Assembly (NCBI GenBank): GCA_963846105.1
Contig: CAWJUT010000003.1
Coordinates: 37,752 to 101,751, forward strand
DNA length: 64,000 nucleotides
Direction: 5' to 3'
DNA from: an uncultured delta proteobacterium
Lineage (GTDB): Bacteria; Desulfobacterota; Binatia; UTPRO1
Numbering within the stretch: position 1 is the first letter of the stretch; the number at the start of each line of letters is the position of its first letter. Shown in pieces: positions 1 through 64,000 of this stretch. A model generated the notes under the pieces. It had not been told where the DNA came from. It did no database searches and was given only the letters and a program-made list of their open reading frames with translations. A program made the position numbers and the translations under genes.

Positions 1-1030
1 GCTCGACCGCATGTCGAAGAACCTCGACTGGACCTCCGACCTCGGTGACGCCTTCCTCGGCCAGCAGAAGGACGTGCTCGACGCCGTGCAGCGCATGCGG
101 AAGAAGGCCTCCGACGCGGGTAACCTCGAGACCACGAAGCAGCAGCAGGTGGTGGTGGAGAAGGAGGTCATCAAGATCGTCCCGGCCGACCCCGAGGTGA
201 TCTACGTACCCACGTATAGCGCACCGGCCGTGTACGGGTCCGCGTGGGCGTACCCCACCTACTACTACCCGCCGATGTACGCCTATCCTCCCGGCTACGT
301 CGCGGCCGCGGGTCTGGTGTCGTTCGGCGTCGGCATGGCCGTCGGCGCGGCGGTGTGGGGCAACTGCAACTGGGGTGGCGGTTGGTCCTCCTGTTGCGGC
401 GGGTGGGGAGGTGGCGACGTCGACATCGACCGCAACGTCAACATCAACGGCGACGTCAACATCGGCAACCGACAGAACGTGAGCAATCGCCAGCAGCGAT
501 GGGAGCACAAGCCCGAGCATCGCGGCGGCGTCGGATATCGCAATCAGAACGTGAGCAACCGCTATCAGGGCGCCGAAGGCCAGCGTCGGCAGCAGAGCCG
601 CGAGCAGGCGCGCGGATACGATCGGGGACAGGGTGGGCGAGGCGGCGATCAGCCAACCGCAGGCGCGTGCCGGTGGTGGCGAGCGCGCAGGTAGCCGGGA
701 CACGGCCCGCGCCGGCGGGCAGCGCGCGCCGAGTCGGGATACGCGGCCGCGGCCGGCGGGAGTCAGGGCCGCGACAGCGCCTTCGGCGGCAGCGACCGTG
801 GCGGCGGCTTCGAACGCTCCGCGAGTCAACGTGGCGCCTCGAGTCGTGGTGGTTACGGCGGTGGGTCGTACAGCGGGAGCCGCGGTGGCGGCGGCAGCCG
901 CGGTGGGTCGTACAGCGGGAGCCGCGGTGGCGGTGGCAGCCGCGGCGGTGGCGGTGGCAGCCGCGGTGGTGGCGGTGGCGGGCGCGGTGGTGGAGGACGT
1001 GGGGGCGGTGGCGGGGGCCGGCGTCGATGA
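1..1030 (+). CDS. DUF3300-family protein (5' truncated, frameshifted, Gly/Arg/Ser-rich tail)
   Basis: LDWTSDLGDAFLGQQKDVLDAVQRMR, IVPADPEVIYVPTY and WEHKPEHRGGVGY motifs; RGG-rich tail continues in another frame to TGA at 1028-1030; adjacent to a DUF2950 gene, the usual partner. Confidence 0.85.
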
Positions 1031-1047
1031 ACGAGGGAGGGCGAGCC

Positions 1048-1989
1048 ATGCGGACACGATCGAAGCATGACGCGGTACGGTCGTTCGCGACCGTCCTGAT
1101 TGCTGGTTTCATGACTCTCAACGTGGTGCCTGCAGAGGGCGCGGGTCAGCGCACATTCCCGTCGGCCGACGCCGCCGTGAAGGCGCTGATCGACGCGGCG
1201 AAAGCCGGCGACGAGGACACCCTGATCGCGATCTTCGGTCCGGAAGGCCGAGGCATCATCCAATCCGGCGATCCGGTCGCGGACCGCGGCAGCGCGCGAC
1301 AGCTTCGTCGAGCGCGCCGCGGCGCGCACACACCTCGAGCCGGTCGGCGACGATTTCGCGGCTCTGAGTGTCGGAGATGACGACTGGCCGTTCCCGATTC
1401 CGCTCGTCAAGGACAAGGGCGGGTGGTCGTTCGACACCGCAATCGGCAAGACGGAGCTGCTGAACCGCCGCATCGGTCGTAACGAGCTCAACACGATTCA
1501 TAGTCTGCCAGGAGTACGGCAACGCGCAGCGTGAATACGGGCGCCGGCAGCAAGCGAAGACCGGCGTCATCGAGTATGCGCAGCGCGTCCGCAGCACGCC
1601 CGGGCAAGCGGGACGGTCTCTACTGGGAACCCGCGGCGGGCGAGGAGGAGAGCCCGATCGGGCCGCGCGTCGCGACGGCCAGTCGCGAAGGATACTTCAA
1701 GGACGGATCCGGCGGCCCGGAGCCCTTCCATGGCTACATTTACAAGATTCTCACCGCGGCGGGTCCGGACGCACCCGGGGGTGCCAAAAGCTACATCAAG
1801 GACGGACGCATGACGGAAGGATTCGCGTTACTCGCCTATCCGGCCGGATACGGGACGAGCGGCATCATGACCTTTCAGGTGAATCAGCAGGGAGTCGTCT
1901 TCCAGAAAGACCTCGGTCCGCGTACGGCGGAGATCGCCAAGGCAATCTCGGCGTACGATCCCGATGATTCCTGGGAGCCGACCGACTAG
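1048..1989 (+). CDS. DUF2950-family protein (frameshifted)
   Basis: Signal peptide, QRTFPSADAAVKALIDA, DWPFPIPLVK, RIGRNEL, GKRDGLYW, PFHGYIYKIL and GIMTFQVNQQGVVFQKDLG spread over several frames. Confidence 0.85.
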
Positions 1990-2031
1990 CACACTTCACC
2001 CTCTCGTCCTTGACGACGAGAGTGACGCGGC

Positions 2032-2814
2032 TCAGGGCGCGGAGACGGGCAGGGGGCGGAGATCCGCGGGGAGGGTAACGTCGCTCGCCGGGAACTCCTC
2101 CTTCCGGATCTCCCGGATGACGAAATGCGATGTCTGTCCCCCTTGAGACTCCTTGCGCTCGAGCGGAAATCCCGCGTAGCCCTGGTCCGGGCCGCGCGCC
2201 AGGCCGCCGCCGCGCGCCGCTTCACTCGCGATCGATTGCGAGAGCGAGCGGAAGCCTTCGAGAACGGCAAAGTCGGAAGCTGTGATGCCGAGCGCGGCGG
2301 GGTCGGCGGTACACACCTCCACCGTGAGCGCTCCAGCGCTTCCCTTGTAGCGGTCGCAACTCCACGTCCCGACCTGGCCGCTGCCTGAGCGCGCGAAGAC
2401 GAGCGGCTTCGCGGCGGATGGCTGAGTCCCCGGCGGCGGGCCACCGTGCTGCTTGGCGAGGCCTTCGGCCATGGCGCGCTGGTCAGCCGGGAGATCTTTC
2501 AACTTCTCCGCCATGACGCGCTGTGCTTCGGCGATCTGAGCGCTTTGATCGCCCATCTGCCGCGCCCGCCCTTCGTTCATCTCGAGGTACGTTCCCTGTT
2601 TCGCATCGACGAAGTAGGAGGTGCGCTTCGCGTGATCGTAGTAGACGACCTGCCCGGCAGCGCTGCTGATGCGCGCGCCGCCATCCTGGACGCGAAACTC
2701 CGTCCGTCCGCCGGTCGGCGTCTGGTTCCCGACGATGAGCACGCCCGCCAGGGCCGAGGTCGCGCCGTTCGCGACGAGCACCAGCGTGAGAAGAACGGCG
2801 GGCAACATGATCAT
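2032..2814 (-). CDS. Secreted DUF4412-like protein
   Basis: Signal peptide, YYDHAKRTSY..YLEM, GSGQVGTWSCDRY, C-terminal FPASDVTLPA; start placed at the ATG following a GA-rich RBS. Confidence 0.6.
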   Translation of the reverse strand: MIMLPAVLLTLVLVANGATSALAGVLIVGNQTPTGGRTEFRVQDGGARISSAAGQVVYYDHAKRTSYFVDAKQGTYLEMNEGRARQMGDQSAQIAEAQRVMAEKLKDLPADQRAMAEGLAKQHGGPPPGTQPSAAKPLVFARSGSGQVGTWSCDRYKGSAGALTVEVCTADPAALGITASDFAVLEGFRSLSQSIASEAARGGGLARGPDQGYAGFPLERKESQGGQTSHFVIREIRKEEFPASDVTLPADLRPLPVSAP

Positions 2815-2907
2815 GACTCTCTCCTCTCCTTCTCGACGATGCAGCATCGAGTCGTATAAGCGACGCCGGCCCTGCCGGGCAATCGGGTACGTCGGCTCGA
2901 CGTCGAA

Positions 2908-3531
2908 CTAGCGCGGCGGCTCGAGAAGCTTGAGGACGGCCGTACGTGCCGCTGCGACATCGATGGCGAGGCCCGCGTCGATCGCAACGACCACACCGAG
3001 CGCGATCGTGAGGAGCAGGAACGCGAGCTGCGCTGGCTCGACGTCCCGACGGACGGCGGCTGCCGCTTGGCCGTGTGCTGCCACCGCGGCGACACGAGCC
3101 AGGGCGCCCCTCATGAGCGTCGCGAAGCGGTCACGGAGTTTCGGGCTGCGGGTGATCGCGTCGAGCAGACGAGCAAACGGCATCGCGGGAGGAAGGGGCA
3201 GGGCGGGATCGGCGGTCGGCGCTTCGAGCGCGGCTCGCACCGCATCGGCGAAGTGGCCGACGGTACGCTCGAGGTCATGGGCGTCGTCACCGGTGGAGAT
3301 CACGGTATCGATGAAGGCACCGAGAACGTGCTCGACGACGGCCGCCAGGAGATCGTCACGATCGCGGAAGTGGACGTAGAAGGCGCCACGCGTGTAGCCC
3401 GCCCGGGCGCAAATCGCGTCCAGACTGGGCGCGTCCAGGCCGTGCGCGACAAACTCCGCGAGCGCGGCGGAGACCAAGGCCTCACGGGTTGCTTGCTTGG
3501 CGCTCGCGCGAGTTGTCTGCCCGGAAGCCAC
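2908..3531 (-). CDS. TetR/AcrR family transcriptional regulator
   Basis: N-terminal HTH SLDAICARAGYTRGAFYVHFRDRDDLL. Confidence 0.92.
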   Translation of the reverse strand: MASGQTTRASAKQATREALVSAALAEFVAHGLDAPSLDAICARAGYTRGAFYVHFRDRDDLLAAVVEHVLGAFIDTVISTGDDAHDLERTVGHFADAVRAALEAPTADPALPLPPAMPFARLLDAITRSPKLRDRFATLMRGALARVAAVAAHGQAAAAVRRDVEPAQLAFLLLTIALGVVVAIDAGLAIDVAAARTAVLKLLEPPR

Positions 3532-3540
3532 GACTGTCTA

Positions 3541-3567
3541 TTGACATCACGGTTGCGGTATGTGATG
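3541..3567. promoter_or_regulatory. Probable TetR operator overlapping a TTGACA -35 element
   Basis: TTGACA at 3541; imperfect dyad CATCAC-N11-GTGATG in the roughly 33-bp gap between divergent tetR and the alkB-like gene. Confidence 0.45.
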
Positions 3568-4520
3568 GAAGCGGAAGACGCGCGCGGCAGCGAGGCGTCC
3601 GCCATGCGACCCGTCGGCCTGCGTCACCACTGCCTGCGGTGGCCGTTCGACGGCGCATGGCGCACCCGCTCGCTCTCACCTGCTCACGGCGCTGCAGATC
3701 CTGACCGTCGCATTGCTCGTCCGCATGGTGTGGATGCACGGATTCTTCACGGCCGACACGCTCGTCGGCTGGATCCTGGTTGGCGTCAACTCCGGGTACT
3801 CCGGGATCGTCGTAGCCCACGAGCTGATTCACCGTCCCCAATGGCACCGCCAGCAGCTCGGTCGGCTGCTTCTGTGCAGCGTCCTCTACGAACACTTCGC
3901 TACCGAGCACATCCGCGGTCATCACGTCCGGGTCGGCAACTCCGATGATCCAGCCACAGCGCGCTTCGGCGAAAGCGCCTTTCGGTTCTTCCGGCGGACC
4001 GTACCCGGTCAACTCTCGAGCGCCTGGCGTCTCGAGTCCCGGCGACTCGGTGACGAGCGGTTGCGGTGGTTGGATCCGCGCATGCTGCGCCATCGCGTGC
4101 TGCATGGACTGGTCGTCGAGTGGGGCGTCGCGCTTGCCATTCTCGTGACCCTAGGACTCGGACCGTTCGCGATCCATTTCTTCCAGGCGCTGGCAGCCAT
4201 CCGTTTGCTCGAAGTCGTCAACTATTTCGAGCACTGGGGTCTGGTACGCTCCGCCCGGCGTGTGACGACCGTCGATTCGTGGGATACCGATTCGTGGTTC
4301 GACGTTCTACACGTTGGTCGGTCTGTCGCGTCACGCCGACCATCACGCGTAGGCCGCGCGTCCGTATCAACAACTCCGCTTCCAGGACGAGAGCCCGAAG
4401 CTGCCCTACGGGTATTTCGGAACGGCGATACTGGTGTTGTTCTGGAACCCGCGCTTCCGCACGCTCGCAACCGCCGAGCTCGAGCGCCGACAGCTCGGGC
4501 CGTTCGCGACGGCTGCCTGA
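3565..4520 (+). CDS. Alkane 1-monooxygenase (AlkB)-like membrane di-iron hydroxylase/desaturase (frameshifted)
   Basis: His boxes HELIHR, EHIRGHHVRVG, NYFEHWGL and RHADHHA, plus DPATARFGES and SPKLPYGY; two frame breaks and one in-frame TAG at 4350-4352. Confidence 0.82.
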
Positions 4521-4559
4521 GACTCGCCAGCACGCATCGACCGACGCGGGAGGTGTGAC

Positions 4560-4997
4560 GTGCCCGTCTGGTTCCGGGTGTTGTTCTACGCGTGCCTCGG
4601 CGTGGCCGCCGAAATCGTCTTCACGGCCTTCTGCGCGAAAATCGGGCTTCGGCTGACGCCCGACCTCGACGACGCAGCGGCGCGTCGATCGTGGCGCTTG
4701 AAGGGACACTCGTTCGTCTGGATGTTTCCGATCTACGGTGCCGGCCTGCTCGGCTTCGAGTACGTGCACGACGCCTTGCGCTCGGCGCCCTGGACCGTGC
4801 GCGGTCTGACGTACGTCGTGGCGCTCTTCGCTGTCGAGTACGCCTCGTCAGTGCTGCTGATGACGGTGACCGGCGCGCGTGTCTGGCGATGGATCGGACC
4901 CGGGGCGATCCGCGGGCACATCCACCTCGCGATGGCGCCGGTGTGGTTCGCCGCGGCGCTCGCACTCGAACCGCTGCACGACATGCTGGTACGCTAG
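4560..4997 (+). CDS. TMEM229/CmpB-like membrane protein
   Basis: FYACLGVAAEIVFTA, GHSFVWMFPIYG and VEY motifs; about 4 TM helices. Confidence 0.7.
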   Translation: MPVWFRVLFYACLGVAAEIVFTAFCAKIGLRLTPDLDDAAARRSWRLKGHSFVWMFPIYGAGLLGFEYVHDALRSAPWTVRGLTYVVALFAVEYASSVLLMTVTGARVWRWIGPGAIRGHIHLAMAPVWFAAALALEPLHDMLVR

Positions 4998-5003
4998 CCT
5001 CCC

Positions 5004-5555
5004 GTGGAGGCGATCTGGGTCTTCGTCCCGGTGCTGGGAGCGTTTCTCGCGCACGCCCCGGTTCTGCGCTTCGATCTCCTGCGTTCTCTCAAGCGGCCGA
5101 TCGACGCCGGCCGCACCTGGCGGGGGAGGCGCCTGCTCGGCGACAACAAGACCTGGCGCGGGGCGATCGTCATGTTCGCCGGAGTGATGGTGGCAACGGT
5201 CTTGCTGGCGCGCTGGCCGGCCTACTGGTCCCGGCTGCCGACCGCTGTCCAGACCGCGGGACCGGCGCTGTTCGGGCTGCTCCTCGGCCTCGGGACCGTG
5301 AGTGCCGAGCTACCGAATAGCTTCGTCAAACGCCAACTCGACGTCGCTCCAGGGACGCAGCGAGCTTCGCTGGCGGGAGTACTGCTCGCGCTCCTCGATC
5401 AGGGCGACTTCGTTCTCGGTGCCTGGTTGCTTCTGGCACCCATCTGGGTGATGTCCTTCGGTCAAGCGCTCACGGCGTTCGGCGCCGTGGTGGTGGTGCA
5501 TCTGATCGTCAACCTGCTCGGCTACGCGATCGGCGCCCGCACGGCGCCGCTGTGA
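5004..5555 (+). CDS. CDP-archaeol synthase (CarS)-like cytidylyltransferase
   Basis: PIDAGRTW..RLLGDNKTWRG, ELPNSFVKRQL and LDQGDF motifs of the CarS-like family. Confidence 0.8.
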   Translation: MEAIWVFVPVLGAFLAHAPVLRFDLLRSLKRPIDAGRTWRGRRLLGDNKTWRGAIVMFAGVMVATVLLARWPAYWSRLPTAVQTAGPALFGLLLGLGTVSAELPNSFVKRQLDVAPGTQRASLAGVLLALLDQGDFVLGAWLLLAPIWVMSFGQALTAFGAVVVVHLIVNLLGYAIGARTAPL

Positions 5556-5622
5556 CGACGCCCGAACTCGTTACCGCATCCGCGGCATCCCAAGGGGCTG
5601 GTCTCGGAGAAAGGAGATACAC

Positions 5623-6522
5623 ATGCGCGACATCCGTCCGGCGACCGACGCCGACCACGCCGCGATCACCGCGCTCCTGATGGCACAGTTCCGCGAACAT
5701 GCCATCGAGACCGGTGCGGATCGCGTTGGACGGGTCGTGACCGGGACTCTCGGCCGCTCGCGCCGCGGAAGGTTCCTGGTCGCGACCTCGGAAGGCCGTG
5801 TCGTCGGTCTGGCCGCGTTGTCGTTCGTCTGGGCGCTCGAGCACGGGGGTAAGTCGGCGTGGCTCGAGGAGCTCTATGTCGAGCCGGCAGAGCGTGGGAA
5901 GGGCATCGGGACCGAGCTGCTGCGGGCTGCGTGTCGGACGGTCGCGGAAGCGGGTGGCCAGGCGGTCGATCTCGAGGTCGACGCCGGGCATCGGCGGGCG
6001 GCGCGCTTGTACGAGCGCGAGGGGTTCCGGCCGCTGGAGCGCGCGAGGTGGGTGTTGCGGCTCGACCCGCCGGCCGAACGCCCGGCCGCCACGCAGGATG
6101 CCGAGCGGACGGGCGGCTGCTTCTGCGGGGCGATCCGGTACCGGCTGAGCGCGTCTCCGATCGACGTGAGCCACTGTCATTGCAACAATTGCCGCCGGAC
6201 GACTGGCGCGCCGTTCGTCACCTGGGGGACGTTTCCGGCCGCGGCGTTCGCGTTCACTGCCGGCACGCCCGCCGAACTGCGCTCGACGCCGCAGGCGCGG
6301 CGCACGTTCTGCTCGACGTGCGGTACGGCGTTGACGTTCACCGAGGACAAGCGACCGCACTCGGTCGACGTGACGGCCGGAAGCCTCGATCGGCCGAACG
6401 CGCTCACGCCGGACGAGCATATCTGGACCTCACGGCAGCTCGCGTGGGTGCACATCGACGACGATCTGTCGCGTCATCCCGAGGAGAATCCCGCGGAGCA
6501 GGACTACGACCCGTCGCGCTGA
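5623..6522 (+). CDS. GNAT acetyltransferase fused to a GFA/CENP-V Zn-binding domain
   Basis: N-term [29 protein letters not shown]; C-term [28 protein letters not shown]; single open frame. Confidence 0.85.
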
Positions 6523-6626
6523 CGCGCACCTGGCGGCGATTCGGTCGCAGGCCGACGAATTTTCTTGATCATCGTCGCGGCTTGACGCATGCTACGGTCC
6601 CCGCAGCGGATGAGGAGGGGCGGTCG

Positions 6627-10154
<3,528 letters not shown>

Positions 10155-10165
10155 GAGGTCCGGCC

Positions 10166-10858
10166 GTGCCTCTCGACGCGCTCTTCCTCGACGCCGGCGG
10201 CGTCCTCGTCCATCCCAACTGGACGTGGGCGAGCGGCGCCCTCGCCCGTCACGGCGTGCACGTCGAGCCCGCGACGTTGGCGACCGCCGAAGCGCACGCC
10301 AAGCGCGCGATCGACGAGCCGGGACGGTTCGACGACACGACGGACGCAACACGCTGGCTCGCGTACTTCGATCGCGTCCTGACGCATGCCGGGGTGGCGG
10401 AGTCGGCGGCGACGCGGGCGGCACTCGACGAGGTGCGCGCGTACCACGCCCGCCAGAATCTCTGGGAGATCGTCCCCGACGAGGTGGTGCCGGCGCTGGC
10501 ACGCCTGCGGGCGGCGGGTCCGCGCTTGGTGGTGGTGTCGAACGCGAACGGCACGTTGCGTGCCGCGCTGGCACGCATCGGTCTGGCGCCGCACGTCGAC
10601 GACGTGATCGACTCCCATGAAGTGGGCGTCGAGAAGCCCGACCCGCGCATCTTCGAGATGGCACTCGAGCTCGCCCGCTGTACGCCCGAGCGAGCTGCGC
10701 ATGTCGGGGACCTCTACCAGGTCGACGTCGTGGGGGCCCGTCGCGCCGGTGTGCGCGGCCTGCTGCTCGACGCCGGCGGACTCTATCCGGACGTCGATTG
10801 CCCGCGCGTCGCGTCGCTCACGGCGCTCGCCGATCTCGTGGAGGCTGGCGGGCTCTAG
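10166..10858 (+). CDS. HAD-superfamily hydrolase
   Basis: LFLDAGGVL, VVVSNANG, EKPDPRIF, HVGDLYQVDVVGA. Confidence 0.9.
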   Translation: MPLDALFLDAGGVLVHPNWTWASGALARHGVHVEPATLATAEAHAKRAIDEPGRFDDTTDATRWLAYFDRVLTHAGVAESAATRAALDEVRAYHARQNLWEIVPDEVVPALARLRAAGPRLVVVSNANGTLRAALARIGLAPHVDDVIDSHEVGVEKPDPRIFEMALELARCTPERAAHVGDLYQVDVVGARRAGVRGLLLDAGGLYPDVDCPRVASLTALADLVEAGGL

Positions 10859-10939
10859 ACGACCCAGCGGCGGGGGTTGCACGGGTGGCGTAGTTCTGTG
10901 CAACCATGGGGCAGTGACCCACAGCGTGGACGCGCGCGC

Positions 10940-12262
10940 ATGAAGGGCGGCACGCAAACCGTCGGAACGCCGATCGAGAGGGCGGTCCTGGTCGGGATCG
11001 CCCATGCGAGCCGCCGGGACGGGGAAGCGGGAATCGGCGCGGAGGAATCGCTGCGCGAGTTGGCGCGCCTGGCGCGCACGGCCGGCGTCGAGCCGGTTGC
11101 CGAGCTCGCGCAGACGGTGCGGCGGATCCATCCCGCCACCTACATCGGCGCCGGCAAGATCGAGGAGGTGAAGGAAGCCGTCGCGGCGCACGCGGCCGCC
11201 GTCGTCCTCTTCGACGAGAGCCTGAGCCCGGCCCAGCAGCGCAACTTGACCGAGCGGCTGGGGGTCAAGGTCCTCGATCGCGGCCAGCTCATCCTCGACA
11301 TCTTCGCCGCGCGCGCGCGCAGTCTCGAGGGCAAGCTCCAGGTGGAGCTCGCTCAGCTCGAGTACCTGTTGCCGCGGCTCACCCGCGCGTGGACGCACCT
11401 CTCGCGCCTCGGCGGCGGCGTCGGGACCCGCGGTCCCGGTGAGACCCAGCTCGAGGTCGACCGTCGGCGCGTCCGCGAGCGCATCGTACGCTTGCAGCGG
11501 CGACTCGCCGAAGTCGAGCGCACCCGTGAGCTGCACCGCCGGGAGCGCGCCACCGTCCCGTACCTCACGATCGCCCTCGTCGGCTACACCAACGCCGGCA
11601 AGTCGACGCTGATGAACGCGCTCACGCGCGCCGGCGTGCTGGTGGAAGACAAGCTCTTCGCCACCCTCGATCCGACGGTACGGCGCCTCGATCTGCCGGG
11701 CGGTGAGCGCGCGCTGATCGCCGACACGGTCGGCTTCATCCATCGGTTGCCCCACCAGCTCGTCGAGGCGTTCAAGAGCACGCTGGAAGAGGTCCGGCGC
11801 GCCGATCTACTGCTGCACGTCGTCGATGCGACGAGCCCGGAAGCCGGCGAGCAGGTCGGCATCGTCGAGCGGGTGCTCGACGAGATCGGCGCCGGCGCCG
11901 CGCCGACGATCCTGGTGTGGAACAAGATCGACGTGGCACCGGCGGCGCCCCCCCGGGACGTCATCGTCGAGCATGCGCACGTCGTCGCCGTATGTCCGCT
12001 CTCCGCCGCCACCGGTCAGGGCGTGGCGGAGCTGCTGGCGGCCATCGAGCGCTGGATCGATCGCGAGCGCGTGCGCGTTCAGGTGGTGGTGCCGAACACG
12101 CGCGGCGATCTGGTGGCCTGGCTGCACCGCGACGCCAAGGTCGTCGACGAGCAATACCAGGACGGGGTGGCGCGCATCACGGCACTTGCCACGCCGAAGA
12201 TGGCGGCGCAGATCCGCAGGCGGCTCGAGGAGATCGCGTGCTCAACCTCCCCAACTTCCTGA
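10940..12262 (+). CDS. hflX: GTPase HflX
   Basis: GTRGPGETQLEVDRR, GYTNAGKST, LFATLDPT, DTVGFI, NKID. Confidence 0.96.
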   Translation: MKGGTQTVGTPIERAVLVGIAHASRRDGEAGIGAEESLRELARLARTAGVEPVAELAQTVRRIHPATYIGAGKIEEVKEAVAAHAAAVVLFDESLSPAQQRNLTERLGVKVLDRGQLILDIFAARARSLEGKLQVELAQLEYLLPRLTRAWTHLSRLGGGVGTRGPGETQLEVDRRRVRERIVRLQRRLAEVERTRELHRRERATVPYLTIALVGYTNAGKSTLMNALTRAGVLVEDKLFATLDPTVRRLDLPGGERALIADTVGFIHRLPHQLVEAFKSTLEEVRRADLLLHVVDATSPEAGEQVGIVERVLDEIGAGAAPTILVWNKIDVAPAAPPRDVIVEHAHVVAVCPLSAATGQGVAELLAAIERWIDRERVRVQVVVPNTRGDLVAWLHRDAKVVDEQYQDGVARITALATPKMAAQIRRRLEEIACSTSPTS

Positions 12263-12799
12263 CCATCATCCGCATCCTGACCATCCCGGGGTTTCTGATC
12301 CTGCTCGACCGCCGGCCACGTGACGGCGGCGCTGGTGGTCTTCGTGCTGGGCGGGATCACCGACGCGCTCGACGGCGCGATCGCGCGCCTCACCAACAGC
12401 AAGACCGAGCTGGGCGCGATCCTCGACCCGCTCGCCGACAAGCTCCTGCTGCTGAGCTCGGTCAGCGTCCTCGCCTTCATGGGTCGCATACCGAGCTGGC
12501 TCACCGTGATCGTCATCATGCGCGACGTCATTCTGCATCGCCGGCTACTTCACGCTCTTCATGGTGAGCGGCGAGCGCATGGCCGTGCGTCCGAGCATCG
12601 TCGGCAAGGCGGCGACCTTCTTCCAACTGGCGTCGGTGACGATCGTCCTGGTCGGCTTCCCCTGGCCGGAGGCGGCTCCGGACTGGCTGCGCGGCGACGC
12701 TCTTCGTCGCCGCCGGAGCCACCACGGCGGTCTCGGGTCTTCAATACATGGTGCGTGGTCTCGCGTGGCTGCAGCAACAGGCCACCGGGTCCGAGATGA
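12238..12799 (+). CDS. CDP-alcohol phosphatidyltransferase (PgsA-like; frameshifted, 3' end approximate)
   Basis: NLPNFLTIIRI and TDALDGAIAR..LGAILDPLADKLL signature. Confidence 0.85.
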
Positions 12800-12814
12800 A
12801 AGGAGCAGTGGGCG

Positions 12815-13315
12815 ATGAGGATCATACGATGGATCCTGGTGCTGTTGCTGGTGGCGATCGGACTGTTGGGCGGTGGCGTGGTCTTGAACGGTCTCCCGCT
12901 CGGCGACCCGCCCGGCATGCCGGTGCGGCTTTTCACGTACCTCAACACGCACGTGGCGGAGACGATCGAGGGCTCACCCTTTCCCGAGCTGCGGCCACGC
13001 CACTACGGACTTCCCGCCGATGCCCTGTTCGCGAAAGTGAAGGAGGCGATCGCGCTGTTGCCGCGCTGGGAGGTCGTCGAAAGCGTCGACGAGCGTCGCG
13101 AGCTCCACGCCGTCGTCACCAGCGCGCTTTTCCGCTTCAAGGATGACGTGACGGTGACGGTGACGCCGGAACCGGGCGGCCGGCCCGCCGTCATGGTGCG
13201 CGCCGTGTCGCGGGTCGGCAAAGGCGACCTCGGCACGAACACGCGTCACGTGCTGAACCTCTACGACGCATTGGAGAGAAAGGGCGTCCACGGTCAAGTC
13301 GAACGATTGAACTAG
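12815..13315 (+). CDS. DUF1499-family protein
   Basis: LHAVVTSALFRFKDDVTV, VRAVSRVGKGDLGTN. Confidence 0.85.
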   Translation: MRIIRWILVLLLVAIGLLGGGVVLNGLPLGDPPGMPVRLFTYLNTHVAETIEGSPFPELRPRHYGLPADALFAKVKEAIALLPRWEVVESVDERRELHAVVTSALFRFKDDVTVTVTPEPGGRPAVMVRAVSRVGKGDLGTNTRHVLNLYDALERKGVHGQVERLN

Positions 13316-13378
13316 GACGTCTCCGCAACGAGCTCCTCCCCGGGGACCCCAGGGAAGGTCTGTGCGCGCGGTCCGGCG

Positions 13379-14167
13379 GTGCGCTACACTGCGATCGTGT
13401 CACTGCCTTCGATGCGGGCGCTGCTTCCGATCGTCACCGAGGCCGGCGAGATCGCGCGCGGGTACTTCCAGAACGTGGTCGCGGAACGCAAGGCCGATCG
13501 CACGCTGGTGACGGCGGCGGACCGTGCCGTCGAGGAGTTCCTGACCGAGCGTCTGCCAACCGTAGCGCCGGACGCGCGCATTCTCGGAGAGGAGTTCGGC
13601 GCCACCGGCAACGGTGAAGCCCGCTGCACCCTCACGCTCGATCCGATCGACGGCACGTCGGCGTTCGTTGCCGGGCTGCCCACCTGGTGTGTGACGGTCG
13701 GCCTGGTCGTCGACGCGAAGGCGCTGGGCGGGATCACCCATCTGCCGATGACGGGCGAGACCTATCTCGCGGAGGACGCGGTGGCGTACTGGAACGGTCG
13801 CGCCATTCCGCGCGGTCGCCAGCCCGTGGCGGACGGCGATCTCTTCATCGTCACGCACTCCGATCTGCACCGTGGGGGCGCGATCCGATTCCAGGGGAAG
13901 GTCCGGGCGCTCGGCTCGACCGCGTATCACCTGGCCCTGGTCGCGCGCGGGGCCGCGACCGGAGCGCTGCTCGGCCGTCCCCGCTTGTGGGACATCGCCG
14001 CCGGCGCGGCGTTGCTCGACGCCATCGGCGGCGAGCTTTGCTATCGGTCGGGCGCGCCCGTCGACCTCGGTGCGATGCTTGCCGGCGAGCGGGCTCCCGA
14101 TCACATCGTCGCCGCCGCGCCTGGCATGATGGGCGACCTCCTCCCGCAGCTGCAGGCGCCGCGATGA
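13379..14167 (+). CDS. Inositol monophosphatase family protein
   Basis: VTAADRAVE, ILGEE, LDPIDGTSAF, LWDIAAG. Confidence 0.9.
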   Translation: MRYTAIVSLPSMRALLPIVTEAGEIARGYFQNVVAERKADRTLVTAADRAVEEFLTERLPTVAPDARILGEEFGATGNGEARCTLTLDPIDGTSAFVAGLPTWCVTVGLVVDAKALGGITHLPMTGETYLAEDAVAYWNGRAIPRGRQPVADGDLFIVTHSDLHRGGAIRFQGKVRALGSTAYHLALVARGAATGALLGRPRLWDIAAGAALLDAIGGELCYRSGAPVDLGAMLAGERAPDHIVAAAPGMMGDLLPQLQAPR

Positions 14168-14895
14168 TCGTGACCGGGCGCGTCGCGCTCGTGACCGGTG
14201 CCGGGCGTCGCATCGGCCGCGCGATCGCCGAGGCGCTGGCGGCACGTGGCGCCCGGGTGGCCGTTCACTACCGGACGTCGCGCACCGAGGCGGAGGACGT
14301 CGTTGCCGCCATACGCGCGCAGGGCGGCGAGGCCGAGAGCTTTGCCGCCGATCTCGCGGATCCCGCGCAGGTCGTCAGTCTGGCGGACACCGTGAGCGCC
14401 CGCATGGGCGCGGTCGACGTCCTGGTCAACAATGCTTCAATCTTCTCCCGCACGCCGCTCACCGACCTCGGCGAGCCGGCGTGGGACCAGCACATGGCCG
14501 TGAATCTGAAGGCGCCCTATCTGCTCGGCCTTCGCCTCGGGCTCGCGATGCAGGCGCGCGGCGCCGGCAAGATCGTCAACATCGGCGACGGCGGCGCCGT
14601 CCCGTCGCGCGACTACCTGGCATACGCCGTCTCCAAGGCCGGGCTGGTGGCGCTCACCGAGGGATTGGCGAAAGTCCTGGCGCCGGCGGTGCAGGTCAAC
14701 TGCGTGGCGCCCGGGCCGATCCTCCCGGCCGCCGGATCGAGCGCGGAGGAACAGGCCGCCATGGTACGCCGTACCCTGGCGCAACGCTTCGGCGCGCCGG
14801 CCGACATCGCCGCCGCGGTAGTATTTCTGATCGAGGGCACCGACTTCACGACCGGGACGACGATCGTCGTCGACGGCGGCCGGGCGCTCGGTTAG
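14164..14895 (+). CDS. SDR oxidoreductase (pteridine reductase/FolM-like)
   Basis: TGAGRRIG, LVNNAS, YAVSK; ATGA overlap with the upstream gene. Confidence 0.88.
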   Translation: MIVTGRVALVTGAGRRIGRAIAEALAARGARVAVHYRTSRTEAEDVVAAIRAQGGEAESFAADLADPAQVVSLADTVSARMGAVDVLVNNASIFSRTPLTDLGEPAWDQHMAVNLKAPYLLGLRLGLAMQARGAGKIVNIGDGGAVPSRDYLAYAVSKAGLVALTEGLAKVLAPAVQVNCVAPGPILPAAGSSAEEQAAMVRRTLAQRFGAPADIAAAVVFLIEGTDFTTGTTIVVDGGRALG

Positions 14896-14898
14896 CGC

Positions 14899-15816
14899 AT
14901 GCGCTACCTGCTCGGTCGTGTGGCGTGGGCGTTGGTGGTTCTGCTCGGGACGAGCTGGGTCACGTTCGCCATCGTCTTCATGGTCCCCGGCGATCCGGCT
15001 CGCGTGGTCGCGGGCCCGCGCGCCGATGCCGCCACGGTCGCCGCCGTGCGCCGCGAGCTCGGTCTCGACCTCCCGGTACACGTCCAGTACGGCCGCTACC
15101 TCGCGCGCCTCGCGCACGGCGACCTCGGACGCTCGTATGCGACGCGCGAGGAGGTGGCGAAGGTGCTCGGGCGTCGCCTGCCGGCGACCGCCGCGCTGGC
15201 GAGCGCCGGCCTCGCGGTCGCGATCGTCATCGGGCTGATCGGCGGTCTCACCACCGCGCCGCTCGCCGGCACGTGGGTCGATCGTGCGGCGCTCGTCGGT
15301 GCGCTGACGCTGCTCTCGGCGCCGGTCTTCTGGCTCGGCATGCTGGCGCTCTACTACGTCGGCTTCCGCTGGCGTCTCTTGCCTCTCGGGGGCGCCGGCG
15401 ACCTCCGTCACCTCGTGCTCCCCGCGCTCGTGCTCGGGATCGGAACCGGCGTGTACTACGCGCGCTTGCTGCACGCCAATCTCGTCACGGTCCTCGGGCT
15501 CGACTACGTGCGCGCCGCGCGCGCCCGCGGTGCCGGCCGCCTGCGCGTCCTCACCGTCCACGCGCTCCGCAACGCCAGCCTGCCGCTCATCACGGTGATC
15601 GGCCTCGACCTCGCGGCGCTGCTGAACGGCGTCGTGCTGACCGAGACCGTCTTCCATTGGCCGGGCATCGGCCGGCTCGCCTTCGACGCCGTGCTCAATC
15701 TCGACGTCCCGGTCATCATGGGCACGGTGCTGCTGAGCGCCACCCTGGTGGTGGCGAGCAACCTCGCCGTCGACATGGTCTACCGGCTCGTCGACCCGCG
15801 CATACGGCTCGGTTGA
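14899..15816 (+). CDS. Peptide/nickel ABC transporter permease (DppB-like)
   Basis: PGDPA, DYVRAARARG EAA loop, TETVFHWPGIG, DPRIR. Confidence 0.92.
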   Translation: MRYLLGRVAWALVVLLGTSWVTFAIVFMVPGDPARVVAGPRADAATVAAVRRELGLDLPVHVQYGRYLARLAHGDLGRSYATREEVAKVLGRRLPATAALASAGLAVAIVIGLIGGLTTAPLAGTWVDRAALVGALTLLSAPVFWLGMLALYYVGFRWRLLPLGGAGDLRHLVLPALVLGIGTGVYYARLLHANLVTVLGLDYVRAARARGAGRLRVLTVHALRNASLPLITVIGLDLAALLNGVVLTETVFHWPGIGRLAFDAVLNLDVPVIMGTVLLSATLVVASNLAVDMVYRLVDPRIRLG

Positions 15817-15817
15817 G

Positions 15818-16636
15818 ATGCGCGGCGGGTCGCGTTCGTTGCTCGTCGTCGGTCTGGTGATGGGCGCCGGGTTGCTCGCCGCGGCGATCGTCGGACCGGT
15901 GCTCGCACCCTACGACCCGGCGGCGTCCGTCGCACCCCAGCTCGCCGAGCCGCAGGCCCCCGGCGCGCCCTTCTATCTCGGCACCGACGACCTCGGCCGC
16001 GACGTCCTGTCGCGGCTCCTCCACGGCGCGCGCATCTCGCTCCTGGTCGGCGTGGTGGCGATGGTGGTGACGATGCTGATCGGCACCACCATCGGTCTCT
16101 GCGCCGGCTATTTCGGCGGCGTCACCGATCTGGTGCTGATGCGCTTCACCGATGTGCTGCTGGCGTTTCCCGGCCTCCTCCTCGCCGTCGCTCTGGTCGC
16201 GGTGCTGCGCCCGAGCGTCTGGACGATCTTCATCGTCATCGGGCTGGTGAGCTGGACCGGCGTGGCGCGCGTCATCCGCAGTGAGGTGCTGGCGCTCCGC
16301 GAGCGGGAGTTCGTGCTCGCGGCGCGCGCCATGGGCGCCGGCCATGGACGGATTCTCCTGCGTCACATCGCGACCAACGCGTTGCCGACGATCGTCGCGA
16401 TCGCCGCGCTCAGCACCTCGGGGACGATCCTGCTCGACGCCGGATTGAGCTTTCTCGGGATCGGCGTTCCACCGCCGACGCCGACCTGGGGGCGCATGAT
16501 CCAGGAGGCGACCAGCTACTATCGGGTGGCGCCGTGGCTGATGCTGTTTCCGGGAGCCGCGGTGCTCTATGCGGTGCTGAGCTTCAACTTCATCGCCTAT
16601 GGTCTCGCCGGGGAGGGGAGAGCACCCGGGGCGTGA
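15818..16636 (+). CDS. Peptide/nickel ABC transporter permease (DppC-like)
   Basis: LGTDDLGRDVLSRLLHGARISL, EFVLAARAMGA, PTWGRMI. Confidence 0.92.
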   Translation: MRGGSRSLLVVGLVMGAGLLAAAIVGPVLAPYDPAASVAPQLAEPQAPGAPFYLGTDDLGRDVLSRLLHGARISLLVGVVAMVVTMLIGTTIGLCAGYFGGVTDLVLMRFTDVLLAFPGLLLAVALVAVLRPSVWTIFIVIGLVSWTGVARVIRSEVLALREREFVLAARAMGAGHGRILLRHIATNALPTIVAIAALSTSGTILLDAGLSFLGIGVPPPTPTWGRMIQEATSYYRVAPWLMLFPGAAVLYAVLSFNFIAYGLAGEGRAPGA

Positions 16637-18243
16637 GGGCCGGAGGGCGGTACCGATGCACGGTCGTGGTCTTGACGCTGGTCGGCTCGCTGCTCGGCTG
16701 CCGGCGCGACGCCCTCGAATGGCCGCCGCGAGCGCCGGGCGAGCGCCGCGGCGGGGTGCTGCGGCTCTCCGCCGCGGACGACGTCCCGACCCTCGATCCG
16801 GCAATCGGCTACGATACGCGCTCGTGGTTCTTCGAGCAGCACCTCTTCGAGACCCTGGTGACGTACGACGACGCGAGCGCGCTCGTTCCCGGTCTCGCCG
16901 AGCGCTGGGAGATCTCGCCTGACGGCCGGCGCTATCGTTTTCATCTCATCGCGGGCGCGGTCTTCTCCGACGGCACGCCGCTCACGTCGGCGGACGCCGT
17001 CTTCAGCCTCGAGCGGGTGCTCGATCCGCGCACGCGCTCGCAAGGGGCCGAGTACTTCCGCGATGTCCACGGCGCCCGGGCGTTCTCGGCCGGCGAGGCG
17101 CCGCACGTCGCCGGCCTGCGCGCCCCCGACCCACGCACGCTCGAGATCGACCTCGACGCCCCCGATCCGCTCTTTCTCCACAAGCTCGCGCTGCAGTTCG
17201 CGGCGGTCGTGCCGCAAGCAGTGGCGCGGCGACTCGGCGACGATTTCACCAGCCAACCGATCGGCAGCGGTCCCTTCGTGCTACGGGAGTGGCGCCGGGG
17301 TGAGCGCATCGTGCTGGCGCGCAACCCCCGCTATCGCAAGCCCGGGCTTCCCCATCTCGATGGCGTCGTGCAGCAGATCGGTGTCAATCAGCAGCTCCAA
17401 TGGCTGATGTTCGAAAGCGGCGAGCTGGACGTCGCCGCGATCCCACCGGCGGACTTCCCGGCGGTGATGCGCGACCAGACGCGCGCCGATCAGATCATCC
17501 GCGCCACCGCGCTCGAGATCCAGTACGTGGGCCTCAATTGCCAGATGCCGCCGCTCGACGATCGGCGTGTCCGGCAGGCGCTCAACTACGCCGTCAACAA
17601 AGCCGACGTTCTCGCGCTTCTGAACAACCGCGGCGTCGTCGCGCGCGGCTTCGTCCCACCCACCATGCCCGGCTACCGCAACGACCTCGAGGGATACGCC
17701 TACGATCCGGCGCGCGCACGCGCGCTGCTCGCAGAGGCCGGCCTGGCGCGCGGTTTCACCACCGAGCTCTGGACGCAGGGATCGGACACCGACGTCAAGA
17801 TCGCGCAGAAGCTGCAGCAGGATTTCGGCGCCGTCGGCGTGCGGCTCGACATCAAGCTCGTGGCGTGGAGCTCGTTCCTCGACGCCATCCGCCAACCGCG
17901 TACGGTGCCGGTCTTCGATCTCGGTTGGTCGGCGGACTTCCCCGACCCCAGCAACTTCCTCGACGTGCTCTTCCATTCGAGCCGCTGGGACGCCAACAAC
18001 CATAGCTTCTATGGCAATCCCGCCGTCGATGCCCTGTTCGATCGCGCGCGCGTGCTGCTCGATGCCAACGCGCGTATGGGCCTCTATGCGGAAGCCGAGC
18101 GCCTGATCGTCGCCGACGCGCCCGTCATTCCGCTCTACCACCCGACCACGTACGTGATCCGTCACCCGCGCGTTCATGGATACGCGATCCATCCGCTGCT
18201 GCCGGCGCGCGTGACCGAAGTGTGGCTCGACCCGGAGCCGTGA
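16633..18243 (+). CDS. ABC transporter substrate-binding lipoprotein, family 5 (DppA/OppA-like)
   Basis: Lipobox-like LLGC, PGLAERWEIS, PIGSGPF, VRQALNYAVN, WSADFPDP. Confidence 0.92.
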   Translation: MRAGGRYRCTVVVLTLVGSLLGCRRDALEWPPRAPGERRGGVLRLSAADDVPTLDPAIGYDTRSWFFEQHLFETLVTYDDASALVPGLAERWEISPDGRRYRFHLIAGAVFSDGTPLTSADAVFSLERVLDPRTRSQGAEYFRDVHGARAFSAGEAPHVAGLRAPDPRTLEIDLDAPDPLFLHKLALQFAAVVPQAVARRLGDDFTSQPIGSGPFVLREWRRGERIVLARNPRYRKPGLPHLDGVVQQIGVNQQLQWLMFESGELDVAAIPPADFPAVMRDQTRADQIIRATALEIQYVGLNCQMPPLDDRRVRQALNYAVNKADVLALLNNRGVVARGFVPPTMPGYRNDLEGYAYDPARARALLAEAGLARGFTTELWTQGSDTDVKIAQKLQQDFGAVGVRLDIKLVAWSSFLDAIRQPRTVPVFDLGWSADFPDPSNFLDVLFHSSRWDANNHSFYGNPAVDALFDRARVLLDANARMGLYAEAERLIVADAPVIPLYHPTTYVIRHPRVHGYAIHPLLPARVTEVWLDPEP

Positions 18244-18289
18244 GTACGGCCCGGACGCGGGCGCGCGAGGCCCGCCGCGCTCGCGTGTG

Positions 18290-19042
18290 CTAGGGCGTGA
18301 GCGCCGGAACGTAGTCGGTCCGGCAGGGTGGGCCGTCGGCGAACCAGTGCTGCCAGTGTCCGTCCGCGTGCAGGAAGAGCAACGACGAGCAGCGCGTCCC
18401 GAACCCGTCGGCGTGCACGCAGAGCGCGCCGAGGGCATCCGGAAGGCGGGGATCGAGGGCGGTCGTGTGGTCGGCGAGAATCGCACGCAGGTCGGCGCGA
18501 AACCGATCCGCGGCGCGGCTCGTACGGAACGTGGCCCCCGCCGCCGCGAACAGCGCATGCGAGCGAGCGATCTTCGGGCAGGTCGGGTCGTTCACGTCGA
18601 GATTGGTGAGCAGGTGCAACCCCGGATCGAGCGCCATGACGTGCATGCCGTCTGGTTGGTTCTGGGCGACGAAGGCGTGGGTACGGTCGGCGACCAGCAG
18701 ATTGAAGGCGTTGTACCCGGCGGCGTCGACGGCGGCGAGCTGGTGCGCGGCCGCCGCGGCGGTCTCGTTCGCCAGCGCCTCGAGCAGCAGCAGGCCGCGC
18801 GAGCGCCGGGTCGCAACCGGCGCTTCGGTGGTGCGGCGGTTCAAGAGGCCGGCGGCGACGCCGCGCTCGGAGATGCCGAGCCACGTGCCTCCGGCGCGCA
18901 GGTCATGACCGCCGACCACGCGCGGCTGCTCGCGCAGAAGGATCGGCGGGCTCGCCGGACGGTCGAGAAACTCGTCGCGGTTGGCGGCGACGACGATCGG
19001 AACGTCGGCGAGGAGTCCCACGTAGATCGCCAGCGTGCACAC
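18290..19042 (-). CDS. NRDE/TANGO2-family protein
   Basis: N-terminal (M)CTL, ANRDEFLDRP, DLRAGGTWLG, SRGLL, FGTRCSS. Confidence 0.9.
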   Translation of the reverse strand: MCTLAIYVGLLADVPIVVAANRDEFLDRPASPPILLREQPRVVGGHDLRAGGTWLGISERGVAAGLLNRRTTEAPVATRRSRGLLLLEALANETAAAAAHQLAAVDAAGYNAFNLLVADRTHAFVAQNQPDGMHVMALDPGLHLLTNLDVNDPTCPKIARSHALFAAAGATFRTSRAADRFRADLRAILADHTTALDPRLPDALGALCVHADGFGTRCSSLLFLHADGHWQHWFADGPPCRTDYVPALTP

Positions 19043-19117
19043 GCCCGAGCAGTATATACAGATTCGGATTCGACGGAATTGTGTCGAGGCACCCTGCGTG
19101 GTAGCGTCCGACGCTCG

Positions 19118-20077
19118 ATGTTTCGATCGATCGAAGACGTCGTCGAGCGGTTCGCCGAGCAGCAATACATCTGCAACCGTACGATCGCCACGGTCGTCTA
19201 TCTCGCGAGCCGTCTCCAGAAGCCCATCCTGGTCGAGGGGCCGGCCGGCGTCGGCAAGACCGAGCTCGCCAAGGTGTTGGCGGGGGCGCTCAAGCACGAG
19301 CTGATCCGGCTCCAGTGCTACGAGGGGCTGGACGAGGCGAAGGCGCTCTACGAATGGGAGTACGCCAAGCAGCTCCTCTACACGCAGATCCTCAAGGACA
19401 AGATCGGCGAGGTGATCGAGGGGACGGGCAGCTTGAAGGAAGCGGTCGACCGCATCACCAAGCAGGACGACGTCTTCTTCTCCGAGCGTTTCATCCTGCC
19501 CCGGCCGCTTCTGCGGGCCATCTCCGCGCCCGATCCGTGCGTGCTGCTGATCGACGAGATCGACAAGGCCGACACCGAGTTCGAAGCGTTTCTGCTCGAG
19601 GTGCTCTCCGATTTCCAGGTGAGCGTGCCCGAGCTCGGTACGCTCAAGGCGCGCCACATTCCGCTGGTCATCCTCACCAGCAACAACGCCCGCGAGATGT
19701 CGGACGCGCTCAAGCGACGATGCTTGCACCTCTACATCGATTTTCCCGACCGCGAGCAGGAGCGCGCCATCATCTTGCTGAAGGCGCCGGGCGTGAGCGC
19801 CCGGCTCGCCGACGAGCTGACGGGTGCGGTGCAGGCGATCCGCAAGCTCGACCTCAAGAAGGTGCCGAGCATCAGCGAGACCCTCGACTGGGCGAAGGCG
19901 CTGACCCTGCTCAACATCGACACCCTCGATGGCACGCTCGTCGACGAGACGCTCAGCACGATCCTCAAGTACGAGGGCGACATCCGCAAGGCGCAGCAAG
20001 AGCTGAAGGAGTACGTCGCCCGCCAGAAGGCGAAAGCAGCCCAGCCCGGGAGCGAGCAGAAGGACGTCCTGCACTAG
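19118..20077 (+). CDS. MoxR-family AAA+ ATPase (CoxD-like)
   Basis: EGPAGVGKT, RLQCYEGLDEAKALYEWEY, LLIDEIDK, SDALKRRCL. Confidence 0.93.
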   Translation: MFRSIEDVVERFAEQQYICNRTIATVVYLASRLQKPILVEGPAGVGKTELAKVLAGALKHELIRLQCYEGLDEAKALYEWEYAKQLLYTQILKDKIGEVIEGTGSLKEAVDRITKQDDVFFSERFILPRPLLRAISAPDPCVLLIDEIDKADTEFEAFLLEVLSDFQVSVPELGTLKARHIPLVILTSNNAREMSDALKRRCLHLYIDFPDREQERAIILLKAPGVSARLADELTGAVQAIRKLDLKKVPSISETLDWAKALTLLNIDTLDGTLVDETLSTILKYEGDIRKAQQELKEYVARQKAKAAQPGSEQKDVLH

Positions 20078-20116
20078 CGCGCCCGCGCTGGTGAGCGCCA
20101 GGCCCAGGCTTCGGTC

Positions 20117-21529
20117 GTGGACACCAAGATCATCGAGTTCGCCGCGCTCCTGCGCCAGAACGGCATCCGGGTGTCGCTGGCCGAGAGCATGGACACGTTT
20201 CAGGCGCTCGATCTGGTGGGATTGCGCTCGCGCGCCGTCGTGAAGGACGCGCTGCGCGCGACACTCGTCAAGCGCGCCGTCGATCTTCCCAGCTACGATA
20301 CGCTCTTCGATCTGTACTTCTCCGGCATCGGCGAGATCGTGAAGCGCAGCGAGACCGCCTCGATGGATGCCATGGGCATGACCGCTGAGGAGTTCCAGCG
20401 CCTGCTCGACGATCTCGCCGACATGATGCGCGAGCAGGGGATCGAGCCCTCCGAGCTGGCGCGCGCGCTGCTCGCGCAGGATTCCGGAACCCTCGAGCGC
20501 CTGCTGCGCGAGGCGGCGCAACGCACGCGGCTCGACCGCATCGAGCGCGCCTTCCAGGAAGGTCAGTTCGGGCAGGGGATGCAGCAAGCGCTCGGGGTCG
20601 GCGACGTGGCGCGGGAGCTGCAGGGGATCCGCGAGGCGATCCTCGGGGCAGGGGAGGGCGACCCTCGCCGGCAGCAGGCGGCGCGCTTCATCGACCGGCG
20701 TCTCCAGGAGCTCCAGGAGATGATCCGCCGCTACGTACGCGGCGAGCTGGAAAAGCGCGATGTCACCCAGCGCGACGCCGCCCGCATGCAGGCGCTCGCC
20801 GAGAAGAGCTTCTACTACCTGTCCGAGGACGAGGTCCGCCGCATGAAGGACGCGGTGACGAAGCTCGCCCAACGCCTGAAGAACGTGCTGGCCGTCCGGC
20901 GCCGCCACAAGCGGCGCGGCAAGTTCGACGTGAAGGATACACTCAGGAAGAATCTCCAATACGGCGGCATACCCTTCAAGATCCAGTTCGACGCCCGCAA
21001 ACGGGTGAAGCCGCAAGTCGTGGTGCTGTGCGACGTTTCGGATTCGGTCCGCAACGTCTCACGCTTCATGCTGCAATTCGTGTACTCGCTCCAGGATCTC
21101 TACTCGAAGGTGCGCTCGTTCATCTTCGTGAGCGAGGTCGGCGAGATCACGCGGCTGTTCGAGGAGAACGAGATCCACCAGGCGATCGACCAGGCGATCC
21201 GGGGCAACGTCATCAACGTCTACGCGCACTCGGATTTCGGACGCGCTTTCCGCCTGTTCCATCGCGACCATCTGGCGGCGATCACGCGTCATACCACCGT
21301 CATCGTGCTCGGCGACGCGCGCAACAACTACAATCTCCCGCACGAGTGGGTGCTGCGGGAGATTCGCCAGCGCGCCAAGCAGCTCATCTGGCTGAATCCG
21401 GAAAACCGCATGACCTGGGGTTTCGGCGACAGCGAGATGGATCGCTATCTGCCGTTCTGCGACATCGTCGAAGAGTGTCGCAACTTGAATCAACTCTACA
21501 AGGTGATCGACCGATTGGTGCTCGTGTGA
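20117..21529 (+). CDS. VWA domain protein (CoxE-like)
   Basis: MIDAS-like CDVSDSV, VLGDARNNY, WLNPE; follows the MoxR ATPase. Confidence 0.9.
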   Translation: MDTKIIEFAALLRQNGIRVSLAESMDTFQALDLVGLRSRAVVKDALRATLVKRAVDLPSYDTLFDLYFSGIGEIVKRSETASMDAMGMTAEEFQRLLDDLADMMREQGIEPSELARALLAQDSGTLERLLREAAQRTRLDRIERAFQEGQFGQGMQQALGVGDVARELQGIREAILGAGEGDPRRQQAARFIDRRLQELQEMIRRYVRGELEKRDVTQRDAARMQALAEKSFYYLSEDEVRRMKDAVTKLAQRLKNVLAVRRRHKRRGKFDVKDTLRKNLQYGGIPFKIQFDARKRVKPQVVVLCDVSDSVRNVSRFMLQFVYSLQDLYSKVRSFIFVSEVGEITRLFEENEIHQAIDQAIRGNVINVYAHSDFGRAFRLFHRDHLAAITRHTTVIVLGDARNNYNLPHEWVLREIRQRAKQLIWLNPENRMTWGFGDSEMDRYLPFCDIVEECRNLNQLYKVIDRLVLV

Positions 21530-21611
21530 GCGCTGCGACGCGTGTCGCGGGCGTTCGGGGATTGACCTCTCACATCCTTAGTGCAACGATGCCCGACAAC
21601 CGGAGCGTGGG

Positions 21612-22127
21612 ATGAGCGGCGACAACTTCATTCGAATGACCGTCGGCGGTCTCACCCTCGATCCAGTGACGAAGACACCGATCGTCATCCTCAAGGATCC
21701 CGACAACAAGCTGAATCTGCCCATCTGGATCGGTCTTCTCGAAGCCACCGCCATGGCGACGGAGCTCGAGGGGATCAAGATGGCGCGCCCGATGACGCAC
21801 GACCTCCTGAAGCGCATCATCACCGACCTCGGCGCCACCGTAGAGCGCGTCGAGGTCACGGATCTGAAGGACAACACCTACTTCGCCCTCATCTATCTTC
21901 AGGTCGGTGATCAGGAAGTCACCATCGATTCGCGTCCGAGCGATGCGATCTCGCTCGCGCTTCGCACCAAGAGTCCGATCTGGGTCGCCAAGAAGGTCCT
22001 CGAAGCCTCGAGCGTGCTGCAACAGATGGAGGAGGGGAAGGAGCAGAACCTCTCCAACGTCTCGCGCGACAAGTGGGCCGAGATCCTCGAGAAGATGGCG
22101 CCGGAAGACTTCAAATACAAAATGTGA
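21612..22127 (+). CDS. Bifunctional nuclease (DUF151) family protein
   Basis: LPIWIGLLEA, RPMTHDLL, IDSRPSDAISLALR. Confidence 0.92.
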   Translation: MSGDNFIRMTVGGLTLDPVTKTPIVILKDPDNKLNLPIWIGLLEATAMATELEGIKMARPMTHDLLKRIITDLGATVERVEVTDLKDNTYFALIYLQVGDQEVTIDSRPSDAISLALRTKSPIWVAKKVLEASSVLQQMEEGKEQNLSNVSRDKWAEILEKMAPEDFKYKM

Positions 22128-22198
22128 GGTCGCACCGACCGACCTCGATCGCGCGCCCGCCTTCGAACCCCAGCCCGGCGCGCTGACACCGGAGACCC

Positions 22199-22966
22199 GT
22201 GGCCCGTACCGAGCGAATCCGACGCAAGGATCTGCGTCAGCCCGATGAGTTCCTGAGCTGGAGCCGCCGCGCCGTCACCTGGGCCGAGGCGAACCGGACG
22301 ACGGTTATGCTCGTGACCGGCGCGCTGGTGGTGCTCCTGGTAGCCGTGCTCGCCTATCGGGCGATTCGTGCCAGCCAGGAGACGCGGGCGGCCGAGGCGT
22401 ATCGCCGCGCGCACGCGCTGCTCGACGACCGCAAGTATCCGGAGGCGGCCACCGCCTTCCAGGAGACCGCCAACGCCAACCGCAGCACGAGCTACGGGAT
22501 CCTCGCGCAGCTCCAGGCGGCGAACGCGCTGCTGCTCGGCGATCGCGGCGGCGAGGCCGCTCTGGCGTACCAGCGCTTCCTCGATGCCGGTGCGCCCACC
22601 GACTATCTGCGCCAGCTGGCGCTCGTGCGCCTCGGGCACGCGCAGGAGAAGAACGAGAAGCTGCAGGAAGCCCAGGCCGCCTACGTCGCGGCCGCGGAGC
22701 TCGCCGGCCCCTTTGCCGAGGAGGCCCTGGCCGGTGAGGCGAGAGTGGCGGAGCAGGGCGGCGACACCGGAAAGGCGAAGGAGCTCTACAGCCGGTTTCT
22801 CACGAAGTACCCGGAGTCCGAGCGTCGTGCGCTCGTGAGCGCGCGGCTGATCGCGCTCGGCGGTACGCTCCCGAGCCCTGAGGCCGGGACGGCGGGCGCC
22901 AGCGCCGGTGACACCGCCGCGGACGTCGAAGCGCCCGAAGCTGACGCGGCCGCCGAAGCCGAGTAG
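22199..22966 (+). CDS. Membrane-anchored TPR protein (YfgM-like)
   Basis: RKDLRQPDEF, a single TM helix, then TPR-like helical repeats. Confidence 0.75.
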   Translation: MARTERIRRKDLRQPDEFLSWSRRAVTWAEANRTTVMLVTGALVVLLVAVLAYRAIRASQETRAAEAYRRAHALLDDRKYPEAATAFQETANANRSTSYGILAQLQAANALLLGDRGGEAALAYQRFLDAGAPTDYLRQLALVRLGHAQEKNEKLQEAQAAYVAAAELAGPFAEEALAGEARVAEQGGDTGKAKELYSRFLTKYPESERRALVSARLIALGGTLPSPEAGTAGASAGDTAADVEAPEADAAAEAE

Positions 22967-23158
22967 GAATCGGCTCACGAGACGGCATGTGGCGTCGAGC
23001 TGGCGGAGCCCTGAGACGTCGGCTTTCGCGCCGTGATCCTCGCGGCACTGGCGCTCTACGTGTGCGCGGCGTTCTCGCTCAGAAGCGCGGAGAAGCGCTT
23101 GTCATAGCGATTCCTTCCGTGTAGCCGACACACGGCACCCCGACGAGCGTGACGATCG

Positions 23159-24389
23159 ATGTCGACGAACCCAGGACCCACCGAGGACACGAGCTGGCGG
23201 AGTGACCCGTGGTTGGGCGTCAACCCGCTCGATCCTGCGTTTCGCGCGAATCCCTATCCGTTCCTGAAGCGCCTGCGCGATCACGATCCCGTCAACGAGA
23301 CGCCGATCGGCCTCTTTCGCCTGACGCGCTACGACGACGTCATTCGCATGGTGAAGGAGGTGCCGTCGGGCGTTCGTATGGCCGACGGCAACCGTATTCG
23401 GGGCCGTCCCACTCACGGGCGGTCCCGGAGAGTTCATCCTCCAGCAGGATCCACCCGACCACGCACGGCTACGCCGGCTGATGAACCAGGCGTTCACGCC
23501 ACGCGCCATCGAACGGTTGCGGCCGCGGGTCCGCACGCTGGTGGACGAGCTGCTCGATCGCGTCGCCGAGCGCCGCGAAATGGACGTCATCGCCGACCTC
23601 GCGCTGCCGGTGCCGTCGACCCTGATCTGCGAGCTCATGGGAGTGCCGGTCGGCGATCGCGACAGGTTCACCGACTGGACGGCCGCCGCCACGCATCTCC
23701 TGGCCGCCGCGATCGCTCCGGCCGAGGTCCTCGATCGCGGGATCGCCGCCGCAACCGCGCTCGGGAACTACTTCACGGCGTTGATCACGGAGCGCCGCAC
23801 GCACCTCACCGACGACTTGCTGAGCGGACTGATTCGCGCCGAGGAAGCCGGTGATCGCCTGAGCCCGACCGAGCTGATCTCGCAATCCATCGGCTTGCTG
23901 ATCGCGGGCTTCGAAACGACGATCGGCCTCATCGGCAACGGGGTGCTGGCCTTCATCCGCAACCCGGCGCAGCTCGAAAAGCTCCGCTCCAATCCCGATC
24001 TCATCGAGAGCGCCATCGAGGAATGCCTCCGTTTCGACGGTCCGATCCTGCTGACCATCCGCGTCACCCGCGAGGAGACCCGTTTCGGCGACCGCGTCAT
24101 CCCGCGAGATCGACCGGTGATGTGCATGCTGGCCGGCGCCAACCACGATCCGACGCACTTTCCCGATCCCGACCGCTTCGACATCGCACGCGCCGACAAC
24201 GATCACCTCGCTTTCGGCGGCGGCGCGCACTTCTGTCTGGGAGCCCACCTGGCACGCCTGGAGGCGCAGGAAGCGATTGCAGGCCTGGTGCAGCGCTTCG
24301 AACTCGAGCTGGTGAGCGACGATCTCGAGTGGGGCCGTTCGTTGTTCCGCGTCCTCGGTCGCTTGCCGGTCCGCCTGCGGCCGCTGTAA
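23159..24389 (+). CDS. Cytochrome P450 (one frameshift near 23410)
   Basis: FRANPYP, LIAGFETT, EECLR, HLAFGGGAHFCLG heme motif. Confidence 0.93.
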
Positions 24390-24467
24390 CGGCGCCGGAA
24401 GCCTCAACAGCTCCATTTCATGGCAGTATCGAGACAGCTCCGCGGCCAGGCAGGCCCGGATACCGTA

Positions 24468-24495
24468 ACGTCCGATAAGCAGGATTATGTCAACT
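24468..24495 (+). other. dif: dif site (XerC/XerD chromosome dimer resolution site)
   Basis: ACGTCCGATAA-GCAGGA-TTATGTCAACT: 11-6-11 architecture, inner ATAA/TTAT dyad, XerD arm resembling TTATGTTAAAT; between convergent genes; KOPS polarity switch. Confidence 0.85.
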
Positions 24496-25144
24496 AGCGT
24501 GTGGAGGGCGGTCGCGGCGCCGGCCGGGCCGCGCTCGGACGACCCCCCGCTCCTTGCGACCCATCGAGAGGCCCGCCCTTGAAGCGGCCGGCCATCCGCT
24601 CGCGGAGCTGAGCGAGCGCCTTGACTGCGGTCTCATCCTTGGGGTTGGCGCTGACGGCGCGCTCGAAGTACGAGAGCGCACTCGCCTCACGGCCGGCACG
24701 GAGCGAGATCGTCCCGAGCGCACGGAGGGCCTCGCCGTCCTCGCGCAGGACCTCGTTGGCGCGCACGAAGAACGTCGCCGCGGCGGCGTAGTCGGCCCTC
24801 CCGTAACAGGCGCGCCCGAGACCTTTCAGGGCGGTGCCATTGAGCGGAAAGATCTTGAGGGCTTCCTCGAGCTGCCCGAGGGCTGCTTGGGGGCGCGCCC
24901 GTCCCGAGAGGTCGCGCGCCAGACGGACCAGGTTGTCGCTCTCGGCCTGGAAGTCGGGGAGCTCGACGCGCACGCGCATGCGGTGGCCCTTGAGGGTAGC
25001 GTCCTTGATGCTGACCTTGTTGCCTAGATAGGCGCGCAATGTCTTGCGAAGGTCGCCGTCGTCGGCGGGGTCGAGAAAGAGCCGGCCGAGGCTGTCGTGT
25101 TTGTGATCGTCGAGATGAATGAGGAGATCGAGCACCTTTTTCAT
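24494..25144 (-). CDS. TPR-containing protein
   Basis: Three TPR-like repeats (ALKGLGRACY, ALRALGTISL, ALSYFERAVSANP); 3 bp downstream of dgt. Confidence 0.75.
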   Translation of the reverse strand: MKKVLDLLIHLDDHKHDSLGRLFLDPADDGDLRKTLRAYLGNKVSIKDATLKGHRMRVRVELPDFQAESDNLVRLARDLSGRARPQAALGQLEEALKIFPLNGTALKGLGRACYGRADYAAAATFFVRANEVLREDGEALRALGTISLRAGREASALSYFERAVSANPKDETAVKALAQLRERMAGRFKGGPLDGSQGAGGRPSAARPAPRPPSTR

Positions 25145-25147
25145 GGT

Positions 25148-26311
25148 CTACACCCGCTCGTACGGATCGAAGAGTTTCTTGTACTCGTCGAGGGCGAAGC
25201 GATCGGTCATACCGGCGATGTAGTCGGCGACGACGCGCGCTTTCGGCTCCCCTGCTTCGATGCGCTGATGAATGTGCGGGGGCATTTGGTGGGGCTCCTC
25301 CATGTAGGTCTGGAACAGGTCGGCCATGATCTTCTGTGCTTTCACGGCCATGCGGGTGACGCGGTAGTGGGTATAGAGGCGCTGTAAGAGGATCTGCTTG
25401 AGGTGACGATTGCGCTCGGCCATTGCGGTGCTGAAGCCGGCCAGGCGGACCCGGCACTGACGGACGTCGGTGAGACTGCGAATACGGTGCTCGGCAACGC
25501 GGTCGCGAATCGCTTGGATCATGTCAGTCACGAGTCGGTCGATGATGCGACGCACGATCTGGTAGCGCTGCACCGAAGGAGTCGCCTCTCGATGATGACT
25601 GGTGACCCAGTCGCGCGCCTCCGCCCATAGCTCGACGGGAGCGAGATCGTCCTCCTCGAGCATGGCGGATTTGAGACCGTCGTCGATGTCGTGACTGTTG
25701 TAGGCGATCTCGTCAGCGTAGTCGACGATCTGCGCTTCGAGAACGGGCTTGAGCGCCGGCTCGAACTGCTGCACCAGCGGCCGATCGTACTCGGAGGAGT
25801 GTTTGACGATGCCCTCGCGGACCTCCCACGAGAGATTCAGTCCGGGAAACGACGGATAGCGCTCCTCGAGCACGTCGACGATGCGCAGGCTCTGCGCGTT
25901 GTGCTCGAATCCGCCATGCGGCTCCATGAGGCGGTTCAGGACGCGCTCACCGGCGTGCCCGAAGGGCGTGTGGCCAAGGTCGTGCGAAAGCGCTATCGCC
26001 TCGCCGAGATCCTCGTTGAGGCCGAGCGCGCGGCAGAGCGTGCGGGTGATCTGGGCGGCCTCGATCGAGTGCGTGAGGCGCGTCCGGTAGTAGTCGCCTT
26101 CGTGGTTGACGAAGACCTGAGTCTTGTACTCGAGCCGGCGAAACGCGGAGCTGTGGATGATGCGATCGCGATCGCGTTGGAACGGCAGGCGGAAGCTGTG
26201 CTCGGGCTCGGCGTGTACCCTCCCCTGCGTATCGGTGCTGCGGGCTGCGTACGGAGCCAGCGTCTCCGCTTCACGTCGTAGGAGCTCGTCACGGAGAGGC
26301 TGAAGACTCAT
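25148..26311 (-). CDS. dgt: Deoxyguanosinetriphosphate triphosphohydrolase
   Basis: FQRDRDRIIHSSAFRRL.YKTQV, TRLTHS, HDLGHTPFGH, DYIAGMTD. Confidence 0.95.
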   Translation of the reverse strand: MSLQPLRDELLRREAETLAPYAARSTDTQGRVHAEPEHSFRLPFQRDRDRIIHSSAFRRLEYKTQVFVNHEGDYYRTRLTHSIEAAQITRTLCRALGLNEDLGEAIALSHDLGHTPFGHAGERVLNRLMEPHGGFEHNAQSLRIVDVLEERYPSFPGLNLSWEVREGIVKHSSEYDRPLVQQFEPALKPVLEAQIVDYADEIAYNSHDIDDGLKSAMLEEDDLAPVELWAEARDWVTSHHREATPSVQRYQIVRRIIDRLVTDMIQAIRDRVAEHRIRSLTDVRQCRVRLAGFSTAMAERNRHLKQILLQRLYTHYRVTRMAVKAQKIMADLFQTYMEEPHQMPPHIHQRIEAGEPKARVVADYIAGMTDRFALDEYKKLFDPYERV

Positions 26312-26408
26312 GGAAGGCCCGAGAACGAGCCATCCTATACCAGGGTGCGAGTGGCCGCCAAACCGAAACGGGTAGGAATTCCCACGCGTTCCGAGCCAGG
26401 GCCAGGCG

Positions 26409-27056
26409 TCAGGGGGAGAGGAGAAACGCCATCGAAGGAACCCGGACGAGCTTGCGGAAGATCAGCGTTCTGACGTTGGCGTCGACAACACCATCGCCGT
26501 CGGCGTCGATCGAGCACTGGTCGCTGCCATCGGCGTTCTTGATCGTGGTGTAGACCCGGATGCGCGCCCGTTCCCCGGGGTCGAGCTCCGGAATCGTGCC
26601 CACGAAGGTCGCGACGAAGTTCAAACCGGTGGTTCCGTTCGGGATGTTCTTGATCGAGTCGAAATTGAGCTCGTTGCCGTCCTTGTCGACGAAGACGATC
26701 GTGCCCGGAAAAGACCCGGACGACGAGAGGGGTCCAGCACAGGTGCTGACCGACGATGCCCCGAACCTGTTCACGACGCGGCGGGCCGCCGGGACGTACG
26801 ATCCATTGTCCTGGCGGGCTTGGACCTCGACCACCAGACTTCCCAGGTTCGGTGCAAGGTGGGCGCTGGAGATGAGGGCAGTGCCTGTGACCGAGACGAT
26901 CTGGGTTTCGAGGTTCCCGTCGCAGTCGCCCCCGCCCACGCAGCTGAAAAGGGCGATGCTGGCCGTGGCCCGGAGCGCCGCGCACGGGTACGCGCGCTCG
27001 GCAAAACCGAGCACACCGAGGACCAGAGCCAGAACGAAGGGTAGACGGCACCGCAT
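26409..27056 (-). CDS. Hypothetical secreted protein
   Basis: Signal peptide, several Cys, DADGDGVVD Ca-binding-like motif. Confidence 0.6.
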   Translation of the reverse strand: MRCRLPFVLALVLGVLGFAERAYPCAALRATASIALFSCVGGGDCDGNLETQIVSVTGTALISSAHLAPNLGSLVVEVQARQDNGSYVPAARRVVNRFGASSVSTCAGPLSSSGSFPGTIVFVDKDGNELNFDSIKNIPNGTTGLNFVATFVGTIPELDPGERARIRVYTTIKNADGSDQCSIDADGDGVVDANVRTLIFRKLVRVPSMAFLLSP

Positions 27057-27074
27057 GGAAGTCGCCCTCTACCA

Positions 27075-27089
27075 TCAAGAAAAGTGCCA
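27075..27089 (-). promoter_or_regulatory. Possible sigma54 -24/-12 promoter (TTGA variant)
   Basis: Minus strand TGGCAC-TTTTC-TTGA just upstream of the ATG at 27056. Confidence 0.4.
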
Positions 27090-27366
27090 TCGGCGGCCGA
27101 TCTTCAGCCGTCCCGGAACGGCCTGGAGAGAGCTACTTTCTTTTGGTTTTTCAGGACCCTGGGTGGCCGCTGCGCTATACTCTAGCGACTACCTTGGTGC
27201 TCGCGAAACTGCATGGTCGTGCATCCGCGCCGGCCGGGCTGAACCGTCGATCGCGCATGGTCTCTTGCGGCTCCGCATCGTCCACATTGCCGAGCACGCG
27301 ATCACCTGCCCGGTAAGGAGCCTGACAGCTCCTGCGTCGTATGCTACCGGACGGGTTCTCTCGGCG

Positions 27367-27630
27367 ATGATGAATTGGACGCCGTCACTGGTGTTTACGC
27401 TCACGCTCCTCGTCATCGGGGTGCAAGTTGTGAGCGCCGAATTCGCCAGAACGCGCATCCCTCATCAGGACGCGAGCGGCAGAGCGACCGTCGTCGAGAT
27501 CGACCTGAAGGTACCTGGGGCACGGGCGTTCCTGGATGCTGAGGGCGAGCCCATTCCACGACGGGGCGAGGTCATTCTGCCCCCGCGCGCGACGCCGGAG
27601 CCCTCCCCGGCCAGCCGCTCGCCGTACTGA
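27367..27630 (+). CDS. Small hypothetical secreted protein
   Basis: MMNWTPSLVFTLTLLVIGVQVVSA signal-like N-terminus. Confidence 0.45.
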   Translation: MMNWTPSLVFTLTLLVIGVQVVSAEFARTRIPHQDASGRATVVEIDLKVPGARAFLDAEGEPIPRRGEVILPPRATPEPSPASRSPY

Positions 27631-27669
27631 GTCGCTATCCCAGCCGCCGGTGGCCGGCGGCGCCGCGAA

Positions 27670-27858
27670 TCAGTACCAGCGGACCGCCATCGCTCGCCAC
27701 GCCACGATCAGGACGGCGCAGACGAGCGCGACGACAACGATCTCCGGCGGGATACCCAAGGCCTGAGCGGGCACTTTGACGAGCGCAACGGCGGCGTCAG
27801 CCGCGCTCGCAAGCCACCCGAAGAAAACGCTCAGCCATCCTGTGATGAGGTCTACCAT
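27670..27858 (-). CDS. Small membrane protein
   Basis: Hydrophobic ORF of about 62 aa with host-like codon usage. Confidence 0.5.
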   Translation of the reverse strand: MVDLITGWLSVFFGWLASAADAAVALVKVPAQALGIPPEIVVVALVCAVLIVAWRAMAVRWY

Positions 27859-27914
27859 GTGCTCCACCGTGCGCGAACGATTCGATCAGTGCCTGAGGAG
27901 ACCAGCCGCGTCAA

Positions 27915-30186
27915 CTACTGGCGGCGTCCCACCTTCTTGGGCATGGGTATCGTGTGTTGGAACGGACGCCCGCCTGGCGATGGCGCGGGCTCGCGGAACA
28001 CGTCGACGCACAGTTGAGCGAGACTGACGGCATCGAGCGACAATGGGCGGAGAACGCGTTCGAGCGCTCGCGCCAGCGTGCTGGTCACGGGATCGCCGCA
28101 GATGAACACCTTGAGCATGCGACCAGCGCCGGCTTCGGGCCCGAGGGTCGAAAGAAACTCACCGCCGGCCTCAGGAACACCACGGAGGTCGATCATCACC
28201 GTGTCGGGGTTGATCACGGAAAACAACTCGGTGGCCTGCCTCGCATCACAGGCCATCGATACCGAGTGCCCGGCGCCGGCCAGCACGCCATTGGCTTCCC
28301 GGAACGCATCGACGTCGCCGGACAACGTGAGGATGCGGCGTGCACCGGCGATCGGTCGAGGAAGCGCGACCGCACTCTCGACCGATGAGGGCGGCCCGCC
28401 CAACAGCCGCAGCGGTCCGAGAACACAGCTACGCCGCTTTCCGTCCGATGCATAGCCGATGACCGTCACCCCATCGTCCATTGCACGGGTCAGCTCCGCG
28501 ATCTGGTCGGCGGTGACCGCGAACAGGTTCGCAACCACGAGGCGGCGGTCGCGTAAGGCGTGCTTGCCCTTGAGCGCGGCGGCAATACGCTCGCGCTGCT
28601 CCGGGTCCGCGTCGAGAACGGAGACACTCTGTGAGTCGACCGTGACGGCGGGCGGGTCCACCTTCGTCGGCACTGGATGCACCGTTGATGCCGAGGCCGC
28701 GACCGACCCGGTGTTCGCGGACTTCTCCGCCCGAGGATCGGCATCCGCGGCGGCCAGCCGCTCTACCAGCGCGCCGCGCTCGCTCGTCAGCGATGCGACC
28801 TGCTGGTCGAGTCGACCGACTTGTGTCTCGAGGGCGCCGTTGCGTTCGCGCAGGGTCGCTACTTCGCCCTTGCTGGTCGCAAGCTCCTCACGCAAGCTCT
28901 CATTGGCTTTCTCGGCATCGCCGGCGGCCGCGTGGGCGCGATCACGCTCGGCGGTCAGCTCGGCGAGCCTGCGATCGTGTTCGGCTACGGTTGCGTCGCG
29001 GTCGCCGAGCGTCGTGCGCAGGCGCCCCAGTGCCACCTCGGCTTCGGCGCGCTCGTCCGCGGCCCGTTTCTCCGCGAGGACGGCCGCCGCTGCGGCCTGC
29101 GCCGTCGCCTCACGGTGTGTTGCCTGCAACGCCTCGATCTCGCCCTGCAGCGTCGCGCGCAGGTCTGCCTCTCGCGCATGTGCGGCGCGCGCCGAGTCGA
29201 GCTCTTGCTGAAGCGACGCGCGCAACGCGTCGAGGTACTCTTCCTGCGGGGCTCGCGCCGCCTCCGCTTCCTTTTGAAGCGAAACTCGCAGCTCGGTGAT
29301 CTCTTGCTCGTGGGCGGCGCGTGCTGTCTCCGACTCCGTCTGCAACGTAGCGCGCAGCTCCGTGATCTCACGTGCGTGGGCGGCGCGTGCTGTCTCCGAC
29401 TCCGTCTGCAACGTAGCGCGCAGCTCCGTGACCTCGCGCTCGTGCGCGGCACGTACCGTATCCAATTCCTTCTGGTGCGAAGCCCGCAACTCGTCGACCT
29501 CGACCCGGAGTGCGCCTGACTGGCGTTCGGTAGTGTCGTGTGTGTCCCGGGATGGTTCCGCCCTGGGAGTCGCGGACTTGGGTGGAGTCGGAGTCGGAAC
29601 CGCTCTCAACGGGGGCGCGGCCGTCGTTCCGCCGCGGCTCGGCACGATCGCCGCCGCCAACGCATCGAGGGCCGCGACGTGCTCCATGATCTGGAGTTCG
29701 TTGATCGGCAGGCGACCCCCGATGGCCAGAAAGACGCCCACCCGGGTCTCCTCATGATAGAGCGGGATCACGGCGAGATTGGCAACCGCCGGGACTTCCT
29801 CCCGCCCGACCAGCTCCGGGATGAACTTGTGGTCGCGCGGTCGATCGATGATGTACGCCTTGTGATTGATCAGCGCGTGCAGGGGGATCGGCCACCCTGC
29901 CCCCTTGCGGATGGTCGCGAGATGCTTCCGACCCTCGCCTGAGAGACCCTGCGCGACGAGAAGCTCGAGCGATTCGGTCGCGCATCGAGTAGAGCAGGAT
30001 CGCGCCTGCCACGGCATGGACGGCATCGAGGAAGGATGGCAGGGCTGCTTCGGCAAGTGCCTCGCCCGCCAGCTCCCGGCTCCGCAGATCGGCGATCAGC
30101 TGCGGCGTGAGCCGCGCGCCTATAGTCTGGCCGGGCGCCGGGGCTTCGAACGAGGCTCGTGCTGCGCTTTGCGAAGTGATCGGCAT
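27915..30186 (-). CDS. GAF-like + coiled-coil + degenerate receiver-domain protein (frameshift near 29975)
   Basis: N-term AGAILLY..LELLVAQGL..LAVIPLY..VGVFLA (GAF-like); long coiled coil; C-term VSVLDADPEQRERI and RRILTLSGD..PDTVMIDLR (receiver-like). Confidence 0.6.
29288..29450 (-). repeat. 66-bp tandem repeat (22 aa, ELRATLQTESETARAAHxxEIT)
   Basis: About 2.5 near-identical copies with more degenerate copies on either side. Confidence 0.85.
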
Positions 30187-30207
30187 GGTGGCTGCGCCAT
30201 TCCGATG

Positions 30208-30223
30208 AGCAACGCGTGTGCCA
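30208..30223 (-). promoter_or_regulatory. sigma54 -24/-12 promoter
   Basis: Minus strand TGGCAC-ACGCG-TTGCT, 21 bp upstream of the ATG at 30186. Confidence 0.7.
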
Positions 30224-30697
30224 GTGCCGTTGCGAGGTTTTGCCTACGCGACGAGCGTCATTCTCGGCACTCGCGCCCGTCTGACGGCACAGTGCGCCCG
30301 CGCGCGAGGTCACACGGCGACTGTCGAGTGACGAAGCGTCTGCGCAGTGGCGGCACGTCGCGAGAATCCCCGATGGTGGCCGGCGAGCCCTGCCCACCGA
30401 GCCGGCCCTCCCCTCGCATCACCATCGCTCCTGAGTGCCGTGACCTACCTCCCGATGCTCTAGTTGTAGAGTCCGGCGCTTGCTGATAGCGTGCGCTGGT
30501 CTCGTCGCCCCGATGGCACGAGCATCCCGCCTCCGTCGTCTCGCCGGCTCGTCTCGAGCCCGCGCATCGCCGCATAGGTAGGGCCGAGCGGCGGCTGCGT
30601 CCGGTATCTCCTCCGTTCTCCAACAATTACACCGGCTTGACGAAGCGCGACCGGCTCCAACCTGGGTCGGCACGCTCAGAAGGAAGACAGCATCATC

Positions 30698-31985
<1,288 letters not shown>

Positions 31986-31994
31986 GTCTCGTGA

Positions 31995-32034
31995 TCCGGT
32001 GTGCCGACGATTGAAGCATCGCCGGCACACCGGA
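31995..32034. terminator. Hairpin between convergent genes
   Basis: TCCGGTGTGCCG ... CGGCACACCGGA inverted repeat. Confidence 0.6.
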
Positions 32035-32040
32035 ACGCGT

Positions 32041-35000
32041 TCAAGGAACGGTGAAGTTTAGGCCCAGGAAGCCGTTCGACTTGAGCGTCGCCGTCTGCGA
32101 CTTGCCGTAGGCGGGCAACTTCACGGTGAACGTGGCGGCCTTCCCCGTGTACTTGTAGTTCCACATGTACCAGCCGTCTTCGTCCGTGTAGACGGTTGCC
32201 TGCAGCTTGTTCGAACCGTTGTAGATCGTCGCCTTGACGTTCTTCGACGGTTCGTCGGCGGAGCCAGCCAAAACCATGCCCCCGATGCCGGGGTTCCGCT
32301 TGAAGGAGTTCGTGCTGCAGACCGTGTCGTCGACGTCCGACGCATTCCCGTCGGTGCTGTCACCGAAGCCATAATCCTCGTTGTCGGGGATCGTCAGCGC
32401 CAGGGTCGTATTCGTCGCGTTGTTGACGCTCTTCCCCCAGCCCTTCGTGCCCTTGAGACCGTAGTCGAGGTGGATGTTGATGTACGCGAAGCCACCGTCG
32501 AGCGGCGGTACGTACACCTCTACTTCCGTCGTCTGTCCCAGCTGCTGCGGGCTGTAGGAGCCGAGCGTCACGAGCTCCGAGGCGCTCGCGATCTCGGTTC
32601 CGGGCGCGAAGCAACCTCCGTTGAACTCCACGGAATCGTAGATGTGCACCGGCACGGCACCCTGCGTGACGAACGGATACGGCAGGGTGATCGTGATCGT
32701 CTCGTCTCCATCGCCCTCGTAGAAGACGTTGTAGTAGAACTGTCCGGGGTTGCTGGCGTTCAGCTTCCACACGGACGCGCTTTGATCCGGCGTCAGGATC
32801 AGACGGAAGTCATCACAGCTCGTGCTGTTGTTCACGTCGAAGGGGCAGAGGGACGAGCTGGTGACCGCGGATCCGCAGCCGTTCGCGTTCGTGAACTGGC
32901 AGGTCGCCGAACAGCAATCGCCGCCCACCGTGTTGCCGTCGTCGCACTGCTCGCTGTCGTCGAGAGTACCGTTGCCGCACGGGTTGGGTGTTGACGTGAC
33001 CGTCGGTGTTGGAGTCTTTGTGGCGGTCGCTGTCCGTGTCGGTGTTGGGGTCTTGGTCAGCGTCGGCGTTTCCGTGGGCGTTGCCGTCTGAGTCAGCGTC
33101 GGGGTCTCCGTCGGCGTCGGCGTTTCCGTGGGCGTTGCCGTCTCCGTCGGCGTCGGCGTTTCGGTGGGCGTTGCCGTCTCGGTGGGCGTCGCCGTTTCGG
33201 TGGGCGTTGCCGTCTCGGTGGGCGTTGCCGTTTCCGTGGGCGTTGCCGTTTCGGTGGGCGTTGCCGTTTCGGTCGGCGTCGCCGTCTCGGTGGGCGTCGC
33301 CGTTTCGGTGGGCGTTGGCGTTGCGGTGCCGGTAAGCGTCGGTGTGGGTGTCTCGCTGGGTGTGGCGGTCGGGGTCGGCGTCGCATTGACGACTGGCAGG
33401 ACCTCATCGTAGCCGATGTCGGTGATGCCGGTGCTATTGCCATCGCCGTCCACATCTCTAGGGTCGCCCTCGAAATCGATCGCGGGCACCCACTCCACTG
33501 GGATCGTTTCGATCGTCGTCGCCGCACCCACCGCGACTGTGGTCACATTCTCGGCGACCGTGATGACTGTGCTCGTCACGTTGATGATGGTGAACGGTCC
33601 CGGGTTGGACGCGTTCGTCGTCGTGATCGTCTGTCCATCCAAGAAGCCGCTGGTGATAAAGCTAACCCCCGTTGACCGCGTGATCGTCTTGGTCGCAGAC
33701 GCAAACGTCGCCGTGACTGACACGCTAACCAATGGGTCGAGAAAGCTGTTCACGCCTTGATCGATGGCGGGCGAGATCGGCGATGTTGCCTTCAGGTGGA
33801 AGTCATTCGCCCCGGTGTCGACGAAGAGTTCGTCGAACGTATGGGTATCCAAGCAATCGCCGAACGTGCAGCCCGTGACACCGGTAATGTCAAATATAAT
33901 AACCCCCGCCGTCGAACCGACGGTCGTGAGGCTCTCGGCTACTGTGATGACCGTGGCGCTCACGGCGGCAATTGTGAAGGGTCCTGGGTTCGCCCCGCTG
34001 TTCGTCGTGATCGTATTTCCGACGGCGAAGCCGGACGCGAGAAAGCTAGTACCAGACGTCTTAGTTATCGTATTGGTCCCGGACGCAAAATCTGCCGTGA
34101 TTGAGCCGCTGTCAAAGTTCACCCCGGTCGTTGTGCGGTTGTCACTGTCGGTCGCGTCCAAAGTATCCGGCGCGTTTTTGATGTCCGTCAAACCACCAGT
34201 CGCGTTGCCGTTCTTGTAGAACATGTTGTTTGTGAGCGTGACGCTGGCCGCCGTACCGCTACTTTCCTGGTCCAGTCCGCAGGAACAACTCGCCGCCGTC
34301 CCCGGGTTGGCTGTGCCGTTCCCGACCAAGAGATTATTGACGAGATTCACGACGGCGCTCGCGGCCCTAACAACTCCACCCGATACGTTGCCAACGATCG
34401 TGTTGTTGACCAGATAAATCGCATCGTTATTGGCCGTAACAGCGACCCCGAAGCGCCCATTATTTCTGATAAGGTTGTTTACCACCCAAGTACGCACCTG
34501 TTGCGTGCCGATATCGATAGCAGACACAGCCGCACCACCGCTCGCGTTATTGTTGTTGATGTTATTGCTAGTGATGGTGATGTCAGAATTTCTCGGGTTG
34601 ATATCGCCTCTGAGCCGGATAGCCGACCTGGCGCTATTAGCGAAGGTCAGACCAGTGATGGTCAGGTACTTTGAGGAGGCGAGAGAGAAAGCATGGCTTG
34701 TCGTAGCGTTGGACGCCAATCCAGGCGCCGTCACGATGACTGAGTCTGTATTGCTGGGATCGGGCTGGATGACGATCTCGTTTGCGCTGGTGGCGGCCAC
34801 GGTGGCGACCGTCGTCGAAGCTGCCGATTGGTTGAGTATTGTAGTTTGACTGACCGTGATGTCCGTAGCTGTCACGTTAGAGATGGTGTATGGCCCCGGG
34901 TTGGTCGTGCTGGTGGTTGTGATCTGCTGGCCAATCGTGAATCCGGCAGCGAGAAAATCACCCGCCGCGCGATGAATCGTGCTGGGCGCTACGAAACTGA

Positions 35001-35629
35001 TCGAGGCCGTCGCCGTCACACCGCTGTTTGCGAGGTCGATGATCACATTCTCGAGATAGGTGGTGCCGCCAGCACCGGCTTTGATGTTTATTGTGCAAGG
35101 GCCAGGGTTCGGAAGAGCGGTGACCGCTTCTTGGATCGTCTTGAAGAAGACTGCTCGCCGGAATCGAGGCTGCAATGCTCGCGTCGACGGTAAATGGGCA
35201 GGCCCCGATGGGGGTGGCGTCGTAGAAATAAGCGATGGCGGCTAGGTCCGGCCCGGACAGTTCGCCCGTCGCCACAATCTTTATGAAGACCTCCCGATCA
35301 CCTTCATCGGGGGAAAACTCGGTGTTTGTGAAGCTGCCATCGGCTGCGGCGACCGAGGTCACGAGCCTATCTGCCCGGACTGGGCTCTGCACGGTGATTG
35401 TGACGACTTCCCCGGGCTGGAAGTTACCGGCGCTGATAGTCACGGTGTCGCCCGGACTGTAGTCCTTTCGGTCCGTCGATACGAAGGGCTCAGGCGCACT
35501 TTGAGCGAACGCTGCGTTCGCGAGCGCGAGAGTTGGCAAGAAGAGCAGGAGCGAGATGAGCGACCTCGATGCGACACATCTGGCGCGTGCGTTCATGCCA
35601 CGAAGAAGAGTCCGTTGTCCGTTATTCAT
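32041..35629 (-). CDS. Large secreted protein: Ig-like, right-handed beta-helix, Thr/Pro linker, Myxococcus-type Cys repeat, carboxypeptidase-regulatory-like C-term (frameshift near 35160)
   Basis: Signal peptide and [15 protein letters not shown] in ORF 34958-35629; Asn-ladder [16 protein letters not shown]; [20 protein letters not shown]; [16 protein letters not shown] in ORF 32041-35175. Confidence 0.8.
32990..33385 (-). repeat. 18-bp tandem repeat encoding (TETATP)n Thr/Pro linker
   Basis: More than 10 consecutive [12 protein letters not shown] units. Confidence 0.92.
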
Positions 35630-36308
35630 GCGAGTCTCCGATTTGCCGCAGTGTGTGATTCGGTGCGTTTATGTGGCTCTCGACTGTCCGTCATCGCTGC
35701 TCCGACTGCGCTTTGGGTACGGCGATCCCTGGGATGATTCGCGGAACAGCCAAACACGAGTTGCGGAATCTGTGTGGCTGACCGGTCAGATCGGCAGGTG
35801 GACAGCCGATTGACCGAATGCCCGCGTCACCGTTCGGGTTCTGACGGGTGGTCTTCGGCGGGCGGTGTGCTGGCGCCAGAAGGTAGAGGTCCCGGGGGAG
35901 GATGAAATCGGGCATCGGATACGGCCAAGGTCTGGGGAGTGTGTTCCTTCAGGCGTCAGGAAGTCAAGCGAAAACGCGTAGAGAATGTGTAAGCGGGTTT
36001 ACTCTACGCCGCCGAGCTCCGAGCGCGCCACCCCCATTCTTCGCACAGGATCGCGCCGGAAAGGCGGCAAGGTTAAGACCGGGATCACCTTCGTCGAACG
36101 CCGAGGGCGCCGACTACCTAAGGCGAAGCACAATGCAGAGCACGAAGCACCAGAGCTCCTGCTGACAGTGAGCTCTCATCGTCGTCCACCTCTTACCCTC
36201 CTCCTCGTCGACCCGGCCCGCTCGGATCAATTCGTCCAGCGCGTGCTACCCAGAAGGCTACCCAGAGCCTCGGGTGCCAGGTCGGCGATGCGTCAACTAG
36301 CCGTTCGA

Positions 36309-36354
36309 TAAGTGCCCCCGGCGCGATTCGAACGCACGACCCCAGGATTAGGAA
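36309..36354 (-). repeat. att site: 46-bp duplicate of the tRNA-Arg 3' half
   Basis: TAAGTGCCCCCGGCGCGATTCGAACGCACGACCCCAGGATTAGGAA is identical to 40121-40166. Confidence 0.93.
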
Positions 36355-36705
36355 AACGATGCCGGTCGTCACCTGAGGTGCTGTGAGGCTCTATCAGGGC
36401 GAGATTCCTCGAATCAGGGGTTCGAACCGTCACGCGAGGCAACGTGAGGTTCCGCCGAGGTGGGAAGCGGTTGGGAAGCGCGTCCTTCTGGCTGAGCGGC
36501 TTGCCCCGAAAGGCCGCCGTCGAAACAGGGCCCAGAGCACCTGGCGGCAGGGTAGCAACTCGGCAGCAGGGCTGGCTGGCGCCCTCTCCTACTCACCAGC
36601 CGGATGCTGTCCCAGGCGGGGCTCACTCGACGTTGGTGGGTTCAGTGAGCCTGCCTCGGTTTCGTGGACACCCCAACTCGCACGAAAGTGCGGTAGGAGG
36701 GTGTC

Positions 36706-37008
36706 ATGGGGACGAAGAAGCGGAAGCGGCGGAAGTTCTCGGCCGAATTCAAGGCGGAGACCGTGCGGTTGGTCCGGGACAGCGACAAGAGCGTCACCGC
36801 GATTGCGCGTGAGCTGGATCTGACGGAGACGGCACTACGACGGTGGGTCCAGCAGGCGGAGATTGATGCGGGACGTGGGCCGACGGGAGCGCTGACGACG
36901 AGCGAGCGCGAGGAGCTGGCGCAGCTGCGGCGCGAGACCAAGCGGCTGCGGATGGAGCGCGACATCCTAAAAAAAGCGACGGCCTTCTTTGCCAAGGAGA
37001 GCGAGTGA
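36706..37008 (+). CDS. IS3 transposase OrfA
   Basis: RRKFSAEFKAETVRLV HTH, ERDILKKATAFF, A7 slippery run near 36969. Confidence 0.92.
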   Translation: MGTKKRKRRKFSAEFKAETVRLVRDSDKSVTAIARELDLTETALRRWVQQAEIDAGRGPTGALTTSEREELAQLRRETKRLRMERDILKKATAFFAKESE

Positions 37009-37885
37009 GATTCGCGTTCATCGAGGCGGAGAAGGCGACGTTTCCGGTGGCGGTGAGTTGCGCCGTGCTCGGGGTGTCGCGGGCGGGCTTCTACGCGTGG
37101 CGGACGCGCCCGCCCGCGCCCCGCACCATTGCCGATCAGCGGCTCGCGCTCGAGGTGGCCGCGATCTTCATGGGAGAAGCGCCAGCGCTATGGGAGCCCA
37201 CGGATGCAGCGCGAGCTCCACGACCGTGGGCAACGCATCGGCCGGATGCGGATCGCGCGGCTGATGCGGGCGCATGGCCTGCGGGCGCGTCCGCCGCGCC
37301 GGTTTCGCACGACCACCGACTCGCAGCACACGCTGCCGGTGGCGCCGAACGTGTTGGCGCGGCGCTTCACCGTGACCGCCCCGAACACCGTGTGGGTGAG
37401 CGACCTCACGTACCTGTGGACGGGCGAGGGCTGGCTCTATCTGCTCGTGATCCTCGATCTCTTTTCTCGGCGCGTCATCGGCTGGGCCACTCGGCGATCA
37501 CATGACCCGCCAGCTTGCGCTCGACGCGCTCGCGATGGCCCTCATGCATCGGCGGCCGCCGCCGGGGCTGCTGTTTCACTCCGATCGCGGCAGCCAGTAC
37601 GCGAGCACCGAGTTTTCCAGCACCTCGCTGACGCCCACGGGCATCGTCGCCAGCATGAGCCGGCGCGGCGACTGCTGGGACAACGCCGTCGCCGAGAGCT
37701 TCTTCTCGACGTTCAAGCTCGAACTCGTGTACGAGACGGCGTGGCTCACACGGGCAGAAGCGCGCCCCGCGATCTTCGAGTACCTGGAGATGTTCTATAA
37801 CGGCCAACGACTGCATTCCTCACTCGGGTACGTCAGCCCGATCGCATTTGAACGTCAGTACGAACGGCAACAGCGGGCAGCTTAA
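37005..37885 (+). CDS. IS3 transposase OrfB (DDE; frameshifted)
   Basis: YGSPRM, WVSDLTYL, DLFSRRVIGW, FHSDRGSQY, CWDNAVAESFF, HSSLGYVSP. Confidence 0.9.
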
Positions 37886-38050
37886 CCAGAGTGTCTACGA
37901 GATCGAGGCAAGCCCACAGAGTCTGTCGATGCGACAATCCAGGTCACGGACGTGTAAGGTGAAACTCTGCGTGGGCCGATATAGTGACCTGCCCCCCGCG
38001 ATCTGGCCGATAGATTCTGCTAGTCCTTCCCGCGTGGCGGGGAGGACACG

Positions 38051-38317
38051 ATGCGGAAGAGCCGATTCAGCGAAGAGCAGATCATCCAGATCTTGAAGGC
38101 CGCCGAGGCCGGGCAGAAGGTCCAGGATCTCTGCCGCAAGCACGGCATCAGCGAGCACACGTTCTACCGATGGCGGGCCAAGTACGGCGGCATGGACGTG
38201 AGCGACGCGAAGAAGCTCCGGGCGCTCGAGGACGAGAATCGACGCCTGAAACACCTGGTCGCCGATCTCACGCTCGATAACCAGATGCTGAAGTCGGTCG
38301 TCGCAAAAAAATGGTGA
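38051..38317 (+). CDS. IS407-group transposase OrfA
   Basis: [27 protein letters not shown]; ends in AAAAAAATGGTGA -1 frameshift signal. Confidence 0.94.
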
Positions 38318-39138
38318 CGCCTGCGGCCCGCCGGCTGGCGGTAGGCGTGCTGCGTGCTGACTTTCCCGTCAGCCTAAGCCGGGCCTGTGCCGCACTTGGG
38401 GTGGCGCGGTCGAGCTGTCGATACGTGAGTCGCCGCGCGGATGAGTCGCTGCGGGCCGCCTTGCGGACGGTCGCCGCGGCCCGGCCCCGTTTCGGCTACC
38501 GGCGCCTCCACATCCTGCTGCGGCGGGACGGGTGGGCGTGCAATCACAAACGCGTGTATCGGCTCTATCGCGCCGAGCGCCTGGCCGTCCGGCGCCGGCG
38601 GCGTCGCAAACTCGCGGCTAGGTGTCGGGTGCTGCTGCCCGTGCCGACGCGGCCGCACGAGCGGTGGTCGATGGACTTCATGGGCGACACGCTCGCACGA
38701 GGCCGGACCTTTCGCACGCTCAACATCGTCGACAACGGCAGCCGGGAATGCCTGGCGATCGAAGTCGACCACGGCCTCTCCGGACAGCGCGTGGCGCGGG
38801 TGCTCGACCAGCTCGCCGCGACCCGCCCGCTGCCCAAGCAGATCGTCGTCGACAACGGCCCGGAGTTCACGAGTCGGGCGCTCGATGCCTGGGCCTATGC
38901 TCACGGCGTCGAGCTCCACTTCATCCGGCCCGGCAAGCCCGTCGACAACGCGTTCATCGAGTCGTTCAACGGCAAGTTCCGCGATGAGTGCCTAAACGGG
39001 CACTGGTTCCTAGATCTCGACGAGGCGCGTACGAAGATCGAGGCGTGGCGGACCGACTACAACGAGGTGCGACCCCACAGTGCGCTCGGCAACCGCACCC
39101 CAACCGAATACGCTACCCAGGCAGGACTAGCAGCATAA
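38311..39138 (+). CDS. IS407-group transposase OrfB (DDE)
   Basis: [41 protein letters not shown]. Confidence 0.95.
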
Positions 39139-39337
39139 AGAGTCGGCGGATTTGGGGGGCAGGTCAATAGCGCCCGCAGCACGCCGCGCTCGTCCGGCTG
39201 GATTTGGTGAGCCTGCCGAAACGCACCGAGAACGACGCAGCGGTCTGTCGCACAATGATGTCTTCGTGCCTGCTCCAAACATCCGGCTCCGAACTCACCA
39301 CGACCCCACTAGGGCGGCGGCGGCTGGTTAATTCTCC

Positions 39338-39367
39338 TTGACACGTACGGACAATGCCCCCGATAGT
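39338..39367 (+). promoter_or_regulatory. Possible sigma70 promoter
   Basis: TTGACA-N18-GATAGT upstream of the RBS GGAGG and ATG at 39416. Confidence 0.4.
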
Positions 39368-39415
39368 GCGCTCGCGTCCGACACAGTGCCGTGTCCCGCC
39401 GATGGAGGTTGCCCG

Positions 39416-40123
39416 ATGCAGAGGTACGTATTCCTCGCTGTTGCGGCTATCGCGGCCGTCGGCTTGGCTACCGGTTCGGCCCAAGCGCAGTGCGCGTTCG
39501 AGCATCCGAGGAAAGCCAAGAAGTTCCAGGCCTCGCTCGTCCAGGCCTTCACGGGGTGTGAGACCGATTATGCGAACACCGCAACGGAGGGAGGCCTGGC
39601 GAGCTGCAAGCCACCCGAGACCTGGAACGAGCAATATGGCTCGCCGCCCGACGGCTGGCTCTGGGACGAGACGAGAGGTCGTGGCACCGTGTCGTTCACG
39701 GCCGCGAAGGTGACCAAGTTCATCCAGGTCGGCACCGCGCTTCCGGGCGCGAATCCCGCGAGCCCGTTCAATCCGGTTGGTGATGTCGTCGATCTCGTCG
39801 TTCAGATGAAGCTCGGCGGCGTCATCTCGAATCTTCCGGTCCTTCTGGTGAAGCGGGAACCGGGAGGCTCGTAACCCTCGTGCGCATCACCCTCGACGAT
39901 CGGATGAACGGAGACATGACTCTCGTCGACTTTCCCGGCTCGTTCCCGTTCGATCTCACGAACGGCCAGGCGAAGCTCAAGACCTCGATGAACGCGCTAC
40001 TCAACAGCATCGACCAGCCGGGCCTCGCGCCATGCACGAGCGTCGAGATCGTCTCCGTGGCGGTGTGTCGACGAGAACTTCAACCAGTTCGGTCGGGTTG
40101 GACTCTTTCTCCCGACGCTGTAA
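39416..40123 (+). CDS. Hypothetical secreted protein (frameshifts near 39835 and 40065)
   Basis: GGAGG RBS, signal peptide MQRYVFLAVAAIAAVGLATGSAQA, continues through ORF 39880 and ends DENFNQFGRVGLFLPTL-TAA at 40121-40123. Confidence 0.7.
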
Positions 40124-40124
40124 G

Positions 40125-40198
40125 TGCCCCCGGCGCGATTCGAACGCACGACCCCAGGATTAGGAATCCTGTGCTCTATCCACCTGAGCTACGGGGGC
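40125..40198 (-). tRNA. tRNA-Arg (anticodon CCT)
   Basis: GCCCCCG acceptor stem, TAGCTCAGGTGGATAGAGC D arm, CAGGA-TTCCTAA-TCCTG anticodon arm, GTTCGAATC T loop; CCA not encoded. Confidence 0.96.
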
Positions 40199-40559
40199 GC
40201 AGTTGTGAGATCAGCGACTTAGCGCAGTCTGCGAGGTATCGTCAAAACGTGTGGATCGGGGAGCCGTCCGTGACGAGTTTCCCGAACGGCCGTTCCTACC
40301 GCACGTTCGTCTGATGTCGGGCGTCTGCGAAGCCGAAGCAAGCTCGCGGTGAAGGCCCGGCGATCTCATTCGCGCCAGCTTCGTCTGCTACCGTCCGTGC
40401 CAGACGGACCCTAGCCTGTGTGGCGACACCCCTAAAGCCGCCGCTCTGCCCCTCGCTCTCCAAGCCGGCGCGCGGCCTGGAACACAGCGCTGCGGGTTGC
40501 CCCGCGTCTCGGGAACCGCTAGCAAACCGCCGCGCGATCGAGACGCCAAGGAGGTCCCC

Positions 40560-41468
40560 ATGCCGGAGATCATTCTGCACCAGTACGCGATGTCGCCCTT
40601 CTCCGAAAAGGTCCGCAAGATCTTCGCGGTGAAACGGCTGGCGTGGCGTGGTGTCGAGCAACCGATGTGGAACCCCAAGCCCAAGCTCACGCCGCTCACG
40701 GGCGGCTACCGGCGTATTCCGGTCATGCAGATCGGTGCGGACATCTACTGTGACACGGCGTGCATCGTACGCGAGCTGGAGGCGCGGTACCCCGAGCCCT
40801 CGATCTACGCCGGCAACCGGGGCGCGGCTGAAACGATCGCGTGGTGGGCCGACCGCCAGCTCTTCACGGCCGCAGCCGGTCTCGTGCTGGCAACGGTCGG
40901 ACAGACTCTTCCGCCGGAGTTCAAAGCCGATCGCGAAAAGATGGTGCCTGGGCTTCGGATCGACGCGCTCGGAGAGCAGGCTCCGCACGCCAAGAACCAG
41001 TTCCGCGCGTTCTGCCAGGCACTCGAGCATCAGCTCGGCGGCCGTTCATACGTGCTCGGTGAAGCCTTCAGCCTCGCCGACGCGTCGTGCTTCCAGGCGC
41101 TCTGGTTCGCGCGCATGGACGCCTCGGCCGCAGCGATCATGGGAACGTTTCCCGCGCTCAGCGCCTGGTTCGCACGGGTCGACAGCCTGGGTCACGGCGA
41201 CACCCGACCGCTCGACCCCGACGAGGCGCTGGCGATCGCGGCGAAGGGCGAATCGGCAACCGCGCGTTGCGCCGATCCCGGCGACCCGAATGGGGCCAGC
41301 CCCGGCGATCGAGTCACCGTCACACCGGATGACTACGCCTTGGACCCGGTCGCAGGCGAGATCGTCGCCCTCACCTCGACCGACGTCGCCATCCGGCGGC
41401 GCGATCCGGCAGTGGGCGACGTCGTCGTCCATTTCCCGCGTGCCGGCTTCCGGCTCGCACCCGCCTGA
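40560..41468 (+). CDS. Glutathione S-transferase family protein
   Basis: SPFSEKVR, LTGGYRRIPVMQIGADIYCDT, SLADA, VHFPRAGF. Confidence 0.93.
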   Translation: MPEIILHQYAMSPFSEKVRKIFAVKRLAWRGVEQPMWNPKPKLTPLTGGYRRIPVMQIGADIYCDTACIVRELEARYPEPSIYAGNRGAAETIAWWADRQLFTAAAGLVLATVGQTLPPEFKADREKMVPGLRIDALGEQAPHAKNQFRAFCQALEHQLGGRSYVLGEAFSLADASCFQALWFARMDASAAAIMGTFPALSAWFARVDSLGHGDTRPLDPDEALAIAAKGESATARCADPGDPNGASPGDRVTVTPDDYALDPVAGEIVALTSTDVAIRRRDPAVGDVVVHFPRAGFRLAPA

Positions 41469-41504
41469 GGGACGTCGTAGCACCCGGCCGCGCACGACAC
41501 GCGA

Positions 41505-42209
41505 GTGTCCTTGGGAACTGACGAGCCGGCGGTCTTCCGTCCGGCGGTGCTGATTCCGAGCTATCAGTGCGCCGACACCATCGCCGCCGTCGTCGGCGAC
41601 GCGCGGCCGCACACCGAGCTGGTTCTGGTGGTCGACGATGGCTCGAGCGACGCCACTGCCGCGCGCGCGCGTGAGGCGGGCGCAGAGGTCGTGCGGCACG
41701 AACGCAATCGCGGCAAAGGCGCGGCGCTTCTCACCGGCATGCGCGATCTCATCGGGCGTGGTTTCACGCATGCGATCTCGATGGATGGCGACGGCCAGCA
41801 TCTCGGCCAGGAGATTCCAACTCTGCTCGCCGTGGCACGCGCCGAGCCAGCCGCGATCGTGATCGGAAGCCGCCGCATCGGCGGCCAGGAGGTCGCCGCG
41901 GCCAATCTCTTCGGCAACCGGGTCGCCAATCTCGCGGTGCGCCTCGCGGCGCGGACGGCGGTCGGTGACACACAATCGGGCTTCCGCGTCTATCCGCTGC
42001 CGGCCGTCCTCGCGTTGCCCGCGAGCGGCGATCACTTCGAGTACGAGACCACGGTGATCATTCGTGCCGCACGCGCCGGTATGCCGATTCGATCGGTACC
42101 GGTCGGCGTCTACTATCCACCGATCGCCGAGCGTCGCAGTCACTACCGCAAAGTCCGGGACACACTCCGCATCATTCGCGCAGTTGCCCCCCTCTTGTTG
42201 CGACGCTGA
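41505..42209 (+). CDS. Glycosyltransferase family 2 (DPM-synthase-like)
   Basis: VVDDGSSDAT, NRGKGAAL, MDGDGQH, DTQSGFRVY. Confidence 0.92.
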   Translation: MSLGTDEPAVFRPAVLIPSYQCADTIAAVVGDARPHTELVLVVDDGSSDATAARAREAGAEVVRHERNRGKGAALLTGMRDLIGRGFTHAISMDGDGQHLGQEIPTLLAVARAEPAAIVIGSRRIGGQEVAAANLFGNRVANLAVRLAARTAVGDTQSGFRVYPLPAVLALPASGDHFEYETTVIIRAARAGMPIRSVPVGVYYPPIAERRSHYRKVRDTLRIIRAVAPLLLRR

Positions 42210-42288
42210 GGCGGCGCGACCGCTACTTTTGCGGCGCGGAAATGCCCTGCCCTCCGCGAAAACTCGGCGTTCTCGCCTGCGGGCGCCG

Positions 42289-42304
42289 TGGCATTCGTCT
42301 TGCT
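42289..42304 (+). promoter_or_regulatory. sigma54 -24/-12 promoter
   Basis: TGGCAT-TCGTC-TTGCT upstream of the GGAGG RBS and GTG at 42332. Confidence 0.65.
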
Positions 42305-42331
42305 GTCTCTCGCCGCGGAGGAACCAGACTA

Positions 42332-42586
42332 GTGGAAAGACTCGCACCCGTGATTCGTGATCTCCGCAACCGGCTGGGCCTCACCCAAGAGGAGTTCGCA
42401 CACGCTCTGGGCATCACGGTCAGCACTGTGAACCGTTGGGAGAAGGGTCATTCCGTGCCGAGCAAGCTTGCGCGCGCGTCCCTCGCCCGCTTCGCTGGGC
42501 GGCGTGGCGTGGCCGTGGAGAGCTTGCTGGAAGACATCGACCCTGGCGTCGTGCCGCCTCCCCGATCGACGCCTTCGACGAACTGA
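42332..42586 (+). CDS. XRE/Cro-family HTH protein
   Basis: IRDLRNRLGLTQEEFAHALGITVSTVNRWEKG. Confidence 0.88.
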   Translation: MERLAPVIRDLRNRLGLTQEEFAHALGITVSTVNRWEKGHSVPSKLARASLARFAGRRGVAVESLLEDIDPGVVPPPRSTPSTN

Positions 42587-42718
42587 ACCGCTTGGCCCGC
42601 CGCGCACCGTTCTCCCGGGTGCCCGAGCGGCGTATCATCCTCTTAGCTGCGGCCCCCTCCCCCGTTCCCGCGTACGCGTCGCCCGTCACGTTGCGAGCGC
42701 GGCTTCTTTCGAGATCCG

Positions 42719-43291
42719 TCAGGCGCTCGCGCCTCCGGCGGCAACTTGTGCCCGCAGACCCCCGACACGGCGCTCGACCAACTCGTCGGCACGGGCCAGG
42801 AGCGCCTCGTCATGGGTGTACTTCTCGATCATGAAGCTCAGGTCGCCGAGGTCGTGAATGAGCATCTGCACCGCCTGATCTCGCCAGCGCCGGTCCTTCA
42901 CGACTTGCAGGAGATCGACGACCACGTCTTCGAGCTCGGAGCTTTCGATGTCGACCGCCATGGTGAGCGCGCGATCGATGTCGACGCCGCGGCGGGCTTC
43001 CTTGACATAGGCGGCGAGCAGCGCGCGCAAGCGCGCCACCGTGGTGTCGTCGAACCACACCTTGCGATCGCCGACCAGTGCCGGGTCGTTCTCGATCAGG
43101 CTCTCGACGAGCGCCAGCGCGCCGCAGTGCCCGGCCTCGTGGCGCGCCATCGCGAACCAGAAGCTGCGTAGCTGGTCGATGCTTTTGAACGTCCGGACGA
43201 ACACGGTGTAGAGCTGCATCGTCCTGCGTTCGAGATCGATCGCGGTGTCGAGCACTTCGCGGATGGTGGCGCGTCGGCTCCGGACCCGCAT
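42719..43291 (-). CDS. Ferritin/rubrerythrin-like protein
   Basis: AIDLERRTMQLY..FWFAMARHEAGHC..AVDIESSE helical pattern. Confidence 0.6.
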   Translation of the reverse strand: MRVRSRRATIREVLDTAIDLERRTMQLYTVFVRTFKSIDQLRSFWFAMARHEAGHCGALALVESLIENDPALVGDRKVWFDDTTVARLRALLAAYVKEARRGVDIDRALTMAVDIESSELEDVVVDLLQVVKDRRWRDQAVQMLIHDLGDLSFMIEKYTHDEALLARADELVERRVGGLRAQVAAGGASA

Positions 43292-43393
43292 GGCGCGGCC
43301 ATAACAAGAAGGCATCGGGTTGGAAAGCGCCCGCGTCGACAGGCGCGGTCGGGCGCGTTGGAAAGTACGCGTCGCGGCGCTAGAATCCGGGTG

Positions 43394-43894
43394 ATGCGTT
43401 GGCTTCTGGTTTGCGCTCTGTTGATCGCGAGCGCGTGCATGCAGGATCCGGTACGCGACCCCGCGGTGACCCAGGATGTGCTCGCCTACCTGGCGAAGAT
43501 CCGCAAGTGGGAGGCCGTCGAGGTCGAGGCGCTGCGCGCGATCCGCGACGTCAAGCGCTCGCAGTACGTGGACGACGACTACGTCATCAGTACGCTCGGC
43601 GGCGTCATGGACGACGTCGAGCTGCATCTCGAGGAGGTGACCCGCTACCAGCCACGCACCGCACCGGTGATCGACGTGCATACCCGCTACCGTACCGCCT
43701 GGCGCGACCTGCACGATGCGTTCGCGGAGATCATCGCCGCCATGGAACGCAAGGACTACGTCGAGCTCTCCAAGGGTACCGAGGCGATGGCCCGGTCGCG
43801 CGACGAGCTCATCACCGTCGCGGCGGCTCTGAATCTCCTGCTCAAGGAGACCGGCCTGAAGGACGAGGACGCCGGCGCGCCGGCGGCGTCCTGA
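43394..43894 (+). CDS. Hypothetical lipoprotein
   Basis: Signal with ASAC lipobox; helical; host-like codon usage. Confidence 0.7.
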   Translation: MRWLLVCALLIASACMQDPVRDPAVTQDVLAYLAKIRKWEAVEVEALRAIRDVKRSQYVDDDYVISTLGGVMDDVELHLEEVTRYQPRTAPVIDVHTRYRTAWRDLHDAFAEIIAAMERKDYVELSKGTEAMARSRDELITVAAALNLLLKETGLKDEDAGAPAAS

Positions 43895-43907
43895 GCAGGC
43901 GACGCGC

Positions 43908-44721
43908 GTGGGCGGCGACGCGCTCGAGGAGATCGCCGAGCTGATCGCCGCGGTCGGGCGATGCTATCAGAGCGCCCGGCGGTATCGCGCGATTGCGACG
44001 CTGGCCGAGGGCCGTACCCTCGAGCGGGCACTCGAGATCGGCGCGACGGTGCGCCAGGGCGCGCGCGGCGGCGGCCTCGATGTCGCGGCAGCCGCGGCGG
44101 CGGCCGATACGCTGCGCGCGCTACTGGCCGAGTGCGAAGCGGCGATGGCTGGAGTGCGGGCGAGCGATCTCTATCGTCGTGCCGCCGGCGCCTGGGAAGA
44201 TGGCCGCGGCGGCGAGGTCGCGGCGCTGGCCCCCGAGATCTTCGCCGAGGTCGAGCCCTATCCCGACTGTCCGACGCTCTACTATCCGGTCCGGTTGCGA
44301 GAAGACGGCGCGGCGGCGAGCATTTCGTTGCGCCCGAGGCCTGCGCTGCCGCCATCGCGGAGCTGGCTGCGCGAACGGAATCGCGGCGTCGCCGTCGCCG
44401 ACCGATCTCGGCGCCGACGAGAGGATCAGGGCGGTCTTTCTCAGCGACGACCCCGAGGGCCTGGAGAGCCCGGTGGCGCTGACGATCGAGCCAGCGAGCT
44501 TCGGCGTGCCGGTCTGCCGTGTCGGTGTCGGCGGCGACGTCGCCCTCTACGTCGCGAGGCTACGGGTACCGTTCGCGGTTCGTTGCGCGCCAGCGTTACA
44601 CGACGAATGGTGGGCCGTGCGTCCGGACGCGTACGAACGCTACGTCGCAGAGTTACGCGCCGAGCTCACGGCGCGCGCTATCCCCCTCGCCGACTCGACG
44701 GAACGGCGAGGGGGCTCGTAG
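43908..44721 (+). CDS. Hypothetical protein (frameshifted)
   Basis: Plausible coding segments in ORF 43908 (N-half) and ORF 43993 (C-half, ending at 44721). Confidence 0.5.
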
Positions 44722-45223
44722 TCGGGCTCGACGACGACCTCCTCGGGCTCGGTGGCTGGAACCGGCTCACCGTACGTCTCGAGCGGCGGGTGACAAGACA
44801 CTGCCCCCGTGATGCGATAGCAGGTTGTGCGGTCGAGATGCGCCGGCCGGACGTAGTAGTCGCCCTCGGTGGTGTTCACCCACCATCCCTTGGCGGTCCG
44901 CAGGTCGCCTCCGGACACCCAGCCGCTGAAGCCGCCGAGTGCGGCACCGGTCGCGCCGAACACCATGCGCAGCGGCGTGTAGACGATATTGATCGCCGTC
45001 GACGGCGACCGAGAGACCGAACTCCGCGCCCGGGTGCGGGTGGTCTTCACGGATCACACGCGCACATGGATTGATGCAGTGGCGGGGCGCACCCACCTCC
45101 ACACCATGATGCACAGGGCACGTCGGGCCGAGCGTGAGGACATGGCGCGTCGGGTGTTCCCGCGAACGCCGATCCCGTCACTACCGCCATTCCCACCATC
45201 ACACCGATCAGGACGCTTCGCAT
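44640..45223 (-). CDS. Hypothetical exported/membrane protein (frameshifted)
   Basis: GGAGGT RBS and signal-like MRSVLIGVMVGMAVV from 45223; C-half INIVYTPLRMVFGATGAALGG..EGDYYVRPAHL. Confidence 0.55.
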
Positions 45224-45382
45224 CGCGCGTCACCTCCGTTTGGCAGCGTTCTCGCCATGTTGCCACCCTTGGTGGGTGTCGCGCAATCGGTCTTTCGTAG
45301 GCCGCCGGTGCCACGAAGGCCGGCGGTTGACGTTCCCTCCCCCGCTACGCCCTCTCGACTCCCAGTGCGTCGCCGACCCCCC

Positions 45383-46699
45383 TCACAGCTTCTCCTCCAG
45401 CGCACTCGCCAACCGCCGGACTTCGGGGTCGCACGTGCGTCGGGTCTCGATGACCCGGACCGCGTGCAACACCGTTGTATGGTCACGCCCGTAGCGCTCG
45501 CCGATCGAGGCGAACGACAGGCCCATGTGCTTTCGCATGAGATACATCGTGAGTTGCCGCGCGAACACCACCCGAGACTCCCGCCGCGGCGACAGGATCT
45601 GGCGGGGCTCGATACCGAGATACGTACCGACCAGGGTCTCTACGCGCTCCGCCGAGAGGCGTCGATGGGCGTCGGGATACATCGGGCCGATCGTCTCCTC
45701 GGCGAGCGCGCGGTCGATCGTGCGCCCGTTCAGCGACGCGACGGCGCGCAACCGTGTGAGCGCGCCCTCGAGCTCGCGGACGCTGACCGCATGAATGCGC
45801 TCGGAGAGATAGTCGAGCACCGGATCGGGCAGCGTCATCCCGGCGAGCTCGGCTTTACGGGCCAGGATACGCCGGCGCGTCGGCCGGTCGGGTGGCGTCA
45901 CCTCGGCGATCATCCCGCCCTCGAATCGACTGCGCAGGCTCGCTTCGAGATCCGCGATGCCACGCGGCGCCTTGTCGGAGGTCACCACGATCTGCTTCCC
46001 GGCGGCGCACAACAGATCGAAAGTGTGCAGAAACTCCTCCTGCGTGCGTTCCTTGCCGGCGATGAACTGGACGTCGTCGACCAGCAGGGTGTCGACCCGC
46101 CGGTAGCGCTGGTGGAAGGTCTCCATTTGCTGTCGGCGCACGGCGCTTACCATCTCGTTCACGAACGCCTCGGCGCTGACGGCGAGGACGCGCAGCCGGC
46201 GGAAGTTCGTCTCGAGCGCGGCGGCGATGGCGCTCATGAGATGGGTCTTGCCGAGCCCGACTCCGCCGTGAATGAAGAACGGATTGTAGTGTCGACCAGG
46301 CGCGCCGGCGACGGTCAACGCGGCGGCGTGCGCCAGCTCGTTACACGAGCCGGCGACGAACGTCTCGAAGGTGAGGGCGTGCCCGGGATGGCGCAGCGGA
46401 TCGACGGCGGGCGCCGGGCGTGGTGATGGCGGAGGTGGTGCGCACTCTCCGGCGAGGCCGGTGGGGCGGATGGACAGGACGACTGGCACCGGTCGACCGG
46501 CGACGGTCTCGACGGTGGATCGTATTCGCTCGAGGAAGTGATGCTGCACCCACGTGCGGTGCAGCGCCGTCGGCGCCTCGACCGTGAGCGTGTCGCTCGG
46601 GTCGGCGGACGTCTGCAAGCACGAGATCCATGCCGCAAAGTCCTGGCTCGGCATCGAAAGCTGCAACTCCACCAGCGTCCGGTCCCAAAGATCGTTCAT
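45383..46699 (-). CDS. dnaA: Chromosomal replication initiator DnaA (possibly a second paralog)
   Basis: TFETFVAGSCN, YNPFFIHGGVGLGKTHL, LLVDDVQF, QEEF, LRSRF, VRELEGAL, domain IV IGERYGRDHTTVLHA. Confidence 0.93.
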   Translation of the reverse strand: MNDLWDRTLVELQLSMPSQDFAAWISCLQTSADPSDTLTVEAPTALHRTWVQHHFLERIRSTVETVAGRPVPVVLSIRPTGLAGECAPPPPSPRPAPAVDPLRHPGHALTFETFVAGSCNELAHAAALTVAGAPGRHYNPFFIHGGVGLGKTHLMSAIAAALETNFRRLRVLAVSAEAFVNEMVSAVRRQQMETFHQRYRRVDTLLVDDVQFIAGKERTQEEFLHTFDLLCAAGKQIVVTSDKAPRGIADLEASLRSRFEGGMIAEVTPPDRPTRRRILARKAELAGMTLPDPVLDYLSERIHAVSVRELEGALTRLRAVASLNGRTIDRALAEETIGPMYPDAHRRLSAERVETLVGTYLGIEPRQILSPRRESRVVFARQLTMYLMRKHMGLSFASIGERYGRDHTTVLHAVRVIETRRTCDPEVRRLASALEEKL

Positions 46700-46795
46700 C
46701 GAACTGATCCCTCCCTCGCCTGATCGCCCGCGCGCTTCCCCCTTCCCTTCCGCACCACACCGCCCGCACGGTCCACGCCACTTTGTGATCGCCCG

Positions 46796-46817
46796 TTGTC
46801 CACAGCCTGGTGATAAC
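46796..46817. promoter_or_regulatory. Inverted pair of DnaA-box-like sites upstream of dnaA
   Basis: TTGTCCACA-GCC-TGGTGATAA; first box has 1 mismatch to TTATCCACA, second has 2 mismatches to TGTGGATAA. Confidence 0.6.
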
Positions 46818-47247
46818 TGAAGGAGCGTCGCGGTCACGCATAGTTGGCGTTGGCGTCCAACTAGATGTGCACAGGTCGCGCGCGCTCCGGTGCCCGCCCC
46901 TGCATCCTCTGCCGGGCACGGCGAGCAGCCACTTTGAGAGCATCGATACTATTTTGTTACGAGAAACGTTCTTGAGGGTTTCAAAGCGACGAACTACTAC
47001 CCTCCGTCGAGAAGGATAGCAAGAGAAAAATAATGGGAGGGACACTATTTTGAGATCACTCTATACACATCGCGACCATCGACCATCGGCGGCGTCTCGA
47101 AGGCATCGCCGCGATCGCTCCGTTGGCCGTGCTGGGGAGCGTTTGACATCGTCTTGGCAGTTCCGTTACGGAGTGCGCGAACTTGCTCGGGGTCGGCGTC
47201 GGGATAGCGAAGCCCGATGACGCGTCCTATCGAACAGGAGGTGGCTG

Positions 47248-47922
47248 ATGAAAGTCGGACTGCGTTTCGCGGTGACATCTGTTCTGTTGGTCACTTTCGC
47301 TGTCGGATGTACTTGCATGCAGAAGCCGTGGGGGAGAGGCGCGTTGTGGGGTGCGGGAGTAGGTGCCATCGGCGGCGGCATCGCCACCGGAGCCGCGGCC
47401 AACAACACCGGCGCCTTCGACATCGGCAATGACAACGAGGACAAAGCGCTGGCGGCTGCGACCGGTATCGTCGGTGGCGCGCTGCTCGGCGCGATCCTCG
47501 GTCACTGTCTGTGGGATCGTGAAGCGGTCGTCCAAGCAGCCGCTCCGCCGCCCCCGGCCCCCGCTCCTGCACCTCCGGTGCAGAAGAAGATCGTGCTGCG
47601 CGGTGTGAACTTCGATTTCGACAAGGCGACGATCCGTCCGGACGCGTCGTCCATCCTGCGCGAGGCAGCAACCATCCTCAAGGAGAACGCCAGCGTGCAG
47701 GTCTTCGTCGAGGGACATACCGACGCGGTCGGCACCGACGCCTACAACCTCGGGTTGTCGATGCGGCGAGCGTCGGCGGTAAAGGCGTTCCTCGTGACCG
47801 AAGGCATCGCGGACAGCCGGCTCACGACGAAAGGCATGGGTGAGTCGCAGCCAGTTGCCTCGAACGACACGGACGATGGCAGAGCCCAGAATCGTCGTGT
47901 CGAGCTGAAAGTCACGGAGTAG
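47248..47922 (+). CDS. OmpA-family peptidoglycan-binding (lipo)protein
   Basis: Gly-zipper, Pro linker, VNFDFDKA, VEGHTD, YNLGLSMRRA, NRRVE. Confidence 0.93.
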   Translation: MKVGLRFAVTSVLLVTFAVGCTCMQKPWGRGALWGAGVGAIGGGIATGAAANNTGAFDIGNDNEDKALAAATGIVGGALLGAILGHCLWDREAVVQAAAPPPPAPAPAPPVQKKIVLRGVNFDFDKATIRPDASSILREAATILKENASVQVFVEGHTDAVGTDAYNLGLSMRRASAVKAFLVTEGIADSRLTTKGMGESQPVASNDTDDGRAQNRRVELKVTE

Positions 47923-47935
47923 CGGAAGACATCGC

Positions 47936-47971
47936 AGCGAGCGGGCGGGTACGCGATCCCTTCCGCTCGCT
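47936..47971 (+). terminator. Hairpin downstream of the ompA-like gene
   Basis: AGCGAGCGG ... CCGCTCGCT inverted repeat. Confidence 0.45.
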
Positions 47972-48290
47972 GCTCCGTCTCCCGGCTCTAGCGTCCAAGC
48001 GGACCCTTTTGGGGTCGAGGTCGTCGCCCGCGAAGGCTTGCGGCGCGACGCCGGATCCGTCTGGTTTCATCGTGCGGGTCGATCCGACCCACGCGCCGCT
48101 CGAGCGGGCAAGCACGCAATTGGATCGCCGCGCCCGAAGCGCGGCAATTTAGCCGCCGCCATAGGGGTTTTCACTGCGTTTACGAAGGCGCGGCGGTCGA
48201 GCACCTGCGCGAGAGAAGTGCCCCCGTCGCCGTGGTGTCCGTACACTCTCGTGCAAACTCGCATAACCGTGCAGGTCTGACGCAGGGGGG

Positions 48291-48338
48291 TAGGCCAAAC
48301 GGGCCGAATTTATTGGCCTAACCGGCACGCACCTTGCT
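48291..48338 (+). promoter_or_regulatory. sigma54-type promoter with an adjacent inverted repeat
   Basis: CGGCACG-CACC-TTGCT at 48323-48338, preceded by TAGGCCAA-N14-TTGGCCTA at 48291-48320. Confidence 0.6.
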
Positions 48339-48487
48339 GGTCTATCCGGAACCGCACGCAAAGTCTGGAAAGTGCCGTGATCGAACGAGACATCTGCGAC
48401 CATAGTCAGTGGGCAAAAGCCGAAAAGGACACAGTCGTCCCAGACGGTGACCCACAGCGACGCACACGGACCGGTCCGCGACCAACG

Positions 48488-51400
48488 ATGGTAGCACGCT
48501 ACCTGGCGACTGCCATCGTTCTGGTTTCCCTGCTCGTCGTCCCGGCGGCTCCAAGCAGTGCCGGAAGCTACTCGTTCGACGAGGACTTCTCTCTTCCCGC
48601 GGGCATCACGCCGCAGGAGATCAACTCCTCGGACTGCGACGGCGACAACGAACCGGATCTCGTGGTCGCCAATTTCGATTCCGACAATGTGACCATCTTC
48701 CGCAATGTTGGCGCAGGCCAGTTCCATTTCTGGCAGACCATCGCCACCAGCGATCAACCCTCGGGCGTCGACTGTGCGGACATGAACGGTGACGGCCGCA
48801 TCGACGTTCTCGTCTCCAATTTCACCGCCGGGACCCTCACCCTCTACGAGGCCCAGCTCGACGGCACGTTCACCGCCGCAGGGCCGTTCCCCGTGGGGGA
48901 TCAGCCGCGCTCGGTGACGCCTCAGGACTTCGACGGCGACGGCAACCTGGACGTGCTCGTCGTCAACGTCCAGACACGCGACCTCACGCTGCTTTTCGGA
49001 AACGGTATGGGCGGCTTCCCCTTCGCCTCCACCATCAGGCTTCCGACCAACCGCGACCGCCCAGTGTCGGCCGCGGTCGCTGATTTCAATGACGATACCC
49101 GTCCGGACATCGCGATCGTAGGCCAGGGTGATCCTCCGGTGTTCCTCCTCCTCGGCGAAGATCTCGGCTTTCGCTTCACCGAAGGAACCCTCCCCTCACC
49201 TCCCGAGCCGAGGAGCACGGCCTCGGACGACCTGAACGAGGACGGCAAACCTGATCTCGTCGTACTCTCCACGGACTCGACGGTCACGATCTATGTCGGC
49301 GCCAATGACGGGACGTTCGCGGACTTCAGCACGTTCCTCGTGAAGCCCAATGCCCGCGGCATCGCGCTTTCCGACTTCAACGGTGACGGGCTCGTCGACA
49401 TCGCGATCTCGTACGCGATCACGAACGCTGTCGACGTGCTGCTGGCGACGGCCCCCGGGGTCTTTCCTGCGGTCGACGCCCCTGCGTCGCCGATCGTGCT
49501 CAATGCCTCGGGAGCGGTGCTGCCCCGCATCCAGATCACCGGAACGGATCTCGTCGGCCTCGACAAGACGACGAAATCGCTCGCGGTCGTCTCGATGCCG
49601 GATCAAATGGGTACGCTCGCCGTAACGCCTGCCGCCTCCATGACCCAAGAGCCGCAGACGATGCTGCTCGCCGACATGAACCGTGACGGCCTCCCCGACG
49701 CCATCGTCGCTAGTACGGGCCGGCGCTCGACGGTCCTCAGCATCCTCCCCGGCAACGCCAGTGGCGGATACGGCGCACCCCCTGGCGGCTCATGGACGTG
49801 CGGAAACGGCATCATCGAGGGCATAGAGCTGTGCGATGACGCCAACGTCAAGAACGGCGACGGCTGCAACGCAACCTGTGGTCCCGACCTCGCCAAAGGC
49901 GCGCTCACGCTGGTCGCCGCGGACGTGAACCTGGATGGCTCCACCGACCTCGTGGCGGTCGACCGCCGGGCAAGCCTGTACGTGATGCTCGGCAACGGCA
50001 ACGCCGCCTTCAGCTCGATCCGCCTGCTTGGCAAGGTCCGCAAGGGTACCACTGCGGCCGTGGCGGACTTCACGAACGACGACATCGTCGACATCGCCTA
50101 CGTGCCGAAAGGAGGCCGCGACGGCTCGCTCATCGTGCTCGCCAACGACGGCACCGGCGGGCTCACGGCGAATCACCTCGCGCTCGGCACTTTCTTCGGC
50201 GGGCCACTGCTCGCCGGCGACTTCGATCGCAACGGCGCCAACGATCTCGTGACCGTGAAGCGCGGCTCGCGAGGCGGCCTGGTTGCCCTCTACAATGATG
50301 GTCTCGGCAGCTTCCGGCTGACCCCGCCCCGGAGCGTCCCCGGCAAAGGCGCCGCGCTGGCCGCCGCAGATCTCAATGAGGACGGTTGGCTCGACGTGCT
50401 GGCCACGTTCGGGACCCGGAGTCGCGCCCTCTACCTCTTCGCGGGTACGTCTTCAGGCGAGTTCGAGAATCCGCGGCAACTGCTCGCCACCGAGCGCTTC
50501 GTCGATACGGCGATCGTCGACCTGAACCTCGATCTCCATCAAGATCTCGTCGTCTGCGACGGCAAGACATTGGCGACCTGCAAAGCGTGGTTCGGCGACG
50601 GCACGGCCCAGTTCTATGCCCTGCCGCCCTTCCTGGCAGCGCCGGACGCCGCAGGCGCGTACATCGGCCGCGATCCGCGTGGATTCGTCGCCGCCGACAT
50701 GGACGACGACGGCGTCATCGATTTCATCGGCGCAAGCCGCGGCGATGACCGCGTGGTGGTCCTCTTCCGTCAGGATGGTTCGACGGACGTCACTCGGCTT
50801 GAGTTGATCCCCGGCTCCAAGCCTGGCCCGCTCGCGGTCGGGGACCTGAACGGCGACGGCATGCCGGACATCGTCGTCGCCAACGAAGGCTCCAACGATC
50901 TCAGCATCTTCCTCAACCTCGGGAACCGGCAGTTCCAAACGCTGGCTCGAATTCGCCTGGCCGAGGCCGGCGGTGCGCCGACCCTGACCCCGACGCCGAC
51001 AGCGACGAGCACGCCGGATCCCGATGCGACACCGACCGGGGGTCCGACCCCGAGTCCGACCGCAACCGGTGACCCGCACCAGCACGCGCAGCCTGTGGCG
51101 ATCGCCCTCGGCGACCTGAACGGCGACAACAAGTTGGACGTTGCCGTTGCGCTCAAGGGACTGGCGCGTGTCACCGTGCTCTTGAATTTCGGTCCCGGCG
51201 GCCTCGCCATCGCCAACAATTTCACGACCGGGGTCCGGCCCCAGGATCTGGTTCTTGGTGACTTCAACAACGACACTGTGCTAGACATCGTCACCGCGAA
51301 TCTGGGTGCCGATACCCTGACGGTCATTCTCTCCGACGGCGTCGGAGGATACACGCAAACGGACATACCGAGTGGTGGCGAGCAGCCGACGGCGCTCGCC

Positions 51401-51790
51401 GTCGCGGACGTCGACGACGACTTGAACCTGGACCTCCTGGTGACACACGAGCTGCCCAACACCCTGGTAACCCACTTCAACGACGGACTTGGAAACTTCA
51501 CGCCCTCCTCGACGGATCTGCGGGGTCGGCAGCGTCCGTGGGACGTGTGCGCGGGCGACTTCAACCTCGACGGCTTCGTGGACGTCGCCGTCTCGAGCGT
51601 CGATACCAAAGACATCCTGGCCTTGCATGGACAAGGTGACGGAACGTGGACTGGTGACGAGCGTCTGTTCTCGACCGGTCAGACCTCGCTGCCCCTTTTC
51701 TGCACCGACATCGACGGAGACGGCAGAACCGACATCCTTTTCGCGCGCCGTGCGAGCGGAGACATCGAATGCATCGTTACAGCCAACTAG
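48488..51790 (+). CDS. Secreted FG-GAP/VCBS-repeat protein with an internal Myxococcus-type Cys repeat and a Thr/Pro insert
   Basis: More than 15 D-x-N/D-G-D-G-x-x-D-L/I repeats; CGNGIIEGIELCDDAN; signal peptide. Confidence 0.9.
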   Translation: MVARYLATAIVLVSLLVVPAAPSSAGSYSFDEDFSLPAGITPQEINSSDCDGDNEPDLVVANFDSDNVTIFRNVGAGQFHFWQTIATSDQPSGVDCADMNGDGRIDVLVSNFTAGTLTLYEAQLDGTFTAAGPFPVGDQPRSVTPQDFDGDGNLDVLVVNVQTRDLTLLFGNGMGGFPFASTIRLPTNRDRPVSAAVADFNDDTRPDIAIVGQGDPPVFLLLGEDLGFRFTEGTLPSPPEPRSTASDDLNEDGKPDLVVLSTDSTVTIYVGANDGTFADFSTFLVKPNARGIALSDFNGDGLVDIAISYAITNAVDVLLATAPGVFPAVDAPASPIVLNASGAVLPRIQITGTDLVGLDKTTKSLAVVSMPDQMGTLAVTPAASMTQEPQTMLLADMNRDGLPDAIVASTGRRSTVLSILPGNASGGYGAPPGGSWTCGNGIIEGIELCDDANVKNGDGCNATCGPDLAKGALTLVAADVNLDGSTDLVAVDRRASLYVMLGNGNAAFSSIRLLGKVRKGTTAAVADFTNDDIVDIAYVPKGGRDGSLIVLANDGTGGLTANHLALGTFFGGPLLAGDFDRNGANDLVTVKRGSRGGLVALYNDGLGSFRLTPPRSVPGKGAALAAADLNEDGWLDVLATFGTRSRALYLFAGTSSGEFENPRQLLATERFVDTAIVDLNLDLHQDLVVCDGKTLATCKAWFGDGTAQFYALPPFLAAPDAAGAYIGRDPRGFVAADMDDDGVIDFIGASRGDDRVVVLFRQDGSTDVTRLELIPGSKPGPLAVGDLNGDGMPDIVVANEGSNDLSIFLNLGNRQFQTLARIRLAEAGGAPTLTPTPTATSTPDPDATPTGGPTPSPTATGDPHQHAQPVAIALGDLNGDNKLDVAVALKGLARVTVLLNFGPGGLAIANNFTTGVRPQDLVLGDFNNDTVLDIVTANLGADTLTVILSDGVGGYTQTDIPSGGEQPTALAVADVDDDLNLDLLVTHELPNTLVTHFNDGLGNFTPSSTDLRGRQRPWDVCAGDFNLDGFVDVAVSSVDTKDILALHGQGDGTWTGDERLFSTGQTSLPLFCTDIDGDGRTDILFARRASGDIECIVTAN

Positions 51791-51842
51791 TCACCAGGCA
51801 GCGCATGTGTAGCGTCGTTGCGCGATCACGGAGGGTCGTCCC

Positions 51843-54117
51843 ATGAGAAAAGCAGCCCTTTGGACATCAGTCATCCTCGGGGTGGTCGCGATCGCGAACT
51901 TTGCCCTCGCCTTGCACCGGCAGACACCCGGCTTCCTGCAGGTCACCAATGCGCCGTCGTCGGTCGTCGGCGGCCTGCGCACGGCGGGCCAATCGACCGT
52001 GTGGCTCTTCCACTCCGATGGCGACCACCTCGGCAATGGCAATACGACGCCGAACATCTTCCTCTTCGACCAGACGAGCCGCGTGAAGAAGGGACTGCTC
52101 GGGATCTTCCAGCTCACCTTCAGCGATCAGCCAACCCTCCAGCCGACGGCCGTCAAGCGCGGCCGCACGCTCTCGTTTCATTCCACCGATGACCTGCTCG
52201 GGAACGGCAGCACGGGCCGTCAGGTCTTCGTCGGCCTACGAGTGCGTTGGAAGGTCGGCGTGATCCCGGTCGTCCAGATCACCAAGGACGTCGGTGAGAG
52301 CTTCGGCGCGGCACTGAACGGCAACGGCAAGTACGTCTTCTTCATGTCCACGGGAGACATGACGAACGAGCTCATCCCGGCCGGTACGCACATCTATCGT
52401 TCCGAGATCCGCCGTCTCCGGAAGAGCGGTTGTGACGCCTATCCGTGCATCTTCAACCCGGGTCTCATCCTGGTGACGCCGGTGGAGGCGTTCAACCCGG
52501 TGCCGGACCTGAGCGGGCAGCAGGTCGTGTTCGAGTCCACCCAGGATGCGGCCGGCAACGGTTGCGCCAACGGGGCCCGCCAGCTGTTCGTGAAGAACAT
52601 CATCACCGGCATCACCGAGCAGCTCACCTTCGGATTGGCCGACAGCCGCAATGCGGTGATCAACCGGAACGCCACCCGCATCGTCTTCGAATCCGACGCC
52701 GACCTGCTCGGCACCGGTAGCACCCGTACCCAGATCTACATGATCGACCGCAGCCGGATCCCGTTCGTGACCACGCAGCTGACCTTTGGAACCGACGGCG
52801 ACAGCACCCTCCCGGCGCTGTCGAACGACACCGCCGGACGCATTGTTTTCCTCTCCAACGCCAACCTCACCGGCTTGGGCTCTGCCGGCACGAACCAGCT
52901 CTTCCTCCTCGAGTACCTCTTTCCGCGCCTGACGCAGCTCACCTCGGGCACCGACAACCTGACAGAGCGGCCGGCGGCGGTGTTCACGCATCAGATGTTC
53001 CCGACGACTTCGGATCTGGTCGGCAACGGCAATACCGGCCTCAACCTGTTCATCATCAACACCTTCCCCCTTCTCGATCCGCCGCTTGGCACCCCCAGGC
53101 CGAGTCCGACCGCGACACCGAAGGTGGGCGAGCCGGATACGCTCGAGCTGGCGCTGCTCACCCAGGAGGGATCCGACAACGGCAACAACACCGTCACCAC
53201 GGTGGTGGCGGCGACGCTGGCCGATCCGTACGGCAACCCGGTGCCGGATGGCAGTCTTCGTGGACTTCGACATCGTGCCGCCGCCTGACGGCGTGGTCAT
53301 CAGCGATGGTCAGACGAACATGGATCCGCAGTGCGACGTCAGCAACTACGAGCTCGACACCGGGGTGCAGGTCCTGAATCAGCCCGGTGTGGCCCATGCG
53401 TGTCTCACCTATCCGGGCGCGGAGGTCGGAACACAGCGCACGATCCAGGCGACGGTCGCCGCGGTCACCGTCAGAAGGTGCGTCGGCGGCCTGAACGACG
53501 GACTGGTGTGTACGGCCAACTCGGCGTGTCCGGGCGGATTGTGCGTGCTCACGCCGCTCATGGAAACCGGCATCTTCAACCTGCCGCCGCCGGTCAATAC
53601 GTGTGAGTTCAACGGCGATCCGTGCAGCGACAGCAACCCCTGCACGATCGGCGACGAGTGCGCGGGCGGCACCAACGATCGGGCGTGCGTCGGCGGCATC
53701 AACGCCGGGGCGGCCTGTAGCGCCGCATCGGAGTGCTTCGGCGGAATGTGCGTGCTGACGAATCCGCCGACCTGCACCCCGGGCACCCCCATCGTCTGTA
53801 GCCCGGACACGGATCCGTGCACGGAGGACGTGTGCAACTTCTTCACGGGCTTCTGCGGCGTGCCGGTCGTCTGCAACAGCGACGGCAACATCTGCACCAA
53901 TGACGTCTGCGACCCGGGGACCGGGTTGTGCGGCGTGCCGAACACCGATCCGTGCGATGACGGTGATCTCTGCACGGACGGCGACATCTGCGCCGCCGGC
54001 AGCTGCACGTCCGGCGCTCTGGTCACATGCAGCAACGACGGCAATCCGTGTACGAACGACGTGTGCAATCCGGACACCGGCCTCTGCGGCATCCCGGTGC
54101 CGTGCGTGTGTCCGTGA
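51843..54117 (+). CDS. Secreted TolB/PD40-like beta-propeller protein with Cys-rich C-terminus (frameshift near 53255)
   Basis: Repeats F-x-S-x-x-D-L-x-G..QLT; Pro/Thr linker; C-term CVGG..C and DGNPCTNDVC repeats. Confidence 0.8.
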
Positions 54118-54290
54118 CGGACTAGAACGACCTGCAACTCGAACGATCCCAAGGAGGGGATCACTCGTGCCATCCCGGACGGTGCTCCCCTCCAATAGAT
54201 AGATTTAGATTTCGATCTCTAGCGATGGCGAGCGCCCCACCCCCTTGGGGCCGGTGCCCGCCCTACGTCTGACACCGGAGGGTACTCGAC

Positions 54291-57200
54291 ATGCGCATTC
54301 ATTCATCGATCCTAGGGCTTCTGGTTCTGGCGGCGCTCGCCGTGGTGGCTCCGGGCGGCACCGCCTTCGCGCAAGTGTGTGGCAACGGCGTGGTCGAGGC
54401 CGGAGAGCTGTGTGACGACGGCAACGTCGTTTCCGGTGACTGCTGCGACGCGGCGTGTCAGGTAAGCGCGCCCGACGGCACCGGGTGCACGGACGGCGAC
54501 GCCTGCACGCAGACCGATACCTGCCAGGCGGGCACCTGCACCGGGGCCAACCCGGTGGTGTGCACGCCGCTCGACCAGTGCCACGTCGCGGGCGTCTGCA
54601 ATCCCGCCGACGGCATCTGCTCGAATCCGTCCCAGCCCGACGGCACCGGGTGCACGGACGGCGACGCCTGTACGCAGACCGATACCTGCCAGGCGGGCAC
54701 GTGCACCGGGGCCAACCCGGTCGTCTGCACGCCGCTCGACCAGTGCCACGTCGCGGGCGTCTGCAATCCCGCCGACGGCATCTGCTCGAATCCGTCCCAG
54801 CCCGACGGCACCGGGTGCACGGACGGCGACGCCTGCACGCAGACCGATACCTGCCAGGCGGGCACCTGCACCGGGGCCAACCCGGTCGTCTGCACGCCGC
54901 TCGACCAGTGCCACGTCGCCGGCGTCTGCAATCCCGCCGACGGCATCTGCTCGAATCCGTCCCAGCCCGACGGCACCGGCTGCACGGACGGCGACGCCTG
55001 CACGCAGACCGATACCTGCCAGGCGGGCACCTGCACCGGGGCGAACCCGGTCGTGTGCACGCCGCTCGACCAGTGCCACGTCGCGGGCGTCTGCAATCCC
55101 GCCGACGGCATCTGCTCGAATCCGTCCCAGCCCGACGGCACCGGGTGCACGGACGGCGACGCCTGCACGCAGACCGATACCTGCCAGGCGGGCACCTGCA
55201 CCGGGGCGAACCCGGTCGTGTGCACGCCGCTCGACCAGTGCCACGTCGCGGGCGTCTGCAATCCCGCCGACGGCATCTGCTCGAATCCGTCCCAGCCCGA
55301 CGGCACCGGGTGCACGGACGGCGACGCCTGCACGCAGACCGATACCTGCCAGGCGGGCACCTGCACCGGGGCCAACCCGGTCGTCTGCACGCCGCTCGAC
55401 CAGTGCCACGTCGCCGGCGTCTGCAATCCCGCCGACGGCGTCTGCTCGAACCCGTCCCAGCCCGACGGCACCGGGTGCACGGACGGCGACGCCTGTACGC
55501 AGACCGATACCTGCCAGGCGGGCACCTGCACCGGGGCGAACCCGGTGGTGTGCACGCCGCTCGACCAGTGCCACGTCGCGGGCGTCTGCAATCCCGCCGA
55601 CGGCGTCTGCTCGAATCCGTCGCAGCCCGACGGCACCGGGTGCACGGACGGCGACGCCTGCACGCAGACCGATACCTGCCAGGCGGGCACCTGCACCGGG
55701 GCCAACCCGGTCGTCTGCACGCCGCTCGACCAGTGCCACGTCGCGGGCGTCTGCAATCCCGCCGACGGCATCTGCTCGAATCCGTCCCAGCCCGACGGCA
55801 CCGGGTGCACGGACGGCGACGCCTGCACGCAGACCGATACCTGCCAGGCGGGCACCTGCACGGGGGCGAACCCGGTCGTGTGCACGCCGCTCGACCAGTG
55901 CCACGTCGCGGGCGTCTGCAATCCCGCCGACGGCGTCTGCTCGAATCCGTCCCAGCCCAACGGCACCGGGTGCACGGACGGCGACGCCTGCACGCAGACC
56001 GATACCTGCCAGGCGGGCACGTGCACCGGGGCGAACCCGGTGGTGTGCACGCCGCTCGACCAGTGCCACGTCGCGGGCGTCTGCAATCCCGCCGACGGCG
56101 TCTGCTCGAATCCGTCCCAGCCCGACGGCACCGGGTGCACGGACGGCAACGCCTGTACGCAGACCGATACCTGCCAGGCGGGCACCTGCACCGGGGCCAA
56201 CCCGGTGGTCTGCACGCCGCTCGACCAGTGCCACGTCGCGGGCGTCTGCGATCCCGCCGACGGCGTCTGCTCGAATCCGTCGCAGCCCGACGGCACCGGG
56301 TGCACGACGGCGACGCCTGCACGCAGACCGACACCTGCCAGGCGGGCACCTGCACCGGGGCGAACCCGGTGGTCTGCACGCCGCTCGACCAGTGCCACGT
56401 CGCCGGCGTCTGCAATCCCGCCGACGGCGTCTGCTCGAATCCGTCCCAGCCCAACGGCACCGCGTGCACGGACGGCAACGCCTGCACGCAGACCGATACC
56501 TGCCAGGCGGGCACCTGCACGGGGGCGAACCCGGTGGTGTGCACGCCGCTCGACCAGTGCCACGTCGCGGGCGTCTGCAATCCCGCCGACGGCGTCTGCT
56601 CGAATCCGTCCCAGCCCAACGGCACCGCGTGCACGGACGGCAACGCCTGCACGCAGACCGACACCTGCCAGGCGGGCACCTGCACCGGCGCGAACCCGGT
56701 CGTGTGCACGCCGCTCGACCAGTGCCACGTCGCGGGCGTCTGCAATCCCGCCGACGGCGTCTGCTCGAATCCGTCCCAGCCCAACGGCACCGGGTGCACC
56801 GACGGCAACGCCTGCACGCAGACCGACACCTGCCAGGCGGGCACCTGCACCGGGGCGAACCCGGTGATGTGCACGCCGCTCGACCAGTGCCACGTCGCGG
56901 GCGTCTGCAATCCCGCCGACGGCGTCTGCTCGAACCCGTCCCAGCCCGACGGCACCGCGTGCAACGACGGCAACGCCTGCACGCAGACCGACACCTGCCA
57001 GGCGGGCACGTGCACGGGCGCGAACCCGGTGGTCTGCACGCCGCTCGACCAGTGCCACGTCGCGGGCGTCTGCAATCCCGCCGACGGCATCTGCTCGAAT
57101 CCGGCGCAGCCCGACGGCACCGCGTGCAACGACGGCAACGCCTGCACGCAGACCGATACCTGCCAGGCGGGCACGTGCACCGGCGCGAACCCGGTGGTGT

Positions 57201-60200
57201 GCACGCCGCTCGACCAGTGCCACGTCGCGGGCGTCTGCAATCCCGCCGACGGCGTCTGCTCGAACCGTCCAAGCCCGACGGCACCGCGTGCACCGACGGC
57301 AACGCCTGCACGCAGACCGATACCTGCCAGGCGGGCACCTGCACCGGCGCCAACCCGGTGGTGTGCACGCCGCTCGACCAGTGCCACGTCGCGGGCATCT
57401 GCAATCCCGCCGACGGCGTCTGCTCGAACCCGTCCCAGCCCGACGGCACCGGCTGCACCGACGGCAACGCCTGCACGCAGACCGACACCTGCCAGGCGGG
57501 CACCTGCACGGCGCCAACCCGGTGGTGTGCACGCCGCTCGACCAGTGCCACGTCGCGGGCGTCTGCGATCCCGCCGACGGCATCTGCTCGAACCCGTCCC
57601 AGCCCAACGGCACCGCGTGCACGACGGCAGCGCCTGCACCCAGACCGACACCTGCCAGGCGGGCACCTGCACCGGGGCGAACCCGGTGGTCGTGCACGCC
57701 GCTCGACCAGTGCCACGTCGCGGGCGTCTGCAATCCCGCCGACGGCATCTGCTCGAATCCGTCCCAGCCCAACGGCACCGGCGTGCACCGACGGCAGCGC
57801 CTGCACGCAGACCGATACCTGCCAGGCGGGCACCTGCACCGGGGCGAACCCGGTGGTGTGCACGCCGCTCGACCAGTGCCACGTCGCGGGCGTCTGCAAT
57901 CCCGCCGACGGCATCTGCTCGAATCCGTCCCAGCCCAACGGCACCGCCTGCAACGACGGCAACGCCTGCACGCAGACCGACACCTGCCAGGCGGGCACCT
58001 GCACCGGGGCGAACCCGGTGGTGTGCACGCCGCTCGACCAGTGCCACGTCGCGGGCGTCTGCAATCCCGCCGACGGCATCTGCTCGAATCCGTCCCAGCC
58101 CAACGGCACCGCGTGCACGGACGGCAACGCCTGCACGCAGACCGATACCTGCCAGGCGGGCACCTGCACCGGGGCGAACCCGGTGGTGTGCACGCCGCTC
58201 GACCAGTGCCACGTCGCGGGCGTCTGCAATCCCGCCGACGGCATCTGCTCGAATCCGTCCCAGCCCAACGGCACCGCCTGCACGGACGGCAACGCCTGCA
58301 CGCAGACCGATACCTGCCAGGCGGGCACCTGCACGGGGTTCAACCCGGTCATCTGCGCGCTGCTCGACCAGTGTCACCTCGTCGGGGTGTGCGATACGGG
58401 GACCGGCATCTGCTCGGATCCCGTCGTGCCGGACGGCACCCCCTGCGTCGACGGCGACGCTTGCACGCTCAGCGACGACTGCGTGGCGGGCGTCTGTGGC
58501 GGCAACGCGGTCACGTGTGGCGACGGGATCCCGCAACCGACCTGCGGTGAGCCATGCGACGACGGCAACACCACGAACGGTGACGCCTGCGACAACAACT
58601 GCACTCTGACCGGATGTGGCAACGGCGTGGTCACGGGGCCCGAGGACTGCGACGACAGCAATGCGCTGAACGGCGACGGTTGCTCGGACACCTGCCAGCG
58701 GGAGTTCTTTGCCCCGGTTCCGGCGGCGGGAGATCATTTCGGCTTCGCCGTCGGCGCCTTCGGCACCAACCTCGTCGTCGGCGCTCCCCTCCACGACCAG
58801 CCGAGCGCGATCAATACCGGTATGGTTCAGCTCTTCAGCGGAAGCACCGGGGCGCTCCTGCGGACGTTCTCGAATCCGACCGCCAATCCCGGCGACGAGT
58901 TCGGAAGCACCGTGGTCGCCCTCGGTACGAACCTGGTGGTCGCCGCGCCTCTCGATGATACGGCGGGGCTCGATGCCGGTGCGATCTACGTGCTGAACGG
59001 CACCACGGGCGCGCTGATCCGGACCATCGTCAATCCCAGCCCGGGACTCAACGATCACTTCGGAGGCGCGATCGCCATCATGGGGACGAACATCCTGGTC
59101 GGCGCCCCCCAGGACCTCGATGGCAACGGCGGCGGTGGCGCCGCGTACCTCTTTCACGGGGGCACGGGAGCGCTCCTGCAGGTCTTCCTGAACCCGACGC
59201 CTGCCGCAGGCGACGAGTTCGGCTATACGATTGCGGCCGTCGGGTCCGAGGTCGCGGTAGGCTCCCCGCGTCATGATCGGCCAGCAGCCGGATTCGACCC
59301 CGAGGCGCCGGATAGCGGGGAGGTGTACATCTTCGACGTGCTGACCGGAACGCCGATCCGTACCCTGGAGAACCCGGCGCCGGATCCCGGCGATCTCTTT
59401 GGCCGCGCGATGGTACCCTTCGGCACGGACGTTTTGATCGGCGCTCCCGTGAGCAGCGCTATCGGGGCAAGCAGTGGGGCGGCCTATCTCTTCGATGGCG
59501 GGACCGGAGCGCTGATGCAGACCTTCGCGAGCCCTGCGCCTAGCGTGAGCGACGAGTTCGGCTATGCCGTCGCTGCCGCGTCGCCTGACAAAGTCGTCAT
59601 AACGGCCCGCCGTGACGATACGGGCGTGTTCAACGCCGGAATAGGCTATCTCTTCCACGCCCCGACGGGCAGCTTGCTCCAGAGCTTCCAGAAGTCGGTC
59701 CCGACGACCGAGGACCATTTCGGAGCCGCGGTCGCCACCACCGGACCCCGCATCCTCATCGGCGCGCCGCTCGACGACAATGCAGAGCTGGATGCCGGGG
59801 CCGTCTACTCGTTCGCTGATCTCTCCTGCGGCAACGGCGGTGTGGATCCGGGCGAGACGTGTGACGACGGCAACTTCTTGAGCGGCGACGGCTGCGATAC
59901 GAACTGCTCCGCGACCGCGTGCGGCAACGGCGTGCTGACCCCTGGCGAAGCCTGCGACGACGGCAACCTCCTGCCCGGCGACGGTTGTAGCGCCCAGTGC
60001 GGGCTCGAGGGTCTGTGCGGTGACGGCATCCAGGCGCCGTTCGAGCTCTGCGACGACGGCAATGCCATGAGCGGTGACGGGTGTGATGCGAACTGCACGC
60101 CCACCGGCTGCGGCAACAGCATCGTGACGCAAGGCGAGACCTGTGATCGCGGCCTCCTCAACGGCACCGATCTCTGCTGCTCGATTTCCTGTCAGGCGGT

Positions 60201-60957
60201 GGACGCCGATGTCGACGGTGTCTGCGATCAAAACGACGTCTGCCCGACGGTGCCCGATCCTCTGCAGGCGAACGGGGACGGCGACGTGTTCGGGAGCGCC
60301 TGTGACCTGTGCCCGAGCGACACCGACAACGACAGCGACGCCGACGGCTTCTGCATCGGGACGAGCTTCAATGCCCCGGCCGTTGGATCGGGTGATCCGT
60401 GCTCGCAGACGGGAGCGGGATCCGAGTGGTTCAAGCCGACCATCAAGTTCGGCCGCCTGGGCCCCCCACTCGACGATGACCGCATGCGCATCAAGGGCCG
60501 GTTCTTCATCGGCAGTACGCTTCCCGTGATCGCGCCGGAGTTGCACGGCGTGCACATCCGGGTGACCGACTCCTTGAAGAACGTGATCGTCGACGAGCGG
60601 ATTCCCGGCGGCATCTTCTCGCGCGACACACTGATCGGCTGGCAGAAAAAGGGTGAGCTCAAGTGGATCTGGGCGGACAGGAACAAGCCGCCGACCTACA
60701 ACGGCATCACCAAGGTGGTTTTCAAGGACCAGTCGCGATTCGCGCCCGGACGCATGGCCGTGTTCGTCAAGGCCAAGGGCGGCGAGTTCCACACGGTCAC
60801 CGCGCAGACGCTTCCGGTGACGGTGTCGATCGAGCTGAACGACACCGCGCTGCCGCCGGGCGGCACGCCCGGCCGGGATCAATGTGGGGAGGTCGCGTTC
60901 GCGCCGACGAGCTGCGTCTTGTCCGGCACCAACGTCAGCTGCAAGCAGCAGCAGTGA
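54291..60957 (+). CDS. Giant secreted Cys-rich protein (about 2200 aa): 55-aa repeat stalk, 7 integrin-alpha-type FG-GAP repeats, Myxococcus-type Cys repeats, TSP3-like Ca repeats
   Basis: GGAGG RBS and signal peptide; frame hops only inside the repeat array (about 56305-57780); contiguous C-terminal half to TGA at 60957. Confidence 0.88.
54471..58500 (+). repeat. Tandem array of about 24 x 165-bp repeats
   Basis: Unit starts at 54471, 54636, 54801 ... 58264; encodes PDGTGCTDGDACTQTDTCQAGTCTGANPVVCTPLDQCHVAGVCNPADGICSNPSQ (8 Cys). Confidence 0.97.
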
Positions 60958-60964
60958 AGGCGGC

Positions 60965-60993
60965 GGGGGTCGCGCCGTGACGGCGCGACCCCC
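60965..60993. terminator. GC hairpin between convergent genes
   Basis: Perfect 13-bp stem GGGGGTCGCGCCG-TGA-CGGCGCGACCCCC. Confidence 0.65.
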
Positions 60994-61020
60994 ACGTCAT
61001 CCCGGTCGGATCGCGGAGGC

Positions 61021-62173
61021 TCAGACCGCGCGTACGCGCGACTCGTCTTGGCCCGGCGGGACCGGAACGCGCTGGTGCTGTCGGTTGGTGAGCCGCAGCA
61101 GCACCTTCATGGAGTTCTCGAACTCCTCCATCGGGCGCACCTCGAAGAGGCCCTCGGCGACCATGCGGTTGAAGAGCTCCTCGCCGCGCGCGGTGCGCAG
61201 GATCGTGATCGTCCAGTCCATCGCGCCGACGCCGCCGCACGAGATGTCGGCGAGCTCGGCGGAGAAGTCGCCGCAGTGGTGGCACTCGGGACGCGCGTAC
61301 TCCTGCGCCGCCTTGAGCTTCATCTCCACCAGCTCGCCGTCCTTCTTGTAGATCAGCACCTTGCCCTTGACGTTGAACTTCTTGATGTCGGCGAGCGGGA
61401 TGCCCATCTCGCCCTGGATCTTCTGCGACCATCAGGCCCTCGTAGGTGAAGACCTCCGTGCAGAGCAGGCCGATGGTGAGCGTCGACGCGCGCGCCGTAG
61501 CCCTTGAGGAACTTCGTCTGGCGCTCGATGTGCTTGTCCTTCTTGCGGCCGTTGTCGAGGTAGGCCGGCGTCGACGAGCTGCATCTTGCGCACCGGCGTG
61601 ATCTGGCAGGGCACGCCGACGAAGGCGACCTTCTCGAGCCCGAGCCGCTCGGCGTCGGCGAGCGCGAGGTTGTTCGGGCAGTAGGTGTACCAGGAGCCGG
61701 CGCTCGCGAGGAGCTCCTCGACGCTGGTCACCGAGCTTCGGCATCGGCTGCGCCGGCCGGTCGGGATCGGCGACCGAGACCGCGGCGCCGTCGATGATCC
61801 CCGCGCTCGAACGCCCAGCGCAGCATCGCGGTCACGACGCCGCCGTCCTGCGCAGCGCGTCGAGGACGTCGGCGATCCGTGCAGCGCGCCGCGACGATGC
61901 GGCGGTAGACGCCGAAGGCGCCCTTGTAGGGCTGATCGGCGCCGTAGAGCAGATCGGCGAGCTCGAACTCGCGCGGGTTCAGGCGCGGGCAGACCTGGGC
62001 GCAGACGTCGCAGCCGATGCCCTCGCTGATGCCGCAGATAGTCGAGCGCCGCGCGTCGCCTTGGCGACCTGCTTCGGCTTGCCGTCGATGTAGTCGATGA
62101 CGTTGTGCGGGCAGACCAGCACGCAGGAGCCGCACTCGCAGCAGCTGCCGTAGGCGACGACCTCGTTCATCAT
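61021..62173 (-). CDS. Coenzyme F420 hydrogenase/dehydrogenase beta-subunit (FrhB/FdhB) family protein (frameshifted)
   Basis: CCECGSCVLVCP and CDVCAQVCP Fe-S motifs, QDGGVVT, VGVPCQI, IGLLCTEVF, CHHCGDFSAELADISCG. Confidence 0.88.
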
Positions 62174-62238
62174 CTCCTTGAAGCTCGGGATTTGCCGGCA
62201 CGGACGCGAGCATAGGAGGCCGCTGACGACGAGTCAAA

Positions 62239-62886
62239 TCAAGCCCGGCGCCGCGCGCACCTCGCGTCAGCAGGCGGCGGAGGGTGTCGATGGTGAGGCC
62301 GTCGACGGTGCGGCGTTTCCAGTCGGCGACGACACGTTGCGCCGCCGCTCGGATCGACGGCCGCGCGTCGCATCGAGCACGACGTGGGTGCGTATGCGGC
62401 GCCGCAACAACGCGTCGACGGCTGCGGTCGACGGCGTGCTCGATGCCGGCGCCGAAGACGACCGCGTCGCGTACGCCCGCCGTCAGGTGGTCGAACACGC
62501 AGCCGGCCCGCCGCCGTCGCGTCCGGGCCGGTCACGCAGCCGCTGGCGACGTAGAACGCGTGTCGCCGGTCGAGCGCGCCGGCATCACGCGGCGATCGCG
62601 CCGCCAGGCTCGCAAAGGGCGATCGGTCGCGCCGGCGCACACCCGGGCACGCGCGCGGCTCCGATCGCGTCGACGACAGTGCGCGGGACCGGCATGTGAC
62701 CGGCCCGCTGTCCCGGGTTCGTGCCGGCAGACGACCCCACCCTGCCGTATGGACAGCTCGCCCGCGAGCGCGAAGAGATCCGCCGATCCGCCCGGCGTCC
62801 CCGTCGGTCGACGATCGGCCAGGCCCCGCCGGGCCAGAAGTCGACCTGCGCGCAGACATCGAGAAAGAGCGTCGAGCCGGGTACAT
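62239..62886 (-). CDS. Isochorismatase/nicotinamidase-fold protein (frameshifted; 3' end approximate)
   Basis: Manual translation across frames: TLFLDVCAQVDFWPGGAWP ... DAVVFGAGIEHAV..DALLRRRIRTHVVLDA. Confidence 0.55.
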   Translation of the reverse strand: MYPARRSFSMSARRSTSGPAGPGRSSTDGDAGRIGGSLRARGRAVHTAGWGRLPARTRDSGPVTCRSRALSSTRSEPRACPGVRRRDRSPFASLAARSPRDAGALDRRHAFYVASGCVTGPDATAAGRLRVRPPDGGRTRRGRLRRRHRARRRPQPSTRCCGAAYAPTSCSMRRAAVDPSGGATCRRRLETPHRRRPHHRHPPPPADARCARRRA

Positions 62887-62897
62887 GGCGGGCTTCG

Positions 62898-63807
62898 TCA
62901 ATGCGCCGGCTCGGCTGACCGCCGATTCCGCACCTCGAGCTGGATGGTCACGTGCTGGATGTCGAAACGCTCGGCCAGGCGCTCGGTCATCTCGGCGAGC
63001 ACGTGGTCGCTCGGCGCCCCGTCCTCGACGACGGCGTGCGCCGAGAGCGCATAGCGGCCGGTCGTCAGGCTCCAGACGTGCAGGTCGTGCACCTCGAGCG
63101 CCCCGGGGACCTCCTCGAGCGTGCGCCGCAGGGCGTCGAGGTCGATGTGGCGCGGCACGGCCTCCATCAGCACGTCGACCGCCTCGCGAATCAGCGCCAG
63201 CGAGCTGAACAGGATCAGCGCCGCGATGAGCGACGCTCGCCAGCGCGTCGGCGGCGTCCAGCCGGTCACCAGGATGACGACGCCCGACACCAGGACGCCG
63301 ACCGAGCCGAGCAGATCGGAGAGCGACGTGCAGCAGCGCGCCGCGCACGCTGAGGTTGTGGCTCGCGGCGCCCGAGAGCAGGCGTGCCGCCACGACGTTG
63401 ATCGACGAGCCCGACCGCGGCGATCACGAGCACGCCCTCGGCCGTGCACCGCCGGCGGCGTCAGCAGGCGCTGCCAGGCCTCCCAGAGAATGACGCACGA
63501 CCACCAGCCAGAGCACGACGCCGTTCACCAGCGCGGCCAGGATCTCGGCGCGGTAGTAGCCGTAGGTCTTGCTGCTCGCTCGCCGGACGCGCGGCGATCC
63601 AGACGCCGAAGAGCGCGAGTCCGAGCGCGATCACGTCGGTGAACATGTGAGCCGCGTCGCTCACGCAGCGCCAGGCTGTTGGTGAGCCAGCCCGCCGACG
63701 AGCTCGAGGCCGCTGTAGGCGGCGGTCAGCACCAGCGCGTTTCGCAGCGCCCGCCGAGCGGCGGAGTCTCCCGTGCGAGCGTGGCGCGCGGCGTCGCTGG
63801 CGTGCAT
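62898..63807 (-). CDS. Cation diffusion facilitator (CzcD/ZitB-like; frameshifted)
   Basis: SDAAHMFTDV, TYGYYRAEILAALVN, NLSVRGALLHV.SDLLGSVG, VHDLHVWSL, HVTIQLE. Confidence 0.9.
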
Positions 63808-63901
63808 GCCGTGAGCCTACTGGAAGCGGCCGGCCACGCTCAACACCGTCGCGCCGCGTGCGGCACGCGGAAGAACCGGCGGCGATGGCTGGCCGCGTCA
63901 C

Positions 63902-64000
63902 TCAGCCGTCGTAGCGGAGGAGCGAGAAGACCTCCGGCGCGTCGAGCCGACGTCGTCCGTCGAGGAACGCGAGCTCGATGATGAACGCGCACGCCGCGAC
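63902..64000 (-). CDS. apt: Adenine phosphoribosyltransferase, C-terminal end
   Basis: Manual translation VAACAFIIELAFLDGRRRLDAPEVFSLLRYDG-stop. Confidence 0.8.
   Translation of the reverse strand, partial: VAACAFIIELAFLDGRRRLDAPEVFSLLRYDG

Follow-up and report, generated by a model that had tools for sequence, protein, structure and literature searches.

What does a complete dnaA gene do beside dif, at the opposite chromosome pole from dnaN and oriC? We asked this of a 64,000-nucleotide stretch of DNA (the window), which lies on contig C3 of genome G000, an uncultured Binatia soil bacterium. The genome is a MAG of 4.96 Mb, scored 61.6% complete and containing many frame-broken genes. Control that limits replication to once per cell cycle is largely an open matter outside a few model species, and the known regulators (Hda, SeqA, datA/DARS, YabA, and CtrA) are lineage-specific. 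A sequence-only reading of the window had proposed that the gene encodes a second, terminus-located DnaA with its own DnaA boxes, serving a regulatory role or a backup origin, or else that dnaA has become uncoupled from oriC. We compared the locus with 61 genomes of the class Binatia and, in the dif search, with 19 genomes of its own family (f1).

Identity of the gene and its place on the chromosome

The gene, termed here dnaA2, lies within an open reading frame at 45383-46837 on the minus strand. Its probable start is the ATG at 46699, which is preceded by a GGGAGGG ribosome-binding site and is common to all 16 family f1 orthologues.

45383..46699, minus strand: dnaA2 coding sequence, 438 aa from the ATG at 46699, a complete four-domain DnaA paralogue

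That the window encodes an intact four-domain DnaA was borne out by Pfam, where DnaA_N (40.7 bits), Bac_DnaA (208.3), and Bac_DnaA_C (74.2) all scored over their curated cut-offs, and by a full-length alignment with the closest solved structure, B. subtilis DnaA 8BTG (E 5.7e-95, 322 bits, residues 3-436). The protein shares its four-domain architecture and motifs with canonical DnaA (B. subtilis 8BTG; Aquifex 1L8Q/2HCB). The orthologues keep GGVGLGKTHL, VDDVQF, TSDK, LRSRF, and VRELEG, which we take to be Walker A (GxxGxGKT), Walker B (DD), sensor I, the box VII arginine finger, and sensor II, and the helix-turn-helix signature RDHTTV, with which domain IV reads the box, is also present. One box VII arginine next to the arginine finger, presumably the equivalent of E. 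coli R281, is replaced by S/G in DnaA2 of families f1 and f2; thus, oligomer formation could be weakened. DnaA2 also reads RFEGG where RFEWGL is found otherwise. The orthologues from 16 family f1 genomes are 62-69% identical, and dN/dS between close pairs is 0.08-0.14, values that place DnaA2 under purifying selection.

As dif we took a single-copy site of 28 bp whose two inverted arms flank a 6-bp centre. The site in the window has this form, and every genome with a match had only one: single copies were found in 13 of the 19 family f1 genomes and in 37 of the 61 class genomes. As a control, the reversed motif gave no match in the family search and three in the 61-genome search. The KOPS motif GGGNAGGG points toward dif from both sides.

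24470..24495, plus strand: dif site GTCCGATAAGCAGGATTATGTCAACT, single copy in the genome
2047..20658, plus strand: eight GGGNAGGG left of dif in the window, all toward dif
26218..49195, minus strand: ten GGGNAGGG right of dif in the window (26218, 27601, 29895, 30388, 30406, 42245, 42655, 45335, 46740, and 49188), all toward dif, three of them bracketing dnaA2

On the whole of C3, we counted 12 plus-strand and no minus-strand copies left of dif and none versus 20 right of it, and the related genome G018 showed the same switch across dif (32 plus and 4 minus versus 2 plus and 28 minus). The polarity flips exactly at the site that had been called near 24.5 kb, and the copy at 49188, already noticed for keeping its polarity beyond dnaA2, agrees with every other copy right of dif. 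The genome encodes an FtsK gamma domain, and the cumulative GC skew on C3 reaches its maximum at ~80 kb. The site at 24470-24495 is a genuine dif, and the dnaA2 stop codon lies 20.9 kb from it.

The most strand-skewed 8-mer of the genome was GGGCAGGG (127 versus 29). De novo skewed 8-mers were rejected as polarity markers, since all except GGGCAGGG and GGGAAGGG were dominated by codon-bias words and their switch point was meaningless; KOPS polarity was therefore scored with GGGNAGGG alone.

The genome contains two dnaA matches. The other copy, dnaA1, lies on contig C17 and is followed by dnaN and gyrB, an order, dnaA-dnaN(-gyrB), that recurs at each dnaN-linked copy of the relatives. Neither dnaN nor gyrB was found in the window, the only matches in the genome being those on C17, and a general scan of the 64 window ORFs returned no recF or rpmH, in line with the sequence-only reading. 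The cumulative GC skew on C17 has its minimum at ~500 kb, the position of dnaA1. Alignment of the dnaA1-dnaN spacer of G000 and 13 relatives revealed conserved CTGTGGAT, TTCCACA, and TCCAC boxes, followed by CTACTACTACTAG and an AT-rich tract; the opposite strand of CTACTACTACTAG consists of four 5'-TAG repeats. PMC8287927 describes a box-spacer-trio unwinding module with the trio consensus 3'-GAT-5', in which basal unwinding takes a DnaA box and then at least three DnaA-trios within ~16 bp. We found a box with three or more trios in the dnaA1-dnaN spacer and none at the dnaA2 boxes. With boxes, trios, and AT-rich DNA together at the skew minimum, the spacer is oriC, and with an origin beside dnaA1, the suggestion of a dnaA uncoupled from oriC loses its appeal. 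In contrast to canonical dnaA, dnaA2 is a second copy, away from dnaN and oriC and at the opposite pole beside dif. We are close to certain of both its identity as a DnaA paralogue and its terminus position.

The region upstream of dnaA1 showed no DnaA boxes. Genome-wide, the classical box counts were zero for perfect TTATCCACA and eight for TTGTCCACA, and no cluster of at least three DnaA boxes within 600 bp was present at either dnaA1 or dnaA2. The origin was found by aligning the spacer, box counts alone being insufficient.

The dnaA2 leader and the case for a second origin

The region upstream of dnaA2 was aligned among 16 family f1 genomes and contains the following elements.

46796..46816, no strand assigned: palindromic pair of DnaA-box-like 9-mers, head to head (TTATCACCA / TTGTCCACA), ~100 nt upstream of the ATG
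46866..46873 (C3:84617), no strand assigned: palindrome TGTGCACA in the dnaA2 leader, conserved in the family f1 alignment
46920..47070, no strand assigned: AT-rich tract in the divergent dnaA2/OmpA intergenic region, GC 0.37-0.47 versus ~0.67 in the surroundings
46941..46959, minus strand: AT-rich element TAACAAAATAGTATCGATG, conserved in the family f1 alignment
46994..47022, minus strand: promoter-like pair TTGCTA-17 nt-TAGTAG with a T-run ahead of it; the conserved form is CTTGC..N17-18..GAGAGTA

On the minus strand, the box pair reads TTATCACCA-GGC-TGTGGACAA. It is kept as TATCC(C/A)CAG(G)CTGTGGA(C/T)A in all 16 aligned genomes and occurs once in the 4.96-Mb genome. The inverted pair reported earlier is thus present, conserved, and unique, its end being 46816 rather than 46817, and both the claim that dnaA2 has its own boxes and that of an AT-rich tract upstream hold. 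The element TAACAAAATAGTATCGATG is likewise unique in the genome, even with up to four mismatches allowed. The predicted promoter-like pair would imply a leader of ~300 nt, and its CTTGC -35-like motif is also found upstream of dnaA1; we infer this pair from the alignment, because a consensus promoter scan did not return TTGCTA/TAGTAG. A genome-wide search for further copies of the box palindrome and the AT-rich element, as would mark a regulon, found none, and Rfam gave no match over 44-48 kb. In a search of sequencing runs, no RNA run was listed for this DNA, and the best DNA run shared only 0.20 of the sampled words.

In E. coli and B. subtilis, DnaA regulates its own gene via boxes in the dnaA promoter region. 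The dnaA2 leader shares with these systems the placement of boxes after a promoter-like element and ahead of the dnaA start codon, but differs in that its boxes form a single near-perfect palindrome, which occurs nowhere else in the genome and precedes a paralogue. The box pair is likely to be an operator, and autoregulation of dnaA2 appears rather probable. DnaA of P. aeruginosa acts as a transcription factor, according to PMC13438810.

The same leader could be read as a dormant or conditional second origin at the terminus, where initiation by DnaA2 would start from its boxes and the AT-rich tract next to them. DnaA2 is full-length with a good domain I, and conserved boxes adjoining a conserved AT-rich tract, intergenic beside dnaA, make a classical origin setting. 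However, there are only two boxes, they are palindromic, and in the family f1 alignment they are accompanied by no conserved NAN/TAG trio run, while the dnaA1-dnaN spacer has four trios. The AT-rich tract itself holds the promoter-like CTTGC-N17-TAGTAG pair, which resembles that upstream of dnaA1. Moreover, the GC skew near dnaA2 on C3 changes from positive to negative, as at a terminus, and in G018 it is negative throughout dnaA2, while KOPS polarity remains unchanged at dnaA2 in both genomes. Since neither skew nor KOPS shows an origin-like change and the boxes lack trios, a second origin is unlikely: the dnaA2 locus is very probably not an origin, and firing from a dormant one, the backup origin of the sequence-only reading, seems most improbable.

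Distribution of DnaA2 in Binatia and its linkage to dif

Two or more DnaA matches were found in 31 of the 61 class genomes. The phylogeny of both copies, which the sequence-only reading had called for, placed the dnaN-linked copies in one clade (SH-aLRT 98-99) and the dif-linked copies in a second, clade A (24 rows; SH-aLRT 92). Genomes of families f4, f7, f8, and f9 are mostly single-copy for dnaA, which suggests that some parts of the class can do without DnaA2. In the f10 genomes with a single DnaA match, no dnaN was detected via PF00712 or the family dnaN protein; their origin region is probably unassembled, so a lone copy in a MAG is no evidence of loss.

The linkage of dnaA2 to dif, which that reading had asked to be tested, is kept in relatives. 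Both lie on the same contig in 10 genomes of four families (f1, f5, f15, and f17), 8-78 kb apart, and in all 10, dnaA2 is on the same side of dif and transcribed toward it. Within f1, the distance is 20.9 kb in G000, 19.4 in G011, 23.1 in G013, 23.2 in G002, 37.7 in G018, 42.8 in G006, and 77.8 in G012; outside f1, it is 7.9 kb in G030 (f5), 10.2 in G054 (f15), and 58.4 in G070 (f17). Linkage persists down to ~37% identity among DnaA2 copies. Of the genomes that have both dif and a second copy, 6 of 13 in family f1 and 12 of 16 outside carry them on different contigs and are uninformative. One further genome, G027 (f10), has its clade-A copy on the other arm, at a distance of 267 kb from dif. 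Second copies of clade B (f3, f6, f11, and f13) are far from dif where this can be judged (at least 1.3 Mb in G031; at least ~0.1 Mb in G023 and G036).

The genes that accompany dnaA2 and dif are as follows.

47248..47922, plus strand: OmpA-family gene, divergent from dnaA2, 66-79% identity beside dnaA2
44640..45050, minus strand: conserved small gene that follows dnaA2 (136 aa, no assigned family)
42719..43291, minus strand: small rubrerythrin-like protein, more persistent beside dnaA2 than any other neighbour (f1, f2, f5, and f10)
25151..26461, minus strand: HD/HD_assoc phosphohydrolase on the dnaA2 side of dif, kept beside dif in f5 and f15
18215..22963, plus strand: AAA(MoxR-like)-VWA-BFN-TPR_21 block flanking dif, kept with dif across families

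Every family f1 orthologue of dnaA2 has the OmpA gene on one side and the small gene on the other. The OmpA neighbour was seen at 16 dnaA2 loci, 15 from family f1 and one from G019 (family f2), the sole same-order genome examined. The rubrerythrin-like protein is so named although PF02915 is found on only 15-30% of its Atlas cluster members. The neighbours of dnaA2 (OmpA-family, FG-GAP, GT2, GST, amidase, NuoF/G-like, and rubrerythrin-like) include no replication-related gene. Most genes between HD and dnaA2 in the window did not turn up in the corresponding intervals of f5 and f15, and an IS-bearing low-GC island is inserted between dif and dnaA2 in the window.

In a MAG of this completeness, with its many broken frames, one might suspect that the contig is chimeric or that the second dnaA was mis-binned from another organism. 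However, the dif-dnaA2 arrangement is repeated in nine other assemblies, the gene order around dnaA2 is conserved, and a single 7.0 Mb contig of G018 carries both dnaA copies. Conservation of the linkage in relatives rules out the chimeric contig that the sequence-only reading had listed against itself, and the chance of an artefact of either kind is negligible. DnaA2 is most likely a functional, ancient, and vertically inherited initiator paralogue in the class Binatia, as judged from sequence comparison.

Alternatively, DnaA2 could be functional, for example as a box-binding transcription factor or a redundant initiator, with its closeness to dif meaningless and kept by descent within a slowly rearranging dif-proximal block. 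The AAA, VWA, BFN, TPR_21, and HD genes are equally persistent beside dif (f1, f5, and f15), and as the dif flanks are conserved as a whole (AAA-VWA-BFN-TPR / dif / HD), the position of dnaA2 could be inherited synteny. The distant copy of G027, the clade-B copies away from dif, and the failure to find DnaA2 in most genomes of four families point the same way. Against this stand a linkage that outlasts the divergence of DnaA2 itself, an interval that varies in length, changes its genes, and has taken up the low-GC island, and a side and orientation that are uniform in all 10 linked genomes. We consider a neutral position somewhat unlikely and regard functional selection of the dif-proximal position as a tentative proposal.

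Domain I and the possible role of DnaA2

We scored domain I by Pfam DnaA_N, with a cut-off of 24.6 bits. All 17 DnaA2 of f1 and f2 scored 44-59 bits, and the DnaA1 of f1 scored 22-36 bits, below the cut-off in 4 of 13. The DnaA1 of f2 and f6 has no domain I at all (the proteins are 377 and 384 aa long, and a stop codon closely precedes each gene), and in f11 and f13, DnaA1 gave no DnaA_N match and the second copies gave 54-71 bits. In G000, both copies have domain I (35 bits in DnaA1 versus 44 in DnaA2). The strong domain I of DnaA2 beside the weak or absent one of several dnaN-linked DnaA1s suggests that the two proteins cooperate. The pattern is reversed in f3, f5, f12, f15, and f17, where the scores were 52-67 bits for DnaA1 and 23-45 for the second copy, which means that domain I complementation does not hold in general.

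In another interpretation, the main initiator would be DnaA2, working in trans at the oriC beside dnaA1, and the dnaN-linked DnaA1 would have an auxiliary or regulatory, Hda-like role. The lost or degraded domain I of DnaA1 in f2, f6, f11, and f13, its weakness in f1, and its retention by the second copy would fit, as would the two frame breaks of dnaA1 in the G000 assembly, where dnaA2 is intact. However, these breaks resemble assembly indels, because dnaN and several window genes are also broken and because the genomes with a broken dnaA (G000, G006, and G012) are few-contig assemblies of 62-75% completeness. In addition, of the two proteins DnaA1 is the slower to evolve (mean dN ratio 1.26), and it is the one retained, with a strong domain I, in single-copy families. 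Such an exchange of roles is improbable.

We favor instead a second DnaA that acts in trans, controls its own gene, and is encoded where each replication round duplicates the chromosome last, although as a whole this model is evenly poised between right and wrong. DnaA2 would act in trans on DnaA boxes and repress its own gene via the box palindrome. It would work with DnaA1 at the dnaA1-side oriC, probably in mixed oligomers, to which it may bring its well-kept domain I, which is weak or missing in the DnaA1 of several families; this cooperation is conceivable, if a little doubtful. Because dnaA2 is among the last genes duplicated, the ratio of DnaA2 to origins would be restored only at the end of a replication round, and re-initiation, or a late cell-cycle programme, could thereby be coupled to termination. 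The dnaA2 locus itself would not serve as an origin. In an extended version of this model, the initiator would be split into two genes at opposite chromosome poles: DnaA1 would be the origin-binding and unwinding core, DnaA2 a required partner (for helicase recruitment through domain I or for completing the oligomer), and recovery of DnaA2 per origin only after termination would license the next round. We consider this extension unlikely.

To our knowledge, no dnaA paralogue conserved beside dif has been reported, and we found no description of a dif-linked DnaA2 in the literature searched. Two dnaA genes (dnaA1/dnaA2) are present in Chlamydiae, which resemble Binatia, a separate uncultured class, in encoding two full-length DnaAs. 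Hda and HdaB are, like DnaA2, second DnaA-family AAA+ proteins that could modulate the main initiator. Hda consists of AAA+ only, without domains I and IV; its structures are weak matches to DnaA2 (E ~1e-6), and we rejected an Hda-type regulator, as both domains are present in DnaA2. Position-dependent control of initiation is known from datA/DARS2 in E. coli, crtS in V. cholerae, and the ori- versus ter-located phosphorelay genes of B. subtilis. The shared idea is that the replication time of a locus serves as a cell-cycle signal, which for dnaA2 is only proposed; those elements are DNA sites or unrelated genes, whereas the positioned element here is a complete initiator paralogue.

A complete initiator paralogue under selection and held near dif class-wide would be a new link between termination and initiation or, at minimum, a new kind of cell-cycle-positioned regulator; if the licensing model were true, it would amount to a built-in, termination-licensed control of initiation that is undescribed in bacteria. 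The reciprocal weakening of domain I offers a concrete hypothesis, namely mixed DnaA1/DnaA2 complexes at a box-trio origin. Binatia genomes also gain three landmarks from this analysis: oriC, dif, and the KOPS motif.

The terminus at dif

The dif site (GTCCGATAAGCAGGATTATGTCAACT) lies at window 24470-24495, with a 6-bp centre flanked by two inverted arms. Its degenerate form occurred once in the source genome, G000, and the reversed control never matched. With up to three mismatches allowed, exactly one match was found in 13 of 19 family genomes (control, 0), and the core ATAA-N6-TTATGTNAA gave exactly one match in 37 of 61 class genomes (control, 3), where the centre outside the family f1 was often GATATA or TGTATA. 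The most strand-skewed 8-mer of the genome is GGGCAGGG (127 versus 29). On the window's contig, C3, GGGNAGGG was on the plus strand in 12 of 12 cases left of dif and on the minus strand in 20 of 20 right of it; in a relative, G018, the counts switched at dif from 32+/4- to 2+/28-. On contig C17, the same motif was evenly split between the strands over the 590 kb that surround the origin (24+/24- and 2+/2-), and it is perfectly polar around dif; therefore, the orienting signal is concentrated in the terminus region. The genome also encodes an FtsK gamma domain. Cumulative skew on C3 peaked at about 80 kb (window about 42 kb). On the 7.0-Mb contig of G018, where 3.25 Mb separate dnaA1 from dif, skew changed from + to - near 2.58 Mb and from - to + near dnaA1, at 5.95 Mb. 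We conclude that the terminus at the window dif is real; the site placed at 24.5 kb by the sequence-only reading was borne out by its single copy and the KOPS polarity switch.

The surroundings of dif are kept across families f1, f5, and f15 (AAA-VWA-BFN-TPR_21 / dif / HD), with two features kept class-wide:

18215-22963: MoxR-like AAA, VWA(CoxE), bifunctional-nuclease, and TPR_21 block, one side of dif
25151-26461: HD/HD_assoc phosphohydrolase, other side of dif

The source genome carries an inserted fragment of a P450 gene (23355-24386) directly ahead of dif. A TANGO2-family match (18353-19039, minus strand) lies opposite the long plus-strand ORF 18215-20074, whose AAA domain begins only at about 19227; the initial ~300 codons of this ORF are probably non-coding, with a TANGO2-like gene there instead.

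DnaA2, its upstream region, and its linkage to dif

The dnaA2 ORF (45383-46837, minus strand) was confirmed as real. It starts at ATG 46699 after GGGAGGG, a position shared by 16 of 16 family orthologues, and encodes 438 aa. The product matched all three Pfam DnaA domains (DnaA_N, 40.7 bits; Bac_DnaA, 208.3; Bac_DnaA_C, 74.2) and aligned end to end with its closest solved structure, full-length B. subtilis DnaA (8BTG; E 5.7e-95, residues 3-436), in agreement with the full-length protein proposed from sequence alone. GGVGLGKTHL (Walker A), VDDVQF (Walker B), sensor I, LRSRF (box VII arginine finger), VRELEG (sensor II), and the DNA-reading RDHTTV are kept among orthologues. In contrast to the dnaN-linked copies, DnaA2 has S or G at the equivalent of E. 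coli R281, and RFEGG in place of RFEWGL. Both paralogues are under purifying selection (dN/dS of close pairs, 0.07-0.09 for DnaA1 and 0.08-0.14 for DnaA2), with mean dN 1.26-fold higher in DnaA2 (55 pairs).

The predicted inverted DnaA-box pair and AT-rich tract (about 46940-47070) were both recovered, the former as head-to-head box-like 9-mers (TTATCACCA-GGC-TGTGGACAA; 46816-46796, minus strand) and the latter as a fall in GC to 0.37-0.47 across 46920-47070. Alignment of the 430 nt before dnaA2 from the source and 15 family genomes revealed the following conserved blocks:

Conserved block: promoter-like T-run + CTTGC-N17/18-GAGAGTA
Conserved block: AACAAAAT.GTATCGATG
Conserved block: palindrome TGTGCACA
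Conserved block: GCGCAACT
Conserved block: box palindrome TATCC(C/A)CAG(G)CTGTGGA(C/T)A
Conserved block: GTGACGTTGG
Conserved block: ribosome-binding site GAGGGAGG

The box palindrome occurs once in the 4.96-Mb genome, as does the AT-rich element. The CTTGC/GAGAGTA pair, a putative promoter, was missed by a simple sigma-70 scan. Rfam gave no family matches across window 44-48 kb.

Combined coordinates placed the second copy and dif on one contig in 11 genomes.

Distance between the second dnaA copy and dif
f1: G000, 20.9 kb; G011, 19.4 kb; G013, 23.1 kb; G002, 23.2 kb; G018, 37.7 kb; G006, 42.8 kb; G012, 77.8 kb
f5: G030, 7.9 kb
f15: G054, 10.2 kb
f17: G070, 58.4 kb
f10: G027, 266.8 kb

In all but G027, the gene lies on the side of the TTATGT arm (the XerD arm), with transcription running toward dif. 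The linkage suspected from the window holds at 7.9-77.8 kb, on the same side, in ten genomes, the source included. In G027 the copy is on the opposite side, still transcribed toward dif. Among genomes with both features, the two were on separate contigs in 6 of 13 in the family and 12 of 16 outside, mostly short contigs uninformative on distance.

The window's dif-dnaA2 interval holds a low-GC island (32044-39135, GC 0.58-0.62). It contains a 1066-codon open frame that encodes a beta-helix domain and, after this frame, two sets of IS3-type transposase genes (36697-37882 and 38024-39135). This island looks like a recent insertion.

DnaA1 and the origin

The source genome, G000, is a MAG of 27 contigs (4.96 Mb; completeness score, 61.6%), and the window spans positions 37752-101751 of its contig C3. 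Counting dnaA, as the sequence-only reading had advised, gave two copies: the second, on contig C17 (498.6-499.8 kb), is 37% identical to the window copy and is directly followed by the genome's sole dnaN and gyrB matches. C17 dnaA1 is interrupted by two frame breaks, and breaks likewise affect dnaN and several genes of the window. Broken dnaA genes occurred in three assemblies (G000, G006, and G012), all few-contig and scored 62-75% complete. Because broken dnaA genes are confined to such assemblies, because dnaN and window genes are broken as well, and because the source assembly has 27 contigs yet only 62% estimated completeness, the breaks point to, without proving, indel errors of long-read assembly rather than pseudogenes. 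Genes split across frames are DUF2950 (1226-1986), pol III alpha-like (7219-10151), and P450 (23355-24386) in the window, and dnaA1 and dnaN at C17:498628-501300.

Cumulative GC skew of C17 reached its minimum at about 500 kb. We aligned the dnaA1-dnaN spacer (C17:499850-500127) with those of 13 relatives (loci L100-L112) and found conserved boxes (CTGTGGAT, TTCCACA, and TCCAC), then a short spacer, CTACTACTACTAG, which reads as four 5'-TAG repeats on the opposite strand, and an AT-rich tract. Upstream of dnaA1, no boxes were seen. The layout agrees with the box-spacer-DnaA-trio unwinding module (trio consensus 3'-GAT-5') set out in PMC8287927. By these features, the origin lies outside the window, at the dnaA1-dnaN spacer. 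Kept in 14 family genomes, this box, spacer, four-trio, and AT-rich arrangement is a usable landmark for Binatia oriC.

Distribution and possible role of DnaA2

All 40 relatives had at least one DnaA match, and family genomes typically had two: one orthologous to the window copy, at 62-69% identity, and another at about 40% identity. At E <= 1e-30, 31 of 61 class genomes had at least two matches, which are not strict copy numbers. In three f10 genomes (G035, G051, and G059, scored 92-100% complete), the sole DnaA found is non-dnaN-linked, and searches with PF00712 and with a DnaN protein of the same family both failed to find dnaN; the origin region seems systematically missing from these assemblies. 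Among 63 fetched loci, every family dnaA2 orthologue has a divergent OmpA-family gene on one side and a small downstream gene on the other, and all family copies of the other type are arranged as dnaA-dnaN-gyrB. The broader order around dnaA2 (FG-GAP, OmpA, dnaA2, small gene, rubrerythrin-like, GT2, GST) is also kept. In quick IQ-TREE trees (67 and 70 rows, omitting frame-broken G000 and G012 dnaA1 and fragmented G006 copies, and in the second also L146 and the duplicate L133), all dnaN-linked copies formed one clade (SH-aLRT 98-99). The second copies formed clade A (the window copy and copies of f2, f5, f10, f12, f15, and f17; 24 rows, SH-aLRT 92) and clade B (f3, f6, f11, and f13; 6 rows, SH-aLRT 87). 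All Binatia copies grouped together (SH-aLRT 97) against a small outgroup sample of four sequences. On long contigs, copies of clade B are far from dif (at least 1.3 Mb in G031; at least about 0.1 Mb in G023 and G036).

The 190-aa rubrerythrin-like protein encoded nearby (42719-43291, minus strand) has conserved MARHEAGH and ELED motifs and no Pfam matches at E <= 0.001. Its gene adjoins dnaA2 in four families; in f5 it is 56 bp downstream in the same orientation.

We conclude firmly that dnaA2 encodes a complete DnaA paralogue, ancient and under selection, that sits in the dif-proximal block and has an operator-like palindrome of its own, unique in the genome. In our preferred reading, DnaA2 would be a trans-acting second DnaA, whose mode of action we infer: it may repress its own gene via the box palindrome and work with DnaA1 at the dnaA1-dnaN origin, and its terminus position could make DnaA2 dosage per origin depend on replication being completed. 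Full-text searches (duplicate dnaA, Binatia dnaA, DnaA-like/dif/terminus, Binatota replication) returned no terminus-linked DnaA paralogue; they covered few subscription journals, and publication elsewhere is possible.

The chief alternative takes the position near dif as inherited synteny without function. Against it, most genes of the window's HD-dnaA2 interval were not found in the f5 and f15 intervals. A dormant second origin, to which boxes beside an AT-rich tract might point, is less likely: KOPS at 45335, 46740, and 49188, the last already noticed from sequence alone, keep one polarity, G018 skew stays negative over dnaA2, and the 16-genome upstream alignment held no conserved DnaA-trio run beside the boxes. 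dnaA2 does not mark an origin. A swap of roles between DnaA1 and DnaA2 is likewise less likely. An assembly artefact, such as the chimera between dif and dnaA raised by the sequence-only reading, is excluded by relatives with the same arrangement.

Domain I points to a possible cooperation of DnaA1 and DnaA2.

Pfam DnaA_N matches within residues 1-100 of 62 copies (cut-off, 24.6 bits)
DnaA2 of f1 and f2 (17 of 17): 44-59 bits
DnaA1 of f1 (dnaN-linked, n = 13): 22-36 bits, 4 under cut-off; G000, 35 bits
DnaA1 of f2 (377 aa) and f6 (384 aa): lacks the domain, with a stop codon directly upstream
DnaA1 of f11 and f13: no matches at E <= 1
Second copies of f2, f6, f11, and f13: 54-71 bits
DnaA1 of f3, f5, f12, f15, and f17: 52-67 bits
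Second copies of f3, f5, f12, f15, and f17: 23-45 bits
DnaA1 of mostly single-copy f4, f7, and f9: 66-78 bits
DnaA1 of mostly single-copy f8: 43-49 bits

These scores suggest that in two-copy lineages the better domain I tends to stay in one or the other paralogue. Such a pattern would be expected if DnaA1 and DnaA2 shared one job, a hint rather than proof. Domain-I-like sequence was not found at the DnaA1 loci of f2 and f6. The dnaN-linked DnaA lacking domain I, an unusual natural truncation, occurs in different families, at L114 (G019:C2) and L120 (G023:C3).
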